Below, piece by piece: positions 1 to 64,000 of a stretch of DNA of 64,000 bases. This stretch comes from Coriobacteriaceae bacterium. GTDB lineage: Bacteria; Actinomycetota; Coriobacteriia; Coriobacteriales; QAMH01. The stretch is taken from assembly GCA_021203765.1 (NCBI GenBank), contig JAJQAN010000026.1, positions 2,010-66,009 of the forward strand, written 5' to 3'. The notes under the pieces were generated by a model. That model had not been told where the DNA came from, did not search any database, and saw only the letters and a program-made list of their open reading frames with translations. Within the stretch, counting starts at the first letter, position 1; the number at the start of each line of letters is the position of its first letter. The translations under genes were made by a program, and so were the position numbers.

Positions 1-1119
1 ATGTGCCTGCACCACCTCCGGGCAGGCGAAGTAGTAGCGGCAGCGGTCGTAGAAACTGAAGGCCCGAGCGATACGCTGCTCGTTGGGGGTGCCGGTGTAG
101 TAGTCCTTCCACGCAGACGGATCGTCGAGCATGGCCTGCTCGAGTGTCGCACGATAGTTCGACCAGCGCTCGGGCATCTCGGCGAAGACCTCCTGTTCGA
201 TCTGCTCGAGTGCGAACAGCGCCTCGCGCAAAGCGAAGGTCAAAGCCGGCCCGACCTTGAGTATGGCGACGCCGTCCTCACACATGGCGGCAAGGTTGCG
301 GGTCGTCTGGTAGTCGGTCGAATGCCCTTCGATACAGAGCTGCTCCTTGCGCATCGCGTCCGCCAGATCGGCCGCACGCGGACGGTTGTATTCGTCGAGG
401 GTGAACTCGTGGAACTCGACACCCAGCTCGACGACCAGGGCGATGACACGGTCGAAGACATCGGAGAGTCCTTCGTCCGCGAACGCCTGCTTATAGATCG
501 CGATGGTGTTGATCGCATCGTCAGCAGACGTCACCCCCATCTCCTGTGCATTGAAATCCCCGCCCGGCACCGGTACCTCGCTGCCGATGACATAGACCGG
601 CTCGGGGGCATCGGGATGGGAGTCCCAGTAGCTCACAAAAGCCTCCTCCGCCACACGACAGAGGCGTGCGCCGCGGCGTGCACAGGTCTCGGTCAAGAAG
701 GGCTCGTCCGGATCGTCGGAGGCAAGGCGCATGCTCGTGTCCAGATGGATCTTCGAGTAGCCGGCGGACACACATGCAGCGACGAGCTCCTCGGCATGGT
801 CCATGGCCTCATCCTCGTCACAGTCCGTCCATGGAAGCGGGCCCAGATGGTCGCCTCCCAGTATGACGTGCGAGAGCGGAACCGAGATCTCGTCTGCCAG
901 GCCTTTGACGAAGGCTGCGAAGTCGGCAGGCGTCATACCGGTGTAGCCGCCGTCCTGGTTGACCTGGTTGGAAGTCGATTCGATGAGCGTCGGGGTGTTC
1001 GTCTTGGAGGCCTTGAGCAGGGCGGCACGGATGACGTCTTCATGTGCCGAGCAGCATGAGAAGATACCGACACGTCTGCCGGACTTGTTCTTTTGGACGA
1101 TCTCCTGCAGCGTGTTCAT
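1..1119 (-). CDS. GatZ/KbaZ-family protein (tagatose-bisphosphate aldolase accessory subunit / ketohexose-phosphate epimerase family); C-terminus lies beyond window start
   Basis: Absent from the ORF track because no stop codon falls inside the window. My translation of the minus strand from ATG (1119-1117) gives MNTLQEIVQKNKSGRRVGIFSCCSAHEDVIRAAL...LIESTSNQVNQDGGYTGMTPADF...ILGGDHLGP...GYSKIHLDTSM...YVIGSEVPVPGG...EGHSTDYQT...ILKVGPALTFALREALFALEQIE. These match the conserved blocks I recall from E. coli GatZ/KbaZ. The frame stays open to nt 1. Confidence 0.85.
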   Translation of the reverse strand, partial: MNTLQEIVQKNKSGRRVGIFSCCSAHEDVIRAALLKASKTNTPTLIESTSNQVNQDGGYTGMTPADFAAFVKGLADEISVPLSHVILGGDHLGPLPWTDCDEDEAMDHAEELVAACVSAGYSKIHLDTSMRLASDDPDEPFLTETCARRGARLCRVAEEAFVSYWDSHPDAPEPVYVIGSEVPVPGGDFNAQEMGVTSADDAINTIAIYKQAFADEGLSDVFDRVIALVVELGVEFHEFTLDEYNRPRAADLADAMRKEQLCIEGHSTDYQTTRNLAAMCEDGVAILKVGPALTFALREALFALEQIEQEVFAEMPERWSNYRATLEQAMLDDPSAWKDYYTGTPNEQRIARAFSFYDRCRYYFACPEVVQAH

Positions 1120-1138
1120 GACAGCCGGCCCCTTCTTT

Positions 1139-2200
1139 TCAGTCCTCGTCTGCTTCCAGCGAGTCGATCAGCAGTTTGCCCTGCACCTTCGGGCCGTTTT
1201 CGTAGCGGTCGAAAGCCTGCGCGGTCTGGGAAAGCGGATAGACGGTATCGATCATCTCGGGAACGATCTGCAAGGTCCCCTCGTCGAAGAACTCGTTGAC
1301 CCGGGTCCATTCGATGCCGGGCCACGGCGCGGAATAGGACATCCACGAGCCGCGGACGGTGAGTTCCTTGCGGTTGATGGCCTCCCACTGCGCGGAGGTG
1401 AAGGTGACGTCCGCGCTCGGGGTTCCGACGAACATGACGGAAGCCTTGTTCGCGGCCACCTCGAAGGAGTTCAGGATGGTGTGCGGGGTCCCGGCCGTGT
1501 CGAAGACGAAGTCGAAGGGCTTTCCGTCGTTTGCGGCATAGGCACGCTCGGCCCAGCCTTCCCCGTCGACCTCGACCAGGCAGTCGAGCCCCGCCTTTGC
1601 AGCGGTCTCCAGGCGTTTGGCATTGCGGTTGGCGACGACGACGGTTCCGGCGCCGTAACCTGCGAGCGCTTGGGCGAGCAGGATGCCGACGGTTCCGGCA
1701 CCGATGACGATGGCATGACCGCCTTCGCGAAAGCCGCTCAACTCGATGCCGTGGACAGCGACGGTCGACGGCTCAAAGAAGGCGCCCTCGATGTCGCTCA
1801 CCCCATCGCCTAAAAACATGATGTTTTGTACCGGCAGACAGACATATTCGGCCATGCTGCCCGCGCTGCGAGAGCCGACGAAACCGTAGGAGGAGCAGAG
1901 CGAGTAGTTGCCGGCGCGGCAGTCCGGGCAGTCGAAGCACGGTTCGAGCGGGATACCGCTGACGCGCCGCCCGACGTAGCTCGGATCGACGCCTTCGCCT
2001 ACTTCGACGATCGTGCCGGAGAATTCATGCCCTAAGATGATCGGGAAGAAATGTATGCGTCCCTGCAGCACGCGCGGCACGTCCGAACCGCAAATGCCGG
2101 TGTAGTGCACCTGGACCAGGACCTCCCCTGCCTGCGGCTGCGGCCGTTCCACATCGGAAATCTCGATCGTATCGGTTGCTGTGAGGACGGCGGCTTTCAA
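1139..2200 (-). CDS. Zn-dependent medium-chain polyol(-phosphate) dehydrogenase, TarJ-like role suspected
   Basis: 353-aa ORF. GHEFSG catalytic-Zn motif, CFDCPDCRAGNYSLC structural-Zn cysteine cluster, VIGAGTVG Rossmann motif. Lies 8 nt after the cytidylyltransferase gene and 19 nt before the GatZ-like gene on the same strand. Confidence 0.85.
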   Translation of the reverse strand: MKAAVLTATDTIEISDVERPQPQAGEVLVQVHYTGICGSDVPRVLQGRIHFFPIILGHEFSGTIVEVGEGVDPSYVGRRVSGIPLEPCFDCPDCRAGNYSLCSSYGFVGSRSAGSMAEYVCLPVQNIMFLGDGVSDIEGAFFEPSTVAVHGIELSGFREGGHAIVIGAGTVGILLAQALAGYGAGTVVVANRNAKRLETAAKAGLDCLVEVDGEGWAERAYAANDGKPFDFVFDTAGTPHTILNSFEVAANKASVMFVGTPSADVTFTSAQWEAINRKELTVRGSWMSYSAPWPGIEWTRVNEFFDEGTLQIVPEMIDTVYPLSQTAQAFDRYENGPKVQGKLLIDSLEADED

Positions 2201-2208
2201 GCAGGCTC

Positions 2209-2925
2209 CTAGAAGTAGTAATCGTGGAAGAGCTGCTCGAACGCTTCCATGTCGTGTCGGTAGGTGATCTTTAAGTTGAGCAGGTCGGTGGGGATGACCT
2301 CCATGGGGATGTCGTAGGCAAGCGCCAACGCCCCGGCGGAGGTGTAGTTCTCGAGCTCCTCGATGCTGAGCGAATCGTAAATGCTCCAGATGCGGCCGAA
2401 CTCGAAGGCCTCGGGGCTCGCCCCGGTCACGACGCTTTGACGCGGTATAACTTCCTCGAGCATCTTCGTATCGTCATCGACCTTATAGACCGTGTCGTAC
2501 TGGCACTCCCCCATCGTCGCCCCACCCCAGCGGTGGGCGGCATCGGAGAGCTCCTCCAGATGCGGCTCGTCAACATAGGGGTGCGTGACATCGTGGATGA
2601 AGACGATGTCGTCTTCCTGAGCAGTATCGGCGACAGCCTGCAGACCGCATCTGACCGATTCCGAGCGGCTTTGGCCGCCGGCGACGACCGTGTAGTCGAA
2701 GTCGTAGCCGAGCTTGGCGATCTGATCTTCGGTGAAGTCGAGCCACGATTCGTGGCAGACGACGACCATCTGGTCGGCGAACTGGTTTTTGGCGTATTTC
2801 TCGACGAGATAGATGAAGGTGGGCTTTCCCTCGACCTCGACGAACTGCTTGGGGATGTCCGCGCCGAAGCGCGTGCCCGAGCCGCCCATCATCAGCAGGA
2901 GAATCCGTTTGTAGTCGCGTGCCAT
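2209..2925 (-). CDS. IspD/TarI-family nucleotidyl (cytidylyl) transferase
   Basis: 238-aa ORF. N-terminal LLLMMGGSGTRFGADIPKQF glycine-rich NTP-binding loop typical of IspD/TarI. Paired with a downstream dehydrogenase, as in CDP-alditol synthases. Confidence 0.8.
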   Translation of the reverse strand: MARDYKRILLLMMGGSGTRFGADIPKQFVEVEGKPTFIYLVEKYAKNQFADQMVVVCHESWLDFTEDQIAKLGYDFDYTVVAGGQSRSESVRCGLQAVADTAQEDDIVFIHDVTHPYVDEPHLEELSDAAHRWGGATMGECQYDTVYKVDDDTKMLEEVIPRQSVVTGASPEAFEFGRIWSIYDSLSIEELENYTSAGALALAYDIPMEVIPTDLLNLKITYRHDMEAFEQLFHDYYF

Positions 2926-3027
2926 GAAATGCCCTTCTTCACACAGTGCAGACCAGTATACTACGTGCGTTTATGGCACCTTGCGTCCTCTACATTCTTT
3001 CTAGGGAATAAGGGACGGACGGCGTAC

Positions 3028-5637
3028 TCAACCGGTGCCCTCGGTCCGCGGGCGGTCGAGCTCCTTAATCGCCTCATAGACTCGCTCGCAGCACCTGCCG
3101 TCGCGGAAGACGAAGGTCTCGTCCATGCGGCGGGCGTATTCTTCGGCCGGCGTAAAACCACGCTCGGCGATCTGCTCCAGTTCGTCGAGGAGCGCATCCT
3201 GCGTCTCGGCGACCGGGCCGAAGCCGTCCCGCTCGTAGTCGAAATAACCTGTGGAGTAGCTGTGGCCGCCGGAGAAGAACTCGTCTTTGTCGAACTGGTA
3301 GTACAGGCAGGGCGTGCCGAGATAGGCGACGTCGAAGGCGGTGGACGAGTAGTCCGTGATGCAGACCGACGCGCGGGAGAAGAAATCCTGGATGGAAGAG
3401 TCCCCGTCGGCGGAGGCGAGCTCCACGTAGTCCGGCACCGAGAACATCCCGTCTTTCACATACGGCAAGACGTTGGTATGCGGGAAGAAGACGACCTTGC
3501 AGCCGGCGCGTTCTGCGATCGTGTGCAGCCGGTCGTTGGCCAAAAAAGATTCCCAGCACCGCCTGTACTCGGAGTCGGCGAACGCGGGGCAGAATTCATG
3601 TTCGGCGCTGCTGTCCAAGGTATCCCCTGCCAGATACCCGCGCCAGGTGGGGCTGACGAGTATCTCGGGGGCATGTCCTTGTGCGTCGAGCGCCTTTTGC
3701 AACAGCGCATCGTGACGCGGAAAACCCGTCAAGGGCACCTGGCACGGCGTGAACACGTAGGGCGAGCCGTCTTCGACGATCGAGCGATGCTCCTGCGGCG
3801 TGACGGTCACCAGCAAGGTGATGGGCTTGTCGTTGAGCCAGTTCGACAGGTTGTCCTTGGTGACGCCGTGCTGCAAAAAGACGAAGTCCTTGGACTTGTA
3901 GAAATTGTCGCCGAAATATGAGTGGATGTAGACATCGGCATGCGAGCTGATGATCTTGGAGCAGGACCTGAGGACCCGTTCGTGTTCGGCGGACCCGTAG
4001 GCGAGCAGCTTGAAGCCCTCGTCACGCAAGCGCTTCCAGTCCGGCGAATCCTTGCGCAAGACGAAGAAGCAGTCCTGCTCGGGATGCTCGTGCATCAGGT
4101 AGCGGTAGAAATGCTCGCCGTTGTCGTCTGCCTGGGTGTCGCGGTCCATGACGATCCAGACATCGCCTTTTTGCTCGTAGGGTTCCCAGTTGCGCGTGTA
4201 GCGTTTGACGAGCTGCCCTATTCCGGCGCCGCCCGTAAACCGCTTGCCCTTGCCGGAGACGAGAATGCTCCCCTCCCGGGCCTTGTCGGTGGCAAACGAG
4301 AGTATCTGCCGGCGGTTCCCATACGGTACCCAGTGCTCATAGAGCCGCGAGGCAGTCGTTCCGAAAAACCAGCGCTGCACCATCTTGGATTCTGTGGGCT
4401 CGAGCCGCTCGCCGTCCAGATAGAAACGGACGTCTTCTGAGAACGCCTCGATGAGGATGCGCTTTTTGGCAAAGTCGATCCTCCTCAGATGCACGCGTTC
4501 CTCCGGAAGTTCGGCCGCCTCGAAAAAGAAGGACAGGCAGCGCTTCTGCGGATAGCTCAGATGACGGGCGGGGGAGTTCCAGAACACGGACGGCTCTATG
4601 AGGGAACACACCTGTCGCAGCAGGGAGAGGAACTCCGCCCTGCCGTCCTCGTCGAGCACGGAGTCCACGCGCTCGGGGTGGTTCAGCGTCCGTTTGACCG
4701 TCCACGCCACATCGTTTAAAACCGCGTTCTGCGTGTAAGCCGGGACGTACCCCCGTCGTTGCTGAACAAACGTCAAAAGGGCCAACCACCCCCGGCGGGG
4801 AAGGGTCAGGAACCGGTCGGGATCCTGCCACGAGGCGTCAAGCGTCGAGTCCGCACCCGTACGCCTGCGGTAGAAATATCTCGGAGCCTGCAGAAACCCG
4901 ACGATGCCTGTCTGGAGGGTGGCCAGATACTCGCCGACAAAACAGGCGTCTTCGAACGCGGGTTTCAGGTCCTCATCCAGGCTCAGCCCGCCTTCTCTGA
5001 TACGCGACAGACGGAAAAACGCCGTGGCCATCGACAGCTGCATGTACATCTGCTCGTCGCGAATCGCAAAGTAGCTGTCGCCGTTTTCGAAGCGGTAGTT
5101 GAGCGGATGGCTGTCCTCGTATGCCGCCTCCTCTTCGAGATAGAAGAGCATGTTGCAGCTCACCATTTGCAATGCCGGACGCAACCCGACCGCCCGGTCG
5201 ACCTCTTCGAAATAGTCTTCCGAGACGAAATCGTCGGGATCGATGAAGGTGACCCACTCGGTCTGGGCATGCTGGAGGCCGAGGTTGCGGGCAGAGGCCT
5301 GCCCGCCGTTTTCCTTGTGCAGATACGTGATGGCATCCGGCCATCTTTCCTGCCAGGCCTTGATGATGTCGGCGGAGCCGTCGGTCGACCCGTCGTCGAC
5401 CGTGATGATGCGGAGACGCTCCTTGGAAATCGTCTGTGCATACAGGCTGTCGAAATAGTCGTCGAGGTAGCTTTCCGCGTTGTAGACGGCGGAAACGACC
5501 GTATAGGTCTCCTGTCCGTCATACGTGTCCGGCTTGCCCGTAACCCTGTGCCGGCTCGTTTCGGCTGTCTTTGGGTCCGAATCCTGGCTCTGCGGCAGAG
5601 GCTGTTTGGCATTTTGTCGGGATGCTGGTAAAGACAC
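3028..5637 (-). CDS. Bifunctional GT2 glycosyltransferase / TagF-type CDP-alditol (glycerol/ribitol) phosphotransferase, copy 1
   Basis: 869-aa ORF. The N-terminus has GT-A signatures (YTVVSAVYNAESYLDDYF, ITVDDGSTDGS, FIDPDD). The C-terminus has TagF-family signatures (FLQHGV, VSPTWRG, FFPHTNV, ITDYSSTAFDVAYLG). GTG start at 5637 is preceded by GGAGG with a 6-nt spacer. Confidence 0.85.
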   Translation of the reverse strand: MSLPASRQNAKQPLPQSQDSDPKTAETSRHRVTGKPDTYDGQETYTVVSAVYNAESYLDDYFDSLYAQTISKERLRIITVDDGSTDGSADIIKAWQERWPDAITYLHKENGGQASARNLGLQHAQTEWVTFIDPDDFVSEDYFEEVDRAVGLRPALQMVSCNMLFYLEEEAAYEDSHPLNYRFENGDSYFAIRDEQMYMQLSMATAFFRLSRIREGGLSLDEDLKPAFEDACFVGEYLATLQTGIVGFLQAPRYFYRRRTGADSTLDASWQDPDRFLTLPRRGWLALLTFVQQRRGYVPAYTQNAVLNDVAWTVKRTLNHPERVDSVLDEDGRAEFLSLLRQVCSLIEPSVFWNSPARHLSYPQKRCLSFFFEAAELPEERVHLRRIDFAKKRILIEAFSEDVRFYLDGERLEPTESKMVQRWFFGTTASRLYEHWVPYGNRRQILSFATDKAREGSILVSGKGKRFTGGAGIGQLVKRYTRNWEPYEQKGDVWIVMDRDTQADDNGEHFYRYLMHEHPEQDCFFVLRKDSPDWKRLRDEGFKLLAYGSAEHERVLRSCSKIISSHADVYIHSYFGDNFYKSKDFVFLQHGVTKDNLSNWLNDKPITLLVTVTPQEHRSIVEDGSPYVFTPCQVPLTGFPRHDALLQKALDAQGHAPEILVSPTWRGYLAGDTLDSSAEHEFCPAFADSEYRRCWESFLANDRLHTIAERAGCKVVFFPHTNVLPYVKDGMFSVPDYVELASADGDSSIQDFFSRASVCITDYSSTAFDVAYLGTPCLYYQFDKDEFFSGGHSYSTGYFDYERDGFGPVAETQDALLDELEQIAERGFTPAEEYARRMDETFVFRDGRCCERVYEAIKELDRPRTEGTG

Positions 5638-5688
5638 GCATGACCTCCGCTACACGCCTGCGACAACGTGGTCGAGCACACAGGCCAT

Positions 5689-5697
5689 ATTGTACAG
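5689..5697 (-). promoter_or_regulatory. Putative promoter -10 element CTGTACAAT (minus strand) for GT2-TagF copy 1
   Basis: Forward sequence is ATTGTACAG. It lies about 50 nt upstream of GTG 5637, in the 207-bp divergent intergenic region. Same 9-mer family as 11809, 31839 and 43486. Confidence 0.45.
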
Positions 5698-5844
5698 TCC
5701 TTGCCTTTCTGCACATGAATTTACAGAGCAACTACACCTGTCATGCGGCGCTGCCGGGTCCATCGTCCTCCCCGCTTCAAAATCCATTCTCTCTATAGGA
5801 TAATGGGGCGACATGGTGGCGCACAGGAAAGGTCCTACCCGTAC

Positions 5845-7845
5845 ATGACGGCTCCCTCCTCTTCAAACATCGATCTGACGCTCGTTGTCCCGATATACAA
5901 CGCCCTCCCCTATTTCCGCCGCTGTATCGACTCCATCGTCGGACAGGATTGCGGCCGCTACAGCATGGAACTGCTCTTGGTCGACGACGGTTCGACCGAC
6001 GGCTCCGGAGCCTACTGCGACGAGGTCGCCGCAGAACACGACTCCGTACGTGTTATCCACGAGGAGAACTCCGGCACCCCGGCACACCCCCGCAACGTCG
6101 GCATCGACAACGCGCAGGGGGAATATCTCTTCTTCTGCGACGCCGACGACTATTTCGAAGACGGCGCCATCGTCGCCATGCTCGACCACGCATCCGCAGA
6201 CGGCTGCGACGTCGGGATATTCAAGATGGAGGGGCATGGCAGGAAGACGCCGGGCGTCGACCTCTTCCTCTCAAGCCAAAAGCACTGCACGATCGACAAT
6301 TCCGCGATACTGAACAGCCTCGGCCCGTGTAAGCTGTACCGGACCTCGCTGATACAGACGCATGCCTTGAAGTTTCCCGAAGGCATCGCCTTCGAGGACC
6401 TGCCTTTTACGCTGGAGTGCTACTTTTTGGCCGACGACATCTGCCTGTACAGCGATCGGACCTACTACCACACCGTCTGGCGCGACGACGGCGCCTCCCT
6501 TTCGCAAGGGGGCAGCACCGCAGCCGTCTGGGGCACCCTGCAGGCACGGATCACCGGGCTCACCACCTACATCGACACCTGCCAGCGCTACCGTCAACTC
6601 GACAAATGTCCCGAGCTCTATACGCGTATCGTCGACCTTGCCACCGATGATATGTATCTGTGGGCACAGACGGAGCCCGAGCACCTGCCCGACATCATGC
6701 AAAGCGTGCGTGAGGTCATCCAGCCCCTCGATCGTGTAGAGCTGCGCTCCGTACTCTTTTTAAAGAAGCTCATCAACTTCGATGCGCTGCTCGAAAGCAC
6801 GGAGAGCTTCGTCGAGATCGAACGGACGTGGCCGGACGGCCCGCAGGTCGCCTTTGCCGAAGACGGCGGCCGCCTCTGCTATTCCGTCTACTCCGATGAA
6901 GACGATCGTCTGCTGCTGAAACGACAACTACCGCTCGTGGAAGGACAGCAAGACCAGCCCCTCACCGATCCACATATATTCAGAAACCAGATAACCGACG
7001 TCACGGCAGACGATGAGCGACTCACCTTCACGGGCCACGTCCACCTTCTGCACCGCTTCGATCAGGGCACGATAACGGCCAGGCTGCGCACCTCTTTTGA
7101 CAACACGGAGGCGGATCGCCTGTTCGACGATGTGGAGACCACAGTACCCTCGGTCCGCCATGCCTATGCCTCGGTCTATGAGATCGACTTCGACTGGAGC
7201 TGTCGTTGCCGTTTCGCCGACTGGGCTCCGCAGCAGGATGCGGGCAGAACCCGGGTTGATTTCCTCTTCGATGTCGAATTTGACGACGGGGACGTGTTGT
7301 CCAACCGTTTCGGGCATGACCGCCTCCCGGAGGTCTTCGAGGCGTTCATGTCACGGCAGACCTGGGCGGGCGGCTACCTGTTCATCCCGCAGCAAAGTGA
7401 ATTCCAAAACTTCAGCTTTGCCGCCTTTTCCCAGAACTACCCCTTCATCAAGGGTGCCCGCATCGGCTTTGGAGATAAAAACGACGGCACGCCGGCCTTG
7501 AAGGTGCGGGCCAGCACCCGGATCAACAAACTCGTCGCCGCCGAGCTCTCCTTGGTCTTTTTGGACCACCGTGGCAGGGAGGCCTTGCGTCTGGACCTGC
7601 GTGAGCGGGTGCAGGACGGCAGGCCCCTCTATCGCCGGGTCTTTCCGATCGCGCGCCTGGAGAAAACCCTGAAAAACGGCACCTACCGCATCGAGCTGCA
7701 GGCCGAGATCGCAAACGGGACGGTGCACAGCAGCGACATCCGGGAAATGGACAACGCGCAGCAGACCTGCTCCTCACAAAAATGCCTCCATTCCCTGTCT
7801 GTGTCTGAAGACGGCGCGGTAACATATGCGATACGAAAGGGCTGA
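5845..7845 (+). CDS. GT2 glycosyltransferase with a large uncharacterised C-terminal region (TarS/TarP-like architecture)
   Basis: The N-terminal roughly 220 aa are GT-A (LTLVVPIYNALPYFRRCIDSI, LLLVDDGSTDGS, FFCDADD). The remaining roughly 450 aa carry no motif I recognise. Start set to ATG 5845 (MTAPSSS), with AGGAAAGG 13 nt upstream; the track ORF begins at 5743. Confidence 0.75.
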   Translation: MTAPSSSNIDLTLVVPIYNALPYFRRCIDSIVGQDCGRYSMELLLVDDGSTDGSGAYCDEVAAEHDSVRVIHEENSGTPAHPRNVGIDNAQGEYLFFCDADDYFEDGAIVAMLDHASADGCDVGIFKMEGHGRKTPGVDLFLSSQKHCTIDNSAILNSLGPCKLYRTSLIQTHALKFPEGIAFEDLPFTLECYFLADDICLYSDRTYYHTVWRDDGASLSQGGSTAAVWGTLQARITGLTTYIDTCQRYRQLDKCPELYTRIVDLATDDMYLWAQTEPEHLPDIMQSVREVIQPLDRVELRSVLFLKKLINFDALLESTESFVEIERTWPDGPQVAFAEDGGRLCYSVYSDEDDRLLLKRQLPLVEGQQDQPLTDPHIFRNQITDVTADDERLTFTGHVHLLHRFDQGTITARLRTSFDNTEADRLFDDVETTVPSVRHAYASVYEIDFDWSCRCRFADWAPQQDAGRTRVDFLFDVEFDDGDVLSNRFGHDRLPEVFEAFMSRQTWAGGYLFIPQQSEFQNFSFAAFSQNYPFIKGARIGFGDKNDGTPALKVRASTRINKLVAAELSLVFLDHRGREALRLDLRERVQDGRPLYRRVFPIARLEKTLKNGTYRIELQAEIANGTVHSSDIREMDNAQQTCSSQKCLHSLSVSEDGAVTYAIRKG

Positions 7846-7883
7846 CAGCAGATTCTGGAACAGCTGCCTTTGAGGAGTCCACG

Positions 7884-9149
7884 ATGTATGTCCGGGTCAT
7901 GAGCAAGGTGTTTCTCGTCGTCTTCCTGGTCGTGATGGGTGCGACTTTGGGAACGAAATGCCTGGACGGCCTCGGAGTGGAGTTTCCCGACTGGCTTTCC
8001 ATAGGCAACGAGAAGTCATACCTTGAGGGAAGGGACTACGAAACCCTGCCCGAGCCGACGCTCGAGGCGGTCCAGTCACAGGAATTCCAGGACAATTTCG
8101 AGCAGTTCATGGCCGATGCGACGCCCATGAAGGATTCCGCGCTGTTGGCAAACGCCCAGGTGCAACGGAGCAGCATCACCTTGTCCGCCGCCGTCTTCGG
8201 CTATACGACCTATCCGACCTTCTTTGAATCGGAATACGTCTATGACGCCGCGCACGACGCCGTCATGCCCACGCTGACGAGCGCCGATGAGGAAAAAGCC
8301 GCCCAGTACGAAACCGCTGCAGAGGCCTACCAGGCCTTCGCAAAGCGGCATACCGACATCGGGATGGCGATATATGAAAACGACCGGCTCGGTATGTCGA
8401 CGAACAATCCGACCGACATGTTGGTAAGCGATCCGGTCGACACGTCGTTTGTCGAGGAGCACTTTTATGACGGGCTCGGCGAAGGGATAGCGGTCATAGA
8501 CGGCACCTACGACGACCTCGAGGATGCCCTGGAGAACTATTTCAAGACCGACCACCACTGGCGTATCTCGGGGGCATACGCGGCATACGTCTCGATCCTG
8601 TCCGAATTGGAACCTGACGCGGTACCGATCACCGATTACGAGACGGTAGACTTTTCTGCGGATCCCTTCTACGGCAGCTCGGCACGGGCCGGCCTGTACC
8701 TGACCGCAGATCCCGACCATATCGAAGACTATTGGATCGACCTGAGTGGGATCGAGGTCAGCATGGACGGAGAAGAGAGGCCGACAAGTTCGCTCGACCA
8801 TCGCACGGAATACGAGCGCGGCGAAGAAAACCAGGAGCTGTTCACCAACCACTACGCCGGGTACTTCCACACGGACTACGGCCTCATCAAGCTGCACAAC
8901 CCCAAGGCCACAAGCGACAAATCCCTGCTGATCGTCAGCGATTCCTACTCGAACAACATGGAACGTTTCTTCACCAGCGAATACGAATACGTCTACGTGA
9001 TCGATCCGCGCTACCATTCCCGGACCTTGGACGAATTTCTCGAAAAGCACGAGGTCGACGACATCGCGTTCATCAACAGCTCGCTCAACATCGCCTCCGA
9101 GGAGACGGTCGCAGTGCTCAGTGAATGGACGGTCGACGGGCAGTCCTGA
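7884..9149 (+). CDS. DHHW-family protein (extracytoplasmic partner of MBOAT O-acyltransferases; AlgJ/DltD-like role)
   Basis: 421-aa ORF. N-terminal membrane anchor/signal (VFLVVFLVVMGATLG). Literal family motif KTDHHWRISGAY. GAGGAG lies 6 nt before the ATG. Confidence 0.75.
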   Translation: MYVRVMSKVFLVVFLVVMGATLGTKCLDGLGVEFPDWLSIGNEKSYLEGRDYETLPEPTLEAVQSQEFQDNFEQFMADATPMKDSALLANAQVQRSSITLSAAVFGYTTYPTFFESEYVYDAAHDAVMPTLTSADEEKAAQYETAAEAYQAFAKRHTDIGMAIYENDRLGMSTNNPTDMLVSDPVDTSFVEEHFYDGLGEGIAVIDGTYDDLEDALENYFKTDHHWRISGAYAAYVSILSELEPDAVPITDYETVDFSADPFYGSSARAGLYLTADPDHIEDYWIDLSGIEVSMDGEERPTSSLDHRTEYERGEENQELFTNHYAGYFHTDYGLIKLHNPKATSDKSLLIVSDSYSNNMERFFTSEYEYVYVIDPRYHSRTLDEFLEKHEVDDIAFINSSLNIASEETVAVLSEWTVDGQS

Positions 9150-9158
9150 CCGCGGACC

Positions 9159-11756
9159 CTATGAGGGACGATCCAGACCTTTGATCGCCTCGTAGACCCG
9201 CTCGCAACACCTGCCGTCGCGGAAGATGAAGGTCTCGTCCATGCGACCGGTGTATTCCTCGGCGGATACGAAACCACGCTCGGCGATCTGTTCCAGCTCA
9301 TCCAGGAGCGCATCCTCCGTCTCGGCAATCGGACCGAAACCGTCTTTTTCGTAGTCGAAATAACCTTGGATGTAGCTATGGCTGCCGGCATAGAAGCTGT
9401 CCTTGTCGAACTGGTAGTACAGACACGGTTTGCCGAGGAAGGCCACATCGAAGATGGTGGACGAGTAGTCCGTGATGCAAACCGACGCACGGGAGAAGTA
9501 GTCCTGGATGGAAGCGTCCCCGTCGGCGGAGGCAAGCTCCACGTAGTCCGGCACCGTAAACATCCCCTCCTCCACATACGGGAGGATGTTGGCGTGTGGG
9601 AAGAAGACGACCTTGCAGCCGTAGCGCTCCGCGATCTCCTGCAGGCGCGCGCTGGCCAGCAACGATTCCCAGCGTCTCTTGTACTCCGATTCCATGAAGA
9701 CGGGGCTGGTCTCACGCAGGGCGCTGTTTTGTATGATCGGTCCGGCCAGGTCGTTACGCCAGGTGGGATTCACGAGTATCTCGGGGGCGGATTCCTCCGC
9801 GCTCTGCGCCTTTTCCAAGAGCGCATCGTGACGCGGAAAACCCGTCAAAGACACCTGGCTCGGCGTGTACACGTAGGGCGAGCCATCTTCGGTAAACGAG
9901 TGATACTCCTGCGGGATCGTGGTCACGAACAGGGAGACGGGCACCGTGTTGAGCCAGTTTGAGAAGTTGTTCTGATTGACGCCATGCTGCAAAAAGACGA
10001 AGTCCTTCGAGTCGTGGAAGTGGTCTCCGAAATACGAGCGCACGTAATAGCCGGCCTGCGAGCTGATGATCTTCGAGCAGGACTTCAAGATCCGCTCGTG
10101 TTCTGCAGACCCGAAGGCGAGCATCTTGAAGCCCTCGTCCTGCAGGCGTTGCCAATCCGCTGAATCCTGACGCAGGACGAAGTAGGCGTCCTGCTCGGGA
10201 TGCTCCCGCATCAGGTAGCGGTAGAAGTGCTCGCCGTTGTCGTCTGCCTGGGTGTCACGGTCCATGACGATCCAGACGTCGCCGTCCTGCTCGTAGTCCG
10301 ACCAGCTGCGCGTATAGCGGTCAAGAAGTTCTCCGACGGCGGTGCTGCCCACAAAGGATGTGCCACGGACGGAGAGGATGCCCCCCCTGACCTCGTCGGT
10401 GCCGAAGAAAAAGATCTGCCGGGGATCCTCATACGGTATCCAGCGCTCGTAGGATCGTGCAGCAGAGGTTCCGAAAAACCAGAGTTGCACAGCCTTGGAC
10501 TCCACGGGAGCGACCTCACCGCCGTCCAGGAAAAAGGAGACGTCTTCCGAAAAGGTTTCGATAAGCAGGCGCTTTTTTGCCAGATCCACCTTCCTGAGAT
10601 ACGCCCGCTCCTCCACAGGCCCAGGTGGGTCGAAGAAGAAAAGCAGACAGCGCTTCTGGGAGTAGTTCAGGTAACGGTCGGGGAAGCTCGCGAGAACGGA
10701 AAGGTCGATGTGGGCACAGACCTGCCGGAGCAGGGAGCAGAACTCGGCCTCGCCTTCCTTGTCGAGCACGGCTTCCGCCCGCTCGGGGTGGTTCATGAAG
10801 CGTTTGACCGTCCACGACAGGTCGTAGAGGATCGCACGCTGGGTATAGGCGGGAACGAATCCCTTCTTCTCCTGCGCGAATTCGAAAAGCGACAGCCACC
10901 CCCGACGCGGAACCACCAGCAGCCGCCCGGAGCCGCTCCACGACGTGTCGAGACCGGAATCCGCCGTCTGTCTCTTGCGGTAGTAATACTTCGGCCGGCT
11001 CAAAAAGCCGACGATCCCCGCTTCCAGAGACAGCAGGTACTGGCCGACGAAAAGCGCGTCTTCAAAGACGGGCTTCATGCCTTCGTCGGCTTCCAGCCGG
11101 TACCTGCCGATGAGGGACAGCCTGAAAAAGGCAGCGGTGACGGACAGCTGTATGGGGATGTCCTCGTTGTTGAACGCGAAGTAGCTGTCGCCCGTTTCGA
11201 AGCGGTAGCGCAGCGCATGGGTATCGCGGTACTCGTCCGTGGTCTCGAGGTAGTAGATGTAGTTGCAGCTCACCAGCTGGAGGGCAGGCCGCTTTTTGAT
11301 CGTCCGGTCGACCAGCTCGAAGTAGTCTGATGAGACGAAGTCATCTTGGTCGATGAAGGTGATCCACTCGGTCTGGGCATGACGCATGCCGAGGTTGCGG
11401 GCAGAGGCCTGTCCGCCGTTTTCCTTGTGCAGGTACGTGATGGCGTCCGGCCATTTTTGTTGCCAGGCTTTGATGATGTCTGCGGAACCGTCGGTCGATC
11501 CGTCGTCGACGGTGATGATGCGGAGGTTCTCCCTGCTGATCGTCTGGTGGTACAGGCTTTCGAAGTAATCGTCGAGGTAGGCTTCGGCGTTGTAGACGGC
11601 GGTGATGACCGTGTAGGTCTCCTTGCCCCGGTACGTGCCCGACTCACCCTCCTGCTTGGTCGTGGCCGTGCGACGACCTCGCAAGCGGCGGACAAGACCG
11701 TCCGGTAAAGCCCGCTTGAGCCATGTCCTGAACCGCTTCACCGACGATTGCGGCAC
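9159..11756 (-). CDS. Bifunctional GT2 glycosyltransferase / TagF-type phosphotransferase, copy 2 (paralog of 3028-5637)
   Basis: Collinear with copy 1 over its whole length. Identical runs include DVWIVMDRDTQADDNGEHFYRYLM, SKDFVFLQHGV, FSRASVCITDYSST and FRDGRCCERVYEAIK. Start set to in-frame GTG 11756, preceded by GGGAGG with a 6-nt spacer; this is the same layout as copy 1 and lies downstream of a CTGTAGAAT -10 element. The track ORF extends to 11927. Confidence 0.8.
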   Translation of the reverse strand: MPQSSVKRFRTWLKRALPDGLVRRLRGRRTATTKQEGESGTYRGKETYTVITAVYNAEAYLDDYFESLYHQTISRENLRIITVDDGSTDGSADIIKAWQQKWPDAITYLHKENGGQASARNLGMRHAQTEWITFIDQDDFVSSDYFELVDRTIKKRPALQLVSCNYIYYLETTDEYRDTHALRYRFETGDSYFAFNNEDIPIQLSVTAAFFRLSLIGRYRLEADEGMKPVFEDALFVGQYLLSLEAGIVGFLSRPKYYYRKRQTADSGLDTSWSGSGRLLVVPRRGWLSLFEFAQEKKGFVPAYTQRAILYDLSWTVKRFMNHPERAEAVLDKEGEAEFCSLLRQVCAHIDLSVLASFPDRYLNYSQKRCLLFFFDPPGPVEERAYLRKVDLAKKRLLIETFSEDVSFFLDGGEVAPVESKAVQLWFFGTSAARSYERWIPYEDPRQIFFFGTDEVRGGILSVRGTSFVGSTAVGELLDRYTRSWSDYEQDGDVWIVMDRDTQADDNGEHFYRYLMREHPEQDAYFVLRQDSADWQRLQDEGFKMLAFGSAEHERILKSCSKIISSQAGYYVRSYFGDHFHDSKDFVFLQHGVNQNNFSNWLNTVPVSLFVTTIPQEYHSFTEDGSPYVYTPSQVSLTGFPRHDALLEKAQSAEESAPEILVNPTWRNDLAGPIIQNSALRETSPVFMESEYKRRWESLLASARLQEIAERYGCKVVFFPHANILPYVEEGMFTVPDYVELASADGDASIQDYFSRASVCITDYSSTIFDVAFLGKPCLYYQFDKDSFYAGSHSYIQGYFDYEKDGFGPIAETEDALLDELEQIAERGFVSAEEYTGRMDETFIFRDGRCCERVYEAIKGLDRPS

Positions 11757-11808
11757 ACGCGACCTCCCAAGTGAATCAGCATGAAAACCCGCTTCGTACA
11801 GACCAAAC

Positions 11809-11817
11809 ATTCTACAG
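11809..11817 (-). promoter_or_regulatory. Putative promoter -10 element CTGTAGAAT (minus strand) for GT2-TagF copy 2
   Basis: Forward sequence is ATTCTACAG. It lies about 50 nt upstream of GTG 11756, the same geometry as copy 1. Confidence 0.45.
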
Positions 11818-11980
11818 CACCACATACCCTTATACGAATTGACAGGGGAACGCCCGTGCCGCATAAAAACACTACGGCATGAACACCTAGGGGCTGACGG
11901 CACCAAGATCGCCTGTGCGCAGGCCAACCGTCTGTACTAGAATCGAAATTTGCAAATCGCTCCCAAGCCGAGGTGGGTTC

Positions 11981-13522
11981 TTGGTCTTTTCAAGTTCGAC
12001 ATTCCTGCTCGCCTTTCTGCCCGTCACGCTCATCCTCTACTTCATCATCCCCTGCCGGCCGTACCGGAACGTCCTGCTGCTGGTCGCCTCCCTTTTCTTT
12101 TACGCATGGGGCGAGCCGTCCTACGTCGTGCTCATGCTCTTTTCGATACTGTTCAACTGGCTGCTCGGCTGCGCTATCCAAGGGTCCAAAAACCATGCCA
12201 GGATCCCCCTGGTCATAAGCCTCATCCTGAATCTGCTGGTTCTGGGCTTTTTCAAATACGAGGGCTTCGTCGCCGACAGTATCAACACGCTGCTCGGCAC
12301 CTCCATCCCCAACCTGGAACTGCCCTTGCCGATCGGCATATCGTTTTACACACTGCAGGCGCTCTCCTATGTCATCGACGTCTATCGCGGGAAGGTCGCC
12401 GCCCAGAAAAATCCGCTCTACCTCGGCATGTATATCGCCATGTTCCCCCAGCTCATCGCCGGTCCCATCGTCCGCTATTCGACGATCGAGGAACAGGTCC
12501 AAAACCGTAAGGAGAACTTCCGGGACTTCTGCTCCGGGGCACGCCTGTTCGTCATCGGGATGGGAAAGAAGGTTCTGCTCGCCAACATCGTCGCCATCCT
12601 CGCCGAGGAGATGTTGGCGCGGGGCGGGGCCGACATCGGCGTCATCGGGGCATGGAGCGGTCTGGTCGCCTACGCCTTCCAGATCTTCTTCGACTTCGCC
12701 GGCTACTCCGACATGGCTATCGGACTGGGTAAGATGTTCGGATTCCAGTACCTACGCAACTTCAACTATCCCTACATCTCCAAGAACATCACCGAGTTCT
12801 GGCGCCGCTGGCACATCTCGCTTTCCTCGTTTTTCCGCGACTACCTCTACATACCACTCGGCGGAAGCCGCGTCGCAAAGCCACGCTGGGTCTTCAACCT
12901 CTTCGTCGTCTGGTTTTTGACGGGCCTGTGGCACGGGGCGGCGTGGAACTTCGTCTTGTGGGGACTTTTCTACCTGGCGATCCTGCTTTTGGAAAAACTC
13001 GTGTGGGGCAATCTGCTCGCACGTCTGCCGTCGATCGTGCAACACCTCTATTCCATCCTGGTCTTCATGTTCGCCTGGCTGCTCTTCTGGATCGAGGACA
13101 TGGGGCAGATGGGGCAGTATCTGACGGCCATGTTCGGCGGTTTCGGCCTGACCGGCGGGGCCACCCTGTGGGAGCTCACGTTCTGGGAATATCTGCCCGT
13201 CCTCGTGATCTGCATCGTCGCCGCCACCCCGATCCTGCCGTGGCTGCGTGCCAAACTGGTAGCCTGGGTCAACGGTCGCAAGCTGAAAAACTTCCTGGAA
13301 TGCGACATCCCCAACGAGAAGGCGCTGGCTACGAAGAGCCTCTGCGATTACCAAGGCTATCTCGAAGAAGGCAGGGCAGCGGGGACGCTGCATTCGAAGC
13401 GCTCCGCCGTATTCTCCGTCATTTTGACCCTGGCAGACATCGCCTTGATCGCCCTGTTCGTCTTGAGCATCTGTGCGATCGTCTCGGGGTCATTCAACCC
13501 CTTCATCTACTTCCGCTTTTAG
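11981..13522 (+). CDS. MBOAT-family membrane O-acyltransferase (AlgI/DltB/PatA-like)
   Basis: Multi-TM protein with FYTLQALSYVIDVY and the catalytic-His block FWRRWHISLSSFFRDYLYIPLGG. Start set to TTG 11981 (giving MVFSSSTFLLAFLP, a typical AlgI-type N-terminus), preceded by GAGGTGG with a 4-nt spacer. The track ORF starts at 11915. Confidence 0.85.
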   Translation: MVFSSSTFLLAFLPVTLILYFIIPCRPYRNVLLLVASLFFYAWGEPSYVVLMLFSILFNWLLGCAIQGSKNHARIPLVISLILNLLVLGFFKYEGFVADSINTLLGTSIPNLELPLPIGISFYTLQALSYVIDVYRGKVAAQKNPLYLGMYIAMFPQLIAGPIVRYSTIEEQVQNRKENFRDFCSGARLFVIGMGKKVLLANIVAILAEEMLARGGADIGVIGAWSGLVAYAFQIFFDFAGYSDMAIGLGKMFGFQYLRNFNYPYISKNITEFWRRWHISLSSFFRDYLYIPLGGSRVAKPRWVFNLFVVWFLTGLWHGAAWNFVLWGLFYLAILLLEKLVWGNLLARLPSIVQHLYSILVFMFAWLLFWIEDMGQMGQYLTAMFGGFGLTGGATLWELTFWEYLPVLVICIVAATPILPWLRAKLVAWVNGRKLKNFLECDIPNEKALATKSLCDYQGYLEEGRAAGTLHSKRSAVFSVILTLADIALIALFVLSICAIVSGSFNPFIYFRF

Positions 13523-13544
13523 GAAACAACGATGTGCCCGCAGG

Positions 13545-14630
13545 TCATGGGCGAGCTTCTTGCGCGACGGCGTCCGCGGCCTCGGGCAGCTTCTTATTCC
13601 TTCCCGTCAGCCGTCTGATGATCGGCGTGTCGATCTTGTAGGCGGCAAACGCGATGATAGCGGCGCAGAGCAGCATGACAAAGTAGCCGGCTACCCAGCC
13701 CTCGTAAGCGGCGGGGAAGATGAGCCGGTAAACCTTGTTGCACATCATGTGGGCGAGGTAGAGCTCGAGCGAGAACGCCCCGAAGAAGGCGAAGATGGTG
13801 TCGAGGACGCTTTTGTGCGACTTACGGTGCAAAAGCGAACAGCCGTGGAAGATCGCGGCGAGCGCGTAGGCAAGCGAGATGCCGCCGACCATATAGAACA
13901 GACGGGTGTAGATCTGTTCGGGCAACAAGCTGTTGACCTTGACGAAGAAGAAGGCCACGACCGCGACGACGACGAGGGCGAACCAGGCGGGGTTGACCTC
14001 CTTTTTCTCGTAGACGTACTTGCCGGCCCAGCATCCGACGATAAAGACGGGGAAGCGTGTGAGAGCAACCTCCACGCTGTCATAGAACTCGGGCGCAGCG
14101 ACAGAGAGCGAGAAGATGAGCAGGTAGGTCACAGCCAATAGAACTAACAGCCGCACGAACGGGTGCTTGCCACTGAAGAGCCAGCGAAAGACAAACGGAT
14201 AGAGCAAGTACAGGATGACGATGAGCGAAACAAACCAGATGTTGGTATCCCCCGTCACCCAAAAAGAGAGCAGGGTCAGGCGCAGGACGTAGAGGCCCCA
14301 TGCGCCGCTGGTGACGAGCAGGTAGGTCCAGTAGACGATGAAGATCAGCAGCGCGGGGACGAAGATGCGTGCAAAACGCTTCTTGATGAAGGCATAGGTG
14401 TCGGGGTTTTTAAAAAACGAGAAGTAGAGGCAGACGCTCGACAGGAATAAGAAGATGTCGACGCCGACGTTTCCCGCGTTGATGAAATCCTGCAGGGGCT
14501 GCAAGGCGTCGATGCCGAAGGAGTAGTCGATGCCGTCGATGTCATGACCGTGAAAGACCATGATCCACAGGATGCTGAAGCCGTAGATGGCGCCGCGGTG
14601 CTGACTGATGATGTCGAGCTTGAAACGCAT
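13545..14630 (-). CDS. Acyltransferase-3 family membrane protein (O-acyltransferase), copy A
   Basis: 361-aa polytopic protein. N-terminal QHRGAIYGFSILWIMVFHG block resembles the acyltransferase-3 R...G...H motif. Paralog of 15789-16877. Confidence 0.75.
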   Translation of the reverse strand: MRFKLDIISQHRGAIYGFSILWIMVFHGHDIDGIDYSFGIDALQPLQDFINAGNVGVDIFLFLSSVCLYFSFFKNPDTYAFIKKRFARIFVPALLIFIVYWTYLLVTSGAWGLYVLRLTLLSFWVTGDTNIWFVSLIVILYLLYPFVFRWLFSGKHPFVRLLVLLAVTYLLIFSLSVAAPEFYDSVEVALTRFPVFIVGCWAGKYVYEKKEVNPAWFALVVVAVVAFFFVKVNSLLPEQIYTRLFYMVGGISLAYALAAIFHGCSLLHRKSHKSVLDTIFAFFGAFSLELYLAHMMCNKVYRLIFPAAYEGWVAGYFVMLLCAAIIAFAAYKIDTPIIRRLTGRNKKLPEAADAVAQEARP

Positions 14631-14658
14631 AAGCCCCCTTCACCGTGCGGACAATCCG

Positions 14659-14664
14659 ATTGTA
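14659..14664 (-). promoter_or_regulatory. Putative -10 TACAAT upstream of acyltransferase-3 copy A
   Basis: Minus strand reads cgcTACAATcgg, 29 nt upstream of ATG 14630. It overlaps the small palindrome ACAATccgATTGT. A GAAGGGGG RBS follows. Confidence 0.35.
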
Positions 14665-14704
14665 GCGAAGGGCACCGGGGAAAGGAGTCGTCCTTGCCTA
14701 CAAT

Positions 14705-15799
14705 CTACCCTTCTTTCAGATGCCGCGGCTCATGCTCGGTGCGTGGCATCGCCCTGGCACACAGGCGCCGCAAGGCGGCCACCCACTTGTTCGGAAAGGC
14801 CGGCAGGGCCAAAAGGAACGCAGTCAGGACACCGATGACGAACGGGAAGACGATGCCGACCCACGCCCCGATGGAAAGCATCGCCTCGGGTAGACCGAAA
14901 CGCTGCCAGGCATAGTACAGGAGCAGATGCACGATGTAGACCTGCAAAGAGCGCTCCCCCACCGTCGATAAAAACGAATGCCTGCTCGGGGTGATGACGA
15001 GGATGGCGATGCTGATAAGGGCAATCAGCAGATAGCTCGCAAGACGCAAAAGCGCATAGACCCCGGCGGACAAGGGGTAGGTCTTTTGGAGGGCGGGGAG
15101 CGTGTTGGCGCCGGTGCAGAGCCTCCGGATCATGAGGGAGATATCGTCGGGGACGCCGTACAGAAGCAGAAAATACAGCACGAGAACGACGGCGGCCGTG
15201 AATATCAGGCTCCATCTGAACGGCCGTCCCCGCTCATCGAAGCGTTTGCGCCACGATAAGACGGCCCCGGACTCCAGGTAGAAGCCGACAGCATACACCG
15301 GCAGGTAGGTGAAGAAACGCGCATTGGCCAACAGGTTCGGATCGTCGACGAACAGACAGCAGCCGACCGACAGCACGAGGCTTCCCACGAGCGCGACCGG
15401 CCAGCGCAGTTTTGCCAAAAGCGGCGTGCAGGCCACGAAGCAGCCGAGGGTGAGCAGATACCATGCCCCGCTGCTGACCTCGAAGGGATTGTACGTGCGC
15501 GCATTCCCGAGCAGAAGGTCCTCGCAGTAGGCGGCGGTGTAGAACAAGACGAACAGGAGCAGATAGAGCAGAACGTTGTCGAGCCTGAATCCCCGTCCGT
15601 CCTTGAAGGAGCGTGCCGCGAACAGACCGGAGCAGAACAGGAACAGCGGCATATGGAAGGTGTAGATGAAGTTCGTCAGCGCCAGGATCGCCTTGGAATC
15701 GGTCAGGGTGGTAAAGGTGATCAGCATGTGGCCGGCGACCACAAGGCAGATGAGGATTCCCTTGATGTTGTCGATGTATGCGCTGCGCTCAGCTGCCAT
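14705..15799 (-). CDS. Acyltransferase-3 family membrane protein, divergent copy
   Basis: SAYIDNIKGILICLVVAGHML N-terminal motif and about 10 predicted TM helices. Start set to ATG 15799 (MAAERS). This start overlaps the upstream gene's stop by 11 nt. Confidence 0.7.
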   Translation of the reverse strand: MAAERSAYIDNIKGILICLVVAGHMLITFTTLTDSKAILALTNFIYTFHMPLFLFCSGLFAARSFKDGRGFRLDNVLLYLLLFVLFYTAAYCEDLLLGNARTYNPFEVSSGAWYLLTLGCFVACTPLLAKLRWPVALVGSLVLSVGCCLFVDDPNLLANARFFTYLPVYAVGFYLESGAVLSWRKRFDERGRPFRWSLIFTAAVVLVLYFLLLYGVPDDISLMIRRLCTGANTLPALQKTYPLSAGVYALLRLASYLLIALISIAILVITPSRHSFLSTVGERSLQVYIVHLLLYYAWQRFGLPEAMLSIGAWVGIVFPFVIGVLTAFLLALPAFPNKWVAALRRLCARAMPRTEHEPRHLKEG

Positions 15800-16877
15800 C
15801 CTGGGTCTCCGCAGCTTTTTGGGTTGTCTCGGGCAATTGCTTCTTTTTGCCCGACAGCAGCCTGACGAGCGGTGTGGTGGCCTTGTAGACGACAAACGCG
15901 ATGATGATCGAACAGAGCAGCATGAGGTAGTAGCCGCCGATGAGCCCGTCGGCGGCCCCGGGCACGATGAGGCAGTAGACCCGGTTGCACATCATGTGCG
16001 ACAGATACAGCTCGAGGGAAAACGTGCCGAAGAAGCCGAAGAAAGCCGCCAGGACGCTCTTGTGTGTCTTTCGATGCAGCAGCGACAGCCCATGGAAGAT
16101 GCCCCCGAACAGAAACGCAAGCGAGACACCACCGACGAGATAGACCACGCGCATGACGAAGATCGAGGGGATCTGCTCGCTCATCTTGTAGCCGACGGCG
16201 AATACCGCGGCGACGACGACGAGGATGAACCAGGCCGGATGGACCTCCCGCTTCTCGTAGACGAACTTGCCCGCCCAGCAGCCGATGAAGAAGACCGGAA
16301 AACGCGTCAGGGCGATCTCGGCACGGTTGTAGTACTCGGGAGCCACCTGCGCCAGTGAGAAGATGATGAGATAGGCGACGGCCAAAAGGATCAGCAGGCG
16401 CACGAAGGAATGTTTGGAATCGAAGAGGAAGTGGTAGATGTAGGGGTAGAGCAGATACATGATGAGGATCGCCGCGACGAACCAGATGACCCCGTCGCCG
16501 CCGAACCAGAAGGCGAGCAGACTCAGCGAGAGCAGATAGCTGCCCCAGTCGCCGCTCACCACCAGCTGGTAGGTCCAGTAGGCGATGAAGATCACGATGG
16601 CAGGAACGTAGAGGCGGGCGAAGCGTTTCTTGATGAAGGCGTAGATGTCGGGGTTCTTATGGAACGAGAAGTAGAGACAGACCCCGGACAAAAACAAGAA
16701 GATGTCGACCCCGATGTTGCCCACGTTGATGAATTCCGCGAGGAAGTTGAGGGACTCGTGGCCGAATGAGTAGTCGACGTTGTCGAGACCGGCGGCATGA
16801 AAGATCATGATCCAGATGATGCTGACGCCGTAGATGGCGTTTCGGTATTTGCTGACTATGTCGAGCTTGAAGCGCAT
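15789..16877 (-). CDS. Acyltransferase-3 family membrane protein, copy B
   Basis: Starts MRFKLDIVSKYRNAIYGVSIIWIMIFH, against MRFKLDIISQHRGAIYGFSILWIMVFH in copy A. Both share FIKKRFAR and ALTRFPVF..GCWAGK.VYEK. ATG 16877 has GAGGA upstream and lies 4 nt after the rfbC stop. Confidence 0.75.
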   Translation of the reverse strand: MRFKLDIVSKYRNAIYGVSIIWIMIFHAAGLDNVDYSFGHESLNFLAEFINVGNIGVDIFLFLSGVCLYFSFHKNPDIYAFIKKRFARLYVPAIVIFIAYWTYQLVVSGDWGSYLLSLSLLAFWFGGDGVIWFVAAILIMYLLYPYIYHFLFDSKHSFVRLLILLAVAYLIIFSLAQVAPEYYNRAEIALTRFPVFFIGCWAGKFVYEKREVHPAWFILVVVAAVFAVGYKMSEQIPSIFVMRVVYLVGGVSLAFLFGGIFHGLSLLHRKTHKSVLAAFFGFFGTFSLELYLSHMMCNRVYCLIVPGAADGLIGGYYLMLLCSIIIAFVVYKATTPLVRLLSGKKKQLPETTQKAAETQDGS

Positions 16878-16881
16878 ATCC

Positions 16882-17448
16882 TCAGTGCTTGAATGTGGTA
16901 AACGACGGGTTCTGGGCATCCTTGTCGCTTAAGATCGGCTGCGCGCCGGCCTCGAGCGGCCAGTCGATGCCGATGTCGGAATCGTCCCAGGCAAGGCCGC
17001 CTTCATCGTTCGGATGATAGACGTCGTCGCATTTGTAGCAGAACTCGGCGTGCTCGGAGAGTACCAAAAAGCCATGGGCAAACCCACGCGGTATGAAGAA
17101 CTGCCGCCTGTTCTCCGCTGTCAGTTCGACCCCTTCCCATCCGCCGAAGGTGGAGCTGCCCTCCCGCAGGTCGACCGCCACATCGAAGACGGACCCTGCA
17201 ATGACGCGGACGAGCTTTGCCTGGGGATGCTCGATCTGGAAGTGCAGGCCGCGCAGAACCCCTTTGCTCGAGGAGGACTGGTTGTCCTGGACGAATTCGC
17301 AGTCGATGCCGCCGGCGATAAAATCGGGACGTTTGTAGGTCTCTGCGAAGGAGCCGCGATCGTCATCATAGGCCTTCACATCGACGATCTTGACGCCTTC
17401 GATGGAGGTGTCGGTGAAGGTGAAGTTGCCGGAGGTCACCTGGCTCAT
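16882..17448 (-). CDS. rfbC: dTDP-4-dehydrorhamnose 3,5-epimerase
   Basis: 188 aa from MSQVTSG. RmlC cupin blocks are present ([50 protein letters not shown]). The ATG overlaps the rfbA stop (ATGA). Confidence 0.9.
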
Positions 17449-18347
17449 GCGGGATCCCGGTCGGGGCGGACGTTGCCTTCGGCGACCGCCAGCAGATGTG
17501 CGCCGTACTTCGACTTGCCGCAGCGCTTCGCACAGGCCAGCAGACGCTCCTTGTCGATCCAGCCGTTGGTGTAGGCGATCTCTTCGGGGACGCAGACCGG
17601 CAGACCCTGGCTCTGCTCGACCACACGGACGAACTCGTTCGCCTCGAAGAGCGAGTCCATCGTCCCGGTGTCGAGCCACGCCATGCCGCGATCGAAGGTG
17701 ACGACGTTGAGCGAGCCGTCGTCCAGATACATCTGATTGAGGCTCGTGATCTCGAGTTCGCCGCGCTCCGAGGGCGCGACCTGCTTGGCCAGATCACAGA
17801 CGCGCGAATCGTAGAAGTACAGACCGGTGACCGCATAGTTCGACTTGGGGACCTTGGGCTTTTCCTCGATGGAGATGGCGTTGAAGTTCTCGTCGAATTC
17901 GACAACGCCGTAGCGTTCGGGATCGTCGACCCAGTAGCCGAAGACGGTCGCGCCCTGGTTGTTCTCCGCCGCCGCGACCGCATCCCGCAGGTGTTGCGTG
18001 AGCCCGCTGCCGAAGAAGATATTGTCGCCCAATACGAGGGCGCAGGGCTCCCCGTCGATGAAGTCCTCGCCGAGGATGAAGGCCTGTGCCAGGCCGTCGG
18101 GCGTGGGCTGTTCGATATAGCTGAGCTCGATGCCGAAGTCGCTTCCGTCCCCGAGTAATTCCTTGAAATTATTAAGATTGTCAGGCGTGGAGATGAGCAG
18201 GATTTCGCGGATGCCCGCCATCATCAGGACCGAGAGCGGATAGTAGACCATCGGTTTGTCATAGACCGGAAGCAGCTGTTTGGAGGTCACGCGCGTGAGC
18301 GGATACAAGCGCGTGCCCGAGCCGCCTGCCAAGATGATGCCTTTCAC
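17445..18347 (-). CDS. rfbA: Glucose-1-phosphate thymidylyltransferase
   Basis: [55 protein letters not shown] is a canonical RmlA N-terminus. The GTG start at 18347 overlaps the upstream stop (GTGA). The track ORF is over-extended to 18680. Confidence 0.9.
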
Positions 18348-20122
18348 TGCGGTTCCTTTCTCACACCGGGGACATCCTTGCCGAGCAGGACCGTGTCGAT
18401 GACACGGTCGGTGGCAAGCATCCCGCCTTCGATGCAGCGGTCGAGCGAGGAGACGTCGGGCTTCTTCTCCTGATAGCTTTCGGTCTCGAGCACCTCGAGC
18501 AGATCGTCGAAGCTCTCGCAGATCTGGCCCGGGGCCATCTCGTCGATGGAGCGCTGCACGCCACGTGTCGCCGAATACGTCACCTTGTCGGGCACGTAGA
18601 AGACGACGGGGCGTTTTAAGAGTTGGTAGTCGTAGAAGCAGGAGGAGTAGTCGGTGATGAGCACATCGGAGACGTAGCACAGTTCGTTGAAGGATTCGTC
18701 CGACAGGTCGATGATGCGGTCGCGGTACTCCTTCGGGATAACCGGCCTGTAGACGATGAAGTGGTGCATCTCGAAGATGAAGTAGCTGTTCGTGCGCTCG
18801 AGCATTTCGTAGAGACGCTTGAAATCGAAGTAGGCCTCATACGGGTAGAACGCGGTCAGCTGCCCCGTGCCGCGAAACGTCGGTGCAAAGAGCAGGATGC
18901 GTCCTTTATCGAGCCACGGGTACTTGCCCTGGAGCTTGGTCGTGGCCGCCTCGACGACGTCGTCGTCCAAGAAGTGCTCGAGACGCGGCATGCCGGTGGC
19001 GAGCAGGGCTTCCTCCTCGATGCCGAAGACCTCGGAGTAGATGTCGCGCAGATGCTCGTTACCGACCAGCGCGTAGGTGTACGAGCGGTGCCCCGAGCTG
19101 AACGGGTCGGGCGAGCCGCTGATGCCGAAACGGGCATATCCCACCGACTTGAAGCCGACGCCGGCATGCCAGACCTGGGTGAGGACGGTCTTCTTGTTGA
19201 GCTTTAAGAAGTTGAAGACCGGGGCGTAGTCGTCGATGAAGATGTAGCCGGCTTGTGCGATCTGGCGCATGTCGCCGAACCAGGCGAGGATGTTCTGGAA
19301 GCGGCGGAAGGTGTTGCGGTAGCGCTCGACGATGGTGAACTCCTGGTCGAGACCGCGCTCGATCATGCGCCGGCGGATGATGTCCATGTTCTCGTTGGGC
19401 TCCTCGCCGTTCTCCTTCAGGAACAGGACACGCTTTTGGTCCCAGTGGCTGAAAAAGGCGATGACGCGGTAGCAGACGGACAGGATCTGCTTTTCGCGGA
19501 AGCGCAGGCTAAAGCGGCGCACGCGCGGGTTCCGGTTGACCTTCAAAAACGTCATGCTCAAGACGAGGTAGAGCTCGCCGAGGTAGGTCGCACGCGGGAT
19601 GAGGCAGGCGTTGTACTGGTAGTAGCCGGTCGCATAGCGGAAGATGCGCGCATAGGTCTCGGCATGAAGCGGAATCTCCGGGTTGTAGGTGATGTCGCTC
19701 GTGTCATAGGGGTGCTCTTTGATGGACTGAAAGCCCATGGTGGGGATGTATTTCGCGATGAGTTCGTCGTCGTGCGCCTTGTCGGTACGGTCACGTTTGC
19801 GCGGCGGCAGCGTGCGGCGGACGTGGTTTTCCATACGCCCCTGCATATGCGGCAGGGCGGAAAGGAGCGTGTCGAGGTCGGTCAGGTATGTTTCGGGGAT
19901 GCGGGTGGACAGGATCCAGTCGCCGGCCTCGAGCGGAGCGCGCCCCTGCGCCGTGGTGATGTTGATGCGCCCGTGGACCTTCCTGCCCTCGCGCATGCTG
20001 TCGAAGTGGAGGAAGGTATCGGTTTTGGTGCGGTAGAGCAGGAGTTCCTCGTCTTCGTCGGCGGTGTAGTCGACCTCGAAATAGGTCCGATTCCACGCTA
20101 TGTTCTCTACATAGATTGCCAC
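18344..20122 (-). CDS. TagF/TarL-family CDP-glycerol/ribitol poly(alditol-phosphate) phosphotransferase
   Basis: TagF catalytic blocks are present ([47 protein letters not shown]). Start set to in-frame GTG 20122, preceded by GGAGG with a 9-nt spacer. The track ORF starts at 20212. Confidence 0.8.
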
Positions 20123-20158
20123 GGGGAGAAGCCTCCGGTTCAACGCACACAACTCATA

Positions 20159-20172
20159 CCATGGTACCATGG
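20159..20172. promoter_or_regulatory. Perfect 14-bp palindrome CCATGGTACCATGG in the divergent TagF-gene intergenic region (candidate operator)
   Basis: Read directly. It is centred in the 95-bp gap between GTG 20122 (minus strand) and ATG 20218 (plus strand). Confidence 0.3.
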
Positions 20173-20217
20173 AAGCGCACGTGAGACACCTATGACGGAG
20201 AGGTTGTTGCACGGGAT

Positions 20218-21357
20218 ATGCAGGTGCTCATATACATCGCGACAGGCATCCTCATCTGCTGCTATCGCCTTGGCGCCCTCCTGCCGCACAGGCGGCGCTG
20301 GGTCTGTTTGAGCCGCCAGTCCGACACCGTCCCCGTCGACTTCGCCCTCCTGCGTGACTATATGGCAGAGCACCATCCCGAAATCGAAGTCGTCATACTC
20401 CCCCGCCGGCTCGAGACCCGCGAAATCCTCTACCCCTTCCACATGCTCCGTCAGGCCTACCAGATCGGCTGCAGCGAGGCGGTCATCCTGGATTCGTTCT
20501 GCATCGTCGTGAGCCTGCTCGGAGAGCGCATCACAGCGCCGGTCATCCAGATGTGGCATGCCATGGGCAACATGAAGAAATTCGGCTTTACCGCCATCGG
20601 CACCGAGGAGGGCTCGAGTGAACGCCTCGCCCGGCTCTTCCACATGCACGAGGGCTACGACTCGGTGCTCATCTCCTCGCTTTTCTTCATCGACGACTAC
20701 GTGGCCGGCTTCCACATCTCCAAAGACATCGTCTACGAGGCACCGCTGCCGAGAACCGACCTCTTCATCGAGGAGGACCACATCGCCGCTGAGCGCGAAC
20801 GTATCTTGACCGCCTGCCCACAGCTGGGTCAGAAGAAAAACATCGTCTATGCGCCGACCTTCCGCAAGGAGGCATCCGCAAACGAGGCAGATGCCATGGA
20901 GGCCCTGCTCGCCGCCGTCGATTTCGAGCGCTACAACCTCATTTTCAAGCCCCACCCGAACAGCACCCAGCGCTTTGCCGACGATCGCGTCCTGCAGGAC
21001 TACCCCGACGGCCTGGAGATGCTCTACATCGCCGATTACGTGATCAGTGACTATTCGACCGTGATCTACGAGGCCGGGCTCCTGCGTGCACCGGTCTACC
21101 TGTACGCCTACGACTGGGACACGTATTCGTCCAAGCGCAGCTTCAACATCGACATCGAACACGACGTCCCCGTGCTCTTCACCGCCGATCCCACCGAGAT
21201 CTTCTCAGCCATCGAACATGACGACTTCGATGCGGCGGCCTACGAAGACTTCATGCGGCGCAACATCGCCCTGCCGCAAAGCGGAACCTGCACGCAGCGC
21301 GTCGTCGATCATGTACTGAATATGGTGGATGCCGCGCGCCCGCAGGAGACGCGCTAA
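20218..21357 (+). CDS. TagB/TarF-like short TagF-family glycerophosphotransferase (primase/oligomerase type)
   Basis: 379-aa ORF with QMWHAMGNMKKFG, VYAPTFRKE and ISDYSTVIYEAGLLRAPVYLYAYD. Divergent from the larger TagF-like gene. Confidence 0.75.
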   Translation: MQVLIYIATGILICCYRLGALLPHRRRWVCLSRQSDTVPVDFALLRDYMAEHHPEIEVVILPRRLETREILYPFHMLRQAYQIGCSEAVILDSFCIVVSLLGERITAPVIQMWHAMGNMKKFGFTAIGTEEGSSERLARLFHMHEGYDSVLISSLFFIDDYVAGFHISKDIVYEAPLPRTDLFIEEDHIAAERERILTACPQLGQKKNIVYAPTFRKEASANEADAMEALLAAVDFERYNLIFKPHPNSTQRFADDRVLQDYPDGLEMLYIADYVISDYSTVIYEAGLLRAPVYLYAYDWDTYSSKRSFNIDIEHDVPVLFTADPTEIFSAIEHDDFDAAAYEDFMRRNIALPQSGTCTQRVVDHVLNMVDAARPQETR

Positions 21358-21369
21358 GAAGCGTTTGAC

Positions 21370-22596
21370 CTAGTCATCGCCTTGTCGGAGGATTCTCCGC
21401 TTCAGACGCCCACAGAAACGCTCAAAACGTATGAATCTGCTGTGGTTAAGGCGCCTGACCTCTGTTTCGAGCGATTGCAGTCTTTCGCCGGAGCCCCCTA
21501 TCAGTTTGAAGACTTCGGAACTTTGCTTTTCCAGCTCCTTGTTCTCTTTTTTCAGATTATCTACCTGCTCTTCGAGGAGCTGTGTGGTGCGGGCATAGGT
21601 ACGGATCGTATCCTTGAAGATGGCCTCGTCGGTGAAGATCTGGGGAGGCAGGTCCTCTATGGGATCACGGAAGAGGACTCCGTCGTCGCGATCGAGAAAC
21701 TCCCGTGCGACCAAGGCGTTCGACTCTGCGAAACGGTCGCAGTAGGCCTGCTGCGCAGCAACGCTCTCAAACATGGTCGTCCGCTCCTTGTAGGGCAGAT
21801 CGCCGAGCGCTTGACGGAGCGTCCTGCTGTGCTCGCGGATGTCGGGCAGATCGTTCATGATGCGCTTGATCTCGAGCGCGTTGCCCTCGAGCGCCGTGTT
21901 GTTGATCTCCTCTTTGATCTCAAACCCATCCGACATTTTCAGACCGAAGATGTCGATGAAGTCGGAGTAGACGCTGTGCTCCTCGCCGGCGAACTGTCCC
22001 CGCTCGAAGACGCGCACGATGATGGAATCGGTGCCGAACAGATCGGCGATCTTGTTCAGATAGGCGTAGTAGTCGAGCGGGTAAGGTATCTCGTCGGCAC
22101 GCTCGAGGAACTTCGTGAAGGTCATCTTCGTCTTTTCTTTGACGTGCTGTTTCCAGCGGGACTGCATGAAAAGGTCCTGGCGCCGCAGATAGACGATGAC
22201 CTTCAGGTCGAGCCCGCGGGAGGCGAGGTCCTCTTTGAGTTGGGGCCAGAAGCGCTCGTAGTGGGTGCCGCTGTACCAGATCACCTCGTCGGAGAGGATG
22301 ATCCGGTCATATTCTTGAGCCACCTCGACAATCTGATCGAGCGCCTCGTAATAGCTGCCCGTCGGCTCCGTCCGTTCCTCCGGCTCCTCTTCCTGCCCTT
22401 CCTCGTCTTCTTCCGGTTCCCAGCCCTGCACAAGGAAGTGGGCGTTGCGCTGTTTGCGGATGAAATCCCAGCGGTAGTCGAGGATGGGAAAGGCGATGCC
22501 GTGCTCGTTCAAGAGTTCGACGTTGTCACCGAGGAATATCTGAATCGAGCTCGTCGCCGTCTTCGGTGTTCCGATATGGAGGTAAACGGTTGCCAT
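21370..22596 (-). CDS. Sulfotransferase-like protein 1 (PAPS-binding motifs) with C-terminal coiled coil
   Basis: MATVYLHIGTPKTATSSIQ resembles the 5'-phosphosulfate-binding loop (PKxx[ST][ST]). IVYLRRQDLFMQSRW resembles the 3'-phosphate-binding R-x7-S element. There is an acidic insert, EPEEDEEGQEEEPEE. The C-terminus LLEEQVDNLKKENKELEKQ looks like a coiled coil. No signal peptide or TM helix. Confidence 0.6.
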   Translation of the reverse strand: MATVYLHIGTPKTATSSIQIFLGDNVELLNEHGIAFPILDYRWDFIRKQRNAHFLVQGWEPEEDEEGQEEEPEERTEPTGSYYEALDQIVEVAQEYDRIILSDEVIWYSGTHYERFWPQLKEDLASRGLDLKVIVYLRRQDLFMQSRWKQHVKEKTKMTFTKFLERADEIPYPLDYYAYLNKIADLFGTDSIIVRVFERGQFAGEEHSVYSDFIDIFGLKMSDGFEIKEEINNTALEGNALEIKRIMNDLPDIREHSRTLRQALGDLPYKERTTMFESVAAQQAYCDRFAESNALVAREFLDRDDGVLFRDPIEDLPPQIFTDEAIFKDTIRTYARTTQLLEEQVDNLKKENKELEKQSSEVFKLIGGSGERLQSLETEVRRLNHSRFIRFERFCGRLKRRILRQGDD

Positions 22597-22632
22597 CGCG
22601 TATCGTGCCTTTCTTATCGGGCGTACACCCTT

Positions 22633-23727
22633 CTAGCGTTTCGAGCGTTTCCTCTTCGGTCGATCGTTGTCCTTGCGCATCTCTTCGACTTCCTTTTGCA
22701 GGTCGTTAACCCGCTCTTCCAAGGTCTGTAGCGCCTGGCCGTAGGCTTGAATGGTGTCGCGAATCAGGTTCTGATCGTCGAAGACCTGGGCCGGCAGCTC
22801 CTCGAGCGGCTCATAAAAGAGCCTGCCGTCCTCACGGCCGAGGTATTCGCGGGCCACATGGCTGTTCGAATCCTCCAGGCCTGCCAGGAATGCCTTCTGT
22901 TCTGCGGCACCTCCGGGAAACAGGGTCGTCTTTTCCTGTTCGGGCAGGTGAAGCAGGGAGTTGCGAATGAGCGGGCTTTTGTGGTCACGTGCGTCGGGAA
23001 GTTCGTTGAGGAGGCGTTGGACCTCGAGCGCGCTTCCACGCAGGGACGGATTGTGGTATTCCTGCCCGACGTGAAAACCGTCGCAGGTCAGGCCAAAAAT
23101 GTCCAAGAAATCAGAATAGATGCTCCCCTCTTGGCCCTTGAACTGGTCTTTTTCAAAAACCCGGACGCAGATGACCTCTTTGCCGAAGATGTCAGCGAGT
23201 CCGTCGATATAGGCGCCGAAGTCGTAGGGGAAACCGTTTTTTTCGGCTTCGGCCAGAAAATCGCCGAAGGTGCGTGCGGTGTTGCAGGCCTTGATGTTCT
23301 GCTGCCAATGCGACTGCAGCCAAAGGTCCTGACGGCGCAGGTAGACGATGATGCGCACGCCCAGTCCACGCCGGTCGAGGTCTTCCTTCAAGGCCGGCCA
23401 GAAACCCTCCCGATAGCCGGAATGCCGCCATATGTCCTCATCGGACAGGATGATGCCGTCGTAGCTTTTGGACAGATCGGCGACCTTGTCGAGGCCTTCG
23501 GCGTAGTGCTCAGACGGCCTCAGAAAGGACTTCTTGCCGTCCTCGCCGACGATCGGTTCAATCAAGAAGCGGGCGTTTTTCTTCGAAGCCGCGTTGCGCA
23601 GGGGGTAGCCGAAGTCGGGATAGACGAAGCCGTGTTGCTCCAGCACCTCCCGGTTGCCGGCCAGAAACGACTGTATGGAACTTGAGGCCGTCTTCGTCAG
23701 ACCTATGTGGAGATACACGGTTGCCAT
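22633..23727 (-). CDS. Sulfotransferase-like protein 2 (paralog)
   Basis: MATVYLHIGLTKTASSSIQ and IVYLRRQDLWLQSHW. C-terminal LQTLEERVNDLQKEVEEMRK followed by a basic tail. Start set to ATG 23727; the track ORF starts at 23760. Confidence 0.6.
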   Translation of the reverse strand: MATVYLHIGLTKTASSSIQSFLAGNREVLEQHGFVYPDFGYPLRNAASKKNARFLIEPIVGEDGKKSFLRPSEHYAEGLDKVADLSKSYDGIILSDEDIWRHSGYREGFWPALKEDLDRRGLGVRIIVYLRRQDLWLQSHWQQNIKACNTARTFGDFLAEAEKNGFPYDFGAYIDGLADIFGKEVICVRVFEKDQFKGQEGSIYSDFLDIFGLTCDGFHVGQEYHNPSLRGSALEVQRLLNELPDARDHKSPLIRNSLLHLPEQEKTTLFPGGAAEQKAFLAGLEDSNSHVAREYLGREDGRLFYEPLEELPAQVFDDQNLIRDTIQAYGQALQTLEERVNDLQKEVEEMRKDNDRPKRKRSKR

Positions 23728-23827
23728 ATGATTCCGTTCGCTTTCAAGCGACCTGCACAAAACTCGTATAGTCTACCATGCTCGAATGCCGGCAGATGCC
23801 AGCGGTGGCGGGCACGGCCCGGGCTTT

Positions 23828-24874
23828 TCAGTCCCGCAGATACCCGATGAGCGCCTCGAACATGCCGGACAGGTCGGTCTCGGCCTGCCAGCCCAGCGCG
23901 CGCAGGGCGGAGGTGTCGAGCGGCAGGTGATGCTCGGGCGGATAGGGTGCCTCCGGGTCGACCTCGACACGCACGGCGATCCTGCCGTTAGCGCAGTGCT
24001 CGGCGACGAGTTCGGCCATCTCCTTCACCGATGAGTAGGTGTCCTCGTTGGCAGCGTTGTAGGCGCATCCCGCCTGGCCGCAGAGCAGCACGGTGAAGAT
24101 CGCGGTGACCGCATCGGCGATGAACAGGTACATGCGGGTGCTCTCGCCTGTCGTGCGCAAGACGATGTCGTCGCCGTCGATGGCGCAGTGGGCGAAGTAG
24201 GAGAAGACGCGTTTGTCGTCTTTTGGAATGCCGGGGCCGAAGGTCTGTGCAAGGCGGATGACCTTGGCATCGACGCCGTACTCGCTCGCGTAGGCACAGA
24301 CGAGATGTTCGGCCATGCGCTTGCCTTCCGGATAGCAGCTGCGCAGGCTCAAGGGATCGACATAGCCGACGTCGGCCTCACCGAGCTTGTGTTCCAGGCC
24401 GCGCTCGACGTTGCCGTCGCCGTAGACTTCCATACTCGAAAGAAAGAGAAACGAGCAACCCTCGTTGTGACGGGCCAACTCGAGCATCTTGCACGTGCCG
24501 TCGACGATGGTACGCGCCGTCTCGACCGGGGAGTCGACAAAGAAGTTCGAGACGGTCGGGCAGGCGGCGTGGATAATGAAATCAACATCGATATCGAAAC
24601 AATCGAAGCCGTCCAAATCGGAGACGACGAGCTCCAAACCCTCGTCGAAGGCCGCCTCGCCGAAGAAGCTTTTGGCGCGCTCCTCGCTGCGGACCAGCGC
24701 ATAGACCGTGATACCCGCATCGAAGAGGCGGTTGCGTTCGAGCAGAGTGCGGATACAGGTGGAGCCGATGAGCCCGGTCGCGCCGGAGACGAAGAAGGCC
24801 TTATGCGCACAGACCTCCCAGTCGATGGCATCCCCCTGGGCGAGCAGCGTCGGTTCCTGGATGTTATCGGGCAT
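23828..24874 (-). CDS. Extended short-chain dehydrogenase/reductase (NAD(P)-dependent epimerase/dehydratase/reductase fold)
   Basis: FFVSGATGLIGS (GxxGxxG) and YPEGK (YxxxK). GGGGGA RBS lies 7 nt upstream. Begins 12 nt after the cytidylyltransferase gene. Confidence 0.8.
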   Translation of the reverse strand: MPDNIQEPTLLAQGDAIDWEVCAHKAFFVSGATGLIGSTCIRTLLERNRLFDAGITVYALVRSEERAKSFFGEAAFDEGLELVVSDLDGFDCFDIDVDFIIHAACPTVSNFFVDSPVETARTIVDGTCKMLELARHNEGCSFLFLSSMEVYGDGNVERGLEHKLGEADVGYVDPLSLRSCYPEGKRMAEHLVCAYASEYGVDAKVIRLAQTFGPGIPKDDKRVFSYFAHCAIDGDDIVLRTTGESTRMYLFIADAVTAIFTVLLCGQAGCAYNAANEDTYSSVKEMAELVAEHCANGRIAVRVEVDPEAPYPPEHHLPLDTSALRALGWQAETDLSGMFEALIGYLRD

Positions 24875-24886
24875 GTGCGCGTCCCC

Positions 24887-25606
24887 CTACAGGCCGAAGA
24901 TCTCCGAGCTTTCCTGCAGGTCGACGTAAGCGCGGAAGACATAGTAGTCCGACGGCGTCGTGATCTTGATGTTTTCCATAGTGCCTTCGACCACGTAGAG
25001 ATCGTGGCCGTAGTGGCGCATGAGACTTGCCGAGTCGATGAAGTCGTTTCGTCCTTCGGCGGCCGCCTGTTTGTGGGCATCGAGGATCTCGTCGAGGATG
25101 AAGCACTGCGGAGCCTTGGCCATCTTGCAGGTCTGCCGGTCGATGATGTCGACGATGCGGCCGTCGTCCTCTTTGATGATGGTCTCAATGGCGGGGACGA
25201 CCGTGATGGCGCTGCCCTTTTCGGCCGCCATCGCCAGACAGTCCTCGATCGTCTCCTGGCTGATGAGAGGACGGACTCCGTCGTGGATCAAGACGACGGA
25301 ATCGCCGTCGAAGTGCTTGGCGATCGCCTGAAGGCCGAGGCCGATCGAATCCTGGCCCGTCAGCCCGCCCGGCACGACGGCGACAACCTTTTCCAAGCCG
25401 AACTTGTCGATGGACTTTTCCAAAAAGGGGATCCAGTCCTGCAGGCAGGCGACGACGATGCCGTCGATGTGCTCGTTGTTCTCGAACTGCTCGAGCGTGT
25501 AGATGATGATGGGCTTGCCGTGCAGCTCGAGGAACTGCTTCGGACGGGTCTTCGTGTTCATGCGCTGACCGGTGCCCCCGGCAAAGACCAAAGCGACGTT
25601 CTTCAT
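24887..25606 (-). CDS. IspD/TarI-family cytidylyltransferase (second copy)
   Basis: MKNVALVFAGGTGQRMNTKTRPKQFLELHGKPIIIYTLE...LIHDGVRPLI...ENIKITTPSDY. Start set to ATG 25606; the track ORF starts at 25687. Confidence 0.85.
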   Translation of the reverse strand: MKNVALVFAGGTGQRMNTKTRPKQFLELHGKPIIIYTLEQFENNEHIDGIVVACLQDWIPFLEKSIDKFGLEKVVAVVPGGLTGQDSIGLGLQAIAKHFDGDSVVLIHDGVRPLISQETIEDCLAMAAEKGSAITVVPAIETIIKEDDGRIVDIIDRQTCKMAKAPQCFILDEILDAHKQAAAEGRNDFIDSASLMRHYGHDLYVVEGTMENIKITTPSDYYVFRAYVDLQESSEIFGL

Positions 25607-25649
25607 CTGCACCAATCCCCTTTTCTTACATGCGGTACGTCTTGTTGCG

Positions 25650-25658
25650 AGTATACAC
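25650..25658 (-). promoter_or_regulatory. Putative internal promoter -10 GTGTATACT upstream of the cytidylyltransferase/SDR pair
   Basis: Lies in the 130-bp gap after tarJ, about 44 nt upstream of ATG 25606. Confidence 0.35.
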
Positions 25659-25736
25659 GGGCAAACACGGGCTGTGGGGAAAACCACGGATTACGCCCAA
25701 GTACAGGCGTAGAAGGCGGACGCGTCGTGAGGGCTC

Positions 25737-26855
25737 TCATGCCGGCCAGTGCATGACCGTCTTGAACGGATGGGAGCTGTCGTATTCGAAAGCCTCTGCG
25801 ATGCTGCTGATCATCGCCACATCGTCGGTCGTGTCCAGTTCGAGTACCTTCTGCACGACACGGCGCACACGGGCGGCAAAGGTCGGCTGCCGCATCAGTT
25901 CGAGCGCGGCTGCGAAGTCCGGCACGGTGCTGCGGGAATTGCCGACAAGTACGAGCCCCTTTTCGAGCACCATGCGCGTATTAATGGGGACGGGCAGTTC
26001 GGCCACGCCGAGCAGGGATATAACGCCCTGCGGGCGGATGCAGTCGATGATGTGGGAAAGCGCAGTCTCGCAGCCGTCGACGCCGCCGGTACATTCGAAG
26101 GCGAAGTCAACCGGGACGTCCACGTCGGCGAACTCGTTGCGGACATTGTACCGCTCGTCGACGAAGTCGAAGAGCTCCATCTTGGCCTCATGCGCGCCGA
26201 AGAGCAGGAGCTTGAAGTTCGGATAGCGTTCCTTGAGCGTCGCGGCCAACAGGTAGCCGACCGCGCCGTCACCCCAGATGCCGACCGTGCGCTCCTGCTG
26301 CAGGACCTCCGGATGTGCCGCCTGCGTGGCGGCAAACGAGGTGAGCGCATTGCAGCAGACGCTGACGAGTTCGGAGAGGACCGCGACGAGCGGATCGACG
26401 TCGGCACAGTCCAGCAGGTAGGCGCGGGGTATGGCGACCGTCTCACGTAGGAAACCGTCGCCGTCGCTCGAGCAGAATACAGCGTCGAGCGAGTAGTTCT
26501 CCTTGGGGTCTGCGACGGTGCCAGCACAGCCGACGTCCGATGTGGCCTCCGGCATCCAGTTGGGGACGAGCACGACGCGCTCCCCATCCGCAAACCGTCC
26601 GGAGACGTCCTCTCTCACCGTGCCGACGGCCTCGTGGATGAGTGCCATGGGAAGTTTTTCGGCGAGCGCCTCAGGGTCGCGTTTACCCGACCAGTAGCGC
26701 TGGTCGGCCGCGCAGATCGCAAGATATTCGGGATGCACGCAGACCAGGTCCTGCTGCCGCATCTGTTCGTCTGTCGGAAGCGGCTCGGGCTCGGCCTGCA
26801 TGTAGCCGGGACGCAGCAGACGGTAGATCGTCGTGGTGCCTTCGTCGTTTCCCAT
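25737..26855 (-). CDS. tarJ: Ribulose-5-phosphate reductase (ribitol-5-phosphate dehydrogenase)
   Basis: YLAICAADQRYWSGKRDPEALAEKLPMALIHEAVG and FECTGG...LLGVAELPVPINTRMVLEKGLVLVGNSRS align with the blocks I recall from S. aureus TarJ (YMSICAADQRYYTGSRD, LPMSLIHEGVG, LLGVSEFPVEVNTRLVLEKGLTLIGSSRS). Confidence 0.85.
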   Translation of the reverse strand: MGNDEGTTTIYRLLRPGYMQAEPEPLPTDEQMRQQDLVCVHPEYLAICAADQRYWSGKRDPEALAEKLPMALIHEAVGTVREDVSGRFADGERVVLVPNWMPEATSDVGCAGTVADPKENYSLDAVFCSSDGDGFLRETVAIPRAYLLDCADVDPLVAVLSELVSVCCNALTSFAATQAAHPEVLQQERTVGIWGDGAVGYLLAATLKERYPNFKLLLFGAHEAKMELFDFVDERYNVRNEFADVDVPVDFAFECTGGVDGCETALSHIIDCIRPQGVISLLGVAELPVPINTRMVLEKGLVLVGNSRSTVPDFAAALELMRQPTFAARVRRVVQKVLELDTTDDVAMISSIAEAFEYDSSHPFKTVMHWPA

Positions 26856-26860
26856 GATGC

Positions 26861-27583
26861 CTAGTCTTCGGTCTCGCGCAGGATCTGGGTGGCGACGTGT
26901 ATGTCGTGTGCCGTAGTGATCTTGATGTTGGAATAGGCGCCTTGGACGAGCTTGACCGGCCTGCCGGCCAGGATAAAGACCTTGCAGGCGTCGGTCAGCT
27001 GCGCGCGCTGCTCGTCGGAAAGCTGTGAGGCGGCCTCGGTAAAGACCTTGATCTTGAAGCTTTGCGGGGTCTGCCCCTGGTAGTAGCGCGAGCGCTGCGG
27101 GATATCTTCGATGGTTTCCCCGTCGTCGCTCACGACGATGGTGTCGGTGGCCGGCACGACGGTATCGACGCAGTCGCAGCCCTCGAGCGCGTCGAGGTTG
27201 TCCTCGATGATGCGTCCGGTGACGAAGGGACGGACCGCGTCGTGGGTGACCAGCACGTCACCGTCGTCGACGCCGAAGGTCTCGTCGATGTATTCGCAGA
27301 TGTTGCAGATGCTTTCGTGACGGTCGTCGCCGCCGAGCACCAGGTGGATACGGCCGACGGATTCCGCCTCGATGTTCTCGGCGATGAGGACCCGCGCGTA
27401 CTCGAGCCACTCGACCGGTACCGCGACGATCAACTCGCCGATCAACGAACAGTCCAAAAATGCGCGCAGCGTCATGATGAGGATGGGATCGCTGCCCTCC
27501 CCAAGGCGGAGGAACTGCTTGGGGCGTTCGCTGCCCTGCATCCGCATGCCGAGCCCGCCGGCCAGAATCCCTGCGTAGTTCAT
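26861..27583 (-). CDS. tarI: Ribitol-5-phosphate cytidylyltransferase
   Basis: MNYAGILAGGLGMRM...PKQFL...VLVTHDAVRPFVTGRIIEDN...YQGQTPQSFKIKVF...QLSDEQRAQLTDACK...PVKLVQGAYSNIKITTAHD closely parallels S. aureus TarI. ATG 27583 has a GGAAGGA RBS. The upper 226 codons of the track ORF (to 28261) are an artefactual extension. Confidence 0.9.
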   Translation of the reverse strand: MNYAGILAGGLGMRMQGSERPKQFLRLGEGSDPILIMTLRAFLDCSLIGELIVAVPVEWLEYARVLIAENIEAESVGRIHLVLGGDDRHESICNICEYIDETFGVDDGDVLVTHDAVRPFVTGRIIEDNLDALEGCDCVDTVVPATDTIVVSDDGETIEDIPQRSRYYQGQTPQSFKIKVFTEAASQLSDEQRAQLTDACKVFILAGRPVKLVQGAYSNIKITTAHDIHVATQILRETED

Positions 27584-27608
27584 TGCCCTGGTCCTTCCAG
27601 TCGGGTCC

Positions 27609-28676
27609 TTATGCCAGCGGCGTGAAGTCCGTCTTCGGGTCGAGGTCGACGATGAAACGCGTGAGCATCTTGACGGCCGAATCCAGGTCCTCGAGCGCGA
27701 GAACCTCGGTCGGCGTGTGCATGAAGCGCAGCGGGATGCTGATGAGGCCGGCCGCCTTGCCGCCACGGGAAAGCTGGATGACGTTGGCGTCGGTGCCGGT
27801 GCCGCGGTTTTCCGGGCCGATCTGGTAGGGAACCTTTTCGGCCTCGGCAGCCGCAACGAGCAGGTCGAAGAGGACCGGGTTGATGTTGGGGCCACGGGCG
27901 ATGATGGGACCGCCGCCACATTTGGCCTCGCCGTTCTTCTTGCTGTCGACGCCGGGATAGTCGGTCGCGTGTCCGACCTCGATGGCCATGCCGACAACCG
28001 GGTCGACGCCGTAGGCGGATGTCTCGCCGCCGCGCAGGCCGATCTCCTCCTGCACGGTGGCCGCCGCGATGTAGTCGCCAGCCGCACCGCCGGCCGCCTT
28101 GACCTCCTCCATGACACGGGCGGCGATCCAAGCGCCCATCTTGTCGTCGAAGGCGCGGCTGACCGCAAGCCCGTCGCCGTAGGTCTCGAAACCGACCCCG
28201 TAGGTGATGGTGTCCCCGATGCGGATCTTCTCCTTGGCGGTCTCACCGTCAAGTCCCACATCCAAGAAAAGCTTGTCGATCGGCGTGACCTTCTTGCGAT
28301 CCTCGACCTCGAGCAGGTGGATGGGCAGGCGCCCCATCACCCCGCGCACGACGCCGTCCTTGGTATGGACGTCCATGCGCATGCCGGGCAGGACGGCCGC
28401 GTCGACTCCGCCGAGCGGTTGGACGGAAAGGAACCCCTTCTCGTCGATGTGGGTGACCATCAGGCCGACCTCGTCGATGTGGCCGGCGAGCATGACGCTC
28501 GGACCGTCACCGGTACCCTTGAGGGTGGCGTGCACCGAGCCCATGACGTCGGTCTCGATGGAATCGGCCGTGCCCTGCAGCCGGTCACGGAAGACCTTGG
28601 CAGCGCGTACCTCCTCGCCGGTCGGAGACGGGGTCTCGACCAGCTCCTGCAAAAAGTTCAGATCCTTCTTCTTCAT
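27609..28676 (-). CDS. M42-family metallo-aminopeptidase (FrvX/CelM/PepA-like)
   Basis: MKKKDLNFLQELVETPSPTGEE...MLAGHIDEVGLMV...GRLPIHLL...AFDDKMG are typical M42 blocks. Start set to ATG 28676. Confidence 0.8.
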   Translation of the reverse strand: MKKKDLNFLQELVETPSPTGEEVRAAKVFRDRLQGTADSIETDVMGSVHATLKGTGDGPSVMLAGHIDEVGLMVTHIDEKGFLSVQPLGGVDAAVLPGMRMDVHTKDGVVRGVMGRLPIHLLEVEDRKKVTPIDKLFLDVGLDGETAKEKIRIGDTITYGVGFETYGDGLAVSRAFDDKMGAWIAARVMEEVKAAGGAAGDYIAAATVQEEIGLRGGETSAYGVDPVVGMAIEVGHATDYPGVDSKKNGEAKCGGGPIIARGPNINPVLFDLLVAAAEAEKVPYQIGPENRGTGTDANVIQLSRGGKAAGLISIPLRFMHTPTEVLALEDLDSAVKMLTRFIVDLDPKTDFTPLA

Positions 28677-28720
28677 GATCGCTTCTTTCGTGTCGTGGCC
28701 GCCGTCGGGGGCGGCGCAAA

Positions 28721-28999
28721 TCAAACGTTGTACATGTACTTGAAGACGTCCTCGCGCTGCATGACGATCTGCAGATGCAGCTCCTCGCCCAAGGCGTCGA
28801 GACGCTCCTGTACCTCGTTGAACGGCGTCACATCCTCGTCGAGCGTCGCCATCATCGTCATGGAGAAGATGTCCTTGGAGACGCCCTGACGGATGTCGCC
28901 GATGTTGGCGTCGCATTCGTAGAGAAGCATGGAAACCTTGGCGACGATGCCTTTTTGGTCCTGTCCGAGGACCGTCACGACGACCCGTGTCTCTTTCAT
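28721..28999 (-). CDS. Small ACT-domain protein (UPF0237-like)
   Basis: 92 aa, MKETRVVVTVLGQDQKGIVAKVSMLLYECDANIGDIRQ...: a stand-alone ACT fold pattern. Start set to ATG 28999. Confidence 0.7.
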   Translation of the reverse strand: MKETRVVVTVLGQDQKGIVAKVSMLLYECDANIGDIRQGVSKDIFSMTMMATLDEDVTPFNEVQERLDALGEELHLQIVMQREDVFKYMYNV

Positions 29000-29042
29000 C
29001 TGCGTTATCCCTTCAATTGCCGGGCGGCCTTTTCTGCCGGCC

Positions 29043-30869
29043 CTAGATCTTGTCTTTGAGCAGGTCGAGGAGCTGATCGACGCATTCTTCCAGCGAGTAC
29101 TGGGAGGTATCGATGGCGATGTCGGGGTTGCGCGGCTCCTCGTAGTCGCTCGATATGCCGGTGAAGTTTTCGAGTTCGCCTGCGCGGGCCTTCTGGTAGA
29201 GCCCCTTGACGTCGCGCTTCTCGCATTCTTCGAGCGGAGTGCTGATGTAGACCTCGATGAAGTCGTCGCCGATGATCTCGCGGGCGCTCTGGCGGTCGCG
29301 GATGAACGGTGAAATGAACGCAGTGAGCACAATGATGCCGGCGTCGTTTAAGAGCTTGGAGACCTCGGCGATGCGGCGGATGTTCTCGATGCGACCGGCC
29401 TCGGTGAATCCGAGGTCCTTGTTAAGCCCCATGCGGATGTTGTCGCCGTCGAGGAGCATGGTGTGCTTGCCGCTGGCCGCCAGGGACTTTTCGAGCTCGT
29501 TGGCGACGGTTGACTTGCCCGAGCCGGACAGGCCGGTGAACCAGATGGTACGGGCCTTCTGACCGAGCTGCTGTTCGCGGAACTCCTTGGTGATGTCCAT
29601 GTTGTGCCAGGTGAGGTTGTCTCCGCGGTTGAGGGAGTGCTCGACGACGCCGCAGGCAGAGGTCATGTTGGTGACACGGTCGATGAGAATGAGCGAGCCG
29701 AGCGCGTTGTTCTTTTCGAAGATGTCGAAGACGACCTTGTCGGCCGTCGAGATGTCGCAGCGGACGATCTCGTTTTTGAAGGCGGCGTCGGCGTAGACCT
29801 CCTCGCCGGTGTTGGCGTCGACGCGGTACTTGATGTTCATGACCGTGGCCGGCACCCGCTGTGTGCCAATCTTGAGCAGGAAGTTCTTGCCGGCGACGAG
29901 CTTGGTGTCATCCATCCACAAAAGCGTCGCCGAGAACATCGAGTTGACGTAGGGCTTGGTGTCCTTGACGAGCACGCAGCCGCGCGAGACGTCGATCTCG
30001 GTGTCGAGCTGGATGTTTGCCGGATCCCCCGTGGAGACGCTTTTGACGTCGGCATCGCCCCGGTAGATGGTCTTGACCGTGGCGGACTCCCCGCTCGGCA
30101 GGACCGTGACCTCGTCGCCGACGGAAATCTCCCCGCTTTCGACCTGGCCTTGGAAGCCGCGGAACTCGTGGTTGGGACGACAGACGCGCTGCACCGGCAT
30201 GGTGAACCCGAGCTCGGCGGGGTTTTCGTGCACGTCGATTGTTTCCAGATAGGGCAGCAGGGCGGGACCGGTATACCAGTTCATCGCCTCCGAATGCGAG
30301 TTGATGTTGTCGCCTTCGGTGGCAGATACCGGGATGATCTCACAGGTGTCGTATTCGAATTCCGCGAGCAGGACGCGGATGTCCTTCTTGATCTTCTTGA
30401 ACTTGCCCTGCTCGTAATTGATGAGGTCCATCTTGTTGACGGCGAAGACGAAGTGCTTGATGCCCATGAGCGAGCAGATGCGCGTGTGGCGCTTGGTCTG
30501 CACGAGCACACCCTGGCTCGCATCCACCAAGATGACCGCGAGGTCGGCGAAGGAGGCGCCGACGGCCATGTTGCGGGTGTATTCCTCGTGTCCGGGGGCG
30601 TCGGCCACGATGAAGGAGCGGTTGTCGGTGGTGAAGTAGCGGTAGGCCACGTCGATGGTGATGCCCTGTTCGCGCTCGGCGGCCAGGCCGTCGAGCACCA
30701 GGCTGTAGTCGATCTCGCCTTCGCGTGAGCCGACCTTGGATTCGAGTTCGAGGGCGCGTTCCTGGTCGGCGAAGAGGAGCTTGGCGTCGTAGAGCATATG
30801 ACCGATGAGGGTCGACTTGCCGTCGTCGACGCTGCCGCAGGTGATGAATTTGAGGAGTTCGCTTGCCAT
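29043..30869 (-). CDS. cysNC: Bifunctional sulfate adenylyltransferase subunit 1 / adenylylsulfate (APS) kinase
   Basis: N-terminal GTPase (GSVDDGKSTLIGHML, DAPGHEEYTRNM, NKMD). C-terminal APS kinase (IWFTGLSGSGKST, LLDGDNIR, AFISPF). Confidence 0.92.
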   Translation of the reverse strand: MASELLKFITCGSVDDGKSTLIGHMLYDAKLLFADQERALELESKVGSREGEIDYSLVLDGLAAEREQGITIDVAYRYFTTDNRSFIVADAPGHEEYTRNMAVGASFADLAVILVDASQGVLVQTKRHTRICSLMGIKHFVFAVNKMDLINYEQGKFKKIKKDIRVLLAEFEYDTCEIIPVSATEGDNINSHSEAMNWYTGPALLPYLETIDVHENPAELGFTMPVQRVCRPNHEFRGFQGQVESGEISVGDEVTVLPSGESATVKTIYRGDADVKSVSTGDPANIQLDTEIDVSRGCVLVKDTKPYVNSMFSATLLWMDDTKLVAGKNFLLKIGTQRVPATVMNIKYRVDANTGEEVYADAAFKNEIVRCDISTADKVVFDIFEKNNALGSLILIDRVTNMTSACGVVEHSLNRGDNLTWHNMDITKEFREQQLGQKARTIWFTGLSGSGKSTVANELEKSLAASGKHTMLLDGDNIRMGLNKDLGFTEAGRIENIRRIAEVSKLLNDAGIIVLTAFISPFIRDRQSAREIIGDDFIEVYISTPLEECEKRDVKGLYQKARAGELENFTGISSDYEEPRNPDIAIDTSQYSLEECVDQLLDLLKDKI

Positions 30870-31769
30870 CTAGAAGTACCCCTCCTTCTTGCGCTGCTCC
30901 ATGCTCGCCGCGCCGCTGTCGTGGTCGATGACGCGGCTCGTGCGTTCCGAGTTGACGGCGCCGAGGGTCTCCTCGACGATGGCCTCGAGCGTGTCGGCAT
31001 CCGATTCCGTGGCGCCGGTGAGCGGATAGCAGCCGATGGTGCGGAAGCGGACCTTGCGCATGACCGGCTTTTCGCCCGGCTCGAGCGGCATGCGGTCGTC
31101 GTCGACCATGATGATGTCGCCGTCGCGTTCGACGCAGGGACGCTCGGCCGCGAAATAGAGCGGAACGATCTCGATCTGTTCGCGCAGGATGTACTGCCAG
31201 ATGTCCTTTTCGGTCCAGTTGGAAAGTGGGAAGACACGGATGCTTTCGCCCTGTTTGATCTCGGTGTTGTAGAGCTTCCACATCTCCGGGCGCTGGTTTT
31301 TGGGGTCCCAGGCCTGCTCGGAGTTGCGGAACGAGAAGATGCGCTCCTTGGCACGGCTCTTCTCCTCGTCGCGACGGCCTCCGCCGAAGGCGGCGGTGAA
31401 TCCGTACTTGTCGAGGGCCTGTCTGAGCGCCTGGGTCTTCATGATGTCGGTGTAGGCGGAGCCGTGGTCGAAGGGGTTGATGCCCTGCTTGACGCCCTCC
31501 TCGTTGATGTATTCGATCATCTCGATGCCGTACTTTTCGGCAGTCTTGTCCCGAAACTCGATCATCTCGTGGAACTTCCACGTCGTGTTGACGTGCAGGA
31601 AGGGAAACGGCGGCTTTTCGGGGTAGAACGCCTTGAGCGCCAGGTGCAGCATGACCGAGGAGTCCTTGCCGATGGAATAGAGCATGACGGGCTTTTCGCA
31701 CTGCGCGGCAACCTCGCGGATGATGTAGATCGACTCCGCTTCAAGTTCATCTAGGTGACTCAAAACCAC
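30870..31769 (-). CDS. cysD: Sulfate adenylyltransferase subunit 2
   Basis: [42 protein letters not shown]...[21 protein letters not shown]...RVIDHD match E. coli CysD closely. The start is GTG 31769, or TTG two codons in, which has better RBS spacing. The stop abuts the cysNC ATG. Confidence 0.92.
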
Positions 31770-31785
31770 GTCCTTTCAGCTGATC

Positions 31786-31824
31786 GGTAAAAGCGGCGCA
31801 ACGCCCCCGTCGCGGGCGTTACGC
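31786..31824 (-). terminator. Hairpin with short U-tract between the ispG stop and the cysD start (ispG terminator and/or cysD leader attenuator)
   Basis: Minus-strand RNA reads GCGUAACGCCC-gcgacgg-GGGCGUUGCGC followed by CGCUUUUACC. The stem is 11 bp with one G.U pair that forms only in the minus-strand transcript. Confidence 0.5.
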
Positions 31825-31838
31825 GCACACCGCTGAAG

Positions 31839-31847
31839 ATTATACAG
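31839..31847 (-). promoter_or_regulatory. Putative promoter -10 CTGTATAAT upstream of cysD
   Basis: Forward sequence is ATTATACAG, in the 150-bp ispG-cysD gap, about 70 nt upstream of the cysD start. Confidence 0.45.
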
Positions 31848-31919
31848 AATGGGCGTTTTTACAGCAGGCAAATACACGAAGGAAGTATATCTGCCGCAGG
31901 CCGTACGGCGGCCTTTTCC

Positions 31920-33020
31920 TTACAGTTTGTCGATTGCCTCGAAGAGCGCATCGACGATTCGGTCGGATTCGACTCGCTGGGCGTTCTCACCGTGGAAGAA
32001 GAGAACCCCGCAGTCGTCGGCACAGGCGACCCCGACGTCGGCGTCCTTGGCCTCACCTGGCCCGTTAACGACGCAGCCCATGACCGCCACCTGCAGGGGC
32101 TTGTCGATATCCGCCAGGCGGCGCTGCACTTCCTCGGCGATGGGGATGAGGTCGACCTGGCAGCGCGAGCAGGTCGGACAGGAGACGAGCTCGGGGCGGA
32201 CACGGCGCACGCCGACCGCGGACAGGATGCCGTAGGCGACCGCCATCTCCTCGACCGGGTCGGCGGTAAGCGACACGCGCAGGGTGTCCCCGATGCCTTC
32301 GGCAAGCAGCATGCCCAGTCCGATGGAGGATTTGATGGTGCCCTGCTGCACCGTCCCGGCTTCGGTGACGCCGATGTGCAGCGGCACGTCGGGGCAGCTG
32401 CGCGAGAGCTCCCGATAGGCCTCGACCGTCGTCATCACGTCGTGTGCCTTGGCCGAAACGACCACATCGCTAAAGCCGCGCTCGTCGAAATGCTCGACGT
32501 AGGTGCGGGCGGACAAGGCGAGCTTTTCGGCGATGCTCAGATCCTGGCGGTCAGCGACCTCCCTCTCGAGGGAGCCTGCGTTGACCCCGATACGGATGGG
32601 GATCTTCGCCTCTCCGGCCTCGTCTATGATGGCATCGACGGCCTGTATGGCGGGCAGGGTCCCCGGGTTGATGCGCAGCGCGGCGGCCCCGACGCGGGCG
32701 GCGCCAACGCCGATGAGGTGGTCGAAGTGGATGTCGGCAACGACCGGCAGCGGGCTTTTCTCGCAGACCTGTGCGAAGAACTCCAGAGAGTTGCGGTTGG
32801 GTATGGCGACACGCACGACCTCGCAGCCGGCATCCTTCAGGCGTTCGATCTGCTCGAGATTGCCGTCCGCGTCGAGCACGGGCCCCAGGTCGTCGTCTTC
32901 GCGCATAGGAACGTTCGTCATCGACTGGACGACGACCGGTGCGCCGCCGCCGATGGGCACATCCCCCACCATGACCTGGCGGGTCTTGTTTCGCGCGGGT
33001 TCTGTCTGTGTGTCTGCCAT
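31920..33020 (-). CDS. ispG: 4-hydroxy-3-methylbut-2-enyl diphosphate synthase
   Basis: VPIGGGAPVVVQSMTN, RVAIPN, PLVADIHF, and the C-terminal CPTCSRC...VMGCVVNGPGE Fe-S motif. Confidence 0.92.
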   Translation of the reverse strand: MADTQTEPARNKTRQVMVGDVPIGGGAPVVVQSMTNVPMREDDDLGPVLDADGNLEQIERLKDAGCEVVRVAIPNRNSLEFFAQVCEKSPLPVVADIHFDHLIGVGAARVGAAALRINPGTLPAIQAVDAIIDEAGEAKIPIRIGVNAGSLEREVADRQDLSIAEKLALSARTYVEHFDERGFSDVVVSAKAHDVMTTVEAYRELSRSCPDVPLHIGVTEAGTVQQGTIKSSIGLGMLLAEGIGDTLRVSLTADPVEEMAVAYGILSAVGVRRVRPELVSCPTCSRCQVDLIPIAEEVQRRLADIDKPLQVAVMGCVVNGPGEAKDADVGVACADDCGVLFFHGENAQRVESDRIVDALFEAIDKL

Positions 33021-33088
33021 AAGGTCCTCCTTCTACCAAGCGCTCTCAACCGTCACGTGAATGCGTGTGCCCGCCCTGCGGGCCCGGG

Positions 33089-34372
33089 TCAAGTGCCGAG
33101 GATGAAGTTGTGTATGTCCTGGTTCAACAGGATCAAGAACAAGACTATGAGCAGCGCGATGACGACGACGGTGATGGCGTTTATGACCGAGGCCGGTATG
33201 TCGCGCCGGATGATCTTTTGGATGACCTCGACGACGATCTTGCCGCCGTCGAGCGGCGGCAGCGGGATCAGGTTGACGATGCCGAGCGACAGCGAGACGG
33301 CCGCCAGGAGATAGAGCAGCAGCAGCGGTGAGGCGGAGGCCGCCTCCCGCGACATGACCGCGATGCCGACGACCGAGGTCGACTCGCTGACCGTCTCGGC
33401 GGCGGTCATCGGGTTGAAGAGGCTCGCGTAGGCCGCAACCGTCTGCCCGATGTAGACGAACGAATCCCCCAAGGCCCGAAACACCGACACACGCTCCGGG
33501 GCGGTGGCCATGTAGACGCCGAGCTGCGGGGTGCCGTCCTCGCGGGCGCCGACCGTCAGCTCCGTCGTCTCGGGCTCATCGTCGCGGACGTAGGAGACGG
33601 TGACGTCCTCGCCGACCGTCAGGCTGGCGATCTCGTCTGAGAGTGTCTCCCAGTCCGGTGTTTCGACCCCGTCGAGGGCGGTGATGGTGTCGCCGGCCTC
33701 GAGACCGGCGACCTGGGCAGGACTGTCCGCGATGACGTCTTCGAGGGTCGTCGTCGCCGAGGTGACCCCGATGCCGCTCAATAAGACGATGAAGATGATG
33801 AGGGCGAACACCACGTTGAAGACCGGCCCGGCGAAGAGCACACAAAGACGCTGCCAAAACTTCAGGCCGCGGTAGGTCTGCGCACGCTCGCCGTCGAGCA
33901 GGGCGGTCTCGTCGTCGACCTCGCGCGGTTCGCCGAGTTCGTAGGTGTCGGTCTGAGGTGCGGAATACAGGCCGGACTTGTCGGAGCGTGCCGGCTTTTT
34001 GATGGAACCCCAGCCGTCGAGGATGATGAGGGCGTTTTCAGCCTCGCCCGTGTCCAAATCGCAGGCCATGGCCGTGTGCTCCACGTCGGCCTTGCCATGC
34101 CGGTAGACATAGGCGAGCACCTTGGAAAGGTTGGGGTCTTCCGGTCCGCCTTCCATGCCGGTGATGCGGTTGTAGCCCCCCAGCGGGATGCAGGTGATGC
34201 CGTAGCGACAGCCGTTGCGCTCAAAACCGATGTTGGGGCCCGGCATGCCGATCATAAACTCGGTGACCCGTGCGCCGAATAGACGCGCGAACAGGAAGTG
34301 CCCGAGTTCGTGGACGAAGACCAGGATGATGAGGACGACGAGGCCCCAGAATATCGTCAGGACGACATCCAT
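33089..34372 (-). CDS. rseP: M50 site-2 protease (RseP/Rip1-type) with PDZ domain
   Basis: HELGHFLFAR (HExxH), a PDZ-like segment (SPAQVAGLEAGDTITALDG), and NLIPLPPLDGG. Start set to ATG 34372. Confidence 0.88.
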   Translation of the reverse strand: MDVVLTIFWGLVVLIILVFVHELGHFLFARLFGARVTEFMIGMPGPNIGFERNGCRYGITCIPLGGYNRITGMEGGPEDPNLSKVLAYVYRHGKADVEHTAMACDLDTGEAENALIILDGWGSIKKPARSDKSGLYSAPQTDTYELGEPREVDDETALLDGERAQTYRGLKFWQRLCVLFAGPVFNVVFALIIFIVLLSGIGVTSATTTLEDVIADSPAQVAGLEAGDTITALDGVETPDWETLSDEIASLTVGEDVTVSYVRDDEPETTELTVGAREDGTPQLGVYMATAPERVSVFRALGDSFVYIGQTVAAYASLFNPMTAAETVSESTSVVGIAVMSREAASASPLLLLYLLAAVSLSLGIVNLIPLPPLDGGKIVVEVIQKIIRRDIPASVINAITVVVIALLIVLFLILLNQDIHNFILGT

Positions 34373-34376
34373 GACC

Positions 34377-35534
34377 TTATCGCCGCCCGTCCAAGAAGTC
34401 CTGTGCGTGGGCTCGGGCGCGCGCATCGATGCCTTCGAGCTGCTCGATCGAGGAGACCGGCTCGGCATTAAAGGCCCCCAGCGCGTCTTCCACGCACGCG
34501 TCTATGTCGGTCAGGCTGCAGTCGCCCGCCAAAAAGGCCGCGACCGCGACCTCGTCCGCCGCGTTCATCACACAGGGCGCCGTGCCGCCCGCATGTCCGG
34601 CCTGCATGGCCAGCGGCAGGCAGCGGAAGGTGTCGCAGTCCGGCTCGGCAAATTCCAGGGAGCCGAGATTGGCGATGTCGAGCATGTCGAGCGTAGTATC
34701 CCAACGCCCCGGGTAGCTCAAGGCGAACTGTATGGGCAGGCGCATGTCGGGCACGGCCAGCTGCGCCTTGACCGATCCGTCGGTAAAGGCGACCAGGGAG
34801 TGCACGCAGGACTGCGGATGGATGACGACGTGGACGTCATCGATGTCCGCCCCGAACAGATGGGATGCCTCCAGCACCTCGAGCCCCTTGTTCATGAGTG
34901 TCGCGGAGTCGACGGTGACCTTGGGCCCCATGGACCAGGTCGGATGCGCAAGCGCCTGCTGCGGGGTCACCTCGTGCAGCTCCTCGCGCGTCTTGCCCAG
35001 AAACGGGCCGCCCGAGGCCGTCAGCCAGATCGAACGCAGCGCGGCGGCGTCCTCGCCGATGAGACATTGGAAGATCGCCGAGTGCTCGGAGTCGACGGGC
35101 AGAAGGGTCTCGCGTGTAGCCAGCGGCATGATGAGGTCGCCGCCGACGACGAGCGACTCCTTGTTCGCCAGCGCGAGCTTCTTGCCGGCCGCAACCGTGT
35201 CGTAGGAGGCACGCAGGCCGGCCGCCCCGGACAGGGCGTTGAGCACCAGGTCAACTTCTTCGAGCTGTGTCAGAGCAGTGACGGCATCGGGGCCGAAACC
35301 GATATCGACCGTGTCGGGAAGCTGGGTAAGCGCGGTCGCATCGCGTACCGAGGAGTCGCCGAAGGCCAGATGGGTGACGCCGAATTCGAGGGCGGCCTGT
35401 ACGCAGGGTTCGACCTGCCGCCCAGCGGCCAGGGCGACGATTGTGACCTGATCGGGATGCATGCGCACGACATCGAGCGTCTGTCTGCCGATGGAGCCGG
35501 TCGCGCCGAGTACGGCGATGGAAAGCGGCTTCAT
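34377..35534 (-). CDS. dxr: 1-deoxy-D-xylulose 5-phosphate reductoisomerase
   Basis: MKPLSIAVLGATGSIGRQTLDVV, LANKESLV, DSEHSAIFQC, HPTWSMGPKVTVDSATLMNKGLE. The ATG overlaps the cdsA stop (ATGA). The track ORF is over-extended. Confidence 0.92.
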   Translation of the reverse strand: MKPLSIAVLGATGSIGRQTLDVVRMHPDQVTIVALAAGRQVEPCVQAALEFGVTHLAFGDSSVRDATALTQLPDTVDIGFGPDAVTALTQLEEVDLVLNALSGAAGLRASYDTVAAGKKLALANKESLVVGGDLIMPLATRETLLPVDSEHSAIFQCLIGEDAAALRSIWLTASGGPFLGKTREELHEVTPQQALAHPTWSMGPKVTVDSATLMNKGLEVLEASHLFGADIDDVHVVIHPQSCVHSLVAFTDGSVKAQLAVPDMRLPIQFALSYPGRWDTTLDMLDIANLGSLEFAEPDCDTFRCLPLAMQAGHAGGTAPCVMNAADEVAVAAFLAGDCSLTDIDACVEDALGAFNAEPVSSIEQLEGIDARARAHAQDFLDGRR

Positions 35535-36391
35535 AGAACAACCCCGAAGAGCTCCTGCAAGATGAATGGAAGCGATAGGAGCACGTAGCCGACGACCGAG
35601 ACGAAGATGAGCGAGTCGCTGCGATCGAGCAGGCCGCCGTGCCCCGGCATGAGGTTGCCGGAGTCCTTGGTATGGAAACTGCGCTTGATGTGCGACTCGG
35701 TCAGATCGCCCATGATGCCGACGATGCCGCAGATGACTCCGCAGATGATGGCGTAGACATAGCCGAAACCGCAGTCGGGGACGACCAGGGGGATGAGCGC
35801 CCAGATGATGGTGCAGCACACAACTCCGGTTATAACGCCCTCCCAGGTCTTTTTAGGGGAGATCTTCGGGGAAAAGAGATGGCGCCCGTACAGCGATCCG
35901 CCCACGTAGGCAGCCGCGTCGTTGAGCCAGATGGAGATGAGCACCATCAGGGCGAGGAGCCCGCCTTGAAAGCCGGGAAGTTCGCTGCGTATCATCAAAA
36001 AGCCGACCAAGGTGAGCCCGCAGTACAGGTAGCCGAAAATGCTCAGGGCCACATCGACGATCGTGTCGTTGTCGTCTATGAAGAAGCGTATCAGCATGAT
36101 GCAGCCAACGATGAAGGCGACAAACATGGCGACCGCCAGGATGTGCGTCTGCTGGATGATGAAGCCGCAGATGAGCGGGATGGCCCCGGCGGCGACGGTG
36201 CCGATGATGACGTAGGGACGGTGCCCATCGGCCTGCGCCATCCGCAGAAACTCGTAGCAGCACAGGGCTGCGGTGATCGTGATGACGATGAGGGTCGTGT
36301 ACCACGACACCAGGGTGGCGATGATGAAGACGAGGGTGTAGATTGCGCCGACCGCGCTGCGCTTTGCGAAATCTCTCACGTTTAAGGCCAT
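35531..36391 (-). CDS. cdsA: Phosphatidate cytidylyltransferase
   Basis: Polytopic 286-aa protein with the C-terminal signature SHIKRSFHTKDSGNLMPGHGGLLDRSDS. Confidence 0.9.
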   Translation of the reverse strand: MALNVRDFAKRSAVGAIYTLVFIIATLVSWYTTLIVITITAALCCYEFLRMAQADGHRPYVIIGTVAAGAIPLICGFIIQQTHILAVAMFVAFIVGCIMLIRFFIDDNDTIVDVALSIFGYLYCGLTLVGFLMIRSELPGFQGGLLALMVLISIWLNDAAAYVGGSLYGRHLFSPKISPKKTWEGVITGVVCCTIIWALIPLVVPDCGFGYVYAIICGVICGIVGIMGDLTESHIKRSFHTKDSGNLMPGHGGLLDRSDSLIFVSVVGYVLLSLPFILQELFGVVL

Positions 36392-36399
36392 GGGAGAAC

Positions 36400-37176
36400 T
36401 CAGACCTTCCCGTAGCGACGGTCGCGGTCCTGGTAGGCGAGCAGAGCCCGGCAGAGCTCGTAGCGGTCGAAATCGGGCCAGAGGACATCGGTGACGTAGA
36501 TCTCCGCATAGGCCACCTGCCAGAGCAGGAAGTTCGACAGACGCATCTCCCCGCTCGTACGTATGAGCAGGTCGGGATCGGGCATGTCGGCGGTGTAGAG
36601 ACTGTCGGCGATGGCCATCTCATCTATATCGGCGGCGGACAGGTCGCCGTTCTCGACACGCTGCGCGATCGTCTGCACCGCATCGACGATTTCGAGACGC
36701 GAACCGTAGTTGACGGCGATGGCAAGCGTCATGCCATCGTTGTCCTTGGTCTTGGCGGCCGCCCGCTCGAAGACGCTGCGCGTCAGACGCGGGAGGTCTT
36801 CGGTACGCCCGAGCAGGCGGACGCGGACGTTTTCTGCGTCGAGGCCGCCCAGCTCGGCATCCATGGTCTCGGCGAACAGGTCCATCAAGCCGTTGACCTC
36901 GGTTTTGGGACGGTTCCAGTTTTCGGTGGAGAAGGAGTAGATGGTCAGATAGCCGATGCCCAGATCGTTGCAGGTCGTGATGGCCTCACGGACGGCCTTG
37001 ATACCGGCGGAGTGGCCTTTGCTCCTATCGAGGCCTTGGGCCTCGGCCCAGCGGCCGTTGCCGTCCATGATGATGGCGACATGTTGGGGAAGCGAGCAGC
37101 GGTCCAAGCGGGTGCAGTCCAGCCCTTCCGGCGGATCGGGAAAGATTTCACGAATTGTCGCCGGACGATCGGACAC
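36400..37176 (-). CDS. uppS: Undecaprenyl-diphosphate synthase (cis-prenyltransferase)
   Basis: HVAIIMDGNGRWA, TIYSFSTENWNRP, RTSGEMRLSNFLLWQ. GTG start overlaps the frr stop by 1 nt. Confidence 0.92.
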   Translation of the reverse strand: MSDRPATIREIFPDPPEGLDCTRLDRCSLPQHVAIIMDGNGRWAEAQGLDRSKGHSAGIKAVREAITTCNDLGIGYLTIYSFSTENWNRPKTEVNGLMDLFAETMDAELGGLDAENVRVRLLGRTEDLPRLTRSVFERAAAKTKDNDGMTLAIAVNYGSRLEIVDAVQTIAQRVENGDLSAADIDEMAIADSLYTADMPDPDLLIRTSGEMRLSNFLLWQVAYAEIYVTDVLWPDFDRYELCRALLAYQDRDRRYGKV

Positions 37177-37733
37177 TAGATCTCCATCACTTCGGCCTCT
37201 TTTTTCTCGAGGGCCTCGTCGATCTGTGCGATGTAGGAATCGGTCAGTTTTTGGAGCTCGTCTTCGAGACGATGGAGTTCGTCTTCGCTCATGTCCCCGT
37301 CCTTGTGCTCCTTTTCAAGCCTGTTTTTCGCATCGCGTCGCGCGTTGCGGACGCCGACACGGGCGTTTTCGGCGACCGACTTGCACTCGCGGACGATCTC
37401 GTGGCGACGCTCTTCGGTCGGCGGCGGGAACGGCAGACGGAGCATCTTGCCGACGTCGCTCGGGGTGACCCCCAGATCGGAGGACAGGATGGCCTTTTCG
37501 ATGTCGGAGACGAGACTTTCGTCCCACGGCTCGATCGTCATCATGTGGGCCTCGGGAACCTTGATGGCGGCGACCTGCGAGATCGGGGTCGGCGTGCCGT
37601 AGTAGTCGATGGTGATGTTTTCAAGGACGGAAGGAGACGGCCGGCCGGTGCGCAGGTTGGCGAAGTCGCGGTTGAGCATCTCCATGGCCTTCTTCATGCC
37701 AACCTCGGCATCCTGTATCTGTTCTGATGGCAT
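37176..37733 (-). CDS. frr: Ribosome recycling factor
   Basis: 185 aa. LRTGRPSPSVLENITIDYYG, VRNARRDA. Confidence 0.92.
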   Translation of the reverse strand: MPSEQIQDAEVGMKKAMEMLNRDFANLRTGRPSPSVLENITIDYYGTPTPISQVAAIKVPEAHMMTIEPWDESLVSDIEKAILSSDLGVTPSDVGKMLRLPFPPPTEERRHEIVRECKSVAENARVGVRNARRDAKNRLEKEHKDGDMSEDELHRLEDELQKLTDSYIAQIDEALEKKEAEVMEI

Positions 37734-37746
37734 AGAAGCGGCCTCC

Positions 37747-38493
<747 letters not shown>

Positions 38494-39057
38494 TCAGAGG
38501 CGTTCGACGAAACGCCCGTCGCGTGAATCGACCTTGACCTTGTCGCCGACGTCGATGAAAAGCGGCACCTTGACCTCGACCCCGGTTTCGAGCGTGGCCG
38601 GTTTGGTGCCGGACTGGACCGTGTTTCCCTTGAAGCCGGGTTCGGTGTCGGTGACCTCCATTTCGACGAACATCGGAGGTTCGACATTGATGAGCTCCCC
38701 GTCCGCATACTGCGCAAGGCAGGTGTCGCCTTCCTTGAACCATTGGGCGTTGCTGCCGAGCAACGCCGCCGGGACGTCGAGCTGTTCGTAGGTTTCGTTG
38801 TCCATGAAGTAGTAGGTGTTACCGTCGGTCCAGGAGTAGTCGACCTCTTTGGTCTCGAGACGGACCTCGTCGAACTTGTCGCCCGGACGGAAGGTGTAAT
38901 CGACGACACGGCCCGTTTCGACGTCCTTGAGCTTGGTGCGGATGAAGGCGCCGCCCTTTCCCGGTTTGACATGCTGGAATTCGACGATCGTGCAGAGCTT
39001 GTCGTTGTATTTGATGCACATTCCGTTTTTGAAATGGGAAGGCTGTACCGAGGCCAT
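38494..39057 (-). CDS. efp: Elongation factor P
   Basis: 187 aa. FQHVKPGKGGAFIRTKLK, ETGVEVKVPLFI. Confidence 0.92.
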   Translation of the reverse strand: MASVQPSHFKNGMCIKYNDKLCTIVEFQHVKPGKGGAFIRTKLKDVETGRVVDYTFRPGDKFDEVRLETKEVDYSWTDGNTYYFMDNETYEQLDVPAALLGSNAQWFKEGDTCLAQYADGELINVEPPMFVEMEVTDTEPGFKGNTVQSGTKPATLETGVEVKVPLFIDVGDKVKVDSRDGRFVERL

Positions 39058-39090
39058 GAATCTACCTTTCTTTCGACAACTCGAACTATT

Positions 39091-40194
39091 CTACTCTACT
39101 ATCAGCAGGTCATTGGAAAGCCCACAGAAATCCACGAATGAATCCTCGCCTATGCAGCCGAAATCCTCGATACGCACCCCGTAGCGACCGGGAAGGTAGA
39201 TGCCCGGCTCGACGGTCACGACGCTGTCTTCGGGAAGGGCGCTGTCGTTGGAGGGGCCGAGGGTGGGAAGCTCGTGGACGTCCAGGCCGAGACCGTGGCC
39301 GAGGGCGTGTCCCATCCTGTTCGCATAGCCGGCGTCGGCCAGGTGCTCTTCGGCCAGCTCATGCATCGCCTTCCCCGTCACGCCGGCGTGCAGGGCCTGG
39401 CGGACCGCCTCGTTCGCCCCGCGCACGGCCTCGTAGACGCGTCGCTGCTCGTCGTCGGGGCTTCCCAAGAAAATGGTGCGCGTCGTATCGGCACGGTAGC
39501 CGTCCTTGCAGGCCCCGAAGTCGAAAACGACGAAGTCGCCGAAGGAGAGGATGCGCTCGGAGGGGACGGCATGCGGATTGGCGCTGTTCGGGCCGCTTGC
39601 CACGATGTTGGGAAAGGAGAGCTCGTCGGCGCCGTTGCGGCGCAGGGCGATCTCGAGTTCGAGGGAAAGCTCGCGTTCGGTGAGACCCGGACGGATCTCG
39701 TCGAGCAGTTCGGTGAAGGCCCGTGCGGTGATATCCATCGCTGCACGGAGGCAGGCCAGCTCGTCGGCATCCTTGATGCTCCTCAGACACAAGATGTCGT
39801 CTTCGCGCTCGAGCAGGCGGGCTTTGGGAAGCTTGTCGACCAGGGCCCGATAGAGCTTGAGCGGTGTCATCGCATCGATGGCGACGGTGGCATCCTCGCT
39901 TTTCGCCTCGGCCAAGCAGCGGACGACGAAGCCCGAGATCCCGACGCGTTCATCGTCGATCTCCCAGAGGCCCTCGTCTGCCGCACGCTCGCGCAGGGCC
40001 GTGCTGTAGCGCATGTCGGTATGGAGTATGCATGCGTCGGCGGAGATGAACGCGCAGTGCGCCTCCTCGGAATCGAAGACGCCGGAAAAGCCGGTGAGCC
40101 AGATGAGGTCGGTCACCGAGCGCACGACGTAGGCGTCGATGCCCTCCTCGGCCATGAGCGCCCGCAGGCGCGCTATGCGCTGTGCCGCCTGCAT
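39091..40194 (-). CDS. M24-family Xaa-Pro aminopeptidase/dipeptidase
   Basis: The pita-bread metal ligand pattern is present (VFDFGACKDGYRADTTRT, GHALGHGLGLDVHE, TVEPGIY, VRIED). The efp-adjacent position is typical of pepP/pepQ. Confidence 0.85.
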   Translation of the reverse strand: MQAAQRIARLRALMAEEGIDAYVVRSVTDLIWLTGFSGVFDSEEAHCAFISADACILHTDMRYSTALRERAADEGLWEIDDERVGISGFVVRCLAEAKSEDATVAIDAMTPLKLYRALVDKLPKARLLEREDDILCLRSIKDADELACLRAAMDITARAFTELLDEIRPGLTERELSLELEIALRRNGADELSFPNIVASGPNSANPHAVPSERILSFGDFVVFDFGACKDGYRADTTRTIFLGSPDDEQRRVYEAVRGANEAVRQALHAGVTGKAMHELAEEHLADAGYANRMGHALGHGLGLDVHELPTLGPSNDSALPEDSVVTVEPGIYLPGRYGVRIEDFGCIGEDSFVDFCGLSNDLLIVE

Positions 40195-40196
40195 CC

Positions 40197-40634
40197 CTAG
40201 GATTCCTGTACGTGTTCGAGCAGCCGGTCGAAGGCACGCAGGTAGCCTTCGGTGCCTTCACCTTTGACCTGCCCAATGCAGGCATCGGCGATGACGGAGG
40301 TGCGGCGGAACTCCTCGCGTGCATCGATGTCGGAGATGTGTATCTCGATGACCGGGGTGTCGATCGAGGTGATGGCATCGTGGATGGCGTAGCTGTAGTG
40401 GGTGTGCGCCCCGGGATTGTAGATGATGCCGTCGTAGCCGTCCTGCGCGGCCTGTATCGTGTCGATGAGGGCGCCTTCGTGATTGGACTGGAAGCAGTCG
40501 ATGTCGACGCCGCGCTCGGCGGCGTAGTCGGCCACCATCTGCTCGACCTGTGGCAGGGTCGTCGTGCCGTAGATCTCCGGTTCGCGCTGCCCCAGCAGGT
40601 TGAGATTCGGTCCGTTCAACAAAAGGAACTTCAT
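40197..40634 (-). CDS. aroQ: Type II 3-dehydroquinate dehydratase
   Basis: MKFLLLNGPNLNLLGQREPEIYG, FQSNHEGALID, NPGAHTHYSYAIHDA. Confidence 0.92.
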   Translation of the reverse strand: MKFLLLNGPNLNLLGQREPEIYGTTTLPQVEQMVADYAAERGVDIDCFQSNHEGALIDTIQAAQDGYDGIIYNPGAHTHYSYAIHDAITSIDTPVIEIHISDIDAREEFRRTSVIADACIGQVKGEGTEGYLRAFDRLLEHVQES

Positions 40635-40644
40635 GGCGCCTCCC

Positions 40645-41772
40645 CTAACCGGCCTCGACGAGCTTCTCTTTGGCCTCGCACCAGGCGCTCAGGTGCACCA
40701 TCAGCAGATCGTCGTCGACCTCGACCAGCTCCCAGGAGGTGAAGTCGTGCGGCAGGACGAAGCGGATGGCGCCGCCCCTGGCCTTCTTGTCGCCCTTCAT
40801 CAGCTTGAGCAGACGGTCGGGATTGCAGGTCCACGCGAGCTCCTCGAGGCCGAGGGAATCAAGGAGCGCGTCCTGCTTGGCGACGAAGTCCGTGTCGGTC
40901 TCGAGCACCTGCACCGCCAGCCGTGCGGCAAAGCGCATACCTTCCGCAACGGCACGGCCATGCCCAATCTCGCCGTAGCCGGCGGCCGCCTCGATCGCAT
41001 GGGCGAGGGTATGACCGTAGTTGAGGCATTCGCGTATGCCGGAACTCTCCGTCGCGTCCTGTTCAACGACCTTCGCCTTGAACTCGGCTGTACGGGCCAC
41101 GACCTCCTCGAGCGCTTGATCGTCGTGTGCGCACAGGTCTTCGGCGTGGTCGCGGAGCCACTCGTAGAAGCTGCGCTCTGAGCAGACGACGGAGCTTTTC
41201 GCTATCTCGCCGAAACCGTTGGCCCAGTCCTCGTCGGTCAGGGTCCGCAGGCAGCGCGTGTCGGCGCAGGTGTAGATCGGCTGGTGAAAGGAGCCGACGA
41301 GGTTTTTGCCGCAGGGCAAATCGACGCCGGTCTTTCCGCCGATGGAGGCGTCGACCATCGCGAGCAGGGTCGTCGGAACCTGGACGAAGTCGATGCCGCG
41401 CATGTAGGTCGCCGCGACGAATCCGGCGAGGTCGCCGACGACACCGCCGCCTACCGCGACGAGCAGGTCGTCACGGCAGAGCTGGCGCTGGGCGAGTTCC
41501 TGCCAGAGCTCCGAGGCGATCTCGACGCTTTTCGAGGTCTCCCCCGAGGGGACGAGCGCATCGTAGACCTCGTAGCCCGCTTCTTCCAGACGCTTCTTGA
41601 CGAGCGTGGCATAGACCGGGCCGACCGTCTCGTCGGAGACGATCATGGCCGTCCTGCAGGGCTTGAGGGCAGCGACCTTCTCGCCGATGGTCGCAAGCGC
41701 CCCCTTCGCGACGCAGATCGTGTAGGAGCTGCCGTCCTTCAGGTTGACGGATATCTCGCGTTCCTCGCTCAT
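40645..41772 (-). CDS. aroB: 3-dehydroquinate synthase
   Basis: GGGVVGDLAGFVAATYMRGIDFVQVPTTLLAMVDASIGGKTGV, LNYGHTLAHAIE. Confidence 0.92.
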   Translation of the reverse strand: MSEEREISVNLKDGSSYTICVAKGALATIGEKVAALKPCRTAMIVSDETVGPVYATLVKKRLEEAGYEVYDALVPSGETSKSVEIASELWQELAQRQLCRDDLLVAVGGGVVGDLAGFVAATYMRGIDFVQVPTTLLAMVDASIGGKTGVDLPCGKNLVGSFHQPIYTCADTRCLRTLTDEDWANGFGEIAKSSVVCSERSFYEWLRDHAEDLCAHDDQALEEVVARTAEFKAKVVEQDATESSGIRECLNYGHTLAHAIEAAAGYGEIGHGRAVAEGMRFAARLAVQVLETDTDFVAKQDALLDSLGLEELAWTCNPDRLLKLMKGDKKARGGAIRFVLPHDFTSWELVEVDDDLLMVHLSAWCEAKEKLVEAG

Positions 41773-42293
41773 AGCGCTCCCCTTTCCTCGAGGACTTTGA
41801 TACAGGCTGTTGCTATCTCATGTACGGAGCGTCCCGACGTCTCGATGGTGATGTCGGCGGTCTCCTCGTAAAGCGGTATGCGCTCATCGTAGATTTCGGA
41901 GACCGGACGCGACCCGGAAAGCAGCGGGCGCGTCTCCGGCTGCGAGATCCGCCCGACGGCCTCATCCAAAGGAACCTTCAGGTAGATGACACAGCCGAGT
42001 TCTTTGAGTATGCGACGGTTTTCGGCTTCGAGGACGACACCGCCGCCGCAGGAGACGATCGAGCGTCCTTCCTGCGTGAGACCGCGGAGCACCTGCGTCT
42101 CGATGCGGCGGAAACCCGCCTCGCCGACGTCGTCGAAGATCTCGGGGATCTTGCGATGTTCGAGGGCCTCGATACGTTGGTCGAGGTCGATCAAGGAAAG
42201 CCCGGTCAGCTTGGACATACGACGGGACACGCTCGTCTTGCCCGAGCCCATGAATCCGATTAAGAGGATGTGATTGTTTGTCGGCTCGCCCAC
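41769..42293 (-). CDS. aroK: Shikimate kinase
   Basis: LIGFMGSGKTSV Walker A, SCGGGVV. 4-nt overlap with aroB. Confidence 0.9.
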   Translation of the reverse strand: MGEPTNNHILLIGFMGSGKTSVSRRMSKLTGLSLIDLDQRIEALEHRKIPEIFDDVGEAGFRRIETQVLRGLTQEGRSIVSCGGGVVLEAENRRILKELGCVIYLKVPLDEAVGRISQPETRPLLSGSRPVSEIYDERIPLYEETADITIETSGRSVHEIATACIKVLEERGAL

Positions 42294-42298
42294 GTGAC

Positions 42299-43444
42299 CT
42301 ACACCTGACCGATGCGGGCGAGATAGGCCTCCTTGGCCGCCAGGATGTCACAGAGCGCGTCCGATCCGAACTTGTGGAGATACGCATCGGCGAGTACGCA
42401 GGCGACCTCCGCCTCGGCGACCACCGCCGCCGCCGGAACGGCGCAGGTGTCGCTGCGCTCCGTGGATGCCTCGACCTGCTCGTGCGTGTCGGTATCGACC
42501 GTAGCGAGCGGCGCGGCAAGGGTCGGAATCGGCTTCATGGCAGCCTTGATGACGAGCGGCTGGCCGGTCGTCATGCCACCTTCCAGGCCGCCGGCGTTGT
42601 TGCTCAGACGTCCGTAGCCGTTCTCGTCGTAGGTGATGCCGTCGTGGACCTCGCTGCCGGGACGCTGCGCGGCCTCGAAGCCGAGCCCGAACTCGACGCC
42701 CTTGATGGCGGGAATGGAGAAGACGGCCGCGCCCAGGCGCGAGGTGAGGCGCTCCGGGCCGCTCGCATACGACCCGAGACCGGGTACCAGACCCTCGGCC
42801 TTCACGCAGAACTCGCCGCCCAACGACTCACCCGCCTCCTTGGCCGCATCGATCGCCTGCACCATGGCTTCGGTGGCCTGCGGGTCGGGACAGCGGCAGA
42901 CGGATTCCTCGACGTCGGCCGGTGTGAACTCGAGGGTCTCGTCCATGCTGGCCTCGCCGATGCGGGTGACGAACGAGCCGACCGATACATCGAGCGCGGC
43001 AAGCAGGGCCTTGGCGATGCCGCCGGCGGCGACACGGGCGGCCGTCTCACGTGCGCTCGAGCGCTCGAGGACGTCGCGCGCATCGTCGGAGTCGGTCTTG
43101 AGCATGCCGACCAGGTCGGCGTGTCCCGGACGCGGATGGGTTTCGCGCTCCATCCCGTCAGGCGCCGCACCCGTCGACGCCATACGGTCGGTCCAGTTCT
43201 TATGGTCGGCGTTGACGATCTGCAGGGTGATGGGACTGCCGAGGGTACGTGAGAAGCGCAGACCGGAGAGGACCTCGACATGGTCGGACTCAATCTGCTG
43301 CCTTCCGCCCCTCCCATACCCGCTCTGACGGCGAGCAAGATCGGCGTCGATCGCGTCGACGTCCACGTCGAGCCCGGCAGGCACACCGCTCACGATCACG
43401 GTCAGCGCCGGGCCGTGCGACTCTCCTGCCGTCACAAACTCCAT
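42299..43444 (-). CDS. aroC: Chorismate synthase
   Basis: MEFVTAGESHGPAL, GYGRGGRQQIE, PRPGHADL, SSARETAARVAAG. GAGGAG RBS lies 7 nt upstream. Confidence 0.92.
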   Translation of the reverse strand: MEFVTAGESHGPALTVIVSGVPAGLDVDVDAIDADLARRQSGYGRGGRQQIESDHVEVLSGLRFSRTLGSPITLQIVNADHKNWTDRMASTGAAPDGMERETHPRPGHADLVGMLKTDSDDARDVLERSSARETAARVAAGGIAKALLAALDVSVGSFVTRIGEASMDETLEFTPADVEESVCRCPDPQATEAMVQAIDAAKEAGESLGGEFCVKAEGLVPGLGSYASGPERLTSRLGAAVFSIPAIKGVEFGLGFEAAQRPGSEVHDGITYDENGYGRLSNNAGGLEGGMTTGQPLVIKAAMKPIPTLAAPLATVDTDTHEQVEASTERSDTCAVPAAAVVAEAEVACVLADAYLHKFGSDALCDILAAKEAYLARIGQV

Positions 43445-43485
43445 CTCATGTCTCCTCGTTGTTACGTTCGCTGTTACATCTAGGG

Positions 43486-43494
43486 ATTATACAG
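43486..43494 (-). promoter_or_regulatory. Putative promoter -10 CTGTATAAT upstream of aroC
   Basis: Forward sequence is ATTATACAG, about 42 nt upstream of ATG 43444. Confidence 0.45.
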
Positions 43495-43556
43495 GTTACA
43501 GCCCTGAACGCCGCATTTCTCCACGCAGATGCTGAGGAAGGCGTGCAGCTACCTTA

Positions 43557-43606
43557 GGAGGCGGGAGTGTGCCCTCGAAAACGTGGAGGGGGTACCTCCC
43601 GCCTCC
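43557..43606. repeat. Perfect 11-bp inverted repeat GGAGGCGGGAG / CTCCCGCCTCC with nested CCCTC/GAGGG stem
   Basis: Arms read directly at 43557-43567 and 43596-43606. The inner pair is at 43572-43576 and 43586-43590. No U-tract on either strand. Confidence 0.9.
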
Positions 43607-43617
43607 CTATGTACCTG

Positions 43618-43661
43618 CTGCGAGGTGCGACACCGCCTGCGAGCGCGTTGGAGGCTGCGAG
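43618..43661. repeat. Three phased CTGCGAG heptamers (19- and 18-bp spacing)
   Basis: Exact heptamers at 43618, 43637 and 43655. Degenerate relatives (TGCGGGAG, GTGCGAG, GTGCGAT) follow at 43676, 43713 and 43764. Confidence 0.8.
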
Positions 43662-43721
43662 GCGATTTCGGCGTTGCGGGAGCGAGGACTGTCTGAGCGC
43701 CGCCGCCAGGCGGTGCGAGTT

Positions 43722-43806
43722 CCGCAGGAGCAGAGGCAAAATCGTTGAGCGGGAGGCGACTCCGTGCGATGCGGGTGGCGCCGCGCCTCCTCCACCGCAG
43801 GAGCAG
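43722..43806. repeat. 12-bp direct repeat CCGCAGGAGCAG x2, 73 bp apart
   Basis: Exact copies at 43722-43733 and 43795-43806. The distal copy plus GTAC is complementary to GTACCTGCT at 43611-43619. Confidence 0.85.
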
Positions 43807-43821
43807 GTACCCCACGCCTCT

Positions 43822-45762
43822 TTAGAGCCCGGTCGCCTTGTAGATGTAGTTCTCGCGGATCGTGCCCCTGTGGGCGACCTTCTTGGTGACGATCTTGGTC
43901 ACCGTCTTCTTTTTCTTCTTCCCGCTTTTGGTCTTGACCTTCTTGGTGACCTTCTTCTTCACCTTCTTGGTCGTGTAGTACGTGCCGTAGTACGAGTGGT
44001 AGAAGCCGACGTAGAGCACCTTGCCGACGAAATAGACCCCTTCGATCTCGTAGGCCGTGGGAACGGTGAAGCGCTTGACGTAGGTGCCGTCCCAGTCGTA
44101 GATCATGATGATGTTGCCCGAACCGCCCGATATCGTCGACTCGCTGATGAGAAGGTAGTCGTCGGTCGAGGTCATGCCCTGGTAGGTCTGCTCGACCTTG
44201 GAGGACGGTGCGACATAGGCGATTGCCGAAAAATTCTGGTCGACGATGAGCAGGTTGTGCGAGGTGCCGAGCAGCAGGACGTATTGCTTGCGCGTCGAAT
44301 TGTAGGTGATGCCAGCCAACTTCTTGATGTTGTTGACCTGAGAGGTCGTCGCTCCGTCGAGCTTGGTCTCGACCTTGATGTCGACGCTTTTGGTGACCTT
44401 GAGCGTCTTGGGATTGATGAGCGATATGCGCAGCGGGTTGGTCGTGTTGTGGATGACGGCGATCCGGTTCTTGTCGGGGTTCCACGTCATATCGTTGCCG
44501 TGACCGATGTTGAGGACTTTGGAGACCTTGACCACCTTGCGATTTGAGACACGCATCTTGACGATGCGACATTTCTCTTTGTTCTGGTTATACATCGCAT
44601 AGAAGGCGAATGTGCTGTTGGCGCAGCATCCTTCCAGCGTGTCGTATTTGTATCGCTTGAGTCCGGCACGGTCGCGCAACTCCAGGGCCTTGCCGTTCTT
44701 GCGCTTGACGCGTTTGATGCTCATATTGGTGGCTTTACCGGCGTTTTTCGAGCGGACCCACGGGGAATAGTAGGTCGTGCCGTCGTAGGTCACGTACGAA
44801 CGGACGCGCGCGTAGTAGGTTTTCGACTTCGTCAAGCCCGTCGCGGTATAGGAATTGGTCGCATACCCCTTCACCTTGGTGCTCTTCTTCGTCGCAAACA
44901 CACTGTTCTTCGACCACTGGACCTGGTAGCCGGTCACACCGCTCTTCTTGGTCCACTTGATGGTTGCGCTTGTCTTGTCTGAGGAACGCGAGATGCTCTT
45001 GAAGGTCGGCGTCGGCGCCTTGTAGATGGTCGAGCTCGCATAGCTGTCACTGAGCAGGACGTTGCCGGCCGAGTCGTTGAAGTAGGTGTAGAGGCGGTAG
45101 GTGTAGAACATGTTGTCAAAGATGTCGGCGTCGGCATACTGACGGCGGTTCGTGGAATTCATCTTGCTGATACGCGTGAAGCCCTCATCCTCCGGCGTCG
45201 GGTTGCTGACAACAGGCGGCTCCTCTTCCCCGGGCTCTTCACTTTCGGTTGCGGACGCGTTCGGGTCGTCGGCCTTGCGGTAGAGGACATAGCCGACATC
45301 CTGCGAGCTCTTGTTCCACTGCAGTTTGATGGAGCCTGCGGTCTGGCTCGTCGCGGTCAGTGAGACGGCTTTGGGCGGCGTATCGGAGACGGCGACGGCA
45401 AGCGGCATGATGGCCGCATCCGAAGCGGCATCGTCGAAGGGCTCCGGAAAGGAATCGGTCTCCGCGTCCGGATCGGCTTCAGGATAGGCAACGTCATCTT
45501 CGACGGCCGTCACATCGGTGGGTTCGTCCACAACGACGCCATCGTCTTTCGAGAGGTCTTCGGAGATCGCAGGCTCATCGGCGGAGGTCTGAGCGTCGGT
45601 CTGTTCCGGGAGATCGGATGAGGCGCCTTGCGCAGAATCGGAAGCGAAGGCGGAAAAAAGACCGCTCGGCGCCAGACCGACCAGCAACGCAAGCGCGAGC
45701 AGGGCGATGCCCGCCCTTTGGAGCGTGCGGCACGGATGTAGGCAGGATTTTCCGTTCTTCAT
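43822..45762 (-). CDS. Secreted protein: signal peptide, acidic linker, two Fn3-like domains, beta-rich (propeller-like) domain, and a lysine-rich ribbon near the C-terminus
   Basis: N-terminal IALLALALLVGLAPSGLFSAFA signal-like segment. Fn3-like segments (GSIKLQWNKSSQDVGYVLYRK; TSATIKWTKKSGVTGYQVQWSKN...TYYARVRSY). C-terminal TTKKVKKKVTKKVKTKSGKKKKKTVTKIVTKKV. Visibly lower GC than its neighbours. Confidence 0.7.
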   Translation of the reverse strand: MKNGKSCLHPCRTLQRAGIALLALALLVGLAPSGLFSAFASDSAQGASSDLPEQTDAQTSADEPAISEDLSKDDGVVVDEPTDVTAVEDDVAYPEADPDAETDSFPEPFDDAASDAAIMPLAVAVSDTPPKAVSLTATSQTAGSIKLQWNKSSQDVGYVLYRKADDPNASATESEEPGEEEPPVVSNPTPEDEGFTRISKMNSTNRRQYADADIFDNMFYTYRLYTYFNDSAGNVLLSDSYASSTIYKAPTPTFKSISRSSDKTSATIKWTKKSGVTGYQVQWSKNSVFATKKSTKVKGYATNSYTATGLTKSKTYYARVRSYVTYDGTTYYSPWVRSKNAGKATNMSIKRVKRKNGKALELRDRAGLKRYKYDTLEGCCANSTFAFYAMYNQNKEKCRIVKMRVSNRKVVKVSKVLNIGHGNDMTWNPDKNRIAVIHNTTNPLRISLINPKTLKVTKSVDIKVETKLDGATTSQVNNIKKLAGITYNSTRKQYVLLLGTSHNLLIVDQNFSAIAYVAPSSKVEQTYQGMTSTDDYLLISESTISGGSGNIIMIYDWDGTYVKRFTVPTAYEIEGVYFVGKVLYVGFYHSYYGTYYTTKKVKKKVTKKVKTKSGKKKKKTVTKIVTKKVAHRGTIRENYIYKATGL

Positions 45763-45930
45763 ACGGCGTATCTCCTTCTGCGATGCAATGCTGCGTTTGA
45801 GAACCCGATGAAATCGGGATGTATAGCGCTCAACTCTAGCACGAAAACGAGGAACTACGTCCTCTGCACCGATTCTTCAAAAAGGAAACTGCAGGTTGTG
45901 ACGATGCGTACGCGCCGATACGGGCGCGAA

Positions 45931-47082
45931 TCAGGCGGCTGCGGCGGCCGGGGCGGCCATCCGGGCGGCCTCCTCCTGCTCGGCAGCCTCCGCATCTTCG
46001 CGATCCAAGACGAGTTGCATGGCCGCGATGGCGCATTCGATCATGCCGTCGTCCGGCGGGTTGGTGGTCAGGCGCTGCATCTGCATGCCAGGCCACAGGA
46101 TGACCTTGACGAGCGGGTTTTCGGGGCGGCTGCCCGCCCACTTGACGGTGATCTCGTAGCCGACGCCGGCGATGATCGGCATGAGGATGATGCGCGTCAG
46201 CACGACGAGCAGAAAACGCAACGGGCCGCCCGTGACACCGGTCAAATCGATGAGGGCGTTGATGGGACCGCCCAGGATGGTATACACAAGGATGGCGATG
46301 ATGAGCACCATGACCATGAAGGCGGTGCCGCAGCGCACGTGCAGCGTCGGGAACTGCTGGGCGTTCTCCGGCGTCATGTCGAGCGCGTGCTCGTAACAGT
46401 GGATGGTCTTGTGTTCGGCGCCGTGGTAGCCGTACATGCGCTTGATGTCCTTCATGAGGCTGATAAGCCACATGTAGGCGACGAAGATGGCGACGCGCAA
46501 AAGCCCGTCGAGGATGTTCCACCAGACGGTGTTCATGGCCGCCTCGCCTAAGATGAGATTGCTCAAAAGCGCGGGTACGGCGACGAAGATGGCGATGCCG
46601 AGCACGATGCCGACGACCATGGAGACCCCCATGACGGCAGCGGGCATGCCGCCGGACTCCTCCTTATCGTCTTTCGCTGCCTCTTCGACGGGCGCCTCCG
46701 AGCGTACAGGCTCTGCCGACGTATCGACGACGGCGGCGGCGACCTCGTCAGCCGCCTCGGACGTGTCGGTGGAATCCTCCTCGTCCTCGTCGAAGTCGTA
46801 GGCGTGGTCGGCGGCGATGTTGAGCGCCTTGAAGCCCAAGATGAGCGATTCGACGAAGGCCGTGCAGCCTCGGATGATGGGCCAGTACATCCAGCTGTTC
46901 TTCTTGCGGCCGGATGCCAGGTCGTGTTCTTCGGTGTAGATGTTGCCGTCGGGTTCGCGCACGGCGACCGCCCAGTTGTAGCGGCCGCGCATCATGATGC
47001 CTTCTATGAGCGCCTGGCCGCCAATATGGGTGCGGCAGGAGACATCGACGTCTGCCTTGAACGCGTTTTTCGACTCACCCAA
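45931..47082 (-). CDS. DUF1385-family membrane protein (YqhQ-like)
   Basis: IGGQALIEGIMMRG, YHGAEHKTIHCYE, HVRCGTAF. Carries an internal acidic insert. The ATG abuts the thyX stop. Confidence 0.8.
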   Translation of the reverse strand: MGESKNAFKADVDVSCRTHIGGQALIEGIMMRGRYNWAVAVREPDGNIYTEEHDLASGRKKNSWMYWPIIRGCTAFVESLILGFKALNIAADHAYDFDEDEEDSTDTSEAADEVAAAVVDTSAEPVRSEAPVEEAAKDDKEESGGMPAAVMGVSMVVGIVLGIAIFVAVPALLSNLILGEAAMNTVWWNILDGLLRVAIFVAYMWLISLMKDIKRMYGYHGAEHKTIHCYEHALDMTPENAQQFPTLHVRCGTAFMVMVLIIAILVYTILGGPINALIDLTGVTGGPLRFLLVVLTRIILMPIIAGVGYEITVKWAGSRPENPLVKVILWPGMQMQRLTTNPPDDGMIECAIAAMQLVLDREDAEAAEQEEAARMAAPAAAAA

Positions 47083-47757
47083 TCAGATCTCGACCTTTTT
47101 CCACGGCTTGCCACAGGACATCTTGCCTTCGGGACAGACACCGCTCGTGCAACCCGGTCCAGCGATCGAGAAGATGTACGGTGCCGTCGGGGTCACTAAT
47201 TCTAGCATCTTCATCGCCACTTCACGTATCTCCCACTGGGCACGGTTACAGCATCGTAAACTGAAGAAGTGGAGGAGTTCACGGATGTTCATGGTAACGA
47301 CGATCTTCGTCTCGCAGGCGTTCGGCAGCAGATAGCGGGCGTCTTCGGCCGGAACCCCCGCCTCGATCAGCTGGCTGTAGGCCTCAAACGCCGCGGTCGC
47401 GGCCTTATCGAAGGCCTCCTCCTGGCCGGCCTCGACGACCGTGTCCGGGGTGATGAACTCCGGCTCCTCCTGGAAGGTGACATAGCGCTGCGACTGCTGG
47501 TTGAACGAGGCCATGCGATGGCGGACCAGCTGGTGGGTCATCGCACGGGAGACCCCGTCGATGGCGAAGGTGTAGGAGGCGTGCTCGAGCGTGGAGAAGT
47601 GCCCGCCGCGCAGAATCGTGGTCAGCACCTTGTGGATGCGCTCCTCATCGAGCGTTTCCATCAGCTCCTTCGCGCCGACCGGCGCATAGCACAGACGTGC
47701 CGCCGTCGCCACGGCACGTTCCGGATCGGGGGTGTGATAGAGCAGTTCGACCTGCAT
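47083..47757 (-). CDS. thyX: FAD-dependent thymidylate synthase
   Basis: GHFSTLEHASYTF and the ThyX motif QLVRHRMASFNQQSQRY. Start set to ATG 47757, with GAGGAGG upstream. Confidence 0.9.
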   Translation of the reverse strand: MQVELLYHTPDPERAVATAARLCYAPVGAKELMETLDEERIHKVLTTILRGGHFSTLEHASYTFAIDGVSRAMTHQLVRHRMASFNQQSQRYVTFQEEPEFITPDTVVEAGQEEAFDKAATAAFEAYSQLIEAGVPAEDARYLLPNACETKIVVTMNIRELLHFFSLRCCNRAQWEIREVAMKMLELVTPTAPYIFSIAGPGCTSGVCPEGKMSCGKPWKKVEI

Positions 47758-47916
47758 GATGAGACCTCCTCGACAGCCGGCGGCCCATCGGGCCGCACGA
47801 ATCGTTGGTATGCCAAGCAGTGTAGTACAGGCACGGGGCGGGATGGCGGGATGGCGGCCGCGGACTCCCGCGAACACCACGGGGCGCGCCCTCAAAGGGC
47901 ACGAAAGGGCGCAGGG

Positions 47917-50900
47917 CTAATCATCGTCGTTGCTGGTGCGTTCGTTCTCGTCGAAGCCCTTCGAAGCTTCCTTCTGCTCTTCGTTGAAGAGCTCGGCGCG
48001 GTACTTCTCGTATTCGGTCGCCTTGGTGTGCTCCGTCGGGGTGTTGACGACGATCTGCGGGAACGGTATGTCGATCTCGTGATCGTCGAAGAGAAGTTTC
48101 ATCTCGCGGTTGAGATCGCGTTCGAGCTGCGGGCGGTCCTTCTCCTCGCACTGCACTGCGATGCGGAGCATGACGGCGGAGTCCTCGAAGGCCACGACGC
48201 CACGGTAGTACGGGCCCTTGATGATGGCAGGCAGGCGCTCGCCGATCTTGGGCAGCTCCTCGGCAAGGATGTTCTCCACGCGTTCGATCGATTCGTCGTA
48301 GTCGATGCCGACCTCGATGGAGAGATAGGAGTACTTCTTGGTCATGTTGATGACGTCGTTGACGTCGCTGTTGCGGATGATCTTGATGTTCTGGGCGGCG
48401 TCCTCGATCTTGATCGTGCGTATGCCGATCTCCATGACGGTGCCGCGCCAGTCGTCGACTTTGATGATGTCGCCCACCCTGAACTCGCCTTCGAAGATGA
48501 TGAAGAGGCCGGAGATGATGTCGCCCACCAGCTCCCGTGCACCGAGGCTGATGGCGATGGAGAGGATGCCGGCCGAGGCGAGGAGCGTGGTCGTGTCGAT
48601 GCCGATGAGGACGAGACAGTAGTAGATCATGCCGATGGCGGTGGCGTACTTGATGAAGCTGCGCAGCAGGCGACAGATGGTCTCGCCGCGGGCGTTGAGT
48701 ACACCGCCGAGCAGCGACAGGAGCCACTCTATGACCACGACGAGCGTGACGGCGACGCAGATGAACATGATGCAGGCGGTGATGGCGAAGATGTTGAGGC
48801 CGTGCTCCCAGTTGCCGCCGAGGATGTAGGCGAAGATGGAGTCGCTTGCAAAGATCTGGTCCTGGAAGATGACGAGGATGAAGACGAAGACGACGAAGAT
48901 CCCCAGCACCCAGCGCAGTATCGACGAGGTCTTCTGCCACGCCGTCCGCTCGTTCCAGGCAAACGACGAGTTGAGCCAGCGGCTCGCCGCCGAGTCCGTT
49001 CTGACGGTACGGCCGCCCGGCAACTCCACATCGATGATGCGCCCGCTGCCCCCGGCGTCGGGGTCGCCTGCTCCGTAGATGCGAATTTTGCGCTTAGGCC
49101 CAAAGGAGAGCAGGAAGAACACGATCAGCAGGCAGACGAGTGCCACCGCCCCGACGACCAGCGTCAGGGGCACCCGCTCGTCCATGAGCTCGTCTTCGGT
49201 GGTGGCGATGTAGAAGTAGTAGTTGTCCGTCTCGGCCGAGGAGGCGTAGTAGGTCGTGCCGTCTATGGTGAGGTAGTCGCAGTAGCCGTCCTTGAGCTCG
49301 CGCTCCGTCATGCCGAAGTCGAAGACGGACTCGCCGATGAGCAGCGGGTCGGGATAGTAGGCGAAGGTGTCGTCGTCGCGGTTGACCGCGAAGGCGAAGC
49401 CGTCGGAACCGGACTTGACCCCTTCGAGGACGGTGTCGATCTGCGCGGTCTCGAGCAGGCTTTCGAGGAAGGCCGGCCGCACGGCGACCTGCACGATGCC
49501 GTCCACCTTGCCCGATGCGTCGTGGAGTGGCACCCCGATGTACTGCCAGATCTCTCCGGAGTTCTCGTCGGTCTGCGGATCCTGGACCACCGAGTCCACC
49601 TCGCCGTGCAGCAGCAGCGTGAAGTCATAGGACGGATCGTCCGGATCGTCGCTCAGATGCTCGGTGACGATGGCGGAACTCGTCGCCGTCATCGTCCCGC
49701 TCGCGTCGTAAACGAGGATGTTCTCGGTCTGCAAGACGTCGGCCAGCTTGACGAGGGACTCATGGTTTTCGAGCGAGGGATTCTGATCGAGGATGTAGGC
49801 GGCGATGCGGCAGGTGGGCAGGTAGCGCTCGCCGTACTGGTCGTTCAAGGTTTCGACGCGGTCGAGCGAAGTTTCCATGCTCGCAACCGTCTCCTTGATG
49901 CGCTCGTTGTTCGCGACGGATTCGGAGGAAAGCGCAAACAGCGTCTGCATGTAGAAGGAGACGACGAGTATGAGGATGAAGCCGACGAGCGAGAGGACCG
50001 CCGCCTTGCGGGCGAGCGGCCGGTTGAAGTGCGAGGTCCTCACCTCCTGCAGCTCCTCATCTGTCTCGGTACTGACGGAGTTTTCGCGCTCGTCCTCGCG
50101 CATGGCGAAGATGCCGTACATGATGACGACGAGCATGACCGCAAGGAAGGCGAACAAGATGATGCCCACCGTGATGTTGCGGGCGGACGTCATGTCGCTT
50201 TCCGGTATCGCCGCCACGTAGTACATGTTGTCGATCTGGGTGACGCCACAGTAGTAGCGCTGCCCGTCGATGTTCATCCAAGAAAGGTTGCCTTCCTCCA
50301 GATCCTCGACAGGGACGCCGTGGACGAGCGCGTCGGTGTTGATAAGCGAGGCGTCCGGATAATATTCGACCAGATAATCCCGGGACGAAATGGAGAAGAT
50401 GAAACCGCTTTGGCCGACGGTGATGTCCTCGACGACGCTTGCGGTCGAACCGGCATCCGCGATGAGCTCACGCAGCTCTGTCGGGTCCTTTTCGATGACG
50501 GCCATGGTGTTATCGTCGATCTGGGCGGCGTAATAACGCATGAGCCAGTCCTTGTCGGGAACCTCGATCTCGACCGCCTCGGAAGGCTTCCCGTCGTCGA
50601 AGACCGTCCGCAGCTGGTTGAAGCGCGAAGAGCTAAAGTCGGCGAGCGTGTCTTGTGCCTGCGCCACGATCTTGCCGCCTTTGGTGACCACCAAGACGTT
50701 GTCGACGTCGAGGAGGTCTTTATACTCGCGCATCTTGGCGTTGGTCGCCTTGAAGCCGGCGTTGTTGTGCGCCATGAAGCCGATGCTGCCGACCAGCGTC
50801 TGACAGGTCTCGTCGAACGAGCGTGTCGTCTCGGCGACGCTGGCGTCGGCCGAGCCGATCCGATCGGGCAGGTCGGCGAGTTCTTCTTGGATCTCTTCGG

Positions 50901-51018
50901 TGTAGTTGTCCAGGTAGAGATTGGTCTGCATCGTGGAGAGGAGCACGCCCATGACGGCCATGCTGGCGACCGCGACGACGATGAGGAGGACGATTTTTAT
51001 CTTAAGAGTCCTGGACAT
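47917..51018 (-). CDS. MscS-family mechanosensitive channel with two tandem Cache-like extracytoplasmic modules
   Basis: The C-terminus has an MscS core (LGARELVGDIISGLFIIFEGEFRVGDIIKVDDWRGTVMEIGIRTIKIED...IRNSDV). The N-terminal roughly 660 aa consist of TM-ectodomain-TM repeated twice. The ectodomains contain Cache-like strings (SGFIFSISSRDYLVEYYP; DGFAFAVNRDDDTFAYYP). Confidence 0.8.
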   Translation of the reverse strand: MSRTLKIKIVLLIVVAVASMAVMGVLLSTMQTNLYLDNYTEEIQEELADLPDRIGSADASVAETTRSFDETCQTLVGSIGFMAHNNAGFKATNAKMREYKDLLDVDNVLVVTKGGKIVAQAQDTLADFSSSRFNQLRTVFDDGKPSEAVEIEVPDKDWLMRYYAAQIDDNTMAVIEKDPTELRELIADAGSTASVVEDITVGQSGFIFSISSRDYLVEYYPDASLINTDALVHGVPVEDLEEGNLSWMNIDGQRYYCGVTQIDNMYYVAAIPESDMTSARNITVGIILFAFLAVMLVVIMYGIFAMREDERENSVSTETDEELQEVRTSHFNRPLARKAAVLSLVGFILILVVSFYMQTLFALSSESVANNERIKETVASMETSLDRVETLNDQYGERYLPTCRIAAYILDQNPSLENHESLVKLADVLQTENILVYDASGTMTATSSAIVTEHLSDDPDDPSYDFTLLLHGEVDSVVQDPQTDENSGEIWQYIGVPLHDASGKVDGIVQVAVRPAFLESLLETAQIDTVLEGVKSGSDGFAFAVNRDDDTFAYYPDPLLIGESVFDFGMTERELKDGYCDYLTIDGTTYYASSAETDNYYFYIATTEDELMDERVPLTLVVGAVALVCLLIVFFLLSFGPKRKIRIYGAGDPDAGGSGRIIDVELPGGRTVRTDSAASRWLNSSFAWNERTAWQKTSSILRWVLGIFVVFVFILVIFQDQIFASDSIFAYILGGNWEHGLNIFAITACIMFICVAVTLVVVIEWLLSLLGGVLNARGETICRLLRSFIKYATAIGMIYYCLVLIGIDTTTLLASAGILSIAISLGARELVGDIISGLFIIFEGEFRVGDIIKVDDWRGTVMEIGIRTIKIEDAAQNIKIIRNSDVNDVINMTKKYSYLSIEVGIDYDESIERVENILAEELPKIGERLPAIIKGPYYRGVVAFEDSAVMLRIAVQCEEKDRPQLERDLNREMKLLFDDHEIDIPFPQIVVNTPTEHTKATEYEKYRAELFNEEQKEASKGFDENERTSNDDD

Positions 51019-51030
51019 GCCGCTTCCCCG

Positions 51031-51873
51031 TCAGTCCCACTTGTCGATCAGCCAGGCGATGGTGCCGTCGTCGAGCATGCCCTGGATGGTTTCGGAGACC
51101 GGCTCGCTCAAGGCGGAGTCCTTCTGGGTGGCCACGCCGTATTCCTGTGTGGCGATCTGAAAGTCGAGCAGGTGGCGCTCGTCGTTCATGAAGGTGTAGG
51201 AGATGGCGCCGTCCATGCAGGCGGCGTCGATCGTGCCTTCCTCGAGGGCATCGGAAAGATCCTGATAGGACGTCAGCTGTACCAGGTGGAAGTTGTCGAA
51301 GAGCACATCGGAGTTGTCCTCGTTGGCCTTGATGGGCTCCCCGGAGGTGAAGCCGATCTCGGCCAGGCGCTCGGTCAGCTGCGCGGCGGCATTGGAACCG
51401 GCCACCGTACCGAAGGTGCCGCCCTTCAGATCCTCGATGTCGTCGAAGAGCGAGGAGTCCTCCACCATGATGACGGAGACGTCCTCGTAATACGCCGGAG
51501 AGAAGTCGAAGTTCTCCAGGCGCGTGTCGGCGATCGAATAGCAGGCGATGATGCAGTCGACCTCGCCGTTTAAGAGCTGTTCTTTGCGTGTTTCGGGTGT
51601 TGCGGTGATGAATTCGACGTCGGCGTAGCCCATACGGGAGGCCATCTCGTCGGCGATGTCGATCTCCAGTCCCGAGTACTTGCCGGCCTCTTCGTTGTAG
51701 TAGCCGAAGCCGGAGACGTTGGCGCGCACGCCGACGCGCAGCGTGCCGGTGCCCGACGAGGCGCTCCCGTCATCCGCGCCGCAGCCGACGAGGCCGGCGA
51801 GGGCGAGACAGAAAAGCAAGACGACACACGCGACGAGTGCCGCTCTCCATCTTCTCGTCCGTACCATCTGCAT
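51031..51873 (-). CDS. Family-3 (amino-acid type) solute-binding lipoprotein, orphan
   Basis: Lipobox LAGLVGC. LRVGVRANVSGFGYYN, GLEIDIADEMASRMG and DCIIACYSI are typical of SBP_bac_3. The stop lies 12 nt before the channel gene start. The true start may be the second ATG (51867). Confidence 0.8.
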   Translation of the reverse strand: MQMVRTRRWRAALVACVVLLFCLALAGLVGCGADDGSASSGTGTLRVGVRANVSGFGYYNEEAGKYSGLEIDIADEMASRMGYADVEFITATPETRKEQLLNGEVDCIIACYSIADTRLENFDFSPAYYEDVSVIMVEDSSLFDDIEDLKGGTFGTVAGSNAAAQLTERLAEIGFTSGEPIKANEDNSDVLFDNFHLVQLTSYQDLSDALEEGTIDAACMDGAISYTFMNDERHLLDFQIATQEYGVATQKDSALSEPVSETIQGMLDDGTIAWLIDKWD

Positions 51874-51986
51874 ATGCTCCCGGGGCCGAATCTTTACGAG
51901 TTAGACGTGTTGGCGTCCATTATAGGTTATAGGCAGCGAGAAATAATCCGCCTCAAGCGATTTTTTGTGCCTGTCTGATGTGACGG

Positions 51987-53678
51987 CTAGCGCTCGTCGT
52001 CTTCGTCTTCGGAGGAGGTTTCGCCTTCTTCTTTGACCTCTTCGACGGCGGCGGCCTCTTCCACGGCCTCCTCGGCGGCGGCGCTTTCCTCCAAGCCTTC
52101 TTCGGCGGTCTCGGCCTTCTCGACCGCACGCCCGGCCTTTTCAGCCTTCTTCTCGGATGGCGCCTCCTCGAGCTTTTCGACCTTGACTTCGGCCTCCTCG
52201 AGGGCCTTCTCGGTGTCTTCGGCCTCCTCGAGGACCACGCCTTCGCCTTCGGTCGCGACGTCTTCGAGGACTTCGGCGTCGGTGCGCTTCTTGTCCTTGA
52301 CGAAGATGATGCCCATGACGAGCATCGCGGCAGAGATGATCGCCATGACGAGGAAGGCGACGTTGAAGCCGAACATGTCGGCGTTATCCCCTTGGGTGGT
52401 CGTCGAACCTTCCGCCACCATGGCGGCGATGCCGACCAGAAGCGCGGCACCGATCGCGCCGGCGATGGTCCGCAGCGAGGAGATGAGCGCGGTGGCGTCT
52501 GCGACCTCCTTCTCCTTCACGAACGATACGCCCCACGTGGTGAGCGGCATGAGGATGAAGGCGATGGCGATGGCGGCCAGGGCGTAGAAGATGGACGAGA
52601 TCCAGGGACTCCAGTCCTTGGCGACGAAGAACAGCGCCAGGTAGGCGATGACCTGCAGGATGGCGGAGGGGATGTAGAGCTTACGCATGCCGAAGCGGTC
52701 GTAGAGCCCGCCGGCGAACGGATTGATGACGGCGTTGAGCAGGCCGCCCGGCAAAAGGATCAGGCCGGAGATGATGGCCGACAGGCCCAAGATCTCCTGG
52801 ATGTACTGGGGCATGAGCACGCCGCCGCCCATCAGGCCGAAGTAAAGGACCATGATGGAGATGGTGGCGACGGTGAATTCCTTGTGCTGGAAGATGCGGA
52901 TGTTGAGGAACGGCACCTGGAGGCGGAGCTGCTGGATGACGAAGATGACCGCCGCGATGACGCCGATGGCCAGCGGAAGCCAGGTGGCCCAGCTTTCGAT
53001 ACCGTAGTTGGCGATGTTGCCGATGCCGAGCGTGATGCCGCCGAAGGCGAAGATGCTGACGACGAACGAGGGGAACTCGAAGTGCTCGTTTTCGGTGTCT
53101 AAGACGTTCTTGAGCACGATCCAGGCGATGATGAAGGCGACGATCATGACGATGAGGACGAGTACGAAGATGGAACGCCAGCCGAGGAGGTCGACCATGA
53201 AACCGCTCAGGGTGGGGGCGACCACTGGGGCGGCGCCGAGCGCAAGGCCGTACCAACCCATGGCCTGGCCGCGACGCTCGGGAGGATAGATGGTGAGGAT
53301 GATGACCTGCGCCATGGAGATGATGATGCCGTTGCCGCAGGCCTGGAGGACACGACCGACGAGCAGGAACGCGAAATTGGGCGCTACCACGTCGATGGCG
53401 AGACCGATGATGACGAGGATGCCGCCGAGCAAAAAGAGACGTCTGGTGGAAAAACGCCTGATCAAAAAGGCGGTAAGCGGCATGACGATGCCCATGGCCA
53501 GGGAGTAACCGCTGACGGTCCACTGGCTTAAGGTCGACGAGATGCCGAAGTCGTCCTGCATGGCGGGAAGCGCCGTGTTGAGCGCCGTCGAAAGCAGACT
53601 CGAGGCGACACAGGCGAAGATGATGGCGAGGAAGATGAGCGATCGGGATCGGGGGGTTACGGGCACGCCTTTAGGCAT
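51987..53678 (-). CDS. MFS transporter, DHA2/EmrB-like (about 14 TM), with acidic C-terminal tail
   Basis: ALPAMQDDFGIS, WTVSGYSLAMGIVMPLTAFL.RRF, and many TM segments. The last 115 aa or so are rich in E, A and K. AAAGGA RBS is present. Confidence 0.8.
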   Translation of the reverse strand: MPKGVPVTPRSRSLIFLAIIFACVASSLLSTALNTALPAMQDDFGISSTLSQWTVSGYSLAMGIVMPLTAFLIRRFSTRRLFLLGGILVIIGLAIDVVAPNFAFLLVGRVLQACGNGIIISMAQVIILTIYPPERRGQAMGWYGLALGAAPVVAPTLSGFMVDLLGWRSIFVLVLIVMIVAFIIAWIVLKNVLDTENEHFEFPSFVVSIFAFGGITLGIGNIANYGIESWATWLPLAIGVIAAVIFVIQQLRLQVPFLNIRIFQHKEFTVATISIMVLYFGLMGGGVLMPQYIQEILGLSAIISGLILLPGGLLNAVINPFAGGLYDRFGMRKLYIPSAILQVIAYLALFFVAKDWSPWISSIFYALAAIAIAFILMPLTTWGVSFVKEKEVADATALISSLRTIAGAIGAALLVGIAAMVAEGSTTTQGDNADMFGFNVAFLVMAIISAAMLVMGIIFVKDKKRTDAEVLEDVATEGEGVVLEEAEDTEKALEEAEVKVEKLEEAPSEKKAEKAGRAVEKAETAEEGLEESAAAEEAVEEAAAVEEVKEEGETSSEDEDDER

Positions 53679-53718
53679 GATCTATCGTCCTTTCATCGGT
53701 TTGAACGCAACCCGATGT

Positions 53719-53746
53719 ACTGTACTACTTTCAGCATGCGTTTCAA
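53719..53746 (-). promoter_or_regulatory. Putative promoter TTGAAA-16 nt-TACAGT for the MFS gene
   Basis: On the minus strand the -35 is TTGAAA (53746-53741) and the -10 is TACAGT (53724-53719). The inverted repeat CATCGG-N12-CCGATG lies just downstream. Confidence 0.4.
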
Positions 53747-53787
53747 CAGGGAATCTAGGCGGCGAATATGATGTTGTCAGGAAAAGG

Positions 53788-54180
53788 TCAGTCTGAGATC
53801 TCGACCTCGGAGACCATCTCGGTCTTGATGGCGCCGACGAGCCTTTGAAGCGCGTCGATGACGTGGGGACGGATGTCGCCGCCGATGAGCACGTACATGA
53901 TGTCGTCGCCGACCTCGAGGTGCCCTTCGTTGAGCCACACCTTCACATACTCGATACCCTCCCACGAAAGCGCCTCGGCGGCGGCGGCCTCGACGGCCGC
54001 ATGGTCGTAGGAAAAGTCCATGGCGGTGACCGTGCTGCCGTCGTCGATGCCTTCGCGCACCTGCTTTTTCGGCAGCTCGCGGACCGTGCCGTTGTGTGTC
54101 AGATACATGCCGCAGCGCGCGGCGGACTCGTCGGCCTTCGCCTCGCGCAGCCATTCGTCAACAGATGGGCTCTCTTTCAT
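53788..54180 (-). CDS. Small MoaE-like-fold protein (uncertain)
   Basis: CGMYLTHNGTVRE loosely resembles the MoaE G..x.F.G.VR block. Start set to ATG 54180, with GGGAGG 10 nt upstream. Weak assignment. Confidence 0.35.
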   Translation of the reverse strand: MKESPSVDEWLREAKADESAARCGMYLTHNGTVRELPKKQVREGIDDGSTVTAMDFSYDHAAVEAAAAEALSWEGIEYVKVWLNEGHLEVGDDIMYVLIGGDIRPHVIDALQRLVGAIKTEMVSEVEISD

Positions 54181-54260
54181 CGCTTGCAAGCCTCCCGGAT
54201 CGTATGACCAGTCTCTGCGTCATTTTAGCGCAGTCAGCAGGTAGAAAAGGAAACCGCCCG

Positions 54261-54295
54261 AAAAAGAAAAATGCCCCTCGAAAGAGGGGCATTTT
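54261..54295 (-). terminator. Rho-independent terminator after the AGCS symporter gene
   Basis: Minus strand reads AAAATGCCCCTC-TTTC-GAGGGGCATTTT followed by TCTTTTT. The stem is perfect, and the hairpin is symmetric enough to act bidirectionally. Confidence 0.85.
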
Positions 54296-54347
54296 CCAGT
54301 TGAAAGGAGGTGATCGCCCTTATAGTGCGACAAGAGCTGACGAAAGT

Positions 54348-55778
54348 CTACTTGTTCGCCAGAACGGGCAGCTCCTCTTTGACTTCTTCGTCGAGGTTGT
54401 GGTCGTAGACGAAATGCTTGGTCTCGCGCGCGATGACGTTGGAGAGCACCAGCACGGCGATGCAGTTCGGCACGGCCATAAGCGCGTTAGTGATATCTGA
54501 TATGTCCCAGACCACCGAGGCTTGGCTGATACAGCCCCAAAAGACGAAGATCAAGAAGACGACGTAGTACGGGATGATCGCGTGCTTGCCGAACAGATAG
54601 GTGATAGCTCGGTTGCCGTAATACGACCAACCGAGCATCGTAGAGTAGGCGAAACATATCATGCCCACCCCTAAAACGATCGGTCCGACTATCGGTATGG
54701 AGTTGAACGCGGTGGTGGACAGGTCCGCACCGGCTGCGATGTTTCCTGCCTCGATCTCCGCGGCGATTTCGGGATGGGCGAGCATCGTGCTGACCAGCAT
54801 GATGCCGGTGAGCGCGCAGACGACGACCGTGTCCCAGAAGGTGCCGGTCATGGAGACGAGCGCCTGACGGGCCGGGTTGCGGGAGACGGCACTGGAGGCG
54901 ACGAGCGGTGCGGAGCCCATGCCTGATTCGTTGGAGAACAAGCCGCGCTTGAAGCCGTACTGCAAGGCGAGCATGATGCCGCTGCCGACGACACCGCCGA
55001 AGGCGGCATGCCCGGTAAACGCGCAGACACAGATCTCGGAGATGGCCGGTCCGACGTACTGCCAGTTCATGCAGATGATGACGATGCAGCCCACGGAGTA
55101 CAGGATCGCCATGCTCGGGACGAGCTTCTCGCAGACGTTGGCGATGGACCTGATGCCGCCGAGGATGACGATGGCGACGAGGACAACGAGGATGATGCCC
55201 ATGAGCCAGCCGGGTATCTGGTTCACGTAGCTTACGACGACGCCCGTCACGGAGTTGGACTGCACCGAGGCGCCGATGCCGAAGGAGGCGACGGCGGCGA
55301 AGATCGCAAACAGGATGGCGAGCGTCTTGCCGATACCCTTGTGCTTGAAGCCGCGCTCCAGGGCATACATCGCGCCGCCGAGCATGTTGCCCCGATGGTC
55401 TTTCACGCGGTACTTCATGGAGATGTAGCATTCGGAATACTTGGTGGCGATGCCGAAGACACCGGTGATCCACATCCAGAAGATGGCGCCCGGTCCGCCG
55501 AAGAGCAGGCCGGTCGCGACACCGACGATGTTGCCGGTGCCGATGGTGGCTGCGAGCGCCGACGTCAAAGCACCGAACTGGCTGACATCACCTTCGGCCT
55601 TCGGGTCGTTGCCCGTAACCGAAAGCTTGATGCCGGTGACGATCTTACGCTGGATGAACCTCGTCCGTATCGTCATGAAGATATGGGTGCCGACCAGCAA
55701 GACGATCATCACCCAGCCCCAGACGAAGTCGTCGACGGCGGCGACCCCCGCACTGAAGGCGTCTATAAATGCGTCCAT
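54348..55778 (-). CDS. Alanine/glycine:cation symporter (AGCS family)
   Basis: SQFGALTSALAATIGTGNIVGVATGLLFGGPGAIFWMW and NESGMGSAP are AGCS hallmarks. Confidence 0.88.
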   Translation of the reverse strand: MDAFIDAFSAGVAAVDDFVWGWVMIVLLVGTHIFMTIRTRFIQRKIVTGIKLSVTGNDPKAEGDVSQFGALTSALAATIGTGNIVGVATGLLFGGPGAIFWMWITGVFGIATKYSECYISMKYRVKDHRGNMLGGAMYALERGFKHKGIGKTLAILFAIFAAVASFGIGASVQSNSVTGVVVSYVNQIPGWLMGIILVVLVAIVILGGIRSIANVCEKLVPSMAILYSVGCIVIICMNWQYVGPAISEICVCAFTGHAAFGGVVGSGIMLALQYGFKRGLFSNESGMGSAPLVASSAVSRNPARQALVSMTGTFWDTVVVCALTGIMLVSTMLAHPEIAAEIEAGNIAAGADLSTTAFNSIPIVGPIVLGVGMICFAYSTMLGWSYYGNRAITYLFGKHAIIPYYVVFLIFVFWGCISQASVVWDISDITNALMAVPNCIAVLVLSNVIARETKHFVYDHNLDEEVKEELPVLANK

Positions 55779-55977
55779 GTTTGAAACTCAATCCTCCTCG
55801 CGTCGTACCAAAAGACAGATTCCGCCCCACCCCTCGTTACAAGCACTTTAGTGTAGCAGAGCGAGACAGGCTTGAAAGTATTGTAGATGATTTATATTTC
55901 CGAAAGGCTAAATCATGAGTGGAATGATCGCGGAGATGCCAAACGTTCCATATGAGGCGCCGGCCGGCACGCACCGG

Positions 55978-56772
55978 CTAGATCGCCAGCGTCAACGAGA
56001 TCGGGCAGTGGTCGGAGCCGAAGACCTCGTCGTGGATGCGCGCCTCGACGACGCGGTCACGCAGGTCCTCGCTGACGATGAAGTAGTCGATGCGCCATCC
56101 GACGTTGCGTTCGCGCGCCTTCTGCCGGTAGCTCCACCACGAATAGCAGCCCTCCCGGTCGGGATACTTCACGCGGAAGCTGTCGAGGAAGCCCGCCTCG
56201 AGCAGCTCGTCCATCTTGCCGCGCTCCTCGTCGGAAAAGCCGGCGTTGCCGACGTTTGCCGCCGGGCGGGCCAAATCGATCGGCTCGTGGGCGACGTTCA
56301 AATCGCCGCACATGACGACGGATTTATCCGCCGCCAGCTCGCTTAAAAACGCGCGCAGGCAGTCTTCGAAGGCACAGCGGTAGTCGATGCGTTTGAGCTC
56401 GTCCTGGGAATTGGGGGTGTAGACGCAGACGAACCAGAAATCCTCGAACTCGAGGGCGGTCACCCGCCCTTCGACGTCGAAGCGTTCATCCGACATGCCG
56501 TGGACAACCTGGAGCGGCTCGCGTTTGGAAAAGACCGCGGTGCCGGAGTAGCCCTTGCGCTCCGCGTAGCTCCAATAGTCGTGGTGGGTGGAAAGTTCGA
56601 GCGGGTTTTGGCCCTCCTGGAGCTTGGTTTCCTGCACGGCGAAGATATCCGCGTCGAAATCGCGGAAGATGTCTTCGAAACCCTTCTTCGCGACCGCACG
56701 CAGGCCGTTGACGTTCCAGCTGACGAAGGTCTGCGTCTCCTGCGCTTCCTTCTTTGCACGCTTCGCGCTCAT
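55978..56772 (-). CDS. xth: Exodeoxyribonuclease III
   Basis: SWNVNGLRA, IFAVQETK, GDLNVAHEPIDL, SDHCPISL. Confidence 0.9.
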   Translation of the reverse strand: MSAKRAKKEAQETQTFVSWNVNGLRAVAKKGFEDIFRDFDADIFAVQETKLQEGQNPLELSTHHDYWSYAERKGYSGTAVFSKREPLQVVHGMSDERFDVEGRVTALEFEDFWFVCVYTPNSQDELKRIDYRCAFEDCLRAFLSELAADKSVVMCGDLNVAHEPIDLARPAANVGNAGFSDEERGKMDELLEAGFLDSFRVKYPDREGCYSWWSYRQKARERNVGWRIDYFIVSEDLRDRVVEARIHDEVFGSDHCPISLTLAI

Positions 56773-56819
56773 CGCTTCCCGTGACCTCTCTTTTCCGAAC
56801 CGTTTCCTACATCCTACCT

Positions 56820-56845
56820 AAAAAGAAAGCCGCACCCGATGCGGC
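56820..56845 (-). terminator. Rho-independent terminator after the rubredoxin-like mini-gene
   Basis: Minus strand reads GCCGCA-tcggg-TGCGGC followed by TTTCTTTTT, 36 nt after the stop at 56881. Confidence 0.75.
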
Positions 56846-56880
56846 TGCGGCTTTCCCATGCTAGACCTATGTTCTGTCCG

Positions 56881-56994
56881 CTACTCTTCGACCAGTTCGA
56901 AGCTAGTGGCAGGTGCCCCGCAAAGCGGGCAGACCGTGGGCGGCTCATCGGCCTCGACCGTATAGCCGCACAGCTTACAACGCCATTTCTTCAC
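56881..56994 (-). CDS. 37-aa rubredoxin-like CxxC...CxxC mini-protein (below the ORF-track size cut-off)
   Basis: My translation: GTG start preceded by GGAGG with a 5-nt spacer, giving VKKWRCKLCGYTVEADEPPTVCPLCGAPATSFELVEE*. Near-collinear with the C-terminal rubredoxin module of the adjacent rubrerythrin ([34 protein letters not shown]). Followed by an intrinsic terminator. Confidence 0.7.
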   Translation of the reverse strand: MKKWRCKLCGYTVEADEPPTVCPLCGAPATSFELVEE

Positions 56995-57042
56995 AGCAGC
57001 CTCCCTTCTTCAGACTCGTCGATAGGCGAAAGGCTCGGGCTC

Positions 57043-57582
57043 CTAGTAGTTCTGAGCCTCGAGTTCGAAGTAGGACTTGGGATGTCCGCAGGCCGGGCAG
57101 ACTTCCGGTGCCTCCGGTCCGATGACGACATGTCCGCAATTCCTGCAGATCCAGATGGCGTCGCCGTCGCGGCTGAAGGTGATCTTGTCGTTGATGTTCT
57201 TGAGCAGCTTGCGGTAGCGCTCCTCGTGGTGATGCTCGATGGCACCGACCATCTCGAAGCGGGCCGCGATCTCCTCGAAGCCCTCTTCGCGGGCGTCCTT
57301 GGCCATGCGGTCGTACATGTCGGTAAACTCGTAGTTTTCGCCGGAGGCCGCATCTTCGAGGTTGGCCGTGGTCGTGGGGATGTCCTCGTCGTGCAGATAC
57401 TTGAACCACATCTTGGCATGAGCCCTCTCGTTGCGGGAGGTCTCGTCGAAGAGGGCGGCGATCTGCTCGTATCCCTCGCTCTTTGCCTTGGAAGCATAGA
57501 ACTCGTACTTGGTGTGCGTCTGTGATTCGCCAGCGAAGGCTTCCTGGAGGTTCTTTTCGGTCTTCGTGCCCTTGAGATCCAT
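57043..57582 (-). CDS. rbr: Rubrerythrin
   Basis: [21 protein letters not shown]...ERAHAKMW...[10 protein letters not shown], plus C-terminal CRNCG...CPACG. ATG 57582 has an AAGGAG RBS. The track ORF is over-extended. Confidence 0.9.
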
Positions 57583-57629
57583 GATGTACTCCTTGTCTGT
57601 CGTCGTTCCCGTCAGTTCTCTTGCGCGGC

Positions 57630-57657
57630 ACAGTATAAATGATTTATTCCACGTCAA
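57630..57657 (-). promoter_or_regulatory. Putative rubrerythrin promoter (TTGACG-16 nt-TACTGT) overlapped by a Fur/PerR-family-like palindrome
   Basis: A perfect 6-1-6 palindrome, ATAAAT-C-ATTTAT (57635-57647), sits in the spacer/-10 region. Fur-family boxes are AT-rich 7-1-7 inverted repeats, and rubrerythrin genes are classical PerR targets. Confidence 0.4.
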
Positions 57658-57767
57658 GGCCGACAATTTGTGTATTGGCGCCCCTCCACGAAAACACTAA
57701 ATGCATCACAGACGTATACATTTTTGAACAAATGCCCGCTCCGCGGACAAAAGATGATGGATTGCTT

Positions 57768-58877
57768 TTACGCGCGGCGAAGCGGGGTGCGCTTTTCGGA
57801 GACGCCCTCCCCCAGCTCCTCGCCGAGCTCCTCGAAGAGCTCGCGCGCCTTTTTGCCGAGCTTGTTCGGCACCGCGACCGTCACATGCACGAGGATGTCG
57901 CCACGGCTGTTCGACTTGCGGAAGCGTGGGAGACCGTAGCCTTTGACGCGGATCGTCTGGTCGTTTTGGCAGCCCGACGGAATCTTGACCGGCGCCTCCT
58001 CGTCTTCGAGGATGCCCGGGATGGTGATGTCGGCACCGAGTGCGGCCTGGGCGACGGAGATGGTGGCGCGGGTGTGCAGGTCGTCACCGTCGCGCTCGAA
58101 GTATTCGTGCGGCTCGACGCGGACGGTCGCGATCAGATCCCCGCTCGGTGCACCGTTCATGCCGGCCTCTCCATAGTCCTGTATGCGTACCTGCTGGCCG
58201 TCATGGATACCGCAGGGGATTTCGATGGTGATGTGCTCGCGGTCGGGAACGCGGCCTTGGCCGTCGCATTCGGGGCAGGGATCCTTGATGACGGTGCCGG
58301 AGCCGTTGCAGTCGGGGCAGGTGGTCGCCGTCTGCATGTCACCGAGAAACGTACGCTGCACACTCAGGATGCGACCGGATCCGTTGCAGCGCGAGCAGGT
58401 GGCTTTCGCACCTCCCTCTTTGCTGCCGGTGCCCCCACATTCTTCACAGGGTGCCAGACGGTCGTAGGCGATCTCCTTTTCTGCACCGGTCGCGACCTCT
58501 TCGAGCGTCAGACGCAGACCGATGCCCATGTCGCGCCCCTCGGTGCGCATGTGCCCGGCCCCGCCGGACATGCCGCCGCCGAAAAACGAGGAGAAGATGT
58601 CGCCCATGCTGCCGAATATGTCGCTCATGTCGACGCTTTGGTAGGCGCCGAATCCTTGGGCATCCTCGGCCGTGCCATAGCGGTCGTAGACTGCTTTTTT
58701 CTGGGGATCGGAGAGGACGTCGTAGGCTTCGTTGAGCTCCTTGAAGCGCTCTTCGGCATCGGGGGCCGTGTTTACATCAGGATGGAGTTCGCGCGCCTTG
58801 CGCCGGAACGCCTTTTTGATGTCCGCTTCGTCAGCATCGCGCGGAAGTCCCAGTGTGTCGTAGTATTCGTAAGCCAA
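57768..58877 (-). CDS. dnaJ: Chaperone DnaJ
   Basis: J domain ([32 protein letters not shown]), a G-rich linker, and four CxxCxGxG repeats. Start set to TTG 58877, with AGGAGA 7 nt upstream. The track starts at GTG 58898. Confidence 0.9.
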
Positions 58878-59008
58878 ATTCCAGTCTCCTGCTGGCACAC
58901 ACGTCCCCTGTTGGGCGGTGTTAGACGTATCGACCGCATTCGGCTATTTTCGACTATGCCATTGCCGTTGGCGTAAAGCGTTTCCTTATCGTCACCAATC
59001 GTTTACGT

Positions 59009-60220
59009 TCAGTTTTTCGCTTGGACGGCGACGTCCCAGACCTCCCCGTACAGCTCGTTTCCGCAGAGCCAGCCCCGTGTGGTCGGCACCAGCCGGCCGT
59101 CCCGCTCCTCGATGAGGCCGCGGGCCTGTAAGCGCTCGCAGGCCTCCTGAAGCCCGGGCAGGATCTCTATGGCGTCGGCCAGATCGCTCATGGCAACGCC
59201 TTCGGTTTTGCGGAAGCCGAGCATGACATCCTCGCAGACCGCCTCCTGCAGGCTGAGTGTCTCGACCTCTCCGGCCATGCAGCCCTGTGCGGCGACGTAG
59301 GAGTCGATGTCGTCGCGAGCCTGGAAGCGGATGCGCGCGGCGTCGCTCGCGATGGGATCGGCGGCATCGAAGATACGGGCCTGCCGGCAGGCCGCGAAGG
59401 TCTCCGGATCCATCATGCTGGCCGCCCCGCAGCCTAATCCGAGGTAGGGCATCCCCGACCAGTAGGCCTCGTTGTGGCGGGACTCATGTCCGGGCAGGGC
59501 GTAGGAGGCGACCTCGTAGCGCGTCATGCCGGCCTGCCCGATGACTTCGGCGGCGCGCTCCATCATGTCGGCCTGCACGTCCTCGTCGGGTGCGGCAAGC
59601 GAGCCGGTCTCGATGCGCGCCGCAAGCGGGGTGCCGTCTTCGACGGTGAGCGGATAGATGCTGATGTGCTCCGGGGAAAGCTCAAGCGCGGCGGCAAGGG
59701 ATTCCTCCCAGCTTTCTTCGCTTTGAAAGGGCGTACCGCAGATGAGGTCGAGGGAAAGCGCCATATCGCGTGTGCGGACGGCTTCGGCGGCCCTGCGGAT
59801 CGCCGTGGCGTCATGGATGCGACCGAGCTGGGCCAGCTCCTCGTCGTTAAAGCTCTGCGCCCCGAGGCTGATCCGGTCGACACCGAGCGCATAGAGGTCT
59901 TTCACCATACGTTCGGTGAGCGAGTCCGGGTTGCATTCGAGCGTGAACTCGTCGACCTGCTCCAGATCGATCGAGACCGAGAGCAGGTAGATGAGGGTGG
60001 ACAGACGGCGCGGTCCCAGATAGCTCGGCGTCCCTCCCCCGATGTAGATCGTCTTGATACCGCCGAGGAGCCCGGCCTTGGAGGCACGCCGGATGCTCAG
60101 GCAGAGCGCATCGACGTACGCACCCATCAGTTCGTCGTCGTGGCATTCCTGCGTGACGAAGTCGCAGTAGGCGCACCTGCTCGCGCAAAAAGGAATATGC
60201 AGGTAGAGGGCCTCTAGCAT
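59009..60220 (-). CDS. hemW: Radical-SAM heme chaperone HemW (oxygen-independent coproporphyrinogen oxidase-like)
   Basis: LYLHIPFCASRCAYCDF, YIGGGTPS. lepA-proximal position is typical. Confidence 0.85.
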   Translation of the reverse strand: MLEALYLHIPFCASRCAYCDFVTQECHDDELMGAYVDALCLSIRRASKAGLLGGIKTIYIGGGTPSYLGPRRLSTLIYLLSVSIDLEQVDEFTLECNPDSLTERMVKDLYALGVDRISLGAQSFNDEELAQLGRIHDATAIRRAAEAVRTRDMALSLDLICGTPFQSEESWEESLAAALELSPEHISIYPLTVEDGTPLAARIETGSLAAPDEDVQADMMERAAEVIGQAGMTRYEVASYALPGHESRHNEAYWSGMPYLGLGCGAASMMDPETFAACRQARIFDAADPIASDAARIRFQARDDIDSYVAAQGCMAGEVETLSLQEAVCEDVMLGFRKTEGVAMSDLADAIEILPGLQEACERLQARGLIEERDGRLVPTTRGWLCGNELYGEVWDVAVQAKN

Positions 60221-61197
60221 GACACGGCCTCGGCTTGCTCACGTACGCGCTGCAAGACGGCACGGAAATCCTCGGCCGTGGACGAGTCGCCGAGCTCGCG
60301 CCGGATGCCGCTTGCACGCTGCATCCCGTGCATGTACCAGGCAAGCTGCGCTCGCAACGGCGAGAGATGCTCATCGGAACAGAACGCAAGGTAGAGGTCG
60401 AGGTGCTCCTCGGCCGCCTCGACGCGTTCGGCATCCGTCGGTGTTCGGTCCTCGAAGATCCAGGGATTGCCCCGCGCCCCGCGAGCCACCATGACGGCGT
60501 CACAGCCCGCCTGCTGCATCATCGATCGGGCATCCTCGTATGAATAGACATCCCCGCTTCCCAAGACGGGGACGTCGACGCGCTCTTTGACCTGCGCGAT
60601 GACATCCCGGTCGGCGCTGCCGGTATAAAGCTGCGTGGCCGCACGTCCGTGGACGGCGATGCCGCAAACGCCCGCCGCCTCGAGGGCCTCGGCAAACGAC
60701 GGGGCCGTCACCTCATCGGCCGACCAACCGCTGCGTATCTTGGCCGTGACGGGCACGGTGACCTCACGCACCATCGCCTCGATGACGGCACAGGCCTGTT
60801 CAGGCGTCTGCATGAGCGCGGCACCCTCCCCCTTCTTGGTGACCTTGGGGACCGGGCATCCCATATTCACATCGATAACTGCGAGACGCTCTCCCAGACG
60901 TTCCTGTACCGCGGCAGCCTGGCCTGCCATGATGTCGGGTTCTGATCCGAAGAGTTGGACGGCGAAGGTCTCCTCCTCGGGTGCGGGCTCGACAAGCTGC
61001 CAGGTCTTCTCCCCGCCGTAGAAGAGCCCTTTGGCCGAGACCATCTCGCTGTAGGTGAAACGTGCCCCGTGCCGGACGCAGACGGTGCGGAAAGCCCGGT
61101 CGGTGATGCCGGCCATCGGAGCGAGGACGAGCGCGAGCCCGTCGGGATTTCTGATGCTGTCGAGGAGTTCGGAGAAGGTGTGGGAGGAGGCGGCCAT
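60214..61197 (-). CDS. dus: tRNA-dihydrouridine synthase
   Basis: LAPMAGITDRAFR, DVNMGCPV, VTAKIRSGW, HGRAATQLY. Start set to ATG 61197. The upper half of the track ORF is an extension that runs into lepA. Confidence 0.85.
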   Translation of the reverse strand: MAASSHTFSELLDSIRNPDGLALVLAPMAGITDRAFRTVCVRHGARFTYSEMVSAKGLFYGGEKTWQLVEPAPEEETFAVQLFGSEPDIMAGQAAAVQERLGERLAVIDVNMGCPVPKVTKKGEGAALMQTPEQACAVIEAMVREVTVPVTAKIRSGWSADEVTAPSFAEALEAAGVCGIAVHGRAATQLYTGSADRDVIAQVKERVDVPVLGSGDVYSYEDARSMMQQAGCDAVMVARGARGNPWIFEDRTPTDAERVEAAEEHLDLYLAFCSDEHLSPLRAQLAWYMHGMQRASGIRRELGDSSTAEDFRAVLQRVREQAEAVSC

Positions 61198-61211
61198 GGC
61201 ACGCAGGGCCT

Positions 61212-63011
<1,800 letters not shown>

Positions 63012-63025
63012 GTTCGTCACCCTAC

Positions 63026-63054
63026 AAAAAAGGGCCGCCCGCAGCGGACGACCC
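63026..63054 (-). terminator. Rho-independent terminator after rpsT, abutting the lepA start
   Basis: Minus strand reads GGGTCGTCC-gctgc-GGGCGGCCC followed by TTTTTT. The stem is 9 bp with two G.U pairs that are valid only on this strand. Confidence 0.7.
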
Positions 63055-63078
63055 TCGCTGACGCATATACGAGAAGAT

Positions 63079-63345
63079 CTACCCCTGGATGGAGTTTGCG
63101 AGCTTCATGACGCCGCTTTTGCGGTTTGCCGCCTGGTTCTTGTGGATGATGCCTTTAGAAGCAGCCTTGTCCATGAGACGGCAGGCGGTCTGCGCGTCGC
63201 TCATCGCCTGCTCGGCGTTTCCGGCCTCGACGGACTCGCGGACGCGACGGACGGCCGTCTTGAGCTCGGACTTGCAGGCGCGGTTGCGCTGGCGGCGCTT
63301 CTCGTTGGTCTTGATGCGCTTCTTCTGACTCTTCGTGTTCGCCAT
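63079..63345 (-). CDS. rpsT: 30S ribosomal protein S20
   Basis: [21 protein letters not shown]...[10 protein letters not shown]. Start set to ATG 63345. Confidence 0.9.
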
Positions 63346-63408
63346 CTTCGGCTTTTCCTTTCGACGTTCCTTGTGTTCACCGCTCTGGGGTTGCGACAAA
63401 ACTTTCGC

Positions 63409-63417
63409 ATAATAGCA
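63409..63417 (-). promoter_or_regulatory. Putative extended -10 (TGcTATTAT) upstream of rpsT
   Basis: Minus strand reads cctgTGcTATTATgcg, about 64 nt upstream of ATG 63345. Confidence 0.4.
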
Positions 63418-63450
63418 CAGGCGCGGGACCTGCGAAAGAGTACTTGTCCT

Positions 63451-64000
63451 TTAGGAGTGGTGGCGGTAGTTGAAACGGGAGATGCGCACGCGGGAGGGCA
63501 GGCGGGATGCCCAGGCGGTCCGGACACGGGCGGGGACGACAGGCAGACTGGTCGATGCCTCGGCGCCGGCGGAAAGAGCCGCGGGAAAGACAGAGGTGCG
63601 GACCCACTGGAGGACGGAGGCGGACAGATGGAGACCCTCGTCCTTCATAGCGACGATGATTTTGCCGGTCGCGGCCATGAACGAGGCCTTCTTCTCGTGA
63701 TCCAACTTCGCACCGCTTGAAAGCATGCGGACGACGCTGGTGGGCCTGTGCCGCCTGAACTCGTTCCAGTCCACGGCCTCGGTGCCGCCGAAGACCTCTT
63801 CGACCGCATCGACGAATTCCTGACGCTGGTCCAGGTCGACCTTGTCCATCCAGTTCGCAAAAGTACGACCGACATAGACCGAGCCTTTCTTCAGCTGCTC
63901 GGCAGGCACGAACCCGTCTTCTGAGAGCTCCCAGGAAAAGGGCGTGTGCGACTTGCCGGCGGGGGCGTCCGAATTGACGACGACATAATCGTCGCGATCT
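63451..64000 (-). CDS. Hypothetical protein, N-terminus beyond window end
   Basis: The frame stays open upstream of the track M (63909) to nt 64000 (...DRDDYVVVNSDAPAGKSHTPFSWELSEDGFVPAEQLKKGS...). No motif recognised. The last 40 codons or so are rich in R, S and P and look non-genic, so the true 3' end is uncertain. Confidence 0.4.
   Translation of the reverse strand, partial: DRDDYVVVNSDAPAGKSHTPFSWELSEDGFVPAEQLKKGSVYVGRTFANWMDKVDLDQRQEFVDAVEEVFGGTEAVDWNEFRRHRPTSVVRMLSSGAKLDHEKKASFMAATGKIIVAMKDEGLHLSASVLQWVRTSVFPAALSAGAEASTSLPVVPARVRTAWASRLPSRVRISRFNYRHHS

Follow-up and report, generated by a model that had tools for sequence, protein, structure and literature searches.

A GatZ, GatD-like and cytidylyltransferase gene trio in teichoic-acid loci of Coriobacteriia and Firmicutes, predicted to supply a CDP-hexitol

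A gene trio for a predicted CDP-hexitol

Three tightly packed genes at one edge of a 64-kb window of Coriobacteriaceae DNA (the whole stretch analysed here) probably form a biosynthetic module for a CDP-activated hexitol, with CDP-galactitol as the leading candidate, feeding a wall polymer of the teichoic-acid type. They encode a cytidylyltransferase (CTase), a Zn-dependent dehydrogenase (ADH) related to GatD, and a GatZ-like protein. We rate the trio as a variation on known CDP-alditol pathways, and the proposal builds on the order of the genes and the families of their products, on conserved catalytic residues, on co-occurrence across genomes and on a substitution in the cofactor site of the ADH.

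Locus layout and wall-polymer setting

The CTase, Zn-ADH and GatZ-like genes follow one another in that order on the minus strand, with intergenic gaps of 8 nt (2201-2208, CTase/ADH) and 19 nt (1120-1138, ADH/GatZ-like); the ORF listing and a reading of the sequence both bear out the close same-strand packing given in a preliminary description of this DNA. A purine-rich stretch resembling a ribosome-binding site lies 5' of each start (TAGGAG, GAAGGGG, GAAGGG). The features referred to below are:

1..1119, minus strand: GatZ/KbaZ-family protein, N-terminal 373 of 441 aa, C-terminus past the window edge; predicted Zn-dependent fructose-6-P/tagatose-6-P C4-epimerase
1139..2200, minus strand: GatD-like Zn-dependent medium-chain reductase (MDR), 353 aa, TTG start; predicted NADPH-dependent tagatose-6-P reductase yielding galactitol-1-P
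2209..2925, minus strand: CTase of a distinct subfamily of the IspD/TarI superfamily, 238 aa, ATG start; predicted hexitol-phosphate cytidylyltransferase yielding CDP-hexitol
3028..5637, minus strand: GT2-TagF fusion (TagF-type CDP-alcohol phosphotransferase), 869 aa, directly upstream of the CTase gene
23828-25687: IspD+SDR pair of the C. jejuni CDP-glucitol type, separate from the trio
25737-26855: TarJ orthologue, part of a separate TarJ/TarI-type ribitol pair at 25.7-28.3 kb

The trio had been placed directly downstream of a GT2-TagF polymerase gene, and that gene (5637..3028) indeed carries both Pfam domains, Glycos_transf_2 (7e-27) and Glyphos_transf (TagF; 1e-32); its product is a candidate user of the CDP-hexitol. 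Pattern scans found no minus-strand terminator-like site in the 102-nt gap between the fusion gene and the CTase gene, and no promoter-like site for the trio within positions 1-6000, where terminator-like matches fall within genes. The first 28 kb of the window constitute a wall-polymer locus, comprising two GT2-TagF fusions, two TagF genes, one GT2, MBOAT and DHHW genes, two Acyl_transf_3 genes and two further CDP-alditol modules, and the remainder holds housekeeping genes. A CDP-alditol synthase module is recognised by adjacent reductase and CTase genes in a locus with TagF/LicD transferases and a TagGH exporter or LCP ligases; here the trio adjoins TagF-type transferase genes. The separate TarJ/TarI-type pair agrees with the earlier proposal that the hexitol route would be distinct from the ribitol route.

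A galactitol/tagatose catabolic operon continuing leftwards, which the preliminary description had considered, was not seen: the 64-kb window holds no homologues of GatY, GatA/B, FGGY or PfkB, and the next gene after GatZ encodes a LicD-family phosphotransferase in 10 of the 10 relatives that have the Coriobacteriia-type order on a contig continuing past GatZ. One LicD protein (P0153), from a contig that equals the window's in length (66,532 nt) and organism label, has no match within the window and should therefore, by this indirect argument, sit in the 2.5 kb outside the window. TagGH, LCP and LicD genes are present in related trio loci.

GatZ-like protein

The GatZ-like ORF begins at 1119 and is cut off by the window edge at nt 1, after 373 codons. 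Its full-length product, whose recovery had been proposed, is P0001, a protein of 441 aa that matches the 373 residues at 100% identity. The original assignment to the GatZ/KbaZ family stands (PF08013, 2.5e-151, with profile positions 1-362 of 420 covered by the partial ORF), and P0001 can be aligned over its whole length with PDB 2fiq (E. coli GatZ, 3e-102) and 3txv (S. meliloti, 3e-101). The active site described for E. coli GatZ (Cys20, Glu44, Asp87, His88, Glu171, His257 and Lys279; PMC11907403) is present in full, seven residues of seven, as C23, E47, D90, H91, E181, H266 and K288, at positions invariant across 86 aligned sequences. The TIGR02810, GatZ and KbaZ equivalog cutoffs are missed (436.5 vs 568.8, 399 vs 707 and 363 vs 579, respectively); the ORF is incomplete at the window edge, which depresses these scores.

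E. coli GatZ and KbaZ turn fructose-6-P into tagatose-6-P in vivo, and homologues are tagatose-6-P 4-epimerases (PMC11907403). By homology to these and to the rhizobial enzymes, fructose-6-P/tagatose-6-P 4-epimerase activity is predicted for the GatZ-like protein. A GatY/KbaY aldolase partner was found neither in the window nor in any trio locus.

GatD-like dehydrogenase and its cofactor site

The ADH carries the Pfam domains ADH_N and ADH_zinc_N. Among characterised proteins it is closest to E. coli GatD (PDB 4a2c, 2e-66, next match 5e-37; 37% identity), with whose N-terminal MKSVV its own MKAAVL aligns. Both Zn sites are retained, the catalytic one (ligands Cys, His-Glu) and the structural one with its four Cys; GICGSD, LGHEFSG and PCFDCPDC...YSLC line up with the corresponding motifs of E. 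coli GatD. The best NCBIfam model is galactitol-1-P 5-dehydrogenase GatD (NF007642; 275.6 bits against a cutoff of 550, next model 165 bits); as this is far below the equivalog cutoff, substrate specificity is not guaranteed. The earlier term "TarJ-like Zn-ADH" needs dividing: a Zn-ADH of the MDR superfamily it is, whereas orthology to TarJ was rejected, with 27 bits against the window's own TarJ orthologue (which itself matches 6xh9 at 2e-62) and TarJ (6xh9) absent among the PDB matches at ≤1e-20. The ADH is thus TarJ-like at the superfamily level only. Homology to GatD, a family that interconverts tagatose-6-P and galactitol-1-P, strengthens the pathway idea put forward earlier.

The NAD+-type Asp that ends beta-2 (E. 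coli D192) is replaced by N191-R192 in the window ADH. Sixty columns are invariant in 12 catabolic GatD homologues, of which trio-linked ADHs keep 46; only one column is lost in every trio-linked ADH, namely that of the NAD-ribose-binding Asp (E. coli D192). An acidic residue stands at this position in 0 of 16 trio-linked ADHs vs 12 of 12 catabolic homologues; the former carry N, G, V, R or K, and their next residue is Arg or His in 12 of 15. Loss of the Asp together with an adjacent Arg or His is an NADP(H) signature in MDR enzymes, and a cofactor site of this type is as expected for a biosynthetic reductase.

A discrete cytidylyltransferase subfamily

The description of the CTase as IspD/TarI-type is upheld by PF01128 (IspD, 1e-26) and by its nearest structures, which are TarI-type (3f1c, 4jis, 6xhp), at ~30% identity to TarI. 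The protein misses the curated cutoffs of both TarI (NF001183, 120.8 vs 166) and IspD (TIGR00453, 127.5 vs 181.3). In two alignments (A2 and A3), the subfamily motif HDxTHPY replaces HDxVRPF, with the alditol-site Arg becoming an invariant His115; R19, K26 and K219 (the GGxGxR...PKQ motif and the C-terminal Lys) are invariant in both, and we take them to be catalytic on the model of E. coli IspD. By these sequence criteria the CTase is assigned to a discrete subfamily of the IspD/TarI superfamily, and its profile matches 882 clusters at E≤1e-40. An identity as the IspD of the MEP pathway was rejected on account of the tight linkage of the subfamily to GatZ/GatD and of the two other IspD-like genes in the window.

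Recurrence of the trio in other genomes

The trio has been assembled repeatedly. Its phylogenetic co-occurrence, proposed as a check in the preliminary description, is found across phyla within teichoic-acid loci: its hosts are Coriobacteriia of gut and mouth together with some low-GC Firmicutes, their genomes span 26-62% GC, and the genes occur in at least three orders. All trio loci lie amid teichoic-acid genes (TagF, TagGH, LicD, LCP, DltA-like), with no PTS, kinase or GatY neighbours. At a GatZ identity of at least 60%, a GatD-like ADH adjoins in 7 of 7 Coriobacteriia species representatives, including Slackia exigua ATCC 700122, and the CTase adjoins in these seven wherever the contig allows; the same trio occurs in S. 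heliotrinireducens (complete genome), in Paraeggerthella and in loci L001-L006. The order CTase-GatZ-ADH is seen in 26%-GC Bacilli (L078, L085, L173), with two TagF genes beside it in both of these Bacilli and, in L078, also Acyl_transf_3, TagGH and a DltA-like gene. Locus L175 has the order ADH<>GatZ-LicD-CTase, and the trio occurs in L095 as well. GatZ and ADH of L078/L085/L173, L095 and L175 fall outside the Coriobacteriia clades in NJ trees.

Members of the CTase subfamily have GatZ and a GatD-like ADH adjoining in 16 of 18 loci. A CTase-ADH pair without GatZ in the available flank was found in L097 and L174, and those genomes may therefore do without GatZ or encode it at another site; 5' of the ADH in L097 there is no GatZ C-terminus, the 250 nt there being full of stop codons. 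Among 80 metagenome loci, GatZ is adjacent to 4 of 5 IspD-like loci of at least 47% identity vs 0 of 75 others (Fisher 3e-6, phylogeny ignored, the co-occurrence statistics for the trio taking no account of shared ancestry). GatZ homologues of at most 55% identity neighbour GatY aldolase, PTS genes or kinases, but never a CTase. The ADHs nearest to the trio ADH sit beside GatZ in hexitol/tagatose catabolic clusters.

Proposed pathway and known systems

The following route is our inference throughout, for its reactions as well as for its hexitol and polymer. Through Zn-dependent retro-aldol/aldol chemistry, the GatZ-type enzyme would epimerise C4 of fructose-6-P and so yield tagatose-6-P. The GatD-like reductase would use NADPH to reduce the C2 keto group of tagatose-6-P, giving galactitol-1-P in a reversal of catabolic GatD, and the TarI-related CTase would join galactitol-1-P and CTP to form CDP-galactitol and PPi. 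Finally, TagF-type and/or LicD-type phosphotransferases encoded beside the trio would move galactitol-phosphate into the polymer. The succession from fructose-6-P via tagatose-6-P and a hexitol phosphate to a CDP-hexitol had been suggested before, and the in silico results are favourable to it, in particular the GatD-like ADH and the co-occurrence of the trio in teichoic-acid loci. The preliminary description knew of no characterised pathway with this combination, and none was found in the literature searched: nothing relevant emerged for GatZ paired with a cytidylyltransferase or for CDP-tagatose, and there was no mention of CDP-galactitol or a galactitol-phosphate polymer, matches to galactitol being methylation-analysis derivatives. 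The polymer therefore has no chemical counterpart yet in that literature.

Like the TarI/TarJ CDP-ribitol synthase of S. aureus, B. subtilis W23 and S. pneumoniae, the trio pairs a Zn-MDR ketose-phosphate reductase with an IspD-superfamily CTase, is encoded within a teichoic-acid locus, would feed TagF-type polymerases and would likely reduce before activating. It differs in its reductase, remote from TarJ as described above, in a CTase with His for the conserved Arg and a score below the ribitol-5-P CTase cutoff, and in a third enzyme: GatZ would make the ketose phosphate, whereas the ribulose-5-P of TarI/TarJ is a central metabolite.

The routes to CDP-6-D-glucitol (C. jejuni HS:5, HS5.18/HS5.17) and CDP-D-mannitol (S. 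pneumoniae 35A, Mnp1/Mnp2) resemble the predicted one in providing a fructose-6-P-derived CDP-hexitol for a surface polymer by means of an IspD-family CTase, but they employ two enzymes and activate first (to CDP-6-fructose) before SDR reduction (PMC10918830). The trio instead has a GatD-like MDR reductase and an added C4 epimerase, for which reason a galacto-configured hexitol is predicted. The same two families link galactitol-1-P, tagatose-6-P and fructose-6-P in the E. coli gat operon (GatD/GatZ) and in the rhizobial tagatose-6-P 4-epimerase pathway (PMC11907403, citing Wichelecki 2015 and Kohlmeier 2019). Unlike these systems, the trio is predicted to run in the anabolic direction, has an NADP-type cofactor site in its ADH, shares an operon with a CTase in a wall-polymer locus, and is without PTS, kinase and GatY.

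Alternative readings

A rather unlikely alternative is that the module makes another CDP-alditol (talitol/altritol, glucitol, mannitol, or a pentitol such as arabinitol), with GatZ supplying a different ketose phosphate or being accessory. The missed GatD equivalog cutoff and the two loci in which the CTase-ADH pair has no nearby GatZ fit this reading, and C2 reduction of tagatose-6-P could in principle yield the talitol epimer. Relatives of GatD have, moreover, been annotated or employed as pentitol-phosphate dehydrogenases (mentioned in PMC6685057). Yet the GatZ-family activities so far known all involve tagatose phosphates (PMC11907403), GatZ adjoins the CTase subfamily in nearly all its loci and in three gene orders, and the nearest ADH relatives adjoin GatZ in hexitol/tagatose catabolic clusters.

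Slightly less probable still is that the same product arises in the opposite order, the CTase joining tagatose-6-P with CTP into CDP-6-tagatose, a nucleotide-linked ketose that the dehydrogenase would reduce afterwards. Both characterised CDP-hexitol routes, to CDP-6-D-glucitol (C. jejuni HS:5) and CDP-mannitol (pneumococcus 35A), do activate and then reduce (PMC10918830), and the Arg-to-His change indicates a remodelled acceptor site in the CTase subfamily. Those routes, however, use SDR reductases (PF01370) and not Zn-MDR enzymes, and the window has its own IspD+SDR pair of that type; the MDR-based TarJ/TarI route reduces first (cited in PMC10918830), and the ADH keeps most of the invariant columns of catabolic GatD, whose members act on the free phosphate ester.

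That GatD and GatZ are a catabolic galactitol/tagatose module beside an unrelated cytidylyltransferase is very improbable and was rejected on gene context and the ADH cofactor site. In its favour, the E. coli gat operon is where the two families are most familiar, and many GatZ homologues of at most 55% identity are catabolic. Against it, transporter, kinase, PTS and aldolase partner are absent from the 64-kb window and more than 10 related loci, the GatD-like and GatZ genes follow the CTase gene on its own strand at spacings of 8 and 19 nt, the trio is kept in three orders across phyla within teichoic-acid loci, and the NAD-specifying Asp is gone from all trio-linked ADHs.

Significance

Wall teichoic acids and related polymers influence phage binding, immune recognition and antibiotic tolerance; the polyols known to occur in them are glycerol, ribitol, arabinitol, erythritol, mannitol and glucitol. 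We see an even chance that CDP-galactitol is a previously undescribed activated alditol and galactitol-phosphate a new teichoic-type building block (in common Coriobacteriia of gut and mouth, namely Slackia, Paraeggerthella and Eggerthellaceae MAGs, and in some low-GC Firmicutes), with the GatZ family taking its first anabolic role in a committed C4-epimerase step. If the favoured CDP-galactitol route is correct, such a polymer would mean a new antigenic chemistry among bacteria that are plentiful in the human mouth and gut. The GatZ family carries the label 'non-catalytic aldolase subunit'; the trio would settle the long-standing GatZ/KbaZ ambiguity by offering a setting in which GatZ must act alone, without an aldolase, and several hundred database proteins that now go under IspD or 'non-catalytic subunit' would receive new annotations. 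It would also represent a natural NADPH-driven route from fructose-6-P to galactitol-phosphate, of possible use in rare-sugar biocatalysis.

As regards naming, CDP-6-D-galactitol and CDP-1-L-galactitol are the same compound.

The trio and its wall-polymer locus

As the preliminary description had read from the sequence, three tightly packed same-strand genes, separated by gaps of 8 and 19 nt, lie downstream of a GT2-TagF gene; the ORF listing gave the same packing, and Pfam confirmed the fusion gene. All three starts are preceded by a purine-rich, RBS-like stretch. The trio belongs to one large wall-glycopolymer locus (nt 1 to about 28,300), which also holds a GT2 gene and two further TagF genes:

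1119 to beyond the window edge, minus: GatZ/KbaZ-family gene, leaving the window after 373 codons (Pfam GatZ_KbaZ-like, 2.5e-151)
2200..1139, minus: Zn-dependent medium-chain dehydrogenase (ADH), 353 aa, TTG start (Pfam ADH_N and ADH_zinc_N)
2925..2209, minus: cytidylyltransferase (CTase), 238 aa (Pfam IspD, 1e-26)
5637..3028, minus: GT2 and TagF-type fusion, 869 aa, upstream of the trio
7884-9149, plus: DHHW protein
9159-11927, minus: second GT2-TagF fusion, 922 aa, 67% identical to the first
11915-13522, plus: MBOAT protein
13545-14630 and 15789-16919, minus: two Acyl_transf_3 proteins
16882-17679, minus: lone RmlC-like gene (dTDP-4-dehydrorhamnose 3,5-epimerase domain, ORF residues 91-260)
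21370-22596 and 22633-23760, minus: two ORFs (408 and 375 aa) whose GC3 is coding-like (0.77 and 0.74)
23828-24874 and 24887-25687, minus: adjoining SDR and IspD-type CTase genes
25737-28261, minus: TarJ orthologue (25737-26855) and an adjoining 466-aa protein
29043-31769, minus: CysN/CysC fusion (EF-Tu-type GTPase and APS kinase) and CysD, directly adjoining the locus

The full GatZ gene was recovered as database protein P0001 (441 aa, 100% identical to the incomplete window ORF), whose source is a 66,532-nt contig of a Coriobacteriaceae MAG. In every same-order relative whose contig extends that far (L001-L006, L007/L008, L012, L013-L017, L093 and L176), GatZ is directly followed by a LicD-family phosphotransferase of 560-600 aa. 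One such protein, P0153 (585 aa), comes from a Coriobacteriaceae MAG contig equal in length to the one with P0001 and the window CTase (P0241), matches nothing in the window, and would fit outside it, the GatZ tail (207 nt) and the P0153 gene (1,758 nt) being accommodated by the 2,532 nt available. We infer that P0153 is encoded to the left of the window GatZ, which speaks against the leftward catabolic operon that the preliminary description had weighed; nor were homologues of GatY, GatA, GatB or the kinases (FGGY, PfkB) of catabolic GatZ clusters found in the 64-kb window.

Co-occurrence of the trio across genomes

Phylogenetic co-occurrence, put forward earlier as a check on the trio, was borne out in 16 of 18 distinct CTase-subfamily loci, in three gene orders and at 26-62% GC. 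Scanning from the GatZ side (clade alignment A1, one genome per GTDB species), we found seven Coriobacteriia loci with at least 60% identity, including Slackia exigua ATCC 700122, Eggerthellaceae MAGs and Parvibacter. A GatD-like ADH adjoins GatZ in all seven, and a CTase in all but one, which is cut by a contig end. The 71 other GatZ loci (≤55% identity, mostly Firmicutes) carried GatY, or kinases together with a GatD-like ADH, or lacked both, and the CTase was absent from them except in L078 and L085, two 26%-GC 'Bacilli' MAGs with the order CTase-GatZ-ADH. According to Pfam, the trio of L078 is surrounded by two TagF genes, Acyl_transf_3, TagG/TagH and a DltA-like gene.

From the CTase side (subfamily alignment A2 against metagenome contigs), five loci were recovered at 47-63% identity, the next matches dropping abruptly to ≤36%. 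GatZ adjoins the CTase in four of these five, and neither GatZ nor a GatD-like ADH occurred in any of the 75 other CTase-side loci. Two TagF genes precede CTase-GatZ-ADH in L173, while L175 (138-7620; 53% GC, labelled 'Eubacterium sp.') has a third arrangement, with the ADH divergent from GatZ-LicD-CTase. The complete genome of S. heliotrinireducens (L176) carries CTase-ADH-GatZ-LicD with MBOAT, Acyl_transf_3, GT2 and a TarI/J-like pair nearby. GatZ was not found in the available sequence of L097 or L174, both of which have the CTase and ADH. Fisher tests on the co-occurrence counts gave 3e-6 to 3e-10, values that ignore shared ancestry and are descriptive only. In neighbour-joining trees the Coriobacteriia sequences of GatZ and of the ADH grouped in a single clade each, with those of the low-GC trios placed elsewhere, indicating that the trio was assembled or transferred more than once.

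The pair-only CTase and ADH genes (L097, 251-1300 and 6007-6714; L174, 7001-8782) lie in teichoic-acid clusters. The LicD protein of L175 has 1,061 aa, and its CTase is followed by a gene for a 190-aa SIS-domain (sugar isomerase-type) protein.

A GatD-like dehydrogenase with an altered cofactor site

The ADH, previously described as TarJ-like, proved nearest to GatD by curated model (galactitol-1-phosphate 5-dehydrogenase, 275.6 bits; runner-up 165) and by solved structure (E. coli GatD 4a2c, 2e-66; next 5e-37), and is 37% identical to E. coli GatD across 315 residues. Against the window's second Zn-ADH, the TarJ orthologue (S. aureus TarJ 6xh9, 2e-62), it scored just 27 bits. That orthologue stands beside the 466-aa protein, whose IspD domain is confined to the C-terminal half (residues 232-462), the N-terminal ~230 residues having no Pfam match; the ribitol route proposed earlier is borne out as a separate TarJ/TarI-type pair. 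GatD interconverts galactitol-1-P and tagatose-6-P, so the family assignment alone points to tagatose-6-P, independently of the adjoining GatZ.

Catalytic and structural Zn motifs are kept in the alignment. Among 12 GatD homologues of catabolic loci, one of them the E. coli enzyme, 60 columns do not vary, and 46 of these are retained by 90% or more of the trio-linked ADHs. The single column lost in all of them is the Asp ending Rossmann strand beta-2 (E. coli D192), replaced throughout by N, G, V, R or K, and the Ile that follows has become Arg or His in 12/15. In medium-chain dehydrogenases this Asp holds the adenosine ribose hydroxyls and keeps NADP out; the usual mark of NADP(H) use is a small or neutral residue in its place and an Arg directly after it. 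The loss is common to the Coriobacteriia and low-GC clades; of the CTase-subfamily loci, just the two pair-only ones have an acid here, Asp for L097 and Glu for L174. Judged from sequence, the change, the most telling result of the analysis, would fit recruitment from oxidative, NAD+-dependent catabolism to reductive, NADPH-dependent biosynthesis.

GatZ and cytidylyltransferase

E. coli GatZ and KbaZ give fructose-6-P (F6P) to tagatose-6-P epimerase activity in vivo (Palur et al. 2025, PMC11907403), and that paper cites in vitro and genetic evidence for Agrobacterium and Sinorhizobium homologues. Its distinguishing active-site residues (Cys20, Glu44, Asp87, His88, Glu171, His257 and Lys279) are all invariant across our 86-sequence alignment, corresponding to C23, E47, D90, H91, E181, H266 and K288 in the window. 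No trio locus contains a GatY partner, so the 'aldolase chaperone' role of GatZ has no target there and the epimerase role is left, for which the trio would be an unambiguous physiological setting.

The nearest structures to the trio CTase (CYTIDYLYLTRANSFERASE) are TarI-type (Listeria 3f1c, B. subtilis 4jis and S. aureus 6xhp, ~100 bits), and its NCBIfam scores stay under the cutoffs set for ribitol-5-P CTase and for IspD. The low-GC trio CTase is 46-47% identical to it, yet reaches no more than 97 bits with B. subtilis TarI, which marks the trio CTases as a subfamily of their own across phyla. They retain the GGxGxR...PKQ nucleotide-binding motif and the C-terminal Lys, whereas acceptor-side motifs consistently set them apart from TarI-like sequences, among them both other IspD-like proteins of the window: HDxVRPF becomes HDxTHPY(V/F)D, xxTI becomes (Q/E)YDT(V/C)Y, and GQTPQSF becomes GASPE(A/G)F. 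The subfamily profile retrieved 882 protein clusters at E≤1e-40, every named one annotated IspD.

Where source records give a name, it is '2-C-methyl-D-erythritol 4-phosphate cytidylyltransferase' for the trio CTases (P0241 and relatives) and 'tagatose-bisphosphate aldolase non-catalytic subunit' for their GatZ partners (P0001 and relatives); in the trio context neither annotation is likely to be right.

A putative route to CDP-galactitol

LicD proteins are CDP-alcohol phosphotransferases, and the conserved neighbour of the trio is a LicD gene in Coriobacteriia and TagF genes in low-GC loci. In the pathway that we propose, GatZ would epimerise F6P at C4 to tagatose-6-P, the GatD-like ADH would reduce this with NADPH to galactitol-1-P (= L-galactitol-1-P = D-galactitol-6-P), and the CTase would convert it with CTP to CDP-galactitol, which TagF- or LicD-type phosphotransferases may spend in building or decorating a wall polymer. 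Like TarI/TarJ, the trio pairs a reductase and a CTase feeding TagF-type enzymes, but its enzymes fall outside both orthologous groups, and one more committed step is involved. The trio shares the F6P starting point of the CDP-glucitol and CDP-mannitol routes, yet uses other enzymes and has a predicted galacto-configured product.

That the trio makes a different alditol is unlikely, though the ADH lies below the GatD equivalog cutoff and reduction of tagatose-6-P could yield the talitol epimer. Activation before reduction, via CDP-tagatose, appears less probable still: this is the order in both characterised CDP-hexitol pathways (PMC10918830), but the reductases of those activate-first routes are SDRs, and a separate IspD and SDR pair of that kind is present in the window. 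A catabolic GatD-GatZ module is scarcely credible, being contradicted by context, gene packing and cofactor site.

The literature covered, with most subscription journals outside its scope, yielded no mention of CDP-galactitol, CDP-tagatose, CDP-hexitol or galactitol-phosphate teichoic acid, an absence that is not proof. The putative CDP-galactitol pathway, moderately surprising for a cell-wall specialist, is directly testable in cultured type strains.

Other features of the locus

Among solved structures the SDR is closest to the CDP-6-D-fructose reductase of C. jejuni HS:5 (8V4G/8V4H, 9e-39). Paired SDR and IspD-type CTase genes of this type make CDP-glucitol or CDP-mannitol through a CDP-ketose, and three distinct CDP-alditol routes may therefore be encoded in the locus; the two GT2-TagF paralogues are possibly polymerases for different CDP-alditols. 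The DHHW, MBOAT and Acyl_transf_3 genes suggest polymer O-acylation.

Neither ORF at 21370-23760 had a Pfam match, no RmlA, RmlB or RmlD homologue appeared among the other Pfam-scanned window genes, and no ORF with coding-like composition was present at 14.9-15.8 kb or 17.7-18.3 kb. The other 36 kb of the window are housekeeping (CysNC/CysD, IspG, RseP, CdsA, UppS, Frr, PyrH, EF-P, shikimate genes, ThyX, DnaJ and LepA), of which CysNC/CysD could serve ordinary sulfur assimilation or PAPS supply for a sulfated polymer. Near the S. heliotrinireducens trio there are likewise an Acyl_transf_3 gene and an MBOAT gene, the latter succeeded by a gene that matches no Pfam family; in many other loci the trio has an Acyl_transf_3 gene after it.

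Follow-up and report, generated by a model that had tools for sequence, protein, structure and literature searches.

A gene pair in a gut actinobacterium, encoding an amino-acid-type binding lipoprotein (SBP) and an MscS channel with two chemoreceptor-like outer sensor domains, raises the question of what a binding protein is doing beside a pore. We examined the pair in the window, a 64-kb stretch of DNA, and at homologous loci in other genomes. The conserved pairing, the predicted Cache folds and the lack of a local ABC partner are consistent with an MscS channel that is coupled to an SBP and chemically modulated.

Table 1. Features of the SBP and channel genes, in window coordinates (aa, residue of the encoded protein; TM, membrane helix).
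Feature	Coordinates	Strand	Basis
SBP signal peptide and lipobox, aa 1-31	51781..51873	(-)	L-V-G-C at aa 28-31, sequence reading
Mature family-3 (polar amino-acid type) SBP, aa 32-280 and stop	51031..51780	(-)	Pfam SBP_bac_3
Intergenic spacer, cggggaagcggc	51019..51030	(-)	12 nt; GGGGAAG Shine-Dalgarno-like run inside
Channel: K/R-rich short cytoplasmic N-terminus and TM1, aa 1-28	50935..51018	(-)	Hydropathy, charge counts
Channel: ectodomain 1, predicted double-Cache fold, aa 29-283	50170..50934	(-)	AF2 and Foldseek
Channel: TM2, ~38-aa cytoplasmic loop, TM3, aa 284-362	49933..50169	(-)	Hydropathy; includes family-wide FYMQTLF motif
Channel: ectodomain 2, predicted double-Cache fold and paralogue of ectodomain 1, aa 363-617	49168..49932	(-)	AF2, Foldseek, Pfam sub-threshold
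Channel: TM4 and conserved cytoplasmic linker, aa 618-699	48922..49167	(-)	Hydropathy and conservation
Channel: TM5 and three MscS helices including pore helix TM8, aa 700-843	48490..48921	(-)	Pfam MS_channel_1st, TtMscS 3udc alignment, hydropathy
Channel: MscS cytoplasmic beta-domain and alpha-beta domain, aa 844-993	48040..48489	(-)	Pfam MS_channel_2nd/3rd; PDB 3udc and 3t9n alignments reaching aa 993
Channel: hydrophilic acidic C-terminal tail, aa 994-1033 and stop	47917..48039	(-)	Sequence, hydropathy

Gene arrangement and conservation of the pair

The SBP gene (51031..51873, minus strand, 280 aa) stops 12 nt before the start of the channel gene (47917..51018, minus strand, 1033 aa), and the ribosome-binding-like run in the spacer implies a probable operon-type coupling of the two. 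An earlier note on this DNA had reported both reading frames with these coordinates and this gap, which ORF positions reproduce, and had claimed that ABC genes are absent near the SBP; this too is borne out, as no ORF with a Walker A motif and an LSGGQ-type signature occurs across the 64-kb window. Adjacent permease and ATPase genes, by which an SBP would be assigned to an ABC importer, are lacking at the window locus, and no third gene is conserved alongside the pair. An ABC ATPase-like ORF lies in the flanks of only 10 of 80 homologous loci, and at seven of these it measures 595-615 aa, the size of fused exporters. The SBP might also serve an ABC importer encoded elsewhere in the genome.

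An orthologous SBP ends just upstream of the channel at 75 of the 80 genome loci (Coriobacteriia and some Lachnospiraceae), and is missing from the other five of these close loci; the spacer is 7-26 nt long in the 69 homologous pairs measured, and the percent identities of SBP and channel co-vary (r = 0.75). The arrangement reaches further, with an SBP_bac_3 gene directly upstream in six of nine distant cluster representatives, at N-terminal channel identities from 41% to 22%, and genes that overlap or abut in four of the distant pairs (L084, L087, L088 and L090). The SBPs of the distant pairs share 29-51% identity with the window SBP over their whole length and carry the same motifs, at loci whose G+C runs from 31% to 58%. 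In the four most distant pairs but one, SBP identity is 38-41%, against 22-34% for the N-terminal region of the channel. Judged by these comparisons, the pair is deeply conserved and co-diverging, beyond chance juxtaposition. No SBP-channel fusion protein was found among 47 sampled representatives, nor in a second scan, with a more permissive E-value, of eight of them, chiefly longer ones.

Several deep channel clades have unrelated genes in place of an SBP neighbour. Because these clades stand alone, the ectodomains and channel can work without an SBP, and for the same reason gating by the SBP cannot hold family-wide. The earlier note had proposed a ligand-gated or SBP-gated channel, to be given up if the two genes were not kept as neighbours or the ectodomains had no Cache fold; neither is the case, the pairing holding at most close loci and in the majority of distant representatives, and both ectodomains having a predicted Cache fold.

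The binding protein

Cys31, the last residue of the lipobox, is the predicted site of lipidation. A strict lipobox-like pattern is present in 61 of 75 aligned SBPs (the window SBP and 74 homologues), the rest having mostly LxGC or LPAC variants, or mis-called starts. The protein matches Pfam SBP_bac_3 (E 2.7e-25, 89.1 bits, cut-off 26.4) with the two-lobe family-3 signature, in agreement with the lipobox and family-3 type first read from the letters. NCBIfam models for Lys/Arg/Orn binders (1e-27) and Asp/Glu binders (8e-24) match below their own cut-offs, and the 54 PDB relatives at E <= 1e-5, closest among them the GlnPQ SBD (6h30), AncQR (4zv1) and PEB1a (2v25), are nearly all amino-acid binders.

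In SBP_bac_3 proteins, the alpha-carboxylate and alpha-ammonium groups of the ligand are anchored by Ser/Thr and Arg in lobe 1, and by Asp in lobe 2. Residues S113, R118 and D221, which we take to be the counterparts of the alpha-amino-acid anchors S72, R77 and D161 of LAO/HisJ, are kept across 97% or more of the aligned set of 75 SBPs, and S113 and R118 line up with the T-x4-R found in the GlnP SBD and in AncQR. The ligand is most likely a small polar molecule, either an alpha-amino acid or something closely derived from one.

Membrane layout and MscS core of the channel

A hydropathy scan of the channel found eight segments (aa 9-27, 282-300, 339-357, 618-636, 700-718, 745-763, 789-807 and 809-843), with K/R-rich loops on the predicted cytoplasmic side and two strongly acidic ectodomains. 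These are ordered as TM1, ectodomain 1 (aa ~29-283), TM2, TM3, ectodomain 2 (aa ~363-617), TM4, a 60-aa cytoplasmic linker, TM5 and three MscS helices; the order of helices and ectodomains, and the MscS core, are those proposed earlier, but the helix count is not, one more having been found. Columns F355-L363 are invariant in the channel family alignment (A1), and the linker carries the motif P-x-G-R-x3-T-x-S-A-A-S-R-W ... W-x-E-K/R-T-A-x-Q-K, with R670, S676, A678, R680, W688 and Q695 invariant.

Pfam MS_channel_1st (PF21088) matches aa 790-827 (26.8 bits, cut-off 23.1) and MS_channel_2nd (PF00924) aa 830-893 (E 4.9e-14, 52.6 bits, cut-off 20.2), with a weak match to MS_channel_3rd (PF21082; E 0.0043, 17.9 bits) under its cut-off of 21. 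Thermoanaerobacter MscS (TtMscS, PDB 3udc) aligns to aa 779-993 (E 3.2e-35, 215 residues). On these alignments the MscS core is complete, a pore-lining helix being followed by the beta-domain and alpha-beta domain. In a hand alignment anchored on the conserved F-R-x-G-D/E motif, the gate residues L105 and L109 of E. coli MscS presumably correspond to I821 and L825, and G121 to G837. Databases annotate the protein as a mechanosensitive channel only.

The ectodomains

HMM calls, suggested earlier as a check on the domain assignments, placed MS_channel_1st and MS_channel_2nd above their cut-offs and left dCache_1 (PF02743) below its own, with ectodomain 2 sub-threshold (aa 409-600, E 2.4e-7, 31 bits, cut-off 45) and ectodomain 1 without a Pfam match; at E <= 0.001, dCache_1 finds only 16 of 47 distant members of the channel family. 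The Cache fold that the earlier note had supposed emerges from structure prediction instead. The AF2 models (mean pLDDT 87.2 for ectodomain 1 and 84.4 for ectodomain 2) both have a long N-terminal helix, then membrane-distal and membrane-proximal alpha/beta modules; in that of ectodomain 1 (m14d2b9e87827), aa 3-48 form one continuous helix. Foldseek matched both to dCache-type sensors over ~230-345 aligned columns, most 240-290, with probabilities of 1.00 beside modest TM-scores of 0.3-0.5. For ectodomain 1, the best 50 PDB matches (250-280 aligned columns) are all dCache-type sensor domains, including PscC (6mni, E 1.7e-9), Mlp24, Mlp37, Tlp3 and DctB; matches of ectodomain 2 include Mlp37 (6iov, E 1.8e-10), CtaA, Mlp24, PscC and PctA/B/C. 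Each ectodomain is thus predicted to be a full double-Cache (dCache) fold of ~255 aa between two membrane helices. The G-F-x-F...YYP strings noted beforehand are present in each, as G-F-I-F...E-Y-Y-P-D and G-F-A-F...A-Y-Y-P-D, and are mutually alignable. With 31% identity over 87 aa (E 9e-14), the two ectodomains are evidently paralogues.

The amino-acid-binding subclass, dCache_1AA, is defined by an AA_motif (Y121, R126, W128, Y129, Y144 and D173 in PctA numbering; PMC8915833). The pattern [YF]-x3-5-R-x-W-[YF] occurs in none of 120 channel family members, and neither ectodomain carries the defining motif of dCache_1AA. Sequence alignment to dCache_1AA receptors is confined to ectodomain 2's membrane-proximal module, and the distal modules do not align at sequence level with their counterparts in Mlp37 or PctA. 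Ectodomain 2 has, in its distal module, a family-wide conserved motif of its own, D-Q-S-Y-x-F ... Q ... D-x-G ... Q-Y-I-G, which sits where dCache ligand pockets usually are and could support direct ligand binding.

Proposed mechanism and alternatives

We propose, as a reading modestly more probable than otherwise, that the pair constitutes an SBP-stimulated dCache sensor akin to LuxP/LuxQ in which an MscS pore replaces the kinase as output, and the ligand-loaded SBP shifts gating. The lipid-anchored SBP would catch a small polar ligand outside the cell and then dock on the extracellular sensor of the channel. In that sensor, the two paralogous TM-dCache-TM units of each chain may form a four-helix membrane bundle, a pseudo-dimer that we infer by analogy with dimeric dCache receptors. 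Ligand-dependent rearrangement of the bundle could reach the MscS helices by way of the conserved cytoplasmic linker and TM5, and so shift, in either direction, the tension at which the presumably heptameric pore opens; ion and solute flux, not phosphorylation, would then be the output. The absence of AA_motif from the dCache domains, together with retention of S113, R118 and D221 in the SBP, fits delegation of ligand capture to the SBP. Telling against the proposal are the five close loci that lack the SBP, the stand-alone deep clades, the failure to find a fused SBP-channel protein among the 47 representatives, the conserved distal motif of ectodomain 2, a possible ABC importer partner elsewhere in the genome, and the modest Foldseek TM-scores.

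Three other arrangements deserve consideration. The dCache ectodomains may bind a small ligand directly and modulate the channel, with the co-transcribed SBP acting elsewhere, for example for an ABC importer at a distant locus, or as a second, dispensable input. The many channel clades without an SBP neighbour speak for such an arrangement, as does the reported placing of ligands in the membrane-distal module in nearly all dCache domains studied (PMC8050422). It nevertheless sits poorly with an SBP that stays directly upstream, often overlapping, down to 22% channel identity and across 31-58% G+C, that never travels with ABC genes and that is better conserved than the channel N-terminal region (38-41% versus 22-34%), and we consider it rather unlikely. 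Less likely again is a plain tension-gated osmotic safety valve, whose ectodomains and lipoprotein would be structural, as an envelope tether or in membrane shaping, and would carry no small-molecule signal. Such a valve would account for the complete MscS core and the database label, and the large MscS paralogues MscK, MscM and YbiO also carry big accessory domains of uncertain role; however, both accessory folds here are classic ligand-binding folds, and the SBP keeps the Ser/Arg/Asp trio that we equate with alpha-amino-acid anchors. Further, no extracytoplasmic chemical sensor is more frequent than the dCache domain (PMC8050422).

The SBP could instead hand its substrate to the channel mouth for uptake or exchange across the MscS pore, a TRAP- or ABC-style division of labour without an energy source, which would at least explain an SBP with no other local partner. 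Glutamate is indeed carried by one MscS relative, MscCG. However, the pore of an MscS channel is broad, has little selectivity and is not energised, and because it cannot accumulate substrate, high-affinity capture would be of little benefit; moreover, the channel lacks an MscCG-type C-terminal extension, and the SBP would need to dock above a heptameric pore around which 14 dCache domains crowd. We regard this possibility as very improbable.

Comparison with known systems

Literature searches yielded no description of such an SBP-coupled dCache-MscS channel, and among the papers they reached, 'mechanosensitive channel' and 'Cache domain' came together in a single unrelated one; this suggests that an externally signal-controlled channel of this build is undescribed. 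In its C-terminal MscS core, extra membrane helices and large extracytoplasmic N-terminal part, the channel resembles E. coli MscK, MscM and YbiO, of which MscK needs external K+ besides tension. The NCBIfam models MscK, MscM and PRK11465 score 65.1, 43.2 and 90 bits against it (cut-offs 991, 809 and 596), with matches confined to the C-terminal core, short of the full-length match of an MscK/MscM-type equivalog. Unlike the dCache-bearing channel with its SBP partner gene, these paralogues have, to our knowledge, N-terminal domains that are not Cache folds, and no associated binding protein. MscCG, the glutamate exporter of Corynebacterium glutamicum, and bCNG are likewise MscS relatives with proposed roles beyond osmotic release. 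In MscCG-type exporters the MscS cytoplasmic domain is typically followed by an extra C-terminal membrane segment; the hydropathy scan of the channel found no hydrophobic segment beyond aa 843, the last 40 residues being hydrophilic, and the channel thus lacks this feature. Nothing ties the channel to amino-acid export, and the amino-acid efflux valve proposed in the earlier note is unsupported. Unlike bCNG, the channel has no cyclic-nucleotide-binding domain in a Pfam scan.

The best structural matches of both ectodomains are the dCache_1AA receptors PctA/B/C, Mlp24, Mlp37, CtaA and Tlp3, from which the channel differs in lacking the AA_motif and in its output. Two eukaryotic-type arrangements are analogous only. 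Ionotropic glutamate receptors have an SBP-like clamshell that is coupled to a pore. The alpha2delta subunit of voltage-gated calcium channels, an ion-channel modulator, has a pair of dCache_1 domains (PMC8915833). In both cases the pores are unrelated to MscS, the parts are separate subunits or otherwise fused, unlike those described here, and we claim no homology beyond the domain folds.

The closest parallels are functional. In the LuxP/LuxQ, HptA/HptS, CBP/ChiS, NspS/MbaA and ScrB/ScrC systems, the receptor gene adjoins that of a dedicated binding protein. All are SBP-stimulated receptors with dCache-like sensors, ScrB being, like the window SBP, an SBP_bac_3 protein, and the binding-protein gene also adjoins the receptor gene in ydbE-ydbFG (PMC8050422). 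The review that lists the outputs of such receptors names chemoreceptors, sensor kinases, c-di-GMP enzymes and Ser/Thr kinases, and nowhere uses the word 'channel' (PMC8050422). GlnH of Mycobacterium tuberculosis, an Asp/Glu binder whose structure (6h1u, E 1.8e-8) is one of the window SBP's PDB relatives, is also an actinobacterial SBP_bac_3 lipoprotein, and it signals to GlnX/PknG rather than transporting (PMC8050422); GlnX differs from the channel in its four-helix-bundle sensor, and the GlnH signal goes to a kinase. With receptors of the LuxP/LuxQ type the pair shares the two features by which SBP-stimulated receptors are recognised, namely an adjacent SBP gene and an extracytoplasmic sensor domain, there a double Cache or double PAS between membrane helices. 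It departs from them in having an MscS pore as output, two sensor domains in one chain in place of a homodimer, and an as yet putative contact between SBP and sensor.

The SBP and channel genes

Both open frames named in the earlier note, one for a binding lipoprotein (SBP) and a second for a 1033-aa protein, were located precisely, at the coordinates tabulated below. The SBP begins with a signal peptide terminating in the lipobox L-V-G-C (aa 28-31), and matches Pfam SBP_bac_3 (E 2.7e-25). As its matches to the NCBIfam models for Lys/Arg/Orn, Asp/Glu, cystine and glutamine binders all fall below the equivalog cut-offs, it reads as a predicted family-3 polar amino-acid-type binder without assignable specificity. 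Among solved structures, it is closest to the binding domains of GlnPQ, to the reconstructed AncQR, and to PEB1a. Residues S113, R118 and D221 are kept in at least 97% of 75 orthologues, the first two aligning with T-x4-R of GlnP and AncQR; presumably the three are equivalent to S72, R77 and D161 of LAO/HisJ, which anchor the alpha-carboxylate and alpha-ammonium of the amino acid. No riboswitch or other RNA element, a potential pointer to the ligand, was matched in Rfam at E <= 1 across 47600-52300. Scans not tuned to Actinomycetota called no minus-strand promoter and a single weak terminator-like hairpin (51948-51960, minus strand) between the MFS and SBP genes, and a TATAAT is legible by eye at 51919-51924; neither of these features is decisive.

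Features of the SBP-channel locus and its surroundings (window coordinates, unless the homologous locus L052 is named; aa, channel residues except where a length is given)
Feature	Position	Strand	Remarks
SBP gene	51031-51873	-	280 aa
SBP-channel intergenic spacer	12 nt	 	cggggaagcggc; carries ribosome-binding-like GGGGAAG
Channel gene	47917-51018	-	1033 aa
Ectodomain 2 distal-module motif	aa ~455-520, within 49168-49932	-	
TM4-TM5 cytoplasmic linker	48922-49110, aa 637-699	-	P-x-G-R-x3-T-x-S-A-A-S-R-W ... W-x-E-K/R-T-A-x-Q-K
MS_channel_1st	aa 790-827		Pfam
MS_channel_2nd	aa 830-893		Pfam
MS_channel_3rd	C-terminal part		Pfam, weak match
MFS transporter	51987-53678	-	Directly upstream of SBP gene
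Sodium:alanine symporter family gene	54348-55778	-	E 4.7e-125; two to three genes upstream of SBP
Secreted-looking 646-aa protein	43822-45762	-	One fn3 match
1434-aa open frame	47269-51573	+	Antisense to channel and SBP genes; no family match
LysR-type regulator	L052:9195-10145	-	Also at equivalent positions in 28 more of L001-L080

The C-terminus of the channel is a complete MscS core, alignable with Thermoanaerobacter MscS (3udc, 3t9n) over aa 779-993 (E 3e-35), and it is by this core that the protein is assigned to the MscS family. In a hand alignment from the F-R-x-G-D/E motif, we take the hydrophobic residues I821 and L825 to be the counterparts of the E. coli MscS gate residues L105 and L109, and G837 that of G121. 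Membership of the MscCG, bCNG, MscK and MscM groups was considered, and rejected on Pfam/NCBIfam domain matches and hydropathy. The hydropathy scan delineates eight hydrophobic segments (aa 9-27, 282-300, 339-357, 618-636, 700-718, 745-763, 789-807 and 809-843); K/R residues abound at the N-terminus and in loops 637-699 and 771-786, and the large loops are strongly acidic (D+E against K+R, 45 vs 18 and 51 vs 13). These segments and charges predict a topology in which the N-terminus is inside, ectodomain 1 (aa ~29-283) outside, and a TM2-TM3 hairpin leads to ectodomain 2 (aa ~363-617), also outside, and TM4; a 60-aa cytoplasmic linker, an extra helix (TM5), the three MscS helices and an internal C-terminus should follow. 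The layout proposed in the earlier note is the same, save that it left out TM5. Linker positions R670, S676, A678, R680, W688 and Q695 are invariant, and AlphaFold2 (AF2) models the segment, at low confidence, as a short beta-hairpin plus helix; the strongly conserved linker could be a coupling element or a regulatory site.

The tandem ectodomains

The channel is labelled 'mechanosensitive ion channel' in databases, where the combination of MscS with dCache is nonetheless visible, since precomputed Pfam annotation already flags dCache_1. In our own Pfam searches ectodomain 2 matched dCache_1 below threshold (31 bits vs a cut-off of 45) and ectodomain 1 matched nothing. A PDB profile search with ectodomain 1 returned spurious weak matches only (Osh1, TFIIA), and its fold was therefore taken from structure prediction. 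AF2 models of aa 1-340 and aa 341-700, run separately with a 74-sequence alignment each (mean pLDDT 87.2 and 84.4), both show the element order of a dCache domain: the membrane helix runs on as a long helix, the distal alpha/beta module comes next and is joined by a connecting helix to the proximal one, and a return membrane helix closes the unit. The top 50 Foldseek matches in the PDB were exclusively dCache-type sensor domains for each ectodomain, led by PscC 6mni (1.7e-9), Mlp24, Mlp37, Tlp3 and DctB for the first, and by Mlp37 6iov (1.8e-10), CtaA, Mlp24, PscC and PctA/B/C for the second. Probability was 1.00 over about 250-280 aligned columns in both cases; TM-scores were modest (0.3-0.5), which we put down to the length of the helices and the angles between modules. 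The Cache-like character ascribed earlier to the ectodomains is thus upheld by the models, in which both are dCache domains, though they fail the Pfam threshold and the amino-acid motif test described below.

The proximal modules of ectodomains 1 and 2 are collinear, with 31% identity over 87 residues (E 9e-14). The two are paralogues, which makes the N-terminal 640 residues a tandem duplication of a TM-dCache-TM unit. A four-helix membrane bundle is the working element of dimeric dCache receptors, and by analogy we infer that a single channel chain may imitate such a receptor as a pseudo-dimer.

Six residues, Y121, R126, W128, Y129, Y144 and D173 in PctA numbering, define the amino-acid-binding subclass of dCache_1 (PMC8915833). 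A pattern for the N-terminal part of this motif was found in 0 of 120 close family members, and the ectodomain 2 family profile aligns with Mlp37 in the proximal module only; on these grounds, a role for the dCache domains as canonical amino-acid sensors was rejected. The distal module of ectodomain 2 carries a motif, D-Q-S-Y-x-F ... Q ... D-x-G ... Q-Y-I-G ... V-Q, which is kept down to about 25% identity. It lies at the usual position of the dCache ligand pocket, with chemistry unlike that of the amino-acid motif, and could accommodate some other ligand or serve as a surface for docking.

Conservation of the pair

Co-occurrence of the two genes across genomes, put forward in the earlier note as a check, is extensive, with an SBP gene directly upstream of the channel in 75 of the 80 best loci and in six of nine distant representatives. 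The former come from a one-genome-per-species scan that found channel relatives in 521 genomes; their SBPs are 48-68% identical to that of the window and end just before the channel start, while unrelated DNA lies upstream in the remaining five. Hosts include the Coriobacteriia genera Gordonibacter, Eggerthella, Enteroscipio, Adlercreutzia, Raoultibacter, Collinsella, Olsenella, Enorma, Senegalimassilia and Slackia, and isolates of the Lachnospiraceae Bariatricus and Mediterraneibacter. The spacer measures 7-26 nt in all 69 measurable pairs, and the two proteins co-diverge (r = 0.75 between SBP and channel identities to the window proteins). Contigs from one 'cleanbin' MAG series (L010, L011, L012, L044, L046, L066, L072 and others) hold 47-54% identical copies of the pair under labels as disparate as Bacteroidaceae, Succinivibrio, Prevotella, Phocaeicola dorei, Faecalibacterium, and even a Methanomethylophilaceae archaeon; these look like mis-binned contigs, not true hosts.

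Searching the N-terminal 700 aa of the channel against 1.84 billion cluster representatives yielded 999 matches at E <= 1e-3, 586 at E <= 1e-10 and at least 167 at E <= 1e-30 (50%-identity clusters), many of them about 1000 aa long and aligned end to end at 22-35% identity. All 47 full-length representatives sampled contain the MscS beta-domain, and none of them carries another type of output. Of the nine distant representatives, P0122, P0124, P0128, P0137, P0152 and P0212 (41% down to 22% identity) have an SBP_bac_3 gene as their immediate upstream neighbour, at loci of 31-58% G+C, and no SBP accompanies P0143, P0172 or P0235. The distant SBPs are 29-51% identical to that of the window over their full length, with common motifs; in four of the six pairs the genes overlap or abut, and in four of the six the SBP is more conserved than the channel's sensor region. 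Distant members also served as seeds for a metagenome scan; of the loci it contributed that have enough upstream DNA, 17 are paired and 16 unpaired. In a rough neighbour-joining tree, approximate and including two probably mis-picked ORFs (L016, L073), the crown clade is almost wholly paired with a few losses, and at depth paired and unpaired lineages interleave. Since the SBPs are orthologous, it is simpler to suppose that the pairing is ancient and has been lost repeatedly, a history for which the tree is too crude to serve as proof.

A fused SBP-channel protein would count as Rosetta-stone evidence, and none occurs among the 47 sampled representatives; eight of these, mostly longer ones, were re-scanned at E <= 0.01 and matched Cache and MscS families alone, with neither an SBP nor any further domain in their extra length. 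A stand-alone subgroup of 1100-1170 aa lacks the SBP (L113, L116, L118, L124, L167; P0244, P0254, P0255, P0267), and Pfam assigns no new domain to its additional length. The possibility that another binding-protein family stands beside the unpaired clades was rejected, the upstream genes being unrelated (GH43, MatE, redoxin, PLD, S41 peptidase, HAD).

Genomic context

The earlier claim that no ABC components lie nearby was borne out by a motif-based check, in which no ORF of the 64-kb window combined Walker A with an LSGGQ-type signature. The SBP is an orphan at this locus, and may have an ABC partner elsewhere in the genome. ABC ATPase-like ORFs occur in the flanks of 10 of the 80 loci, in seven as a 595-615-aa ORF, the size of a fused exporter. 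The pair is immediately surrounded by genes for an MFS transporter, a MoaE-like protein, a sodium:alanine symporter, ThyX, a DUF1385 protein and an exonuclease, and of the window's genes only SBP and channel are conserved between loci. The sole other recurrent neighbour is a LysR-type regulator gene, immediately downstream of the channel and convergent to it in 29 of 80 loci, which might control the pair in genomes that have it; in the window it is missing, and thyX takes its place. The symporter gene is probably incidental, as it is shared with just one of the 80 loci. The 1434-aa plus-strand frame was rejected as a gene; it recurs in other loci because it is the antisense shadow of the conserved channel gene in G+C-rich DNA. 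Two tails of biased composition were observed nearby: the MFS transporter ends in about 90 low-complexity residues rich in Glu, Ala and Lys, and the 646-aa protein, to which no family besides fn3 could be assigned, has an extremely lysine-rich C-terminal stretch, KKVKKKVTKKVKTKSGKKKKKTVTKIVTKKV.

Discussion

On balance, we lean towards a model in which the lipoprotein SBP binds a ligand, probably of the amino-acid class, and docks on the tandem dCache module. Docking would move TM1-TM4, and this movement, reaching the MscS helices by way of the conserved linker and TM5, would alter the tension threshold or open probability of the pore, in whichever direction. Contact between SBP and sensor, and displacement of TM1-TM4, are proposed because SBP-stimulated receptors offer the closest functional precedent. 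The main rival, which we hold to be possible at a distinctly lower level of credence, is that the dCache domains bind a ligand directly, and that the SBP acts elsewhere or as a second input; it is favoured by the SBP-less clades, and by the conserved distal motif of ectodomain 2. A purely structural role for the ectodomains and the lipoprotein is improbable, and SBP-assisted permeation more improbable still.

The SBP-stimulated channel model also has a bolder form, a bacterial ionotropic receptor in which an extracellular amino acid, captured by the lipoprotein SBP and sensed by the single-chain dCache pseudo-dimer, would open or lock the heptameric MscS pore with no osmotic shock required. 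We consider this form unlikely as things stand. If true, a chemical cue would be converted straight into ion or solute flux in gut Coriobacteriia and Clostridia, Cache/SBP sensing would acquire a new output class, and the channel would be the first MscS channel gated by an extracellular ligand. More generally, should the coupling prove real, it would reveal how an external metabolite elicits electrical or osmotic responses in bacteria, and put a modular ligand-controlled pore on offer. The family makes a well-defined test case, as the soluble SBP partner can be purified and screened for ligands, and its members occur in the cultivable human-gut genera Eggerthella, Gordonibacter, Collinsella and Bariatricus.

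MscS channels are usually regarded as osmotic safety valves, and chemical control within the family is discussed chiefly with reference to a handful of examples, among them MscK (external K+) and bCNG channels. Full-text literature searches, which returned one unrelated paper, found no description of an MscS or mechanosensitive channel with a Cache domain, dCache domain or binding protein; what is new is the combination of a known sensing module with a known pore, as yet undescribed and unstudied. SBP-stimulated receptors with dCache-like sensors include LuxP/LuxQ, HptA/HptS, CBP/ChiS, NspS/MbaA, ScrB/ScrC and the archaeal BasB/BasT and CosB/CosT, among which ScrB is an SBP_bac_3 protein, the family of the window SBP, and in actinobacteria the SBP_bac_3 protein GlnH signals Asp/Glu to GlnX/PknG (PMC8050422). 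The stimulus common to these receptors is a lateral displacement of membrane helices, and the outputs listed in this 2021 review, where the word 'channel' does not appear, are chemoreceptors, kinases including Ser/Thr kinases, and c-di-GMP enzymes (PMC8050422). Whereas such receptors end in kinases, chemoreceptors or c-di-GMP enzymes, the pair described here ends in an MscS pore.
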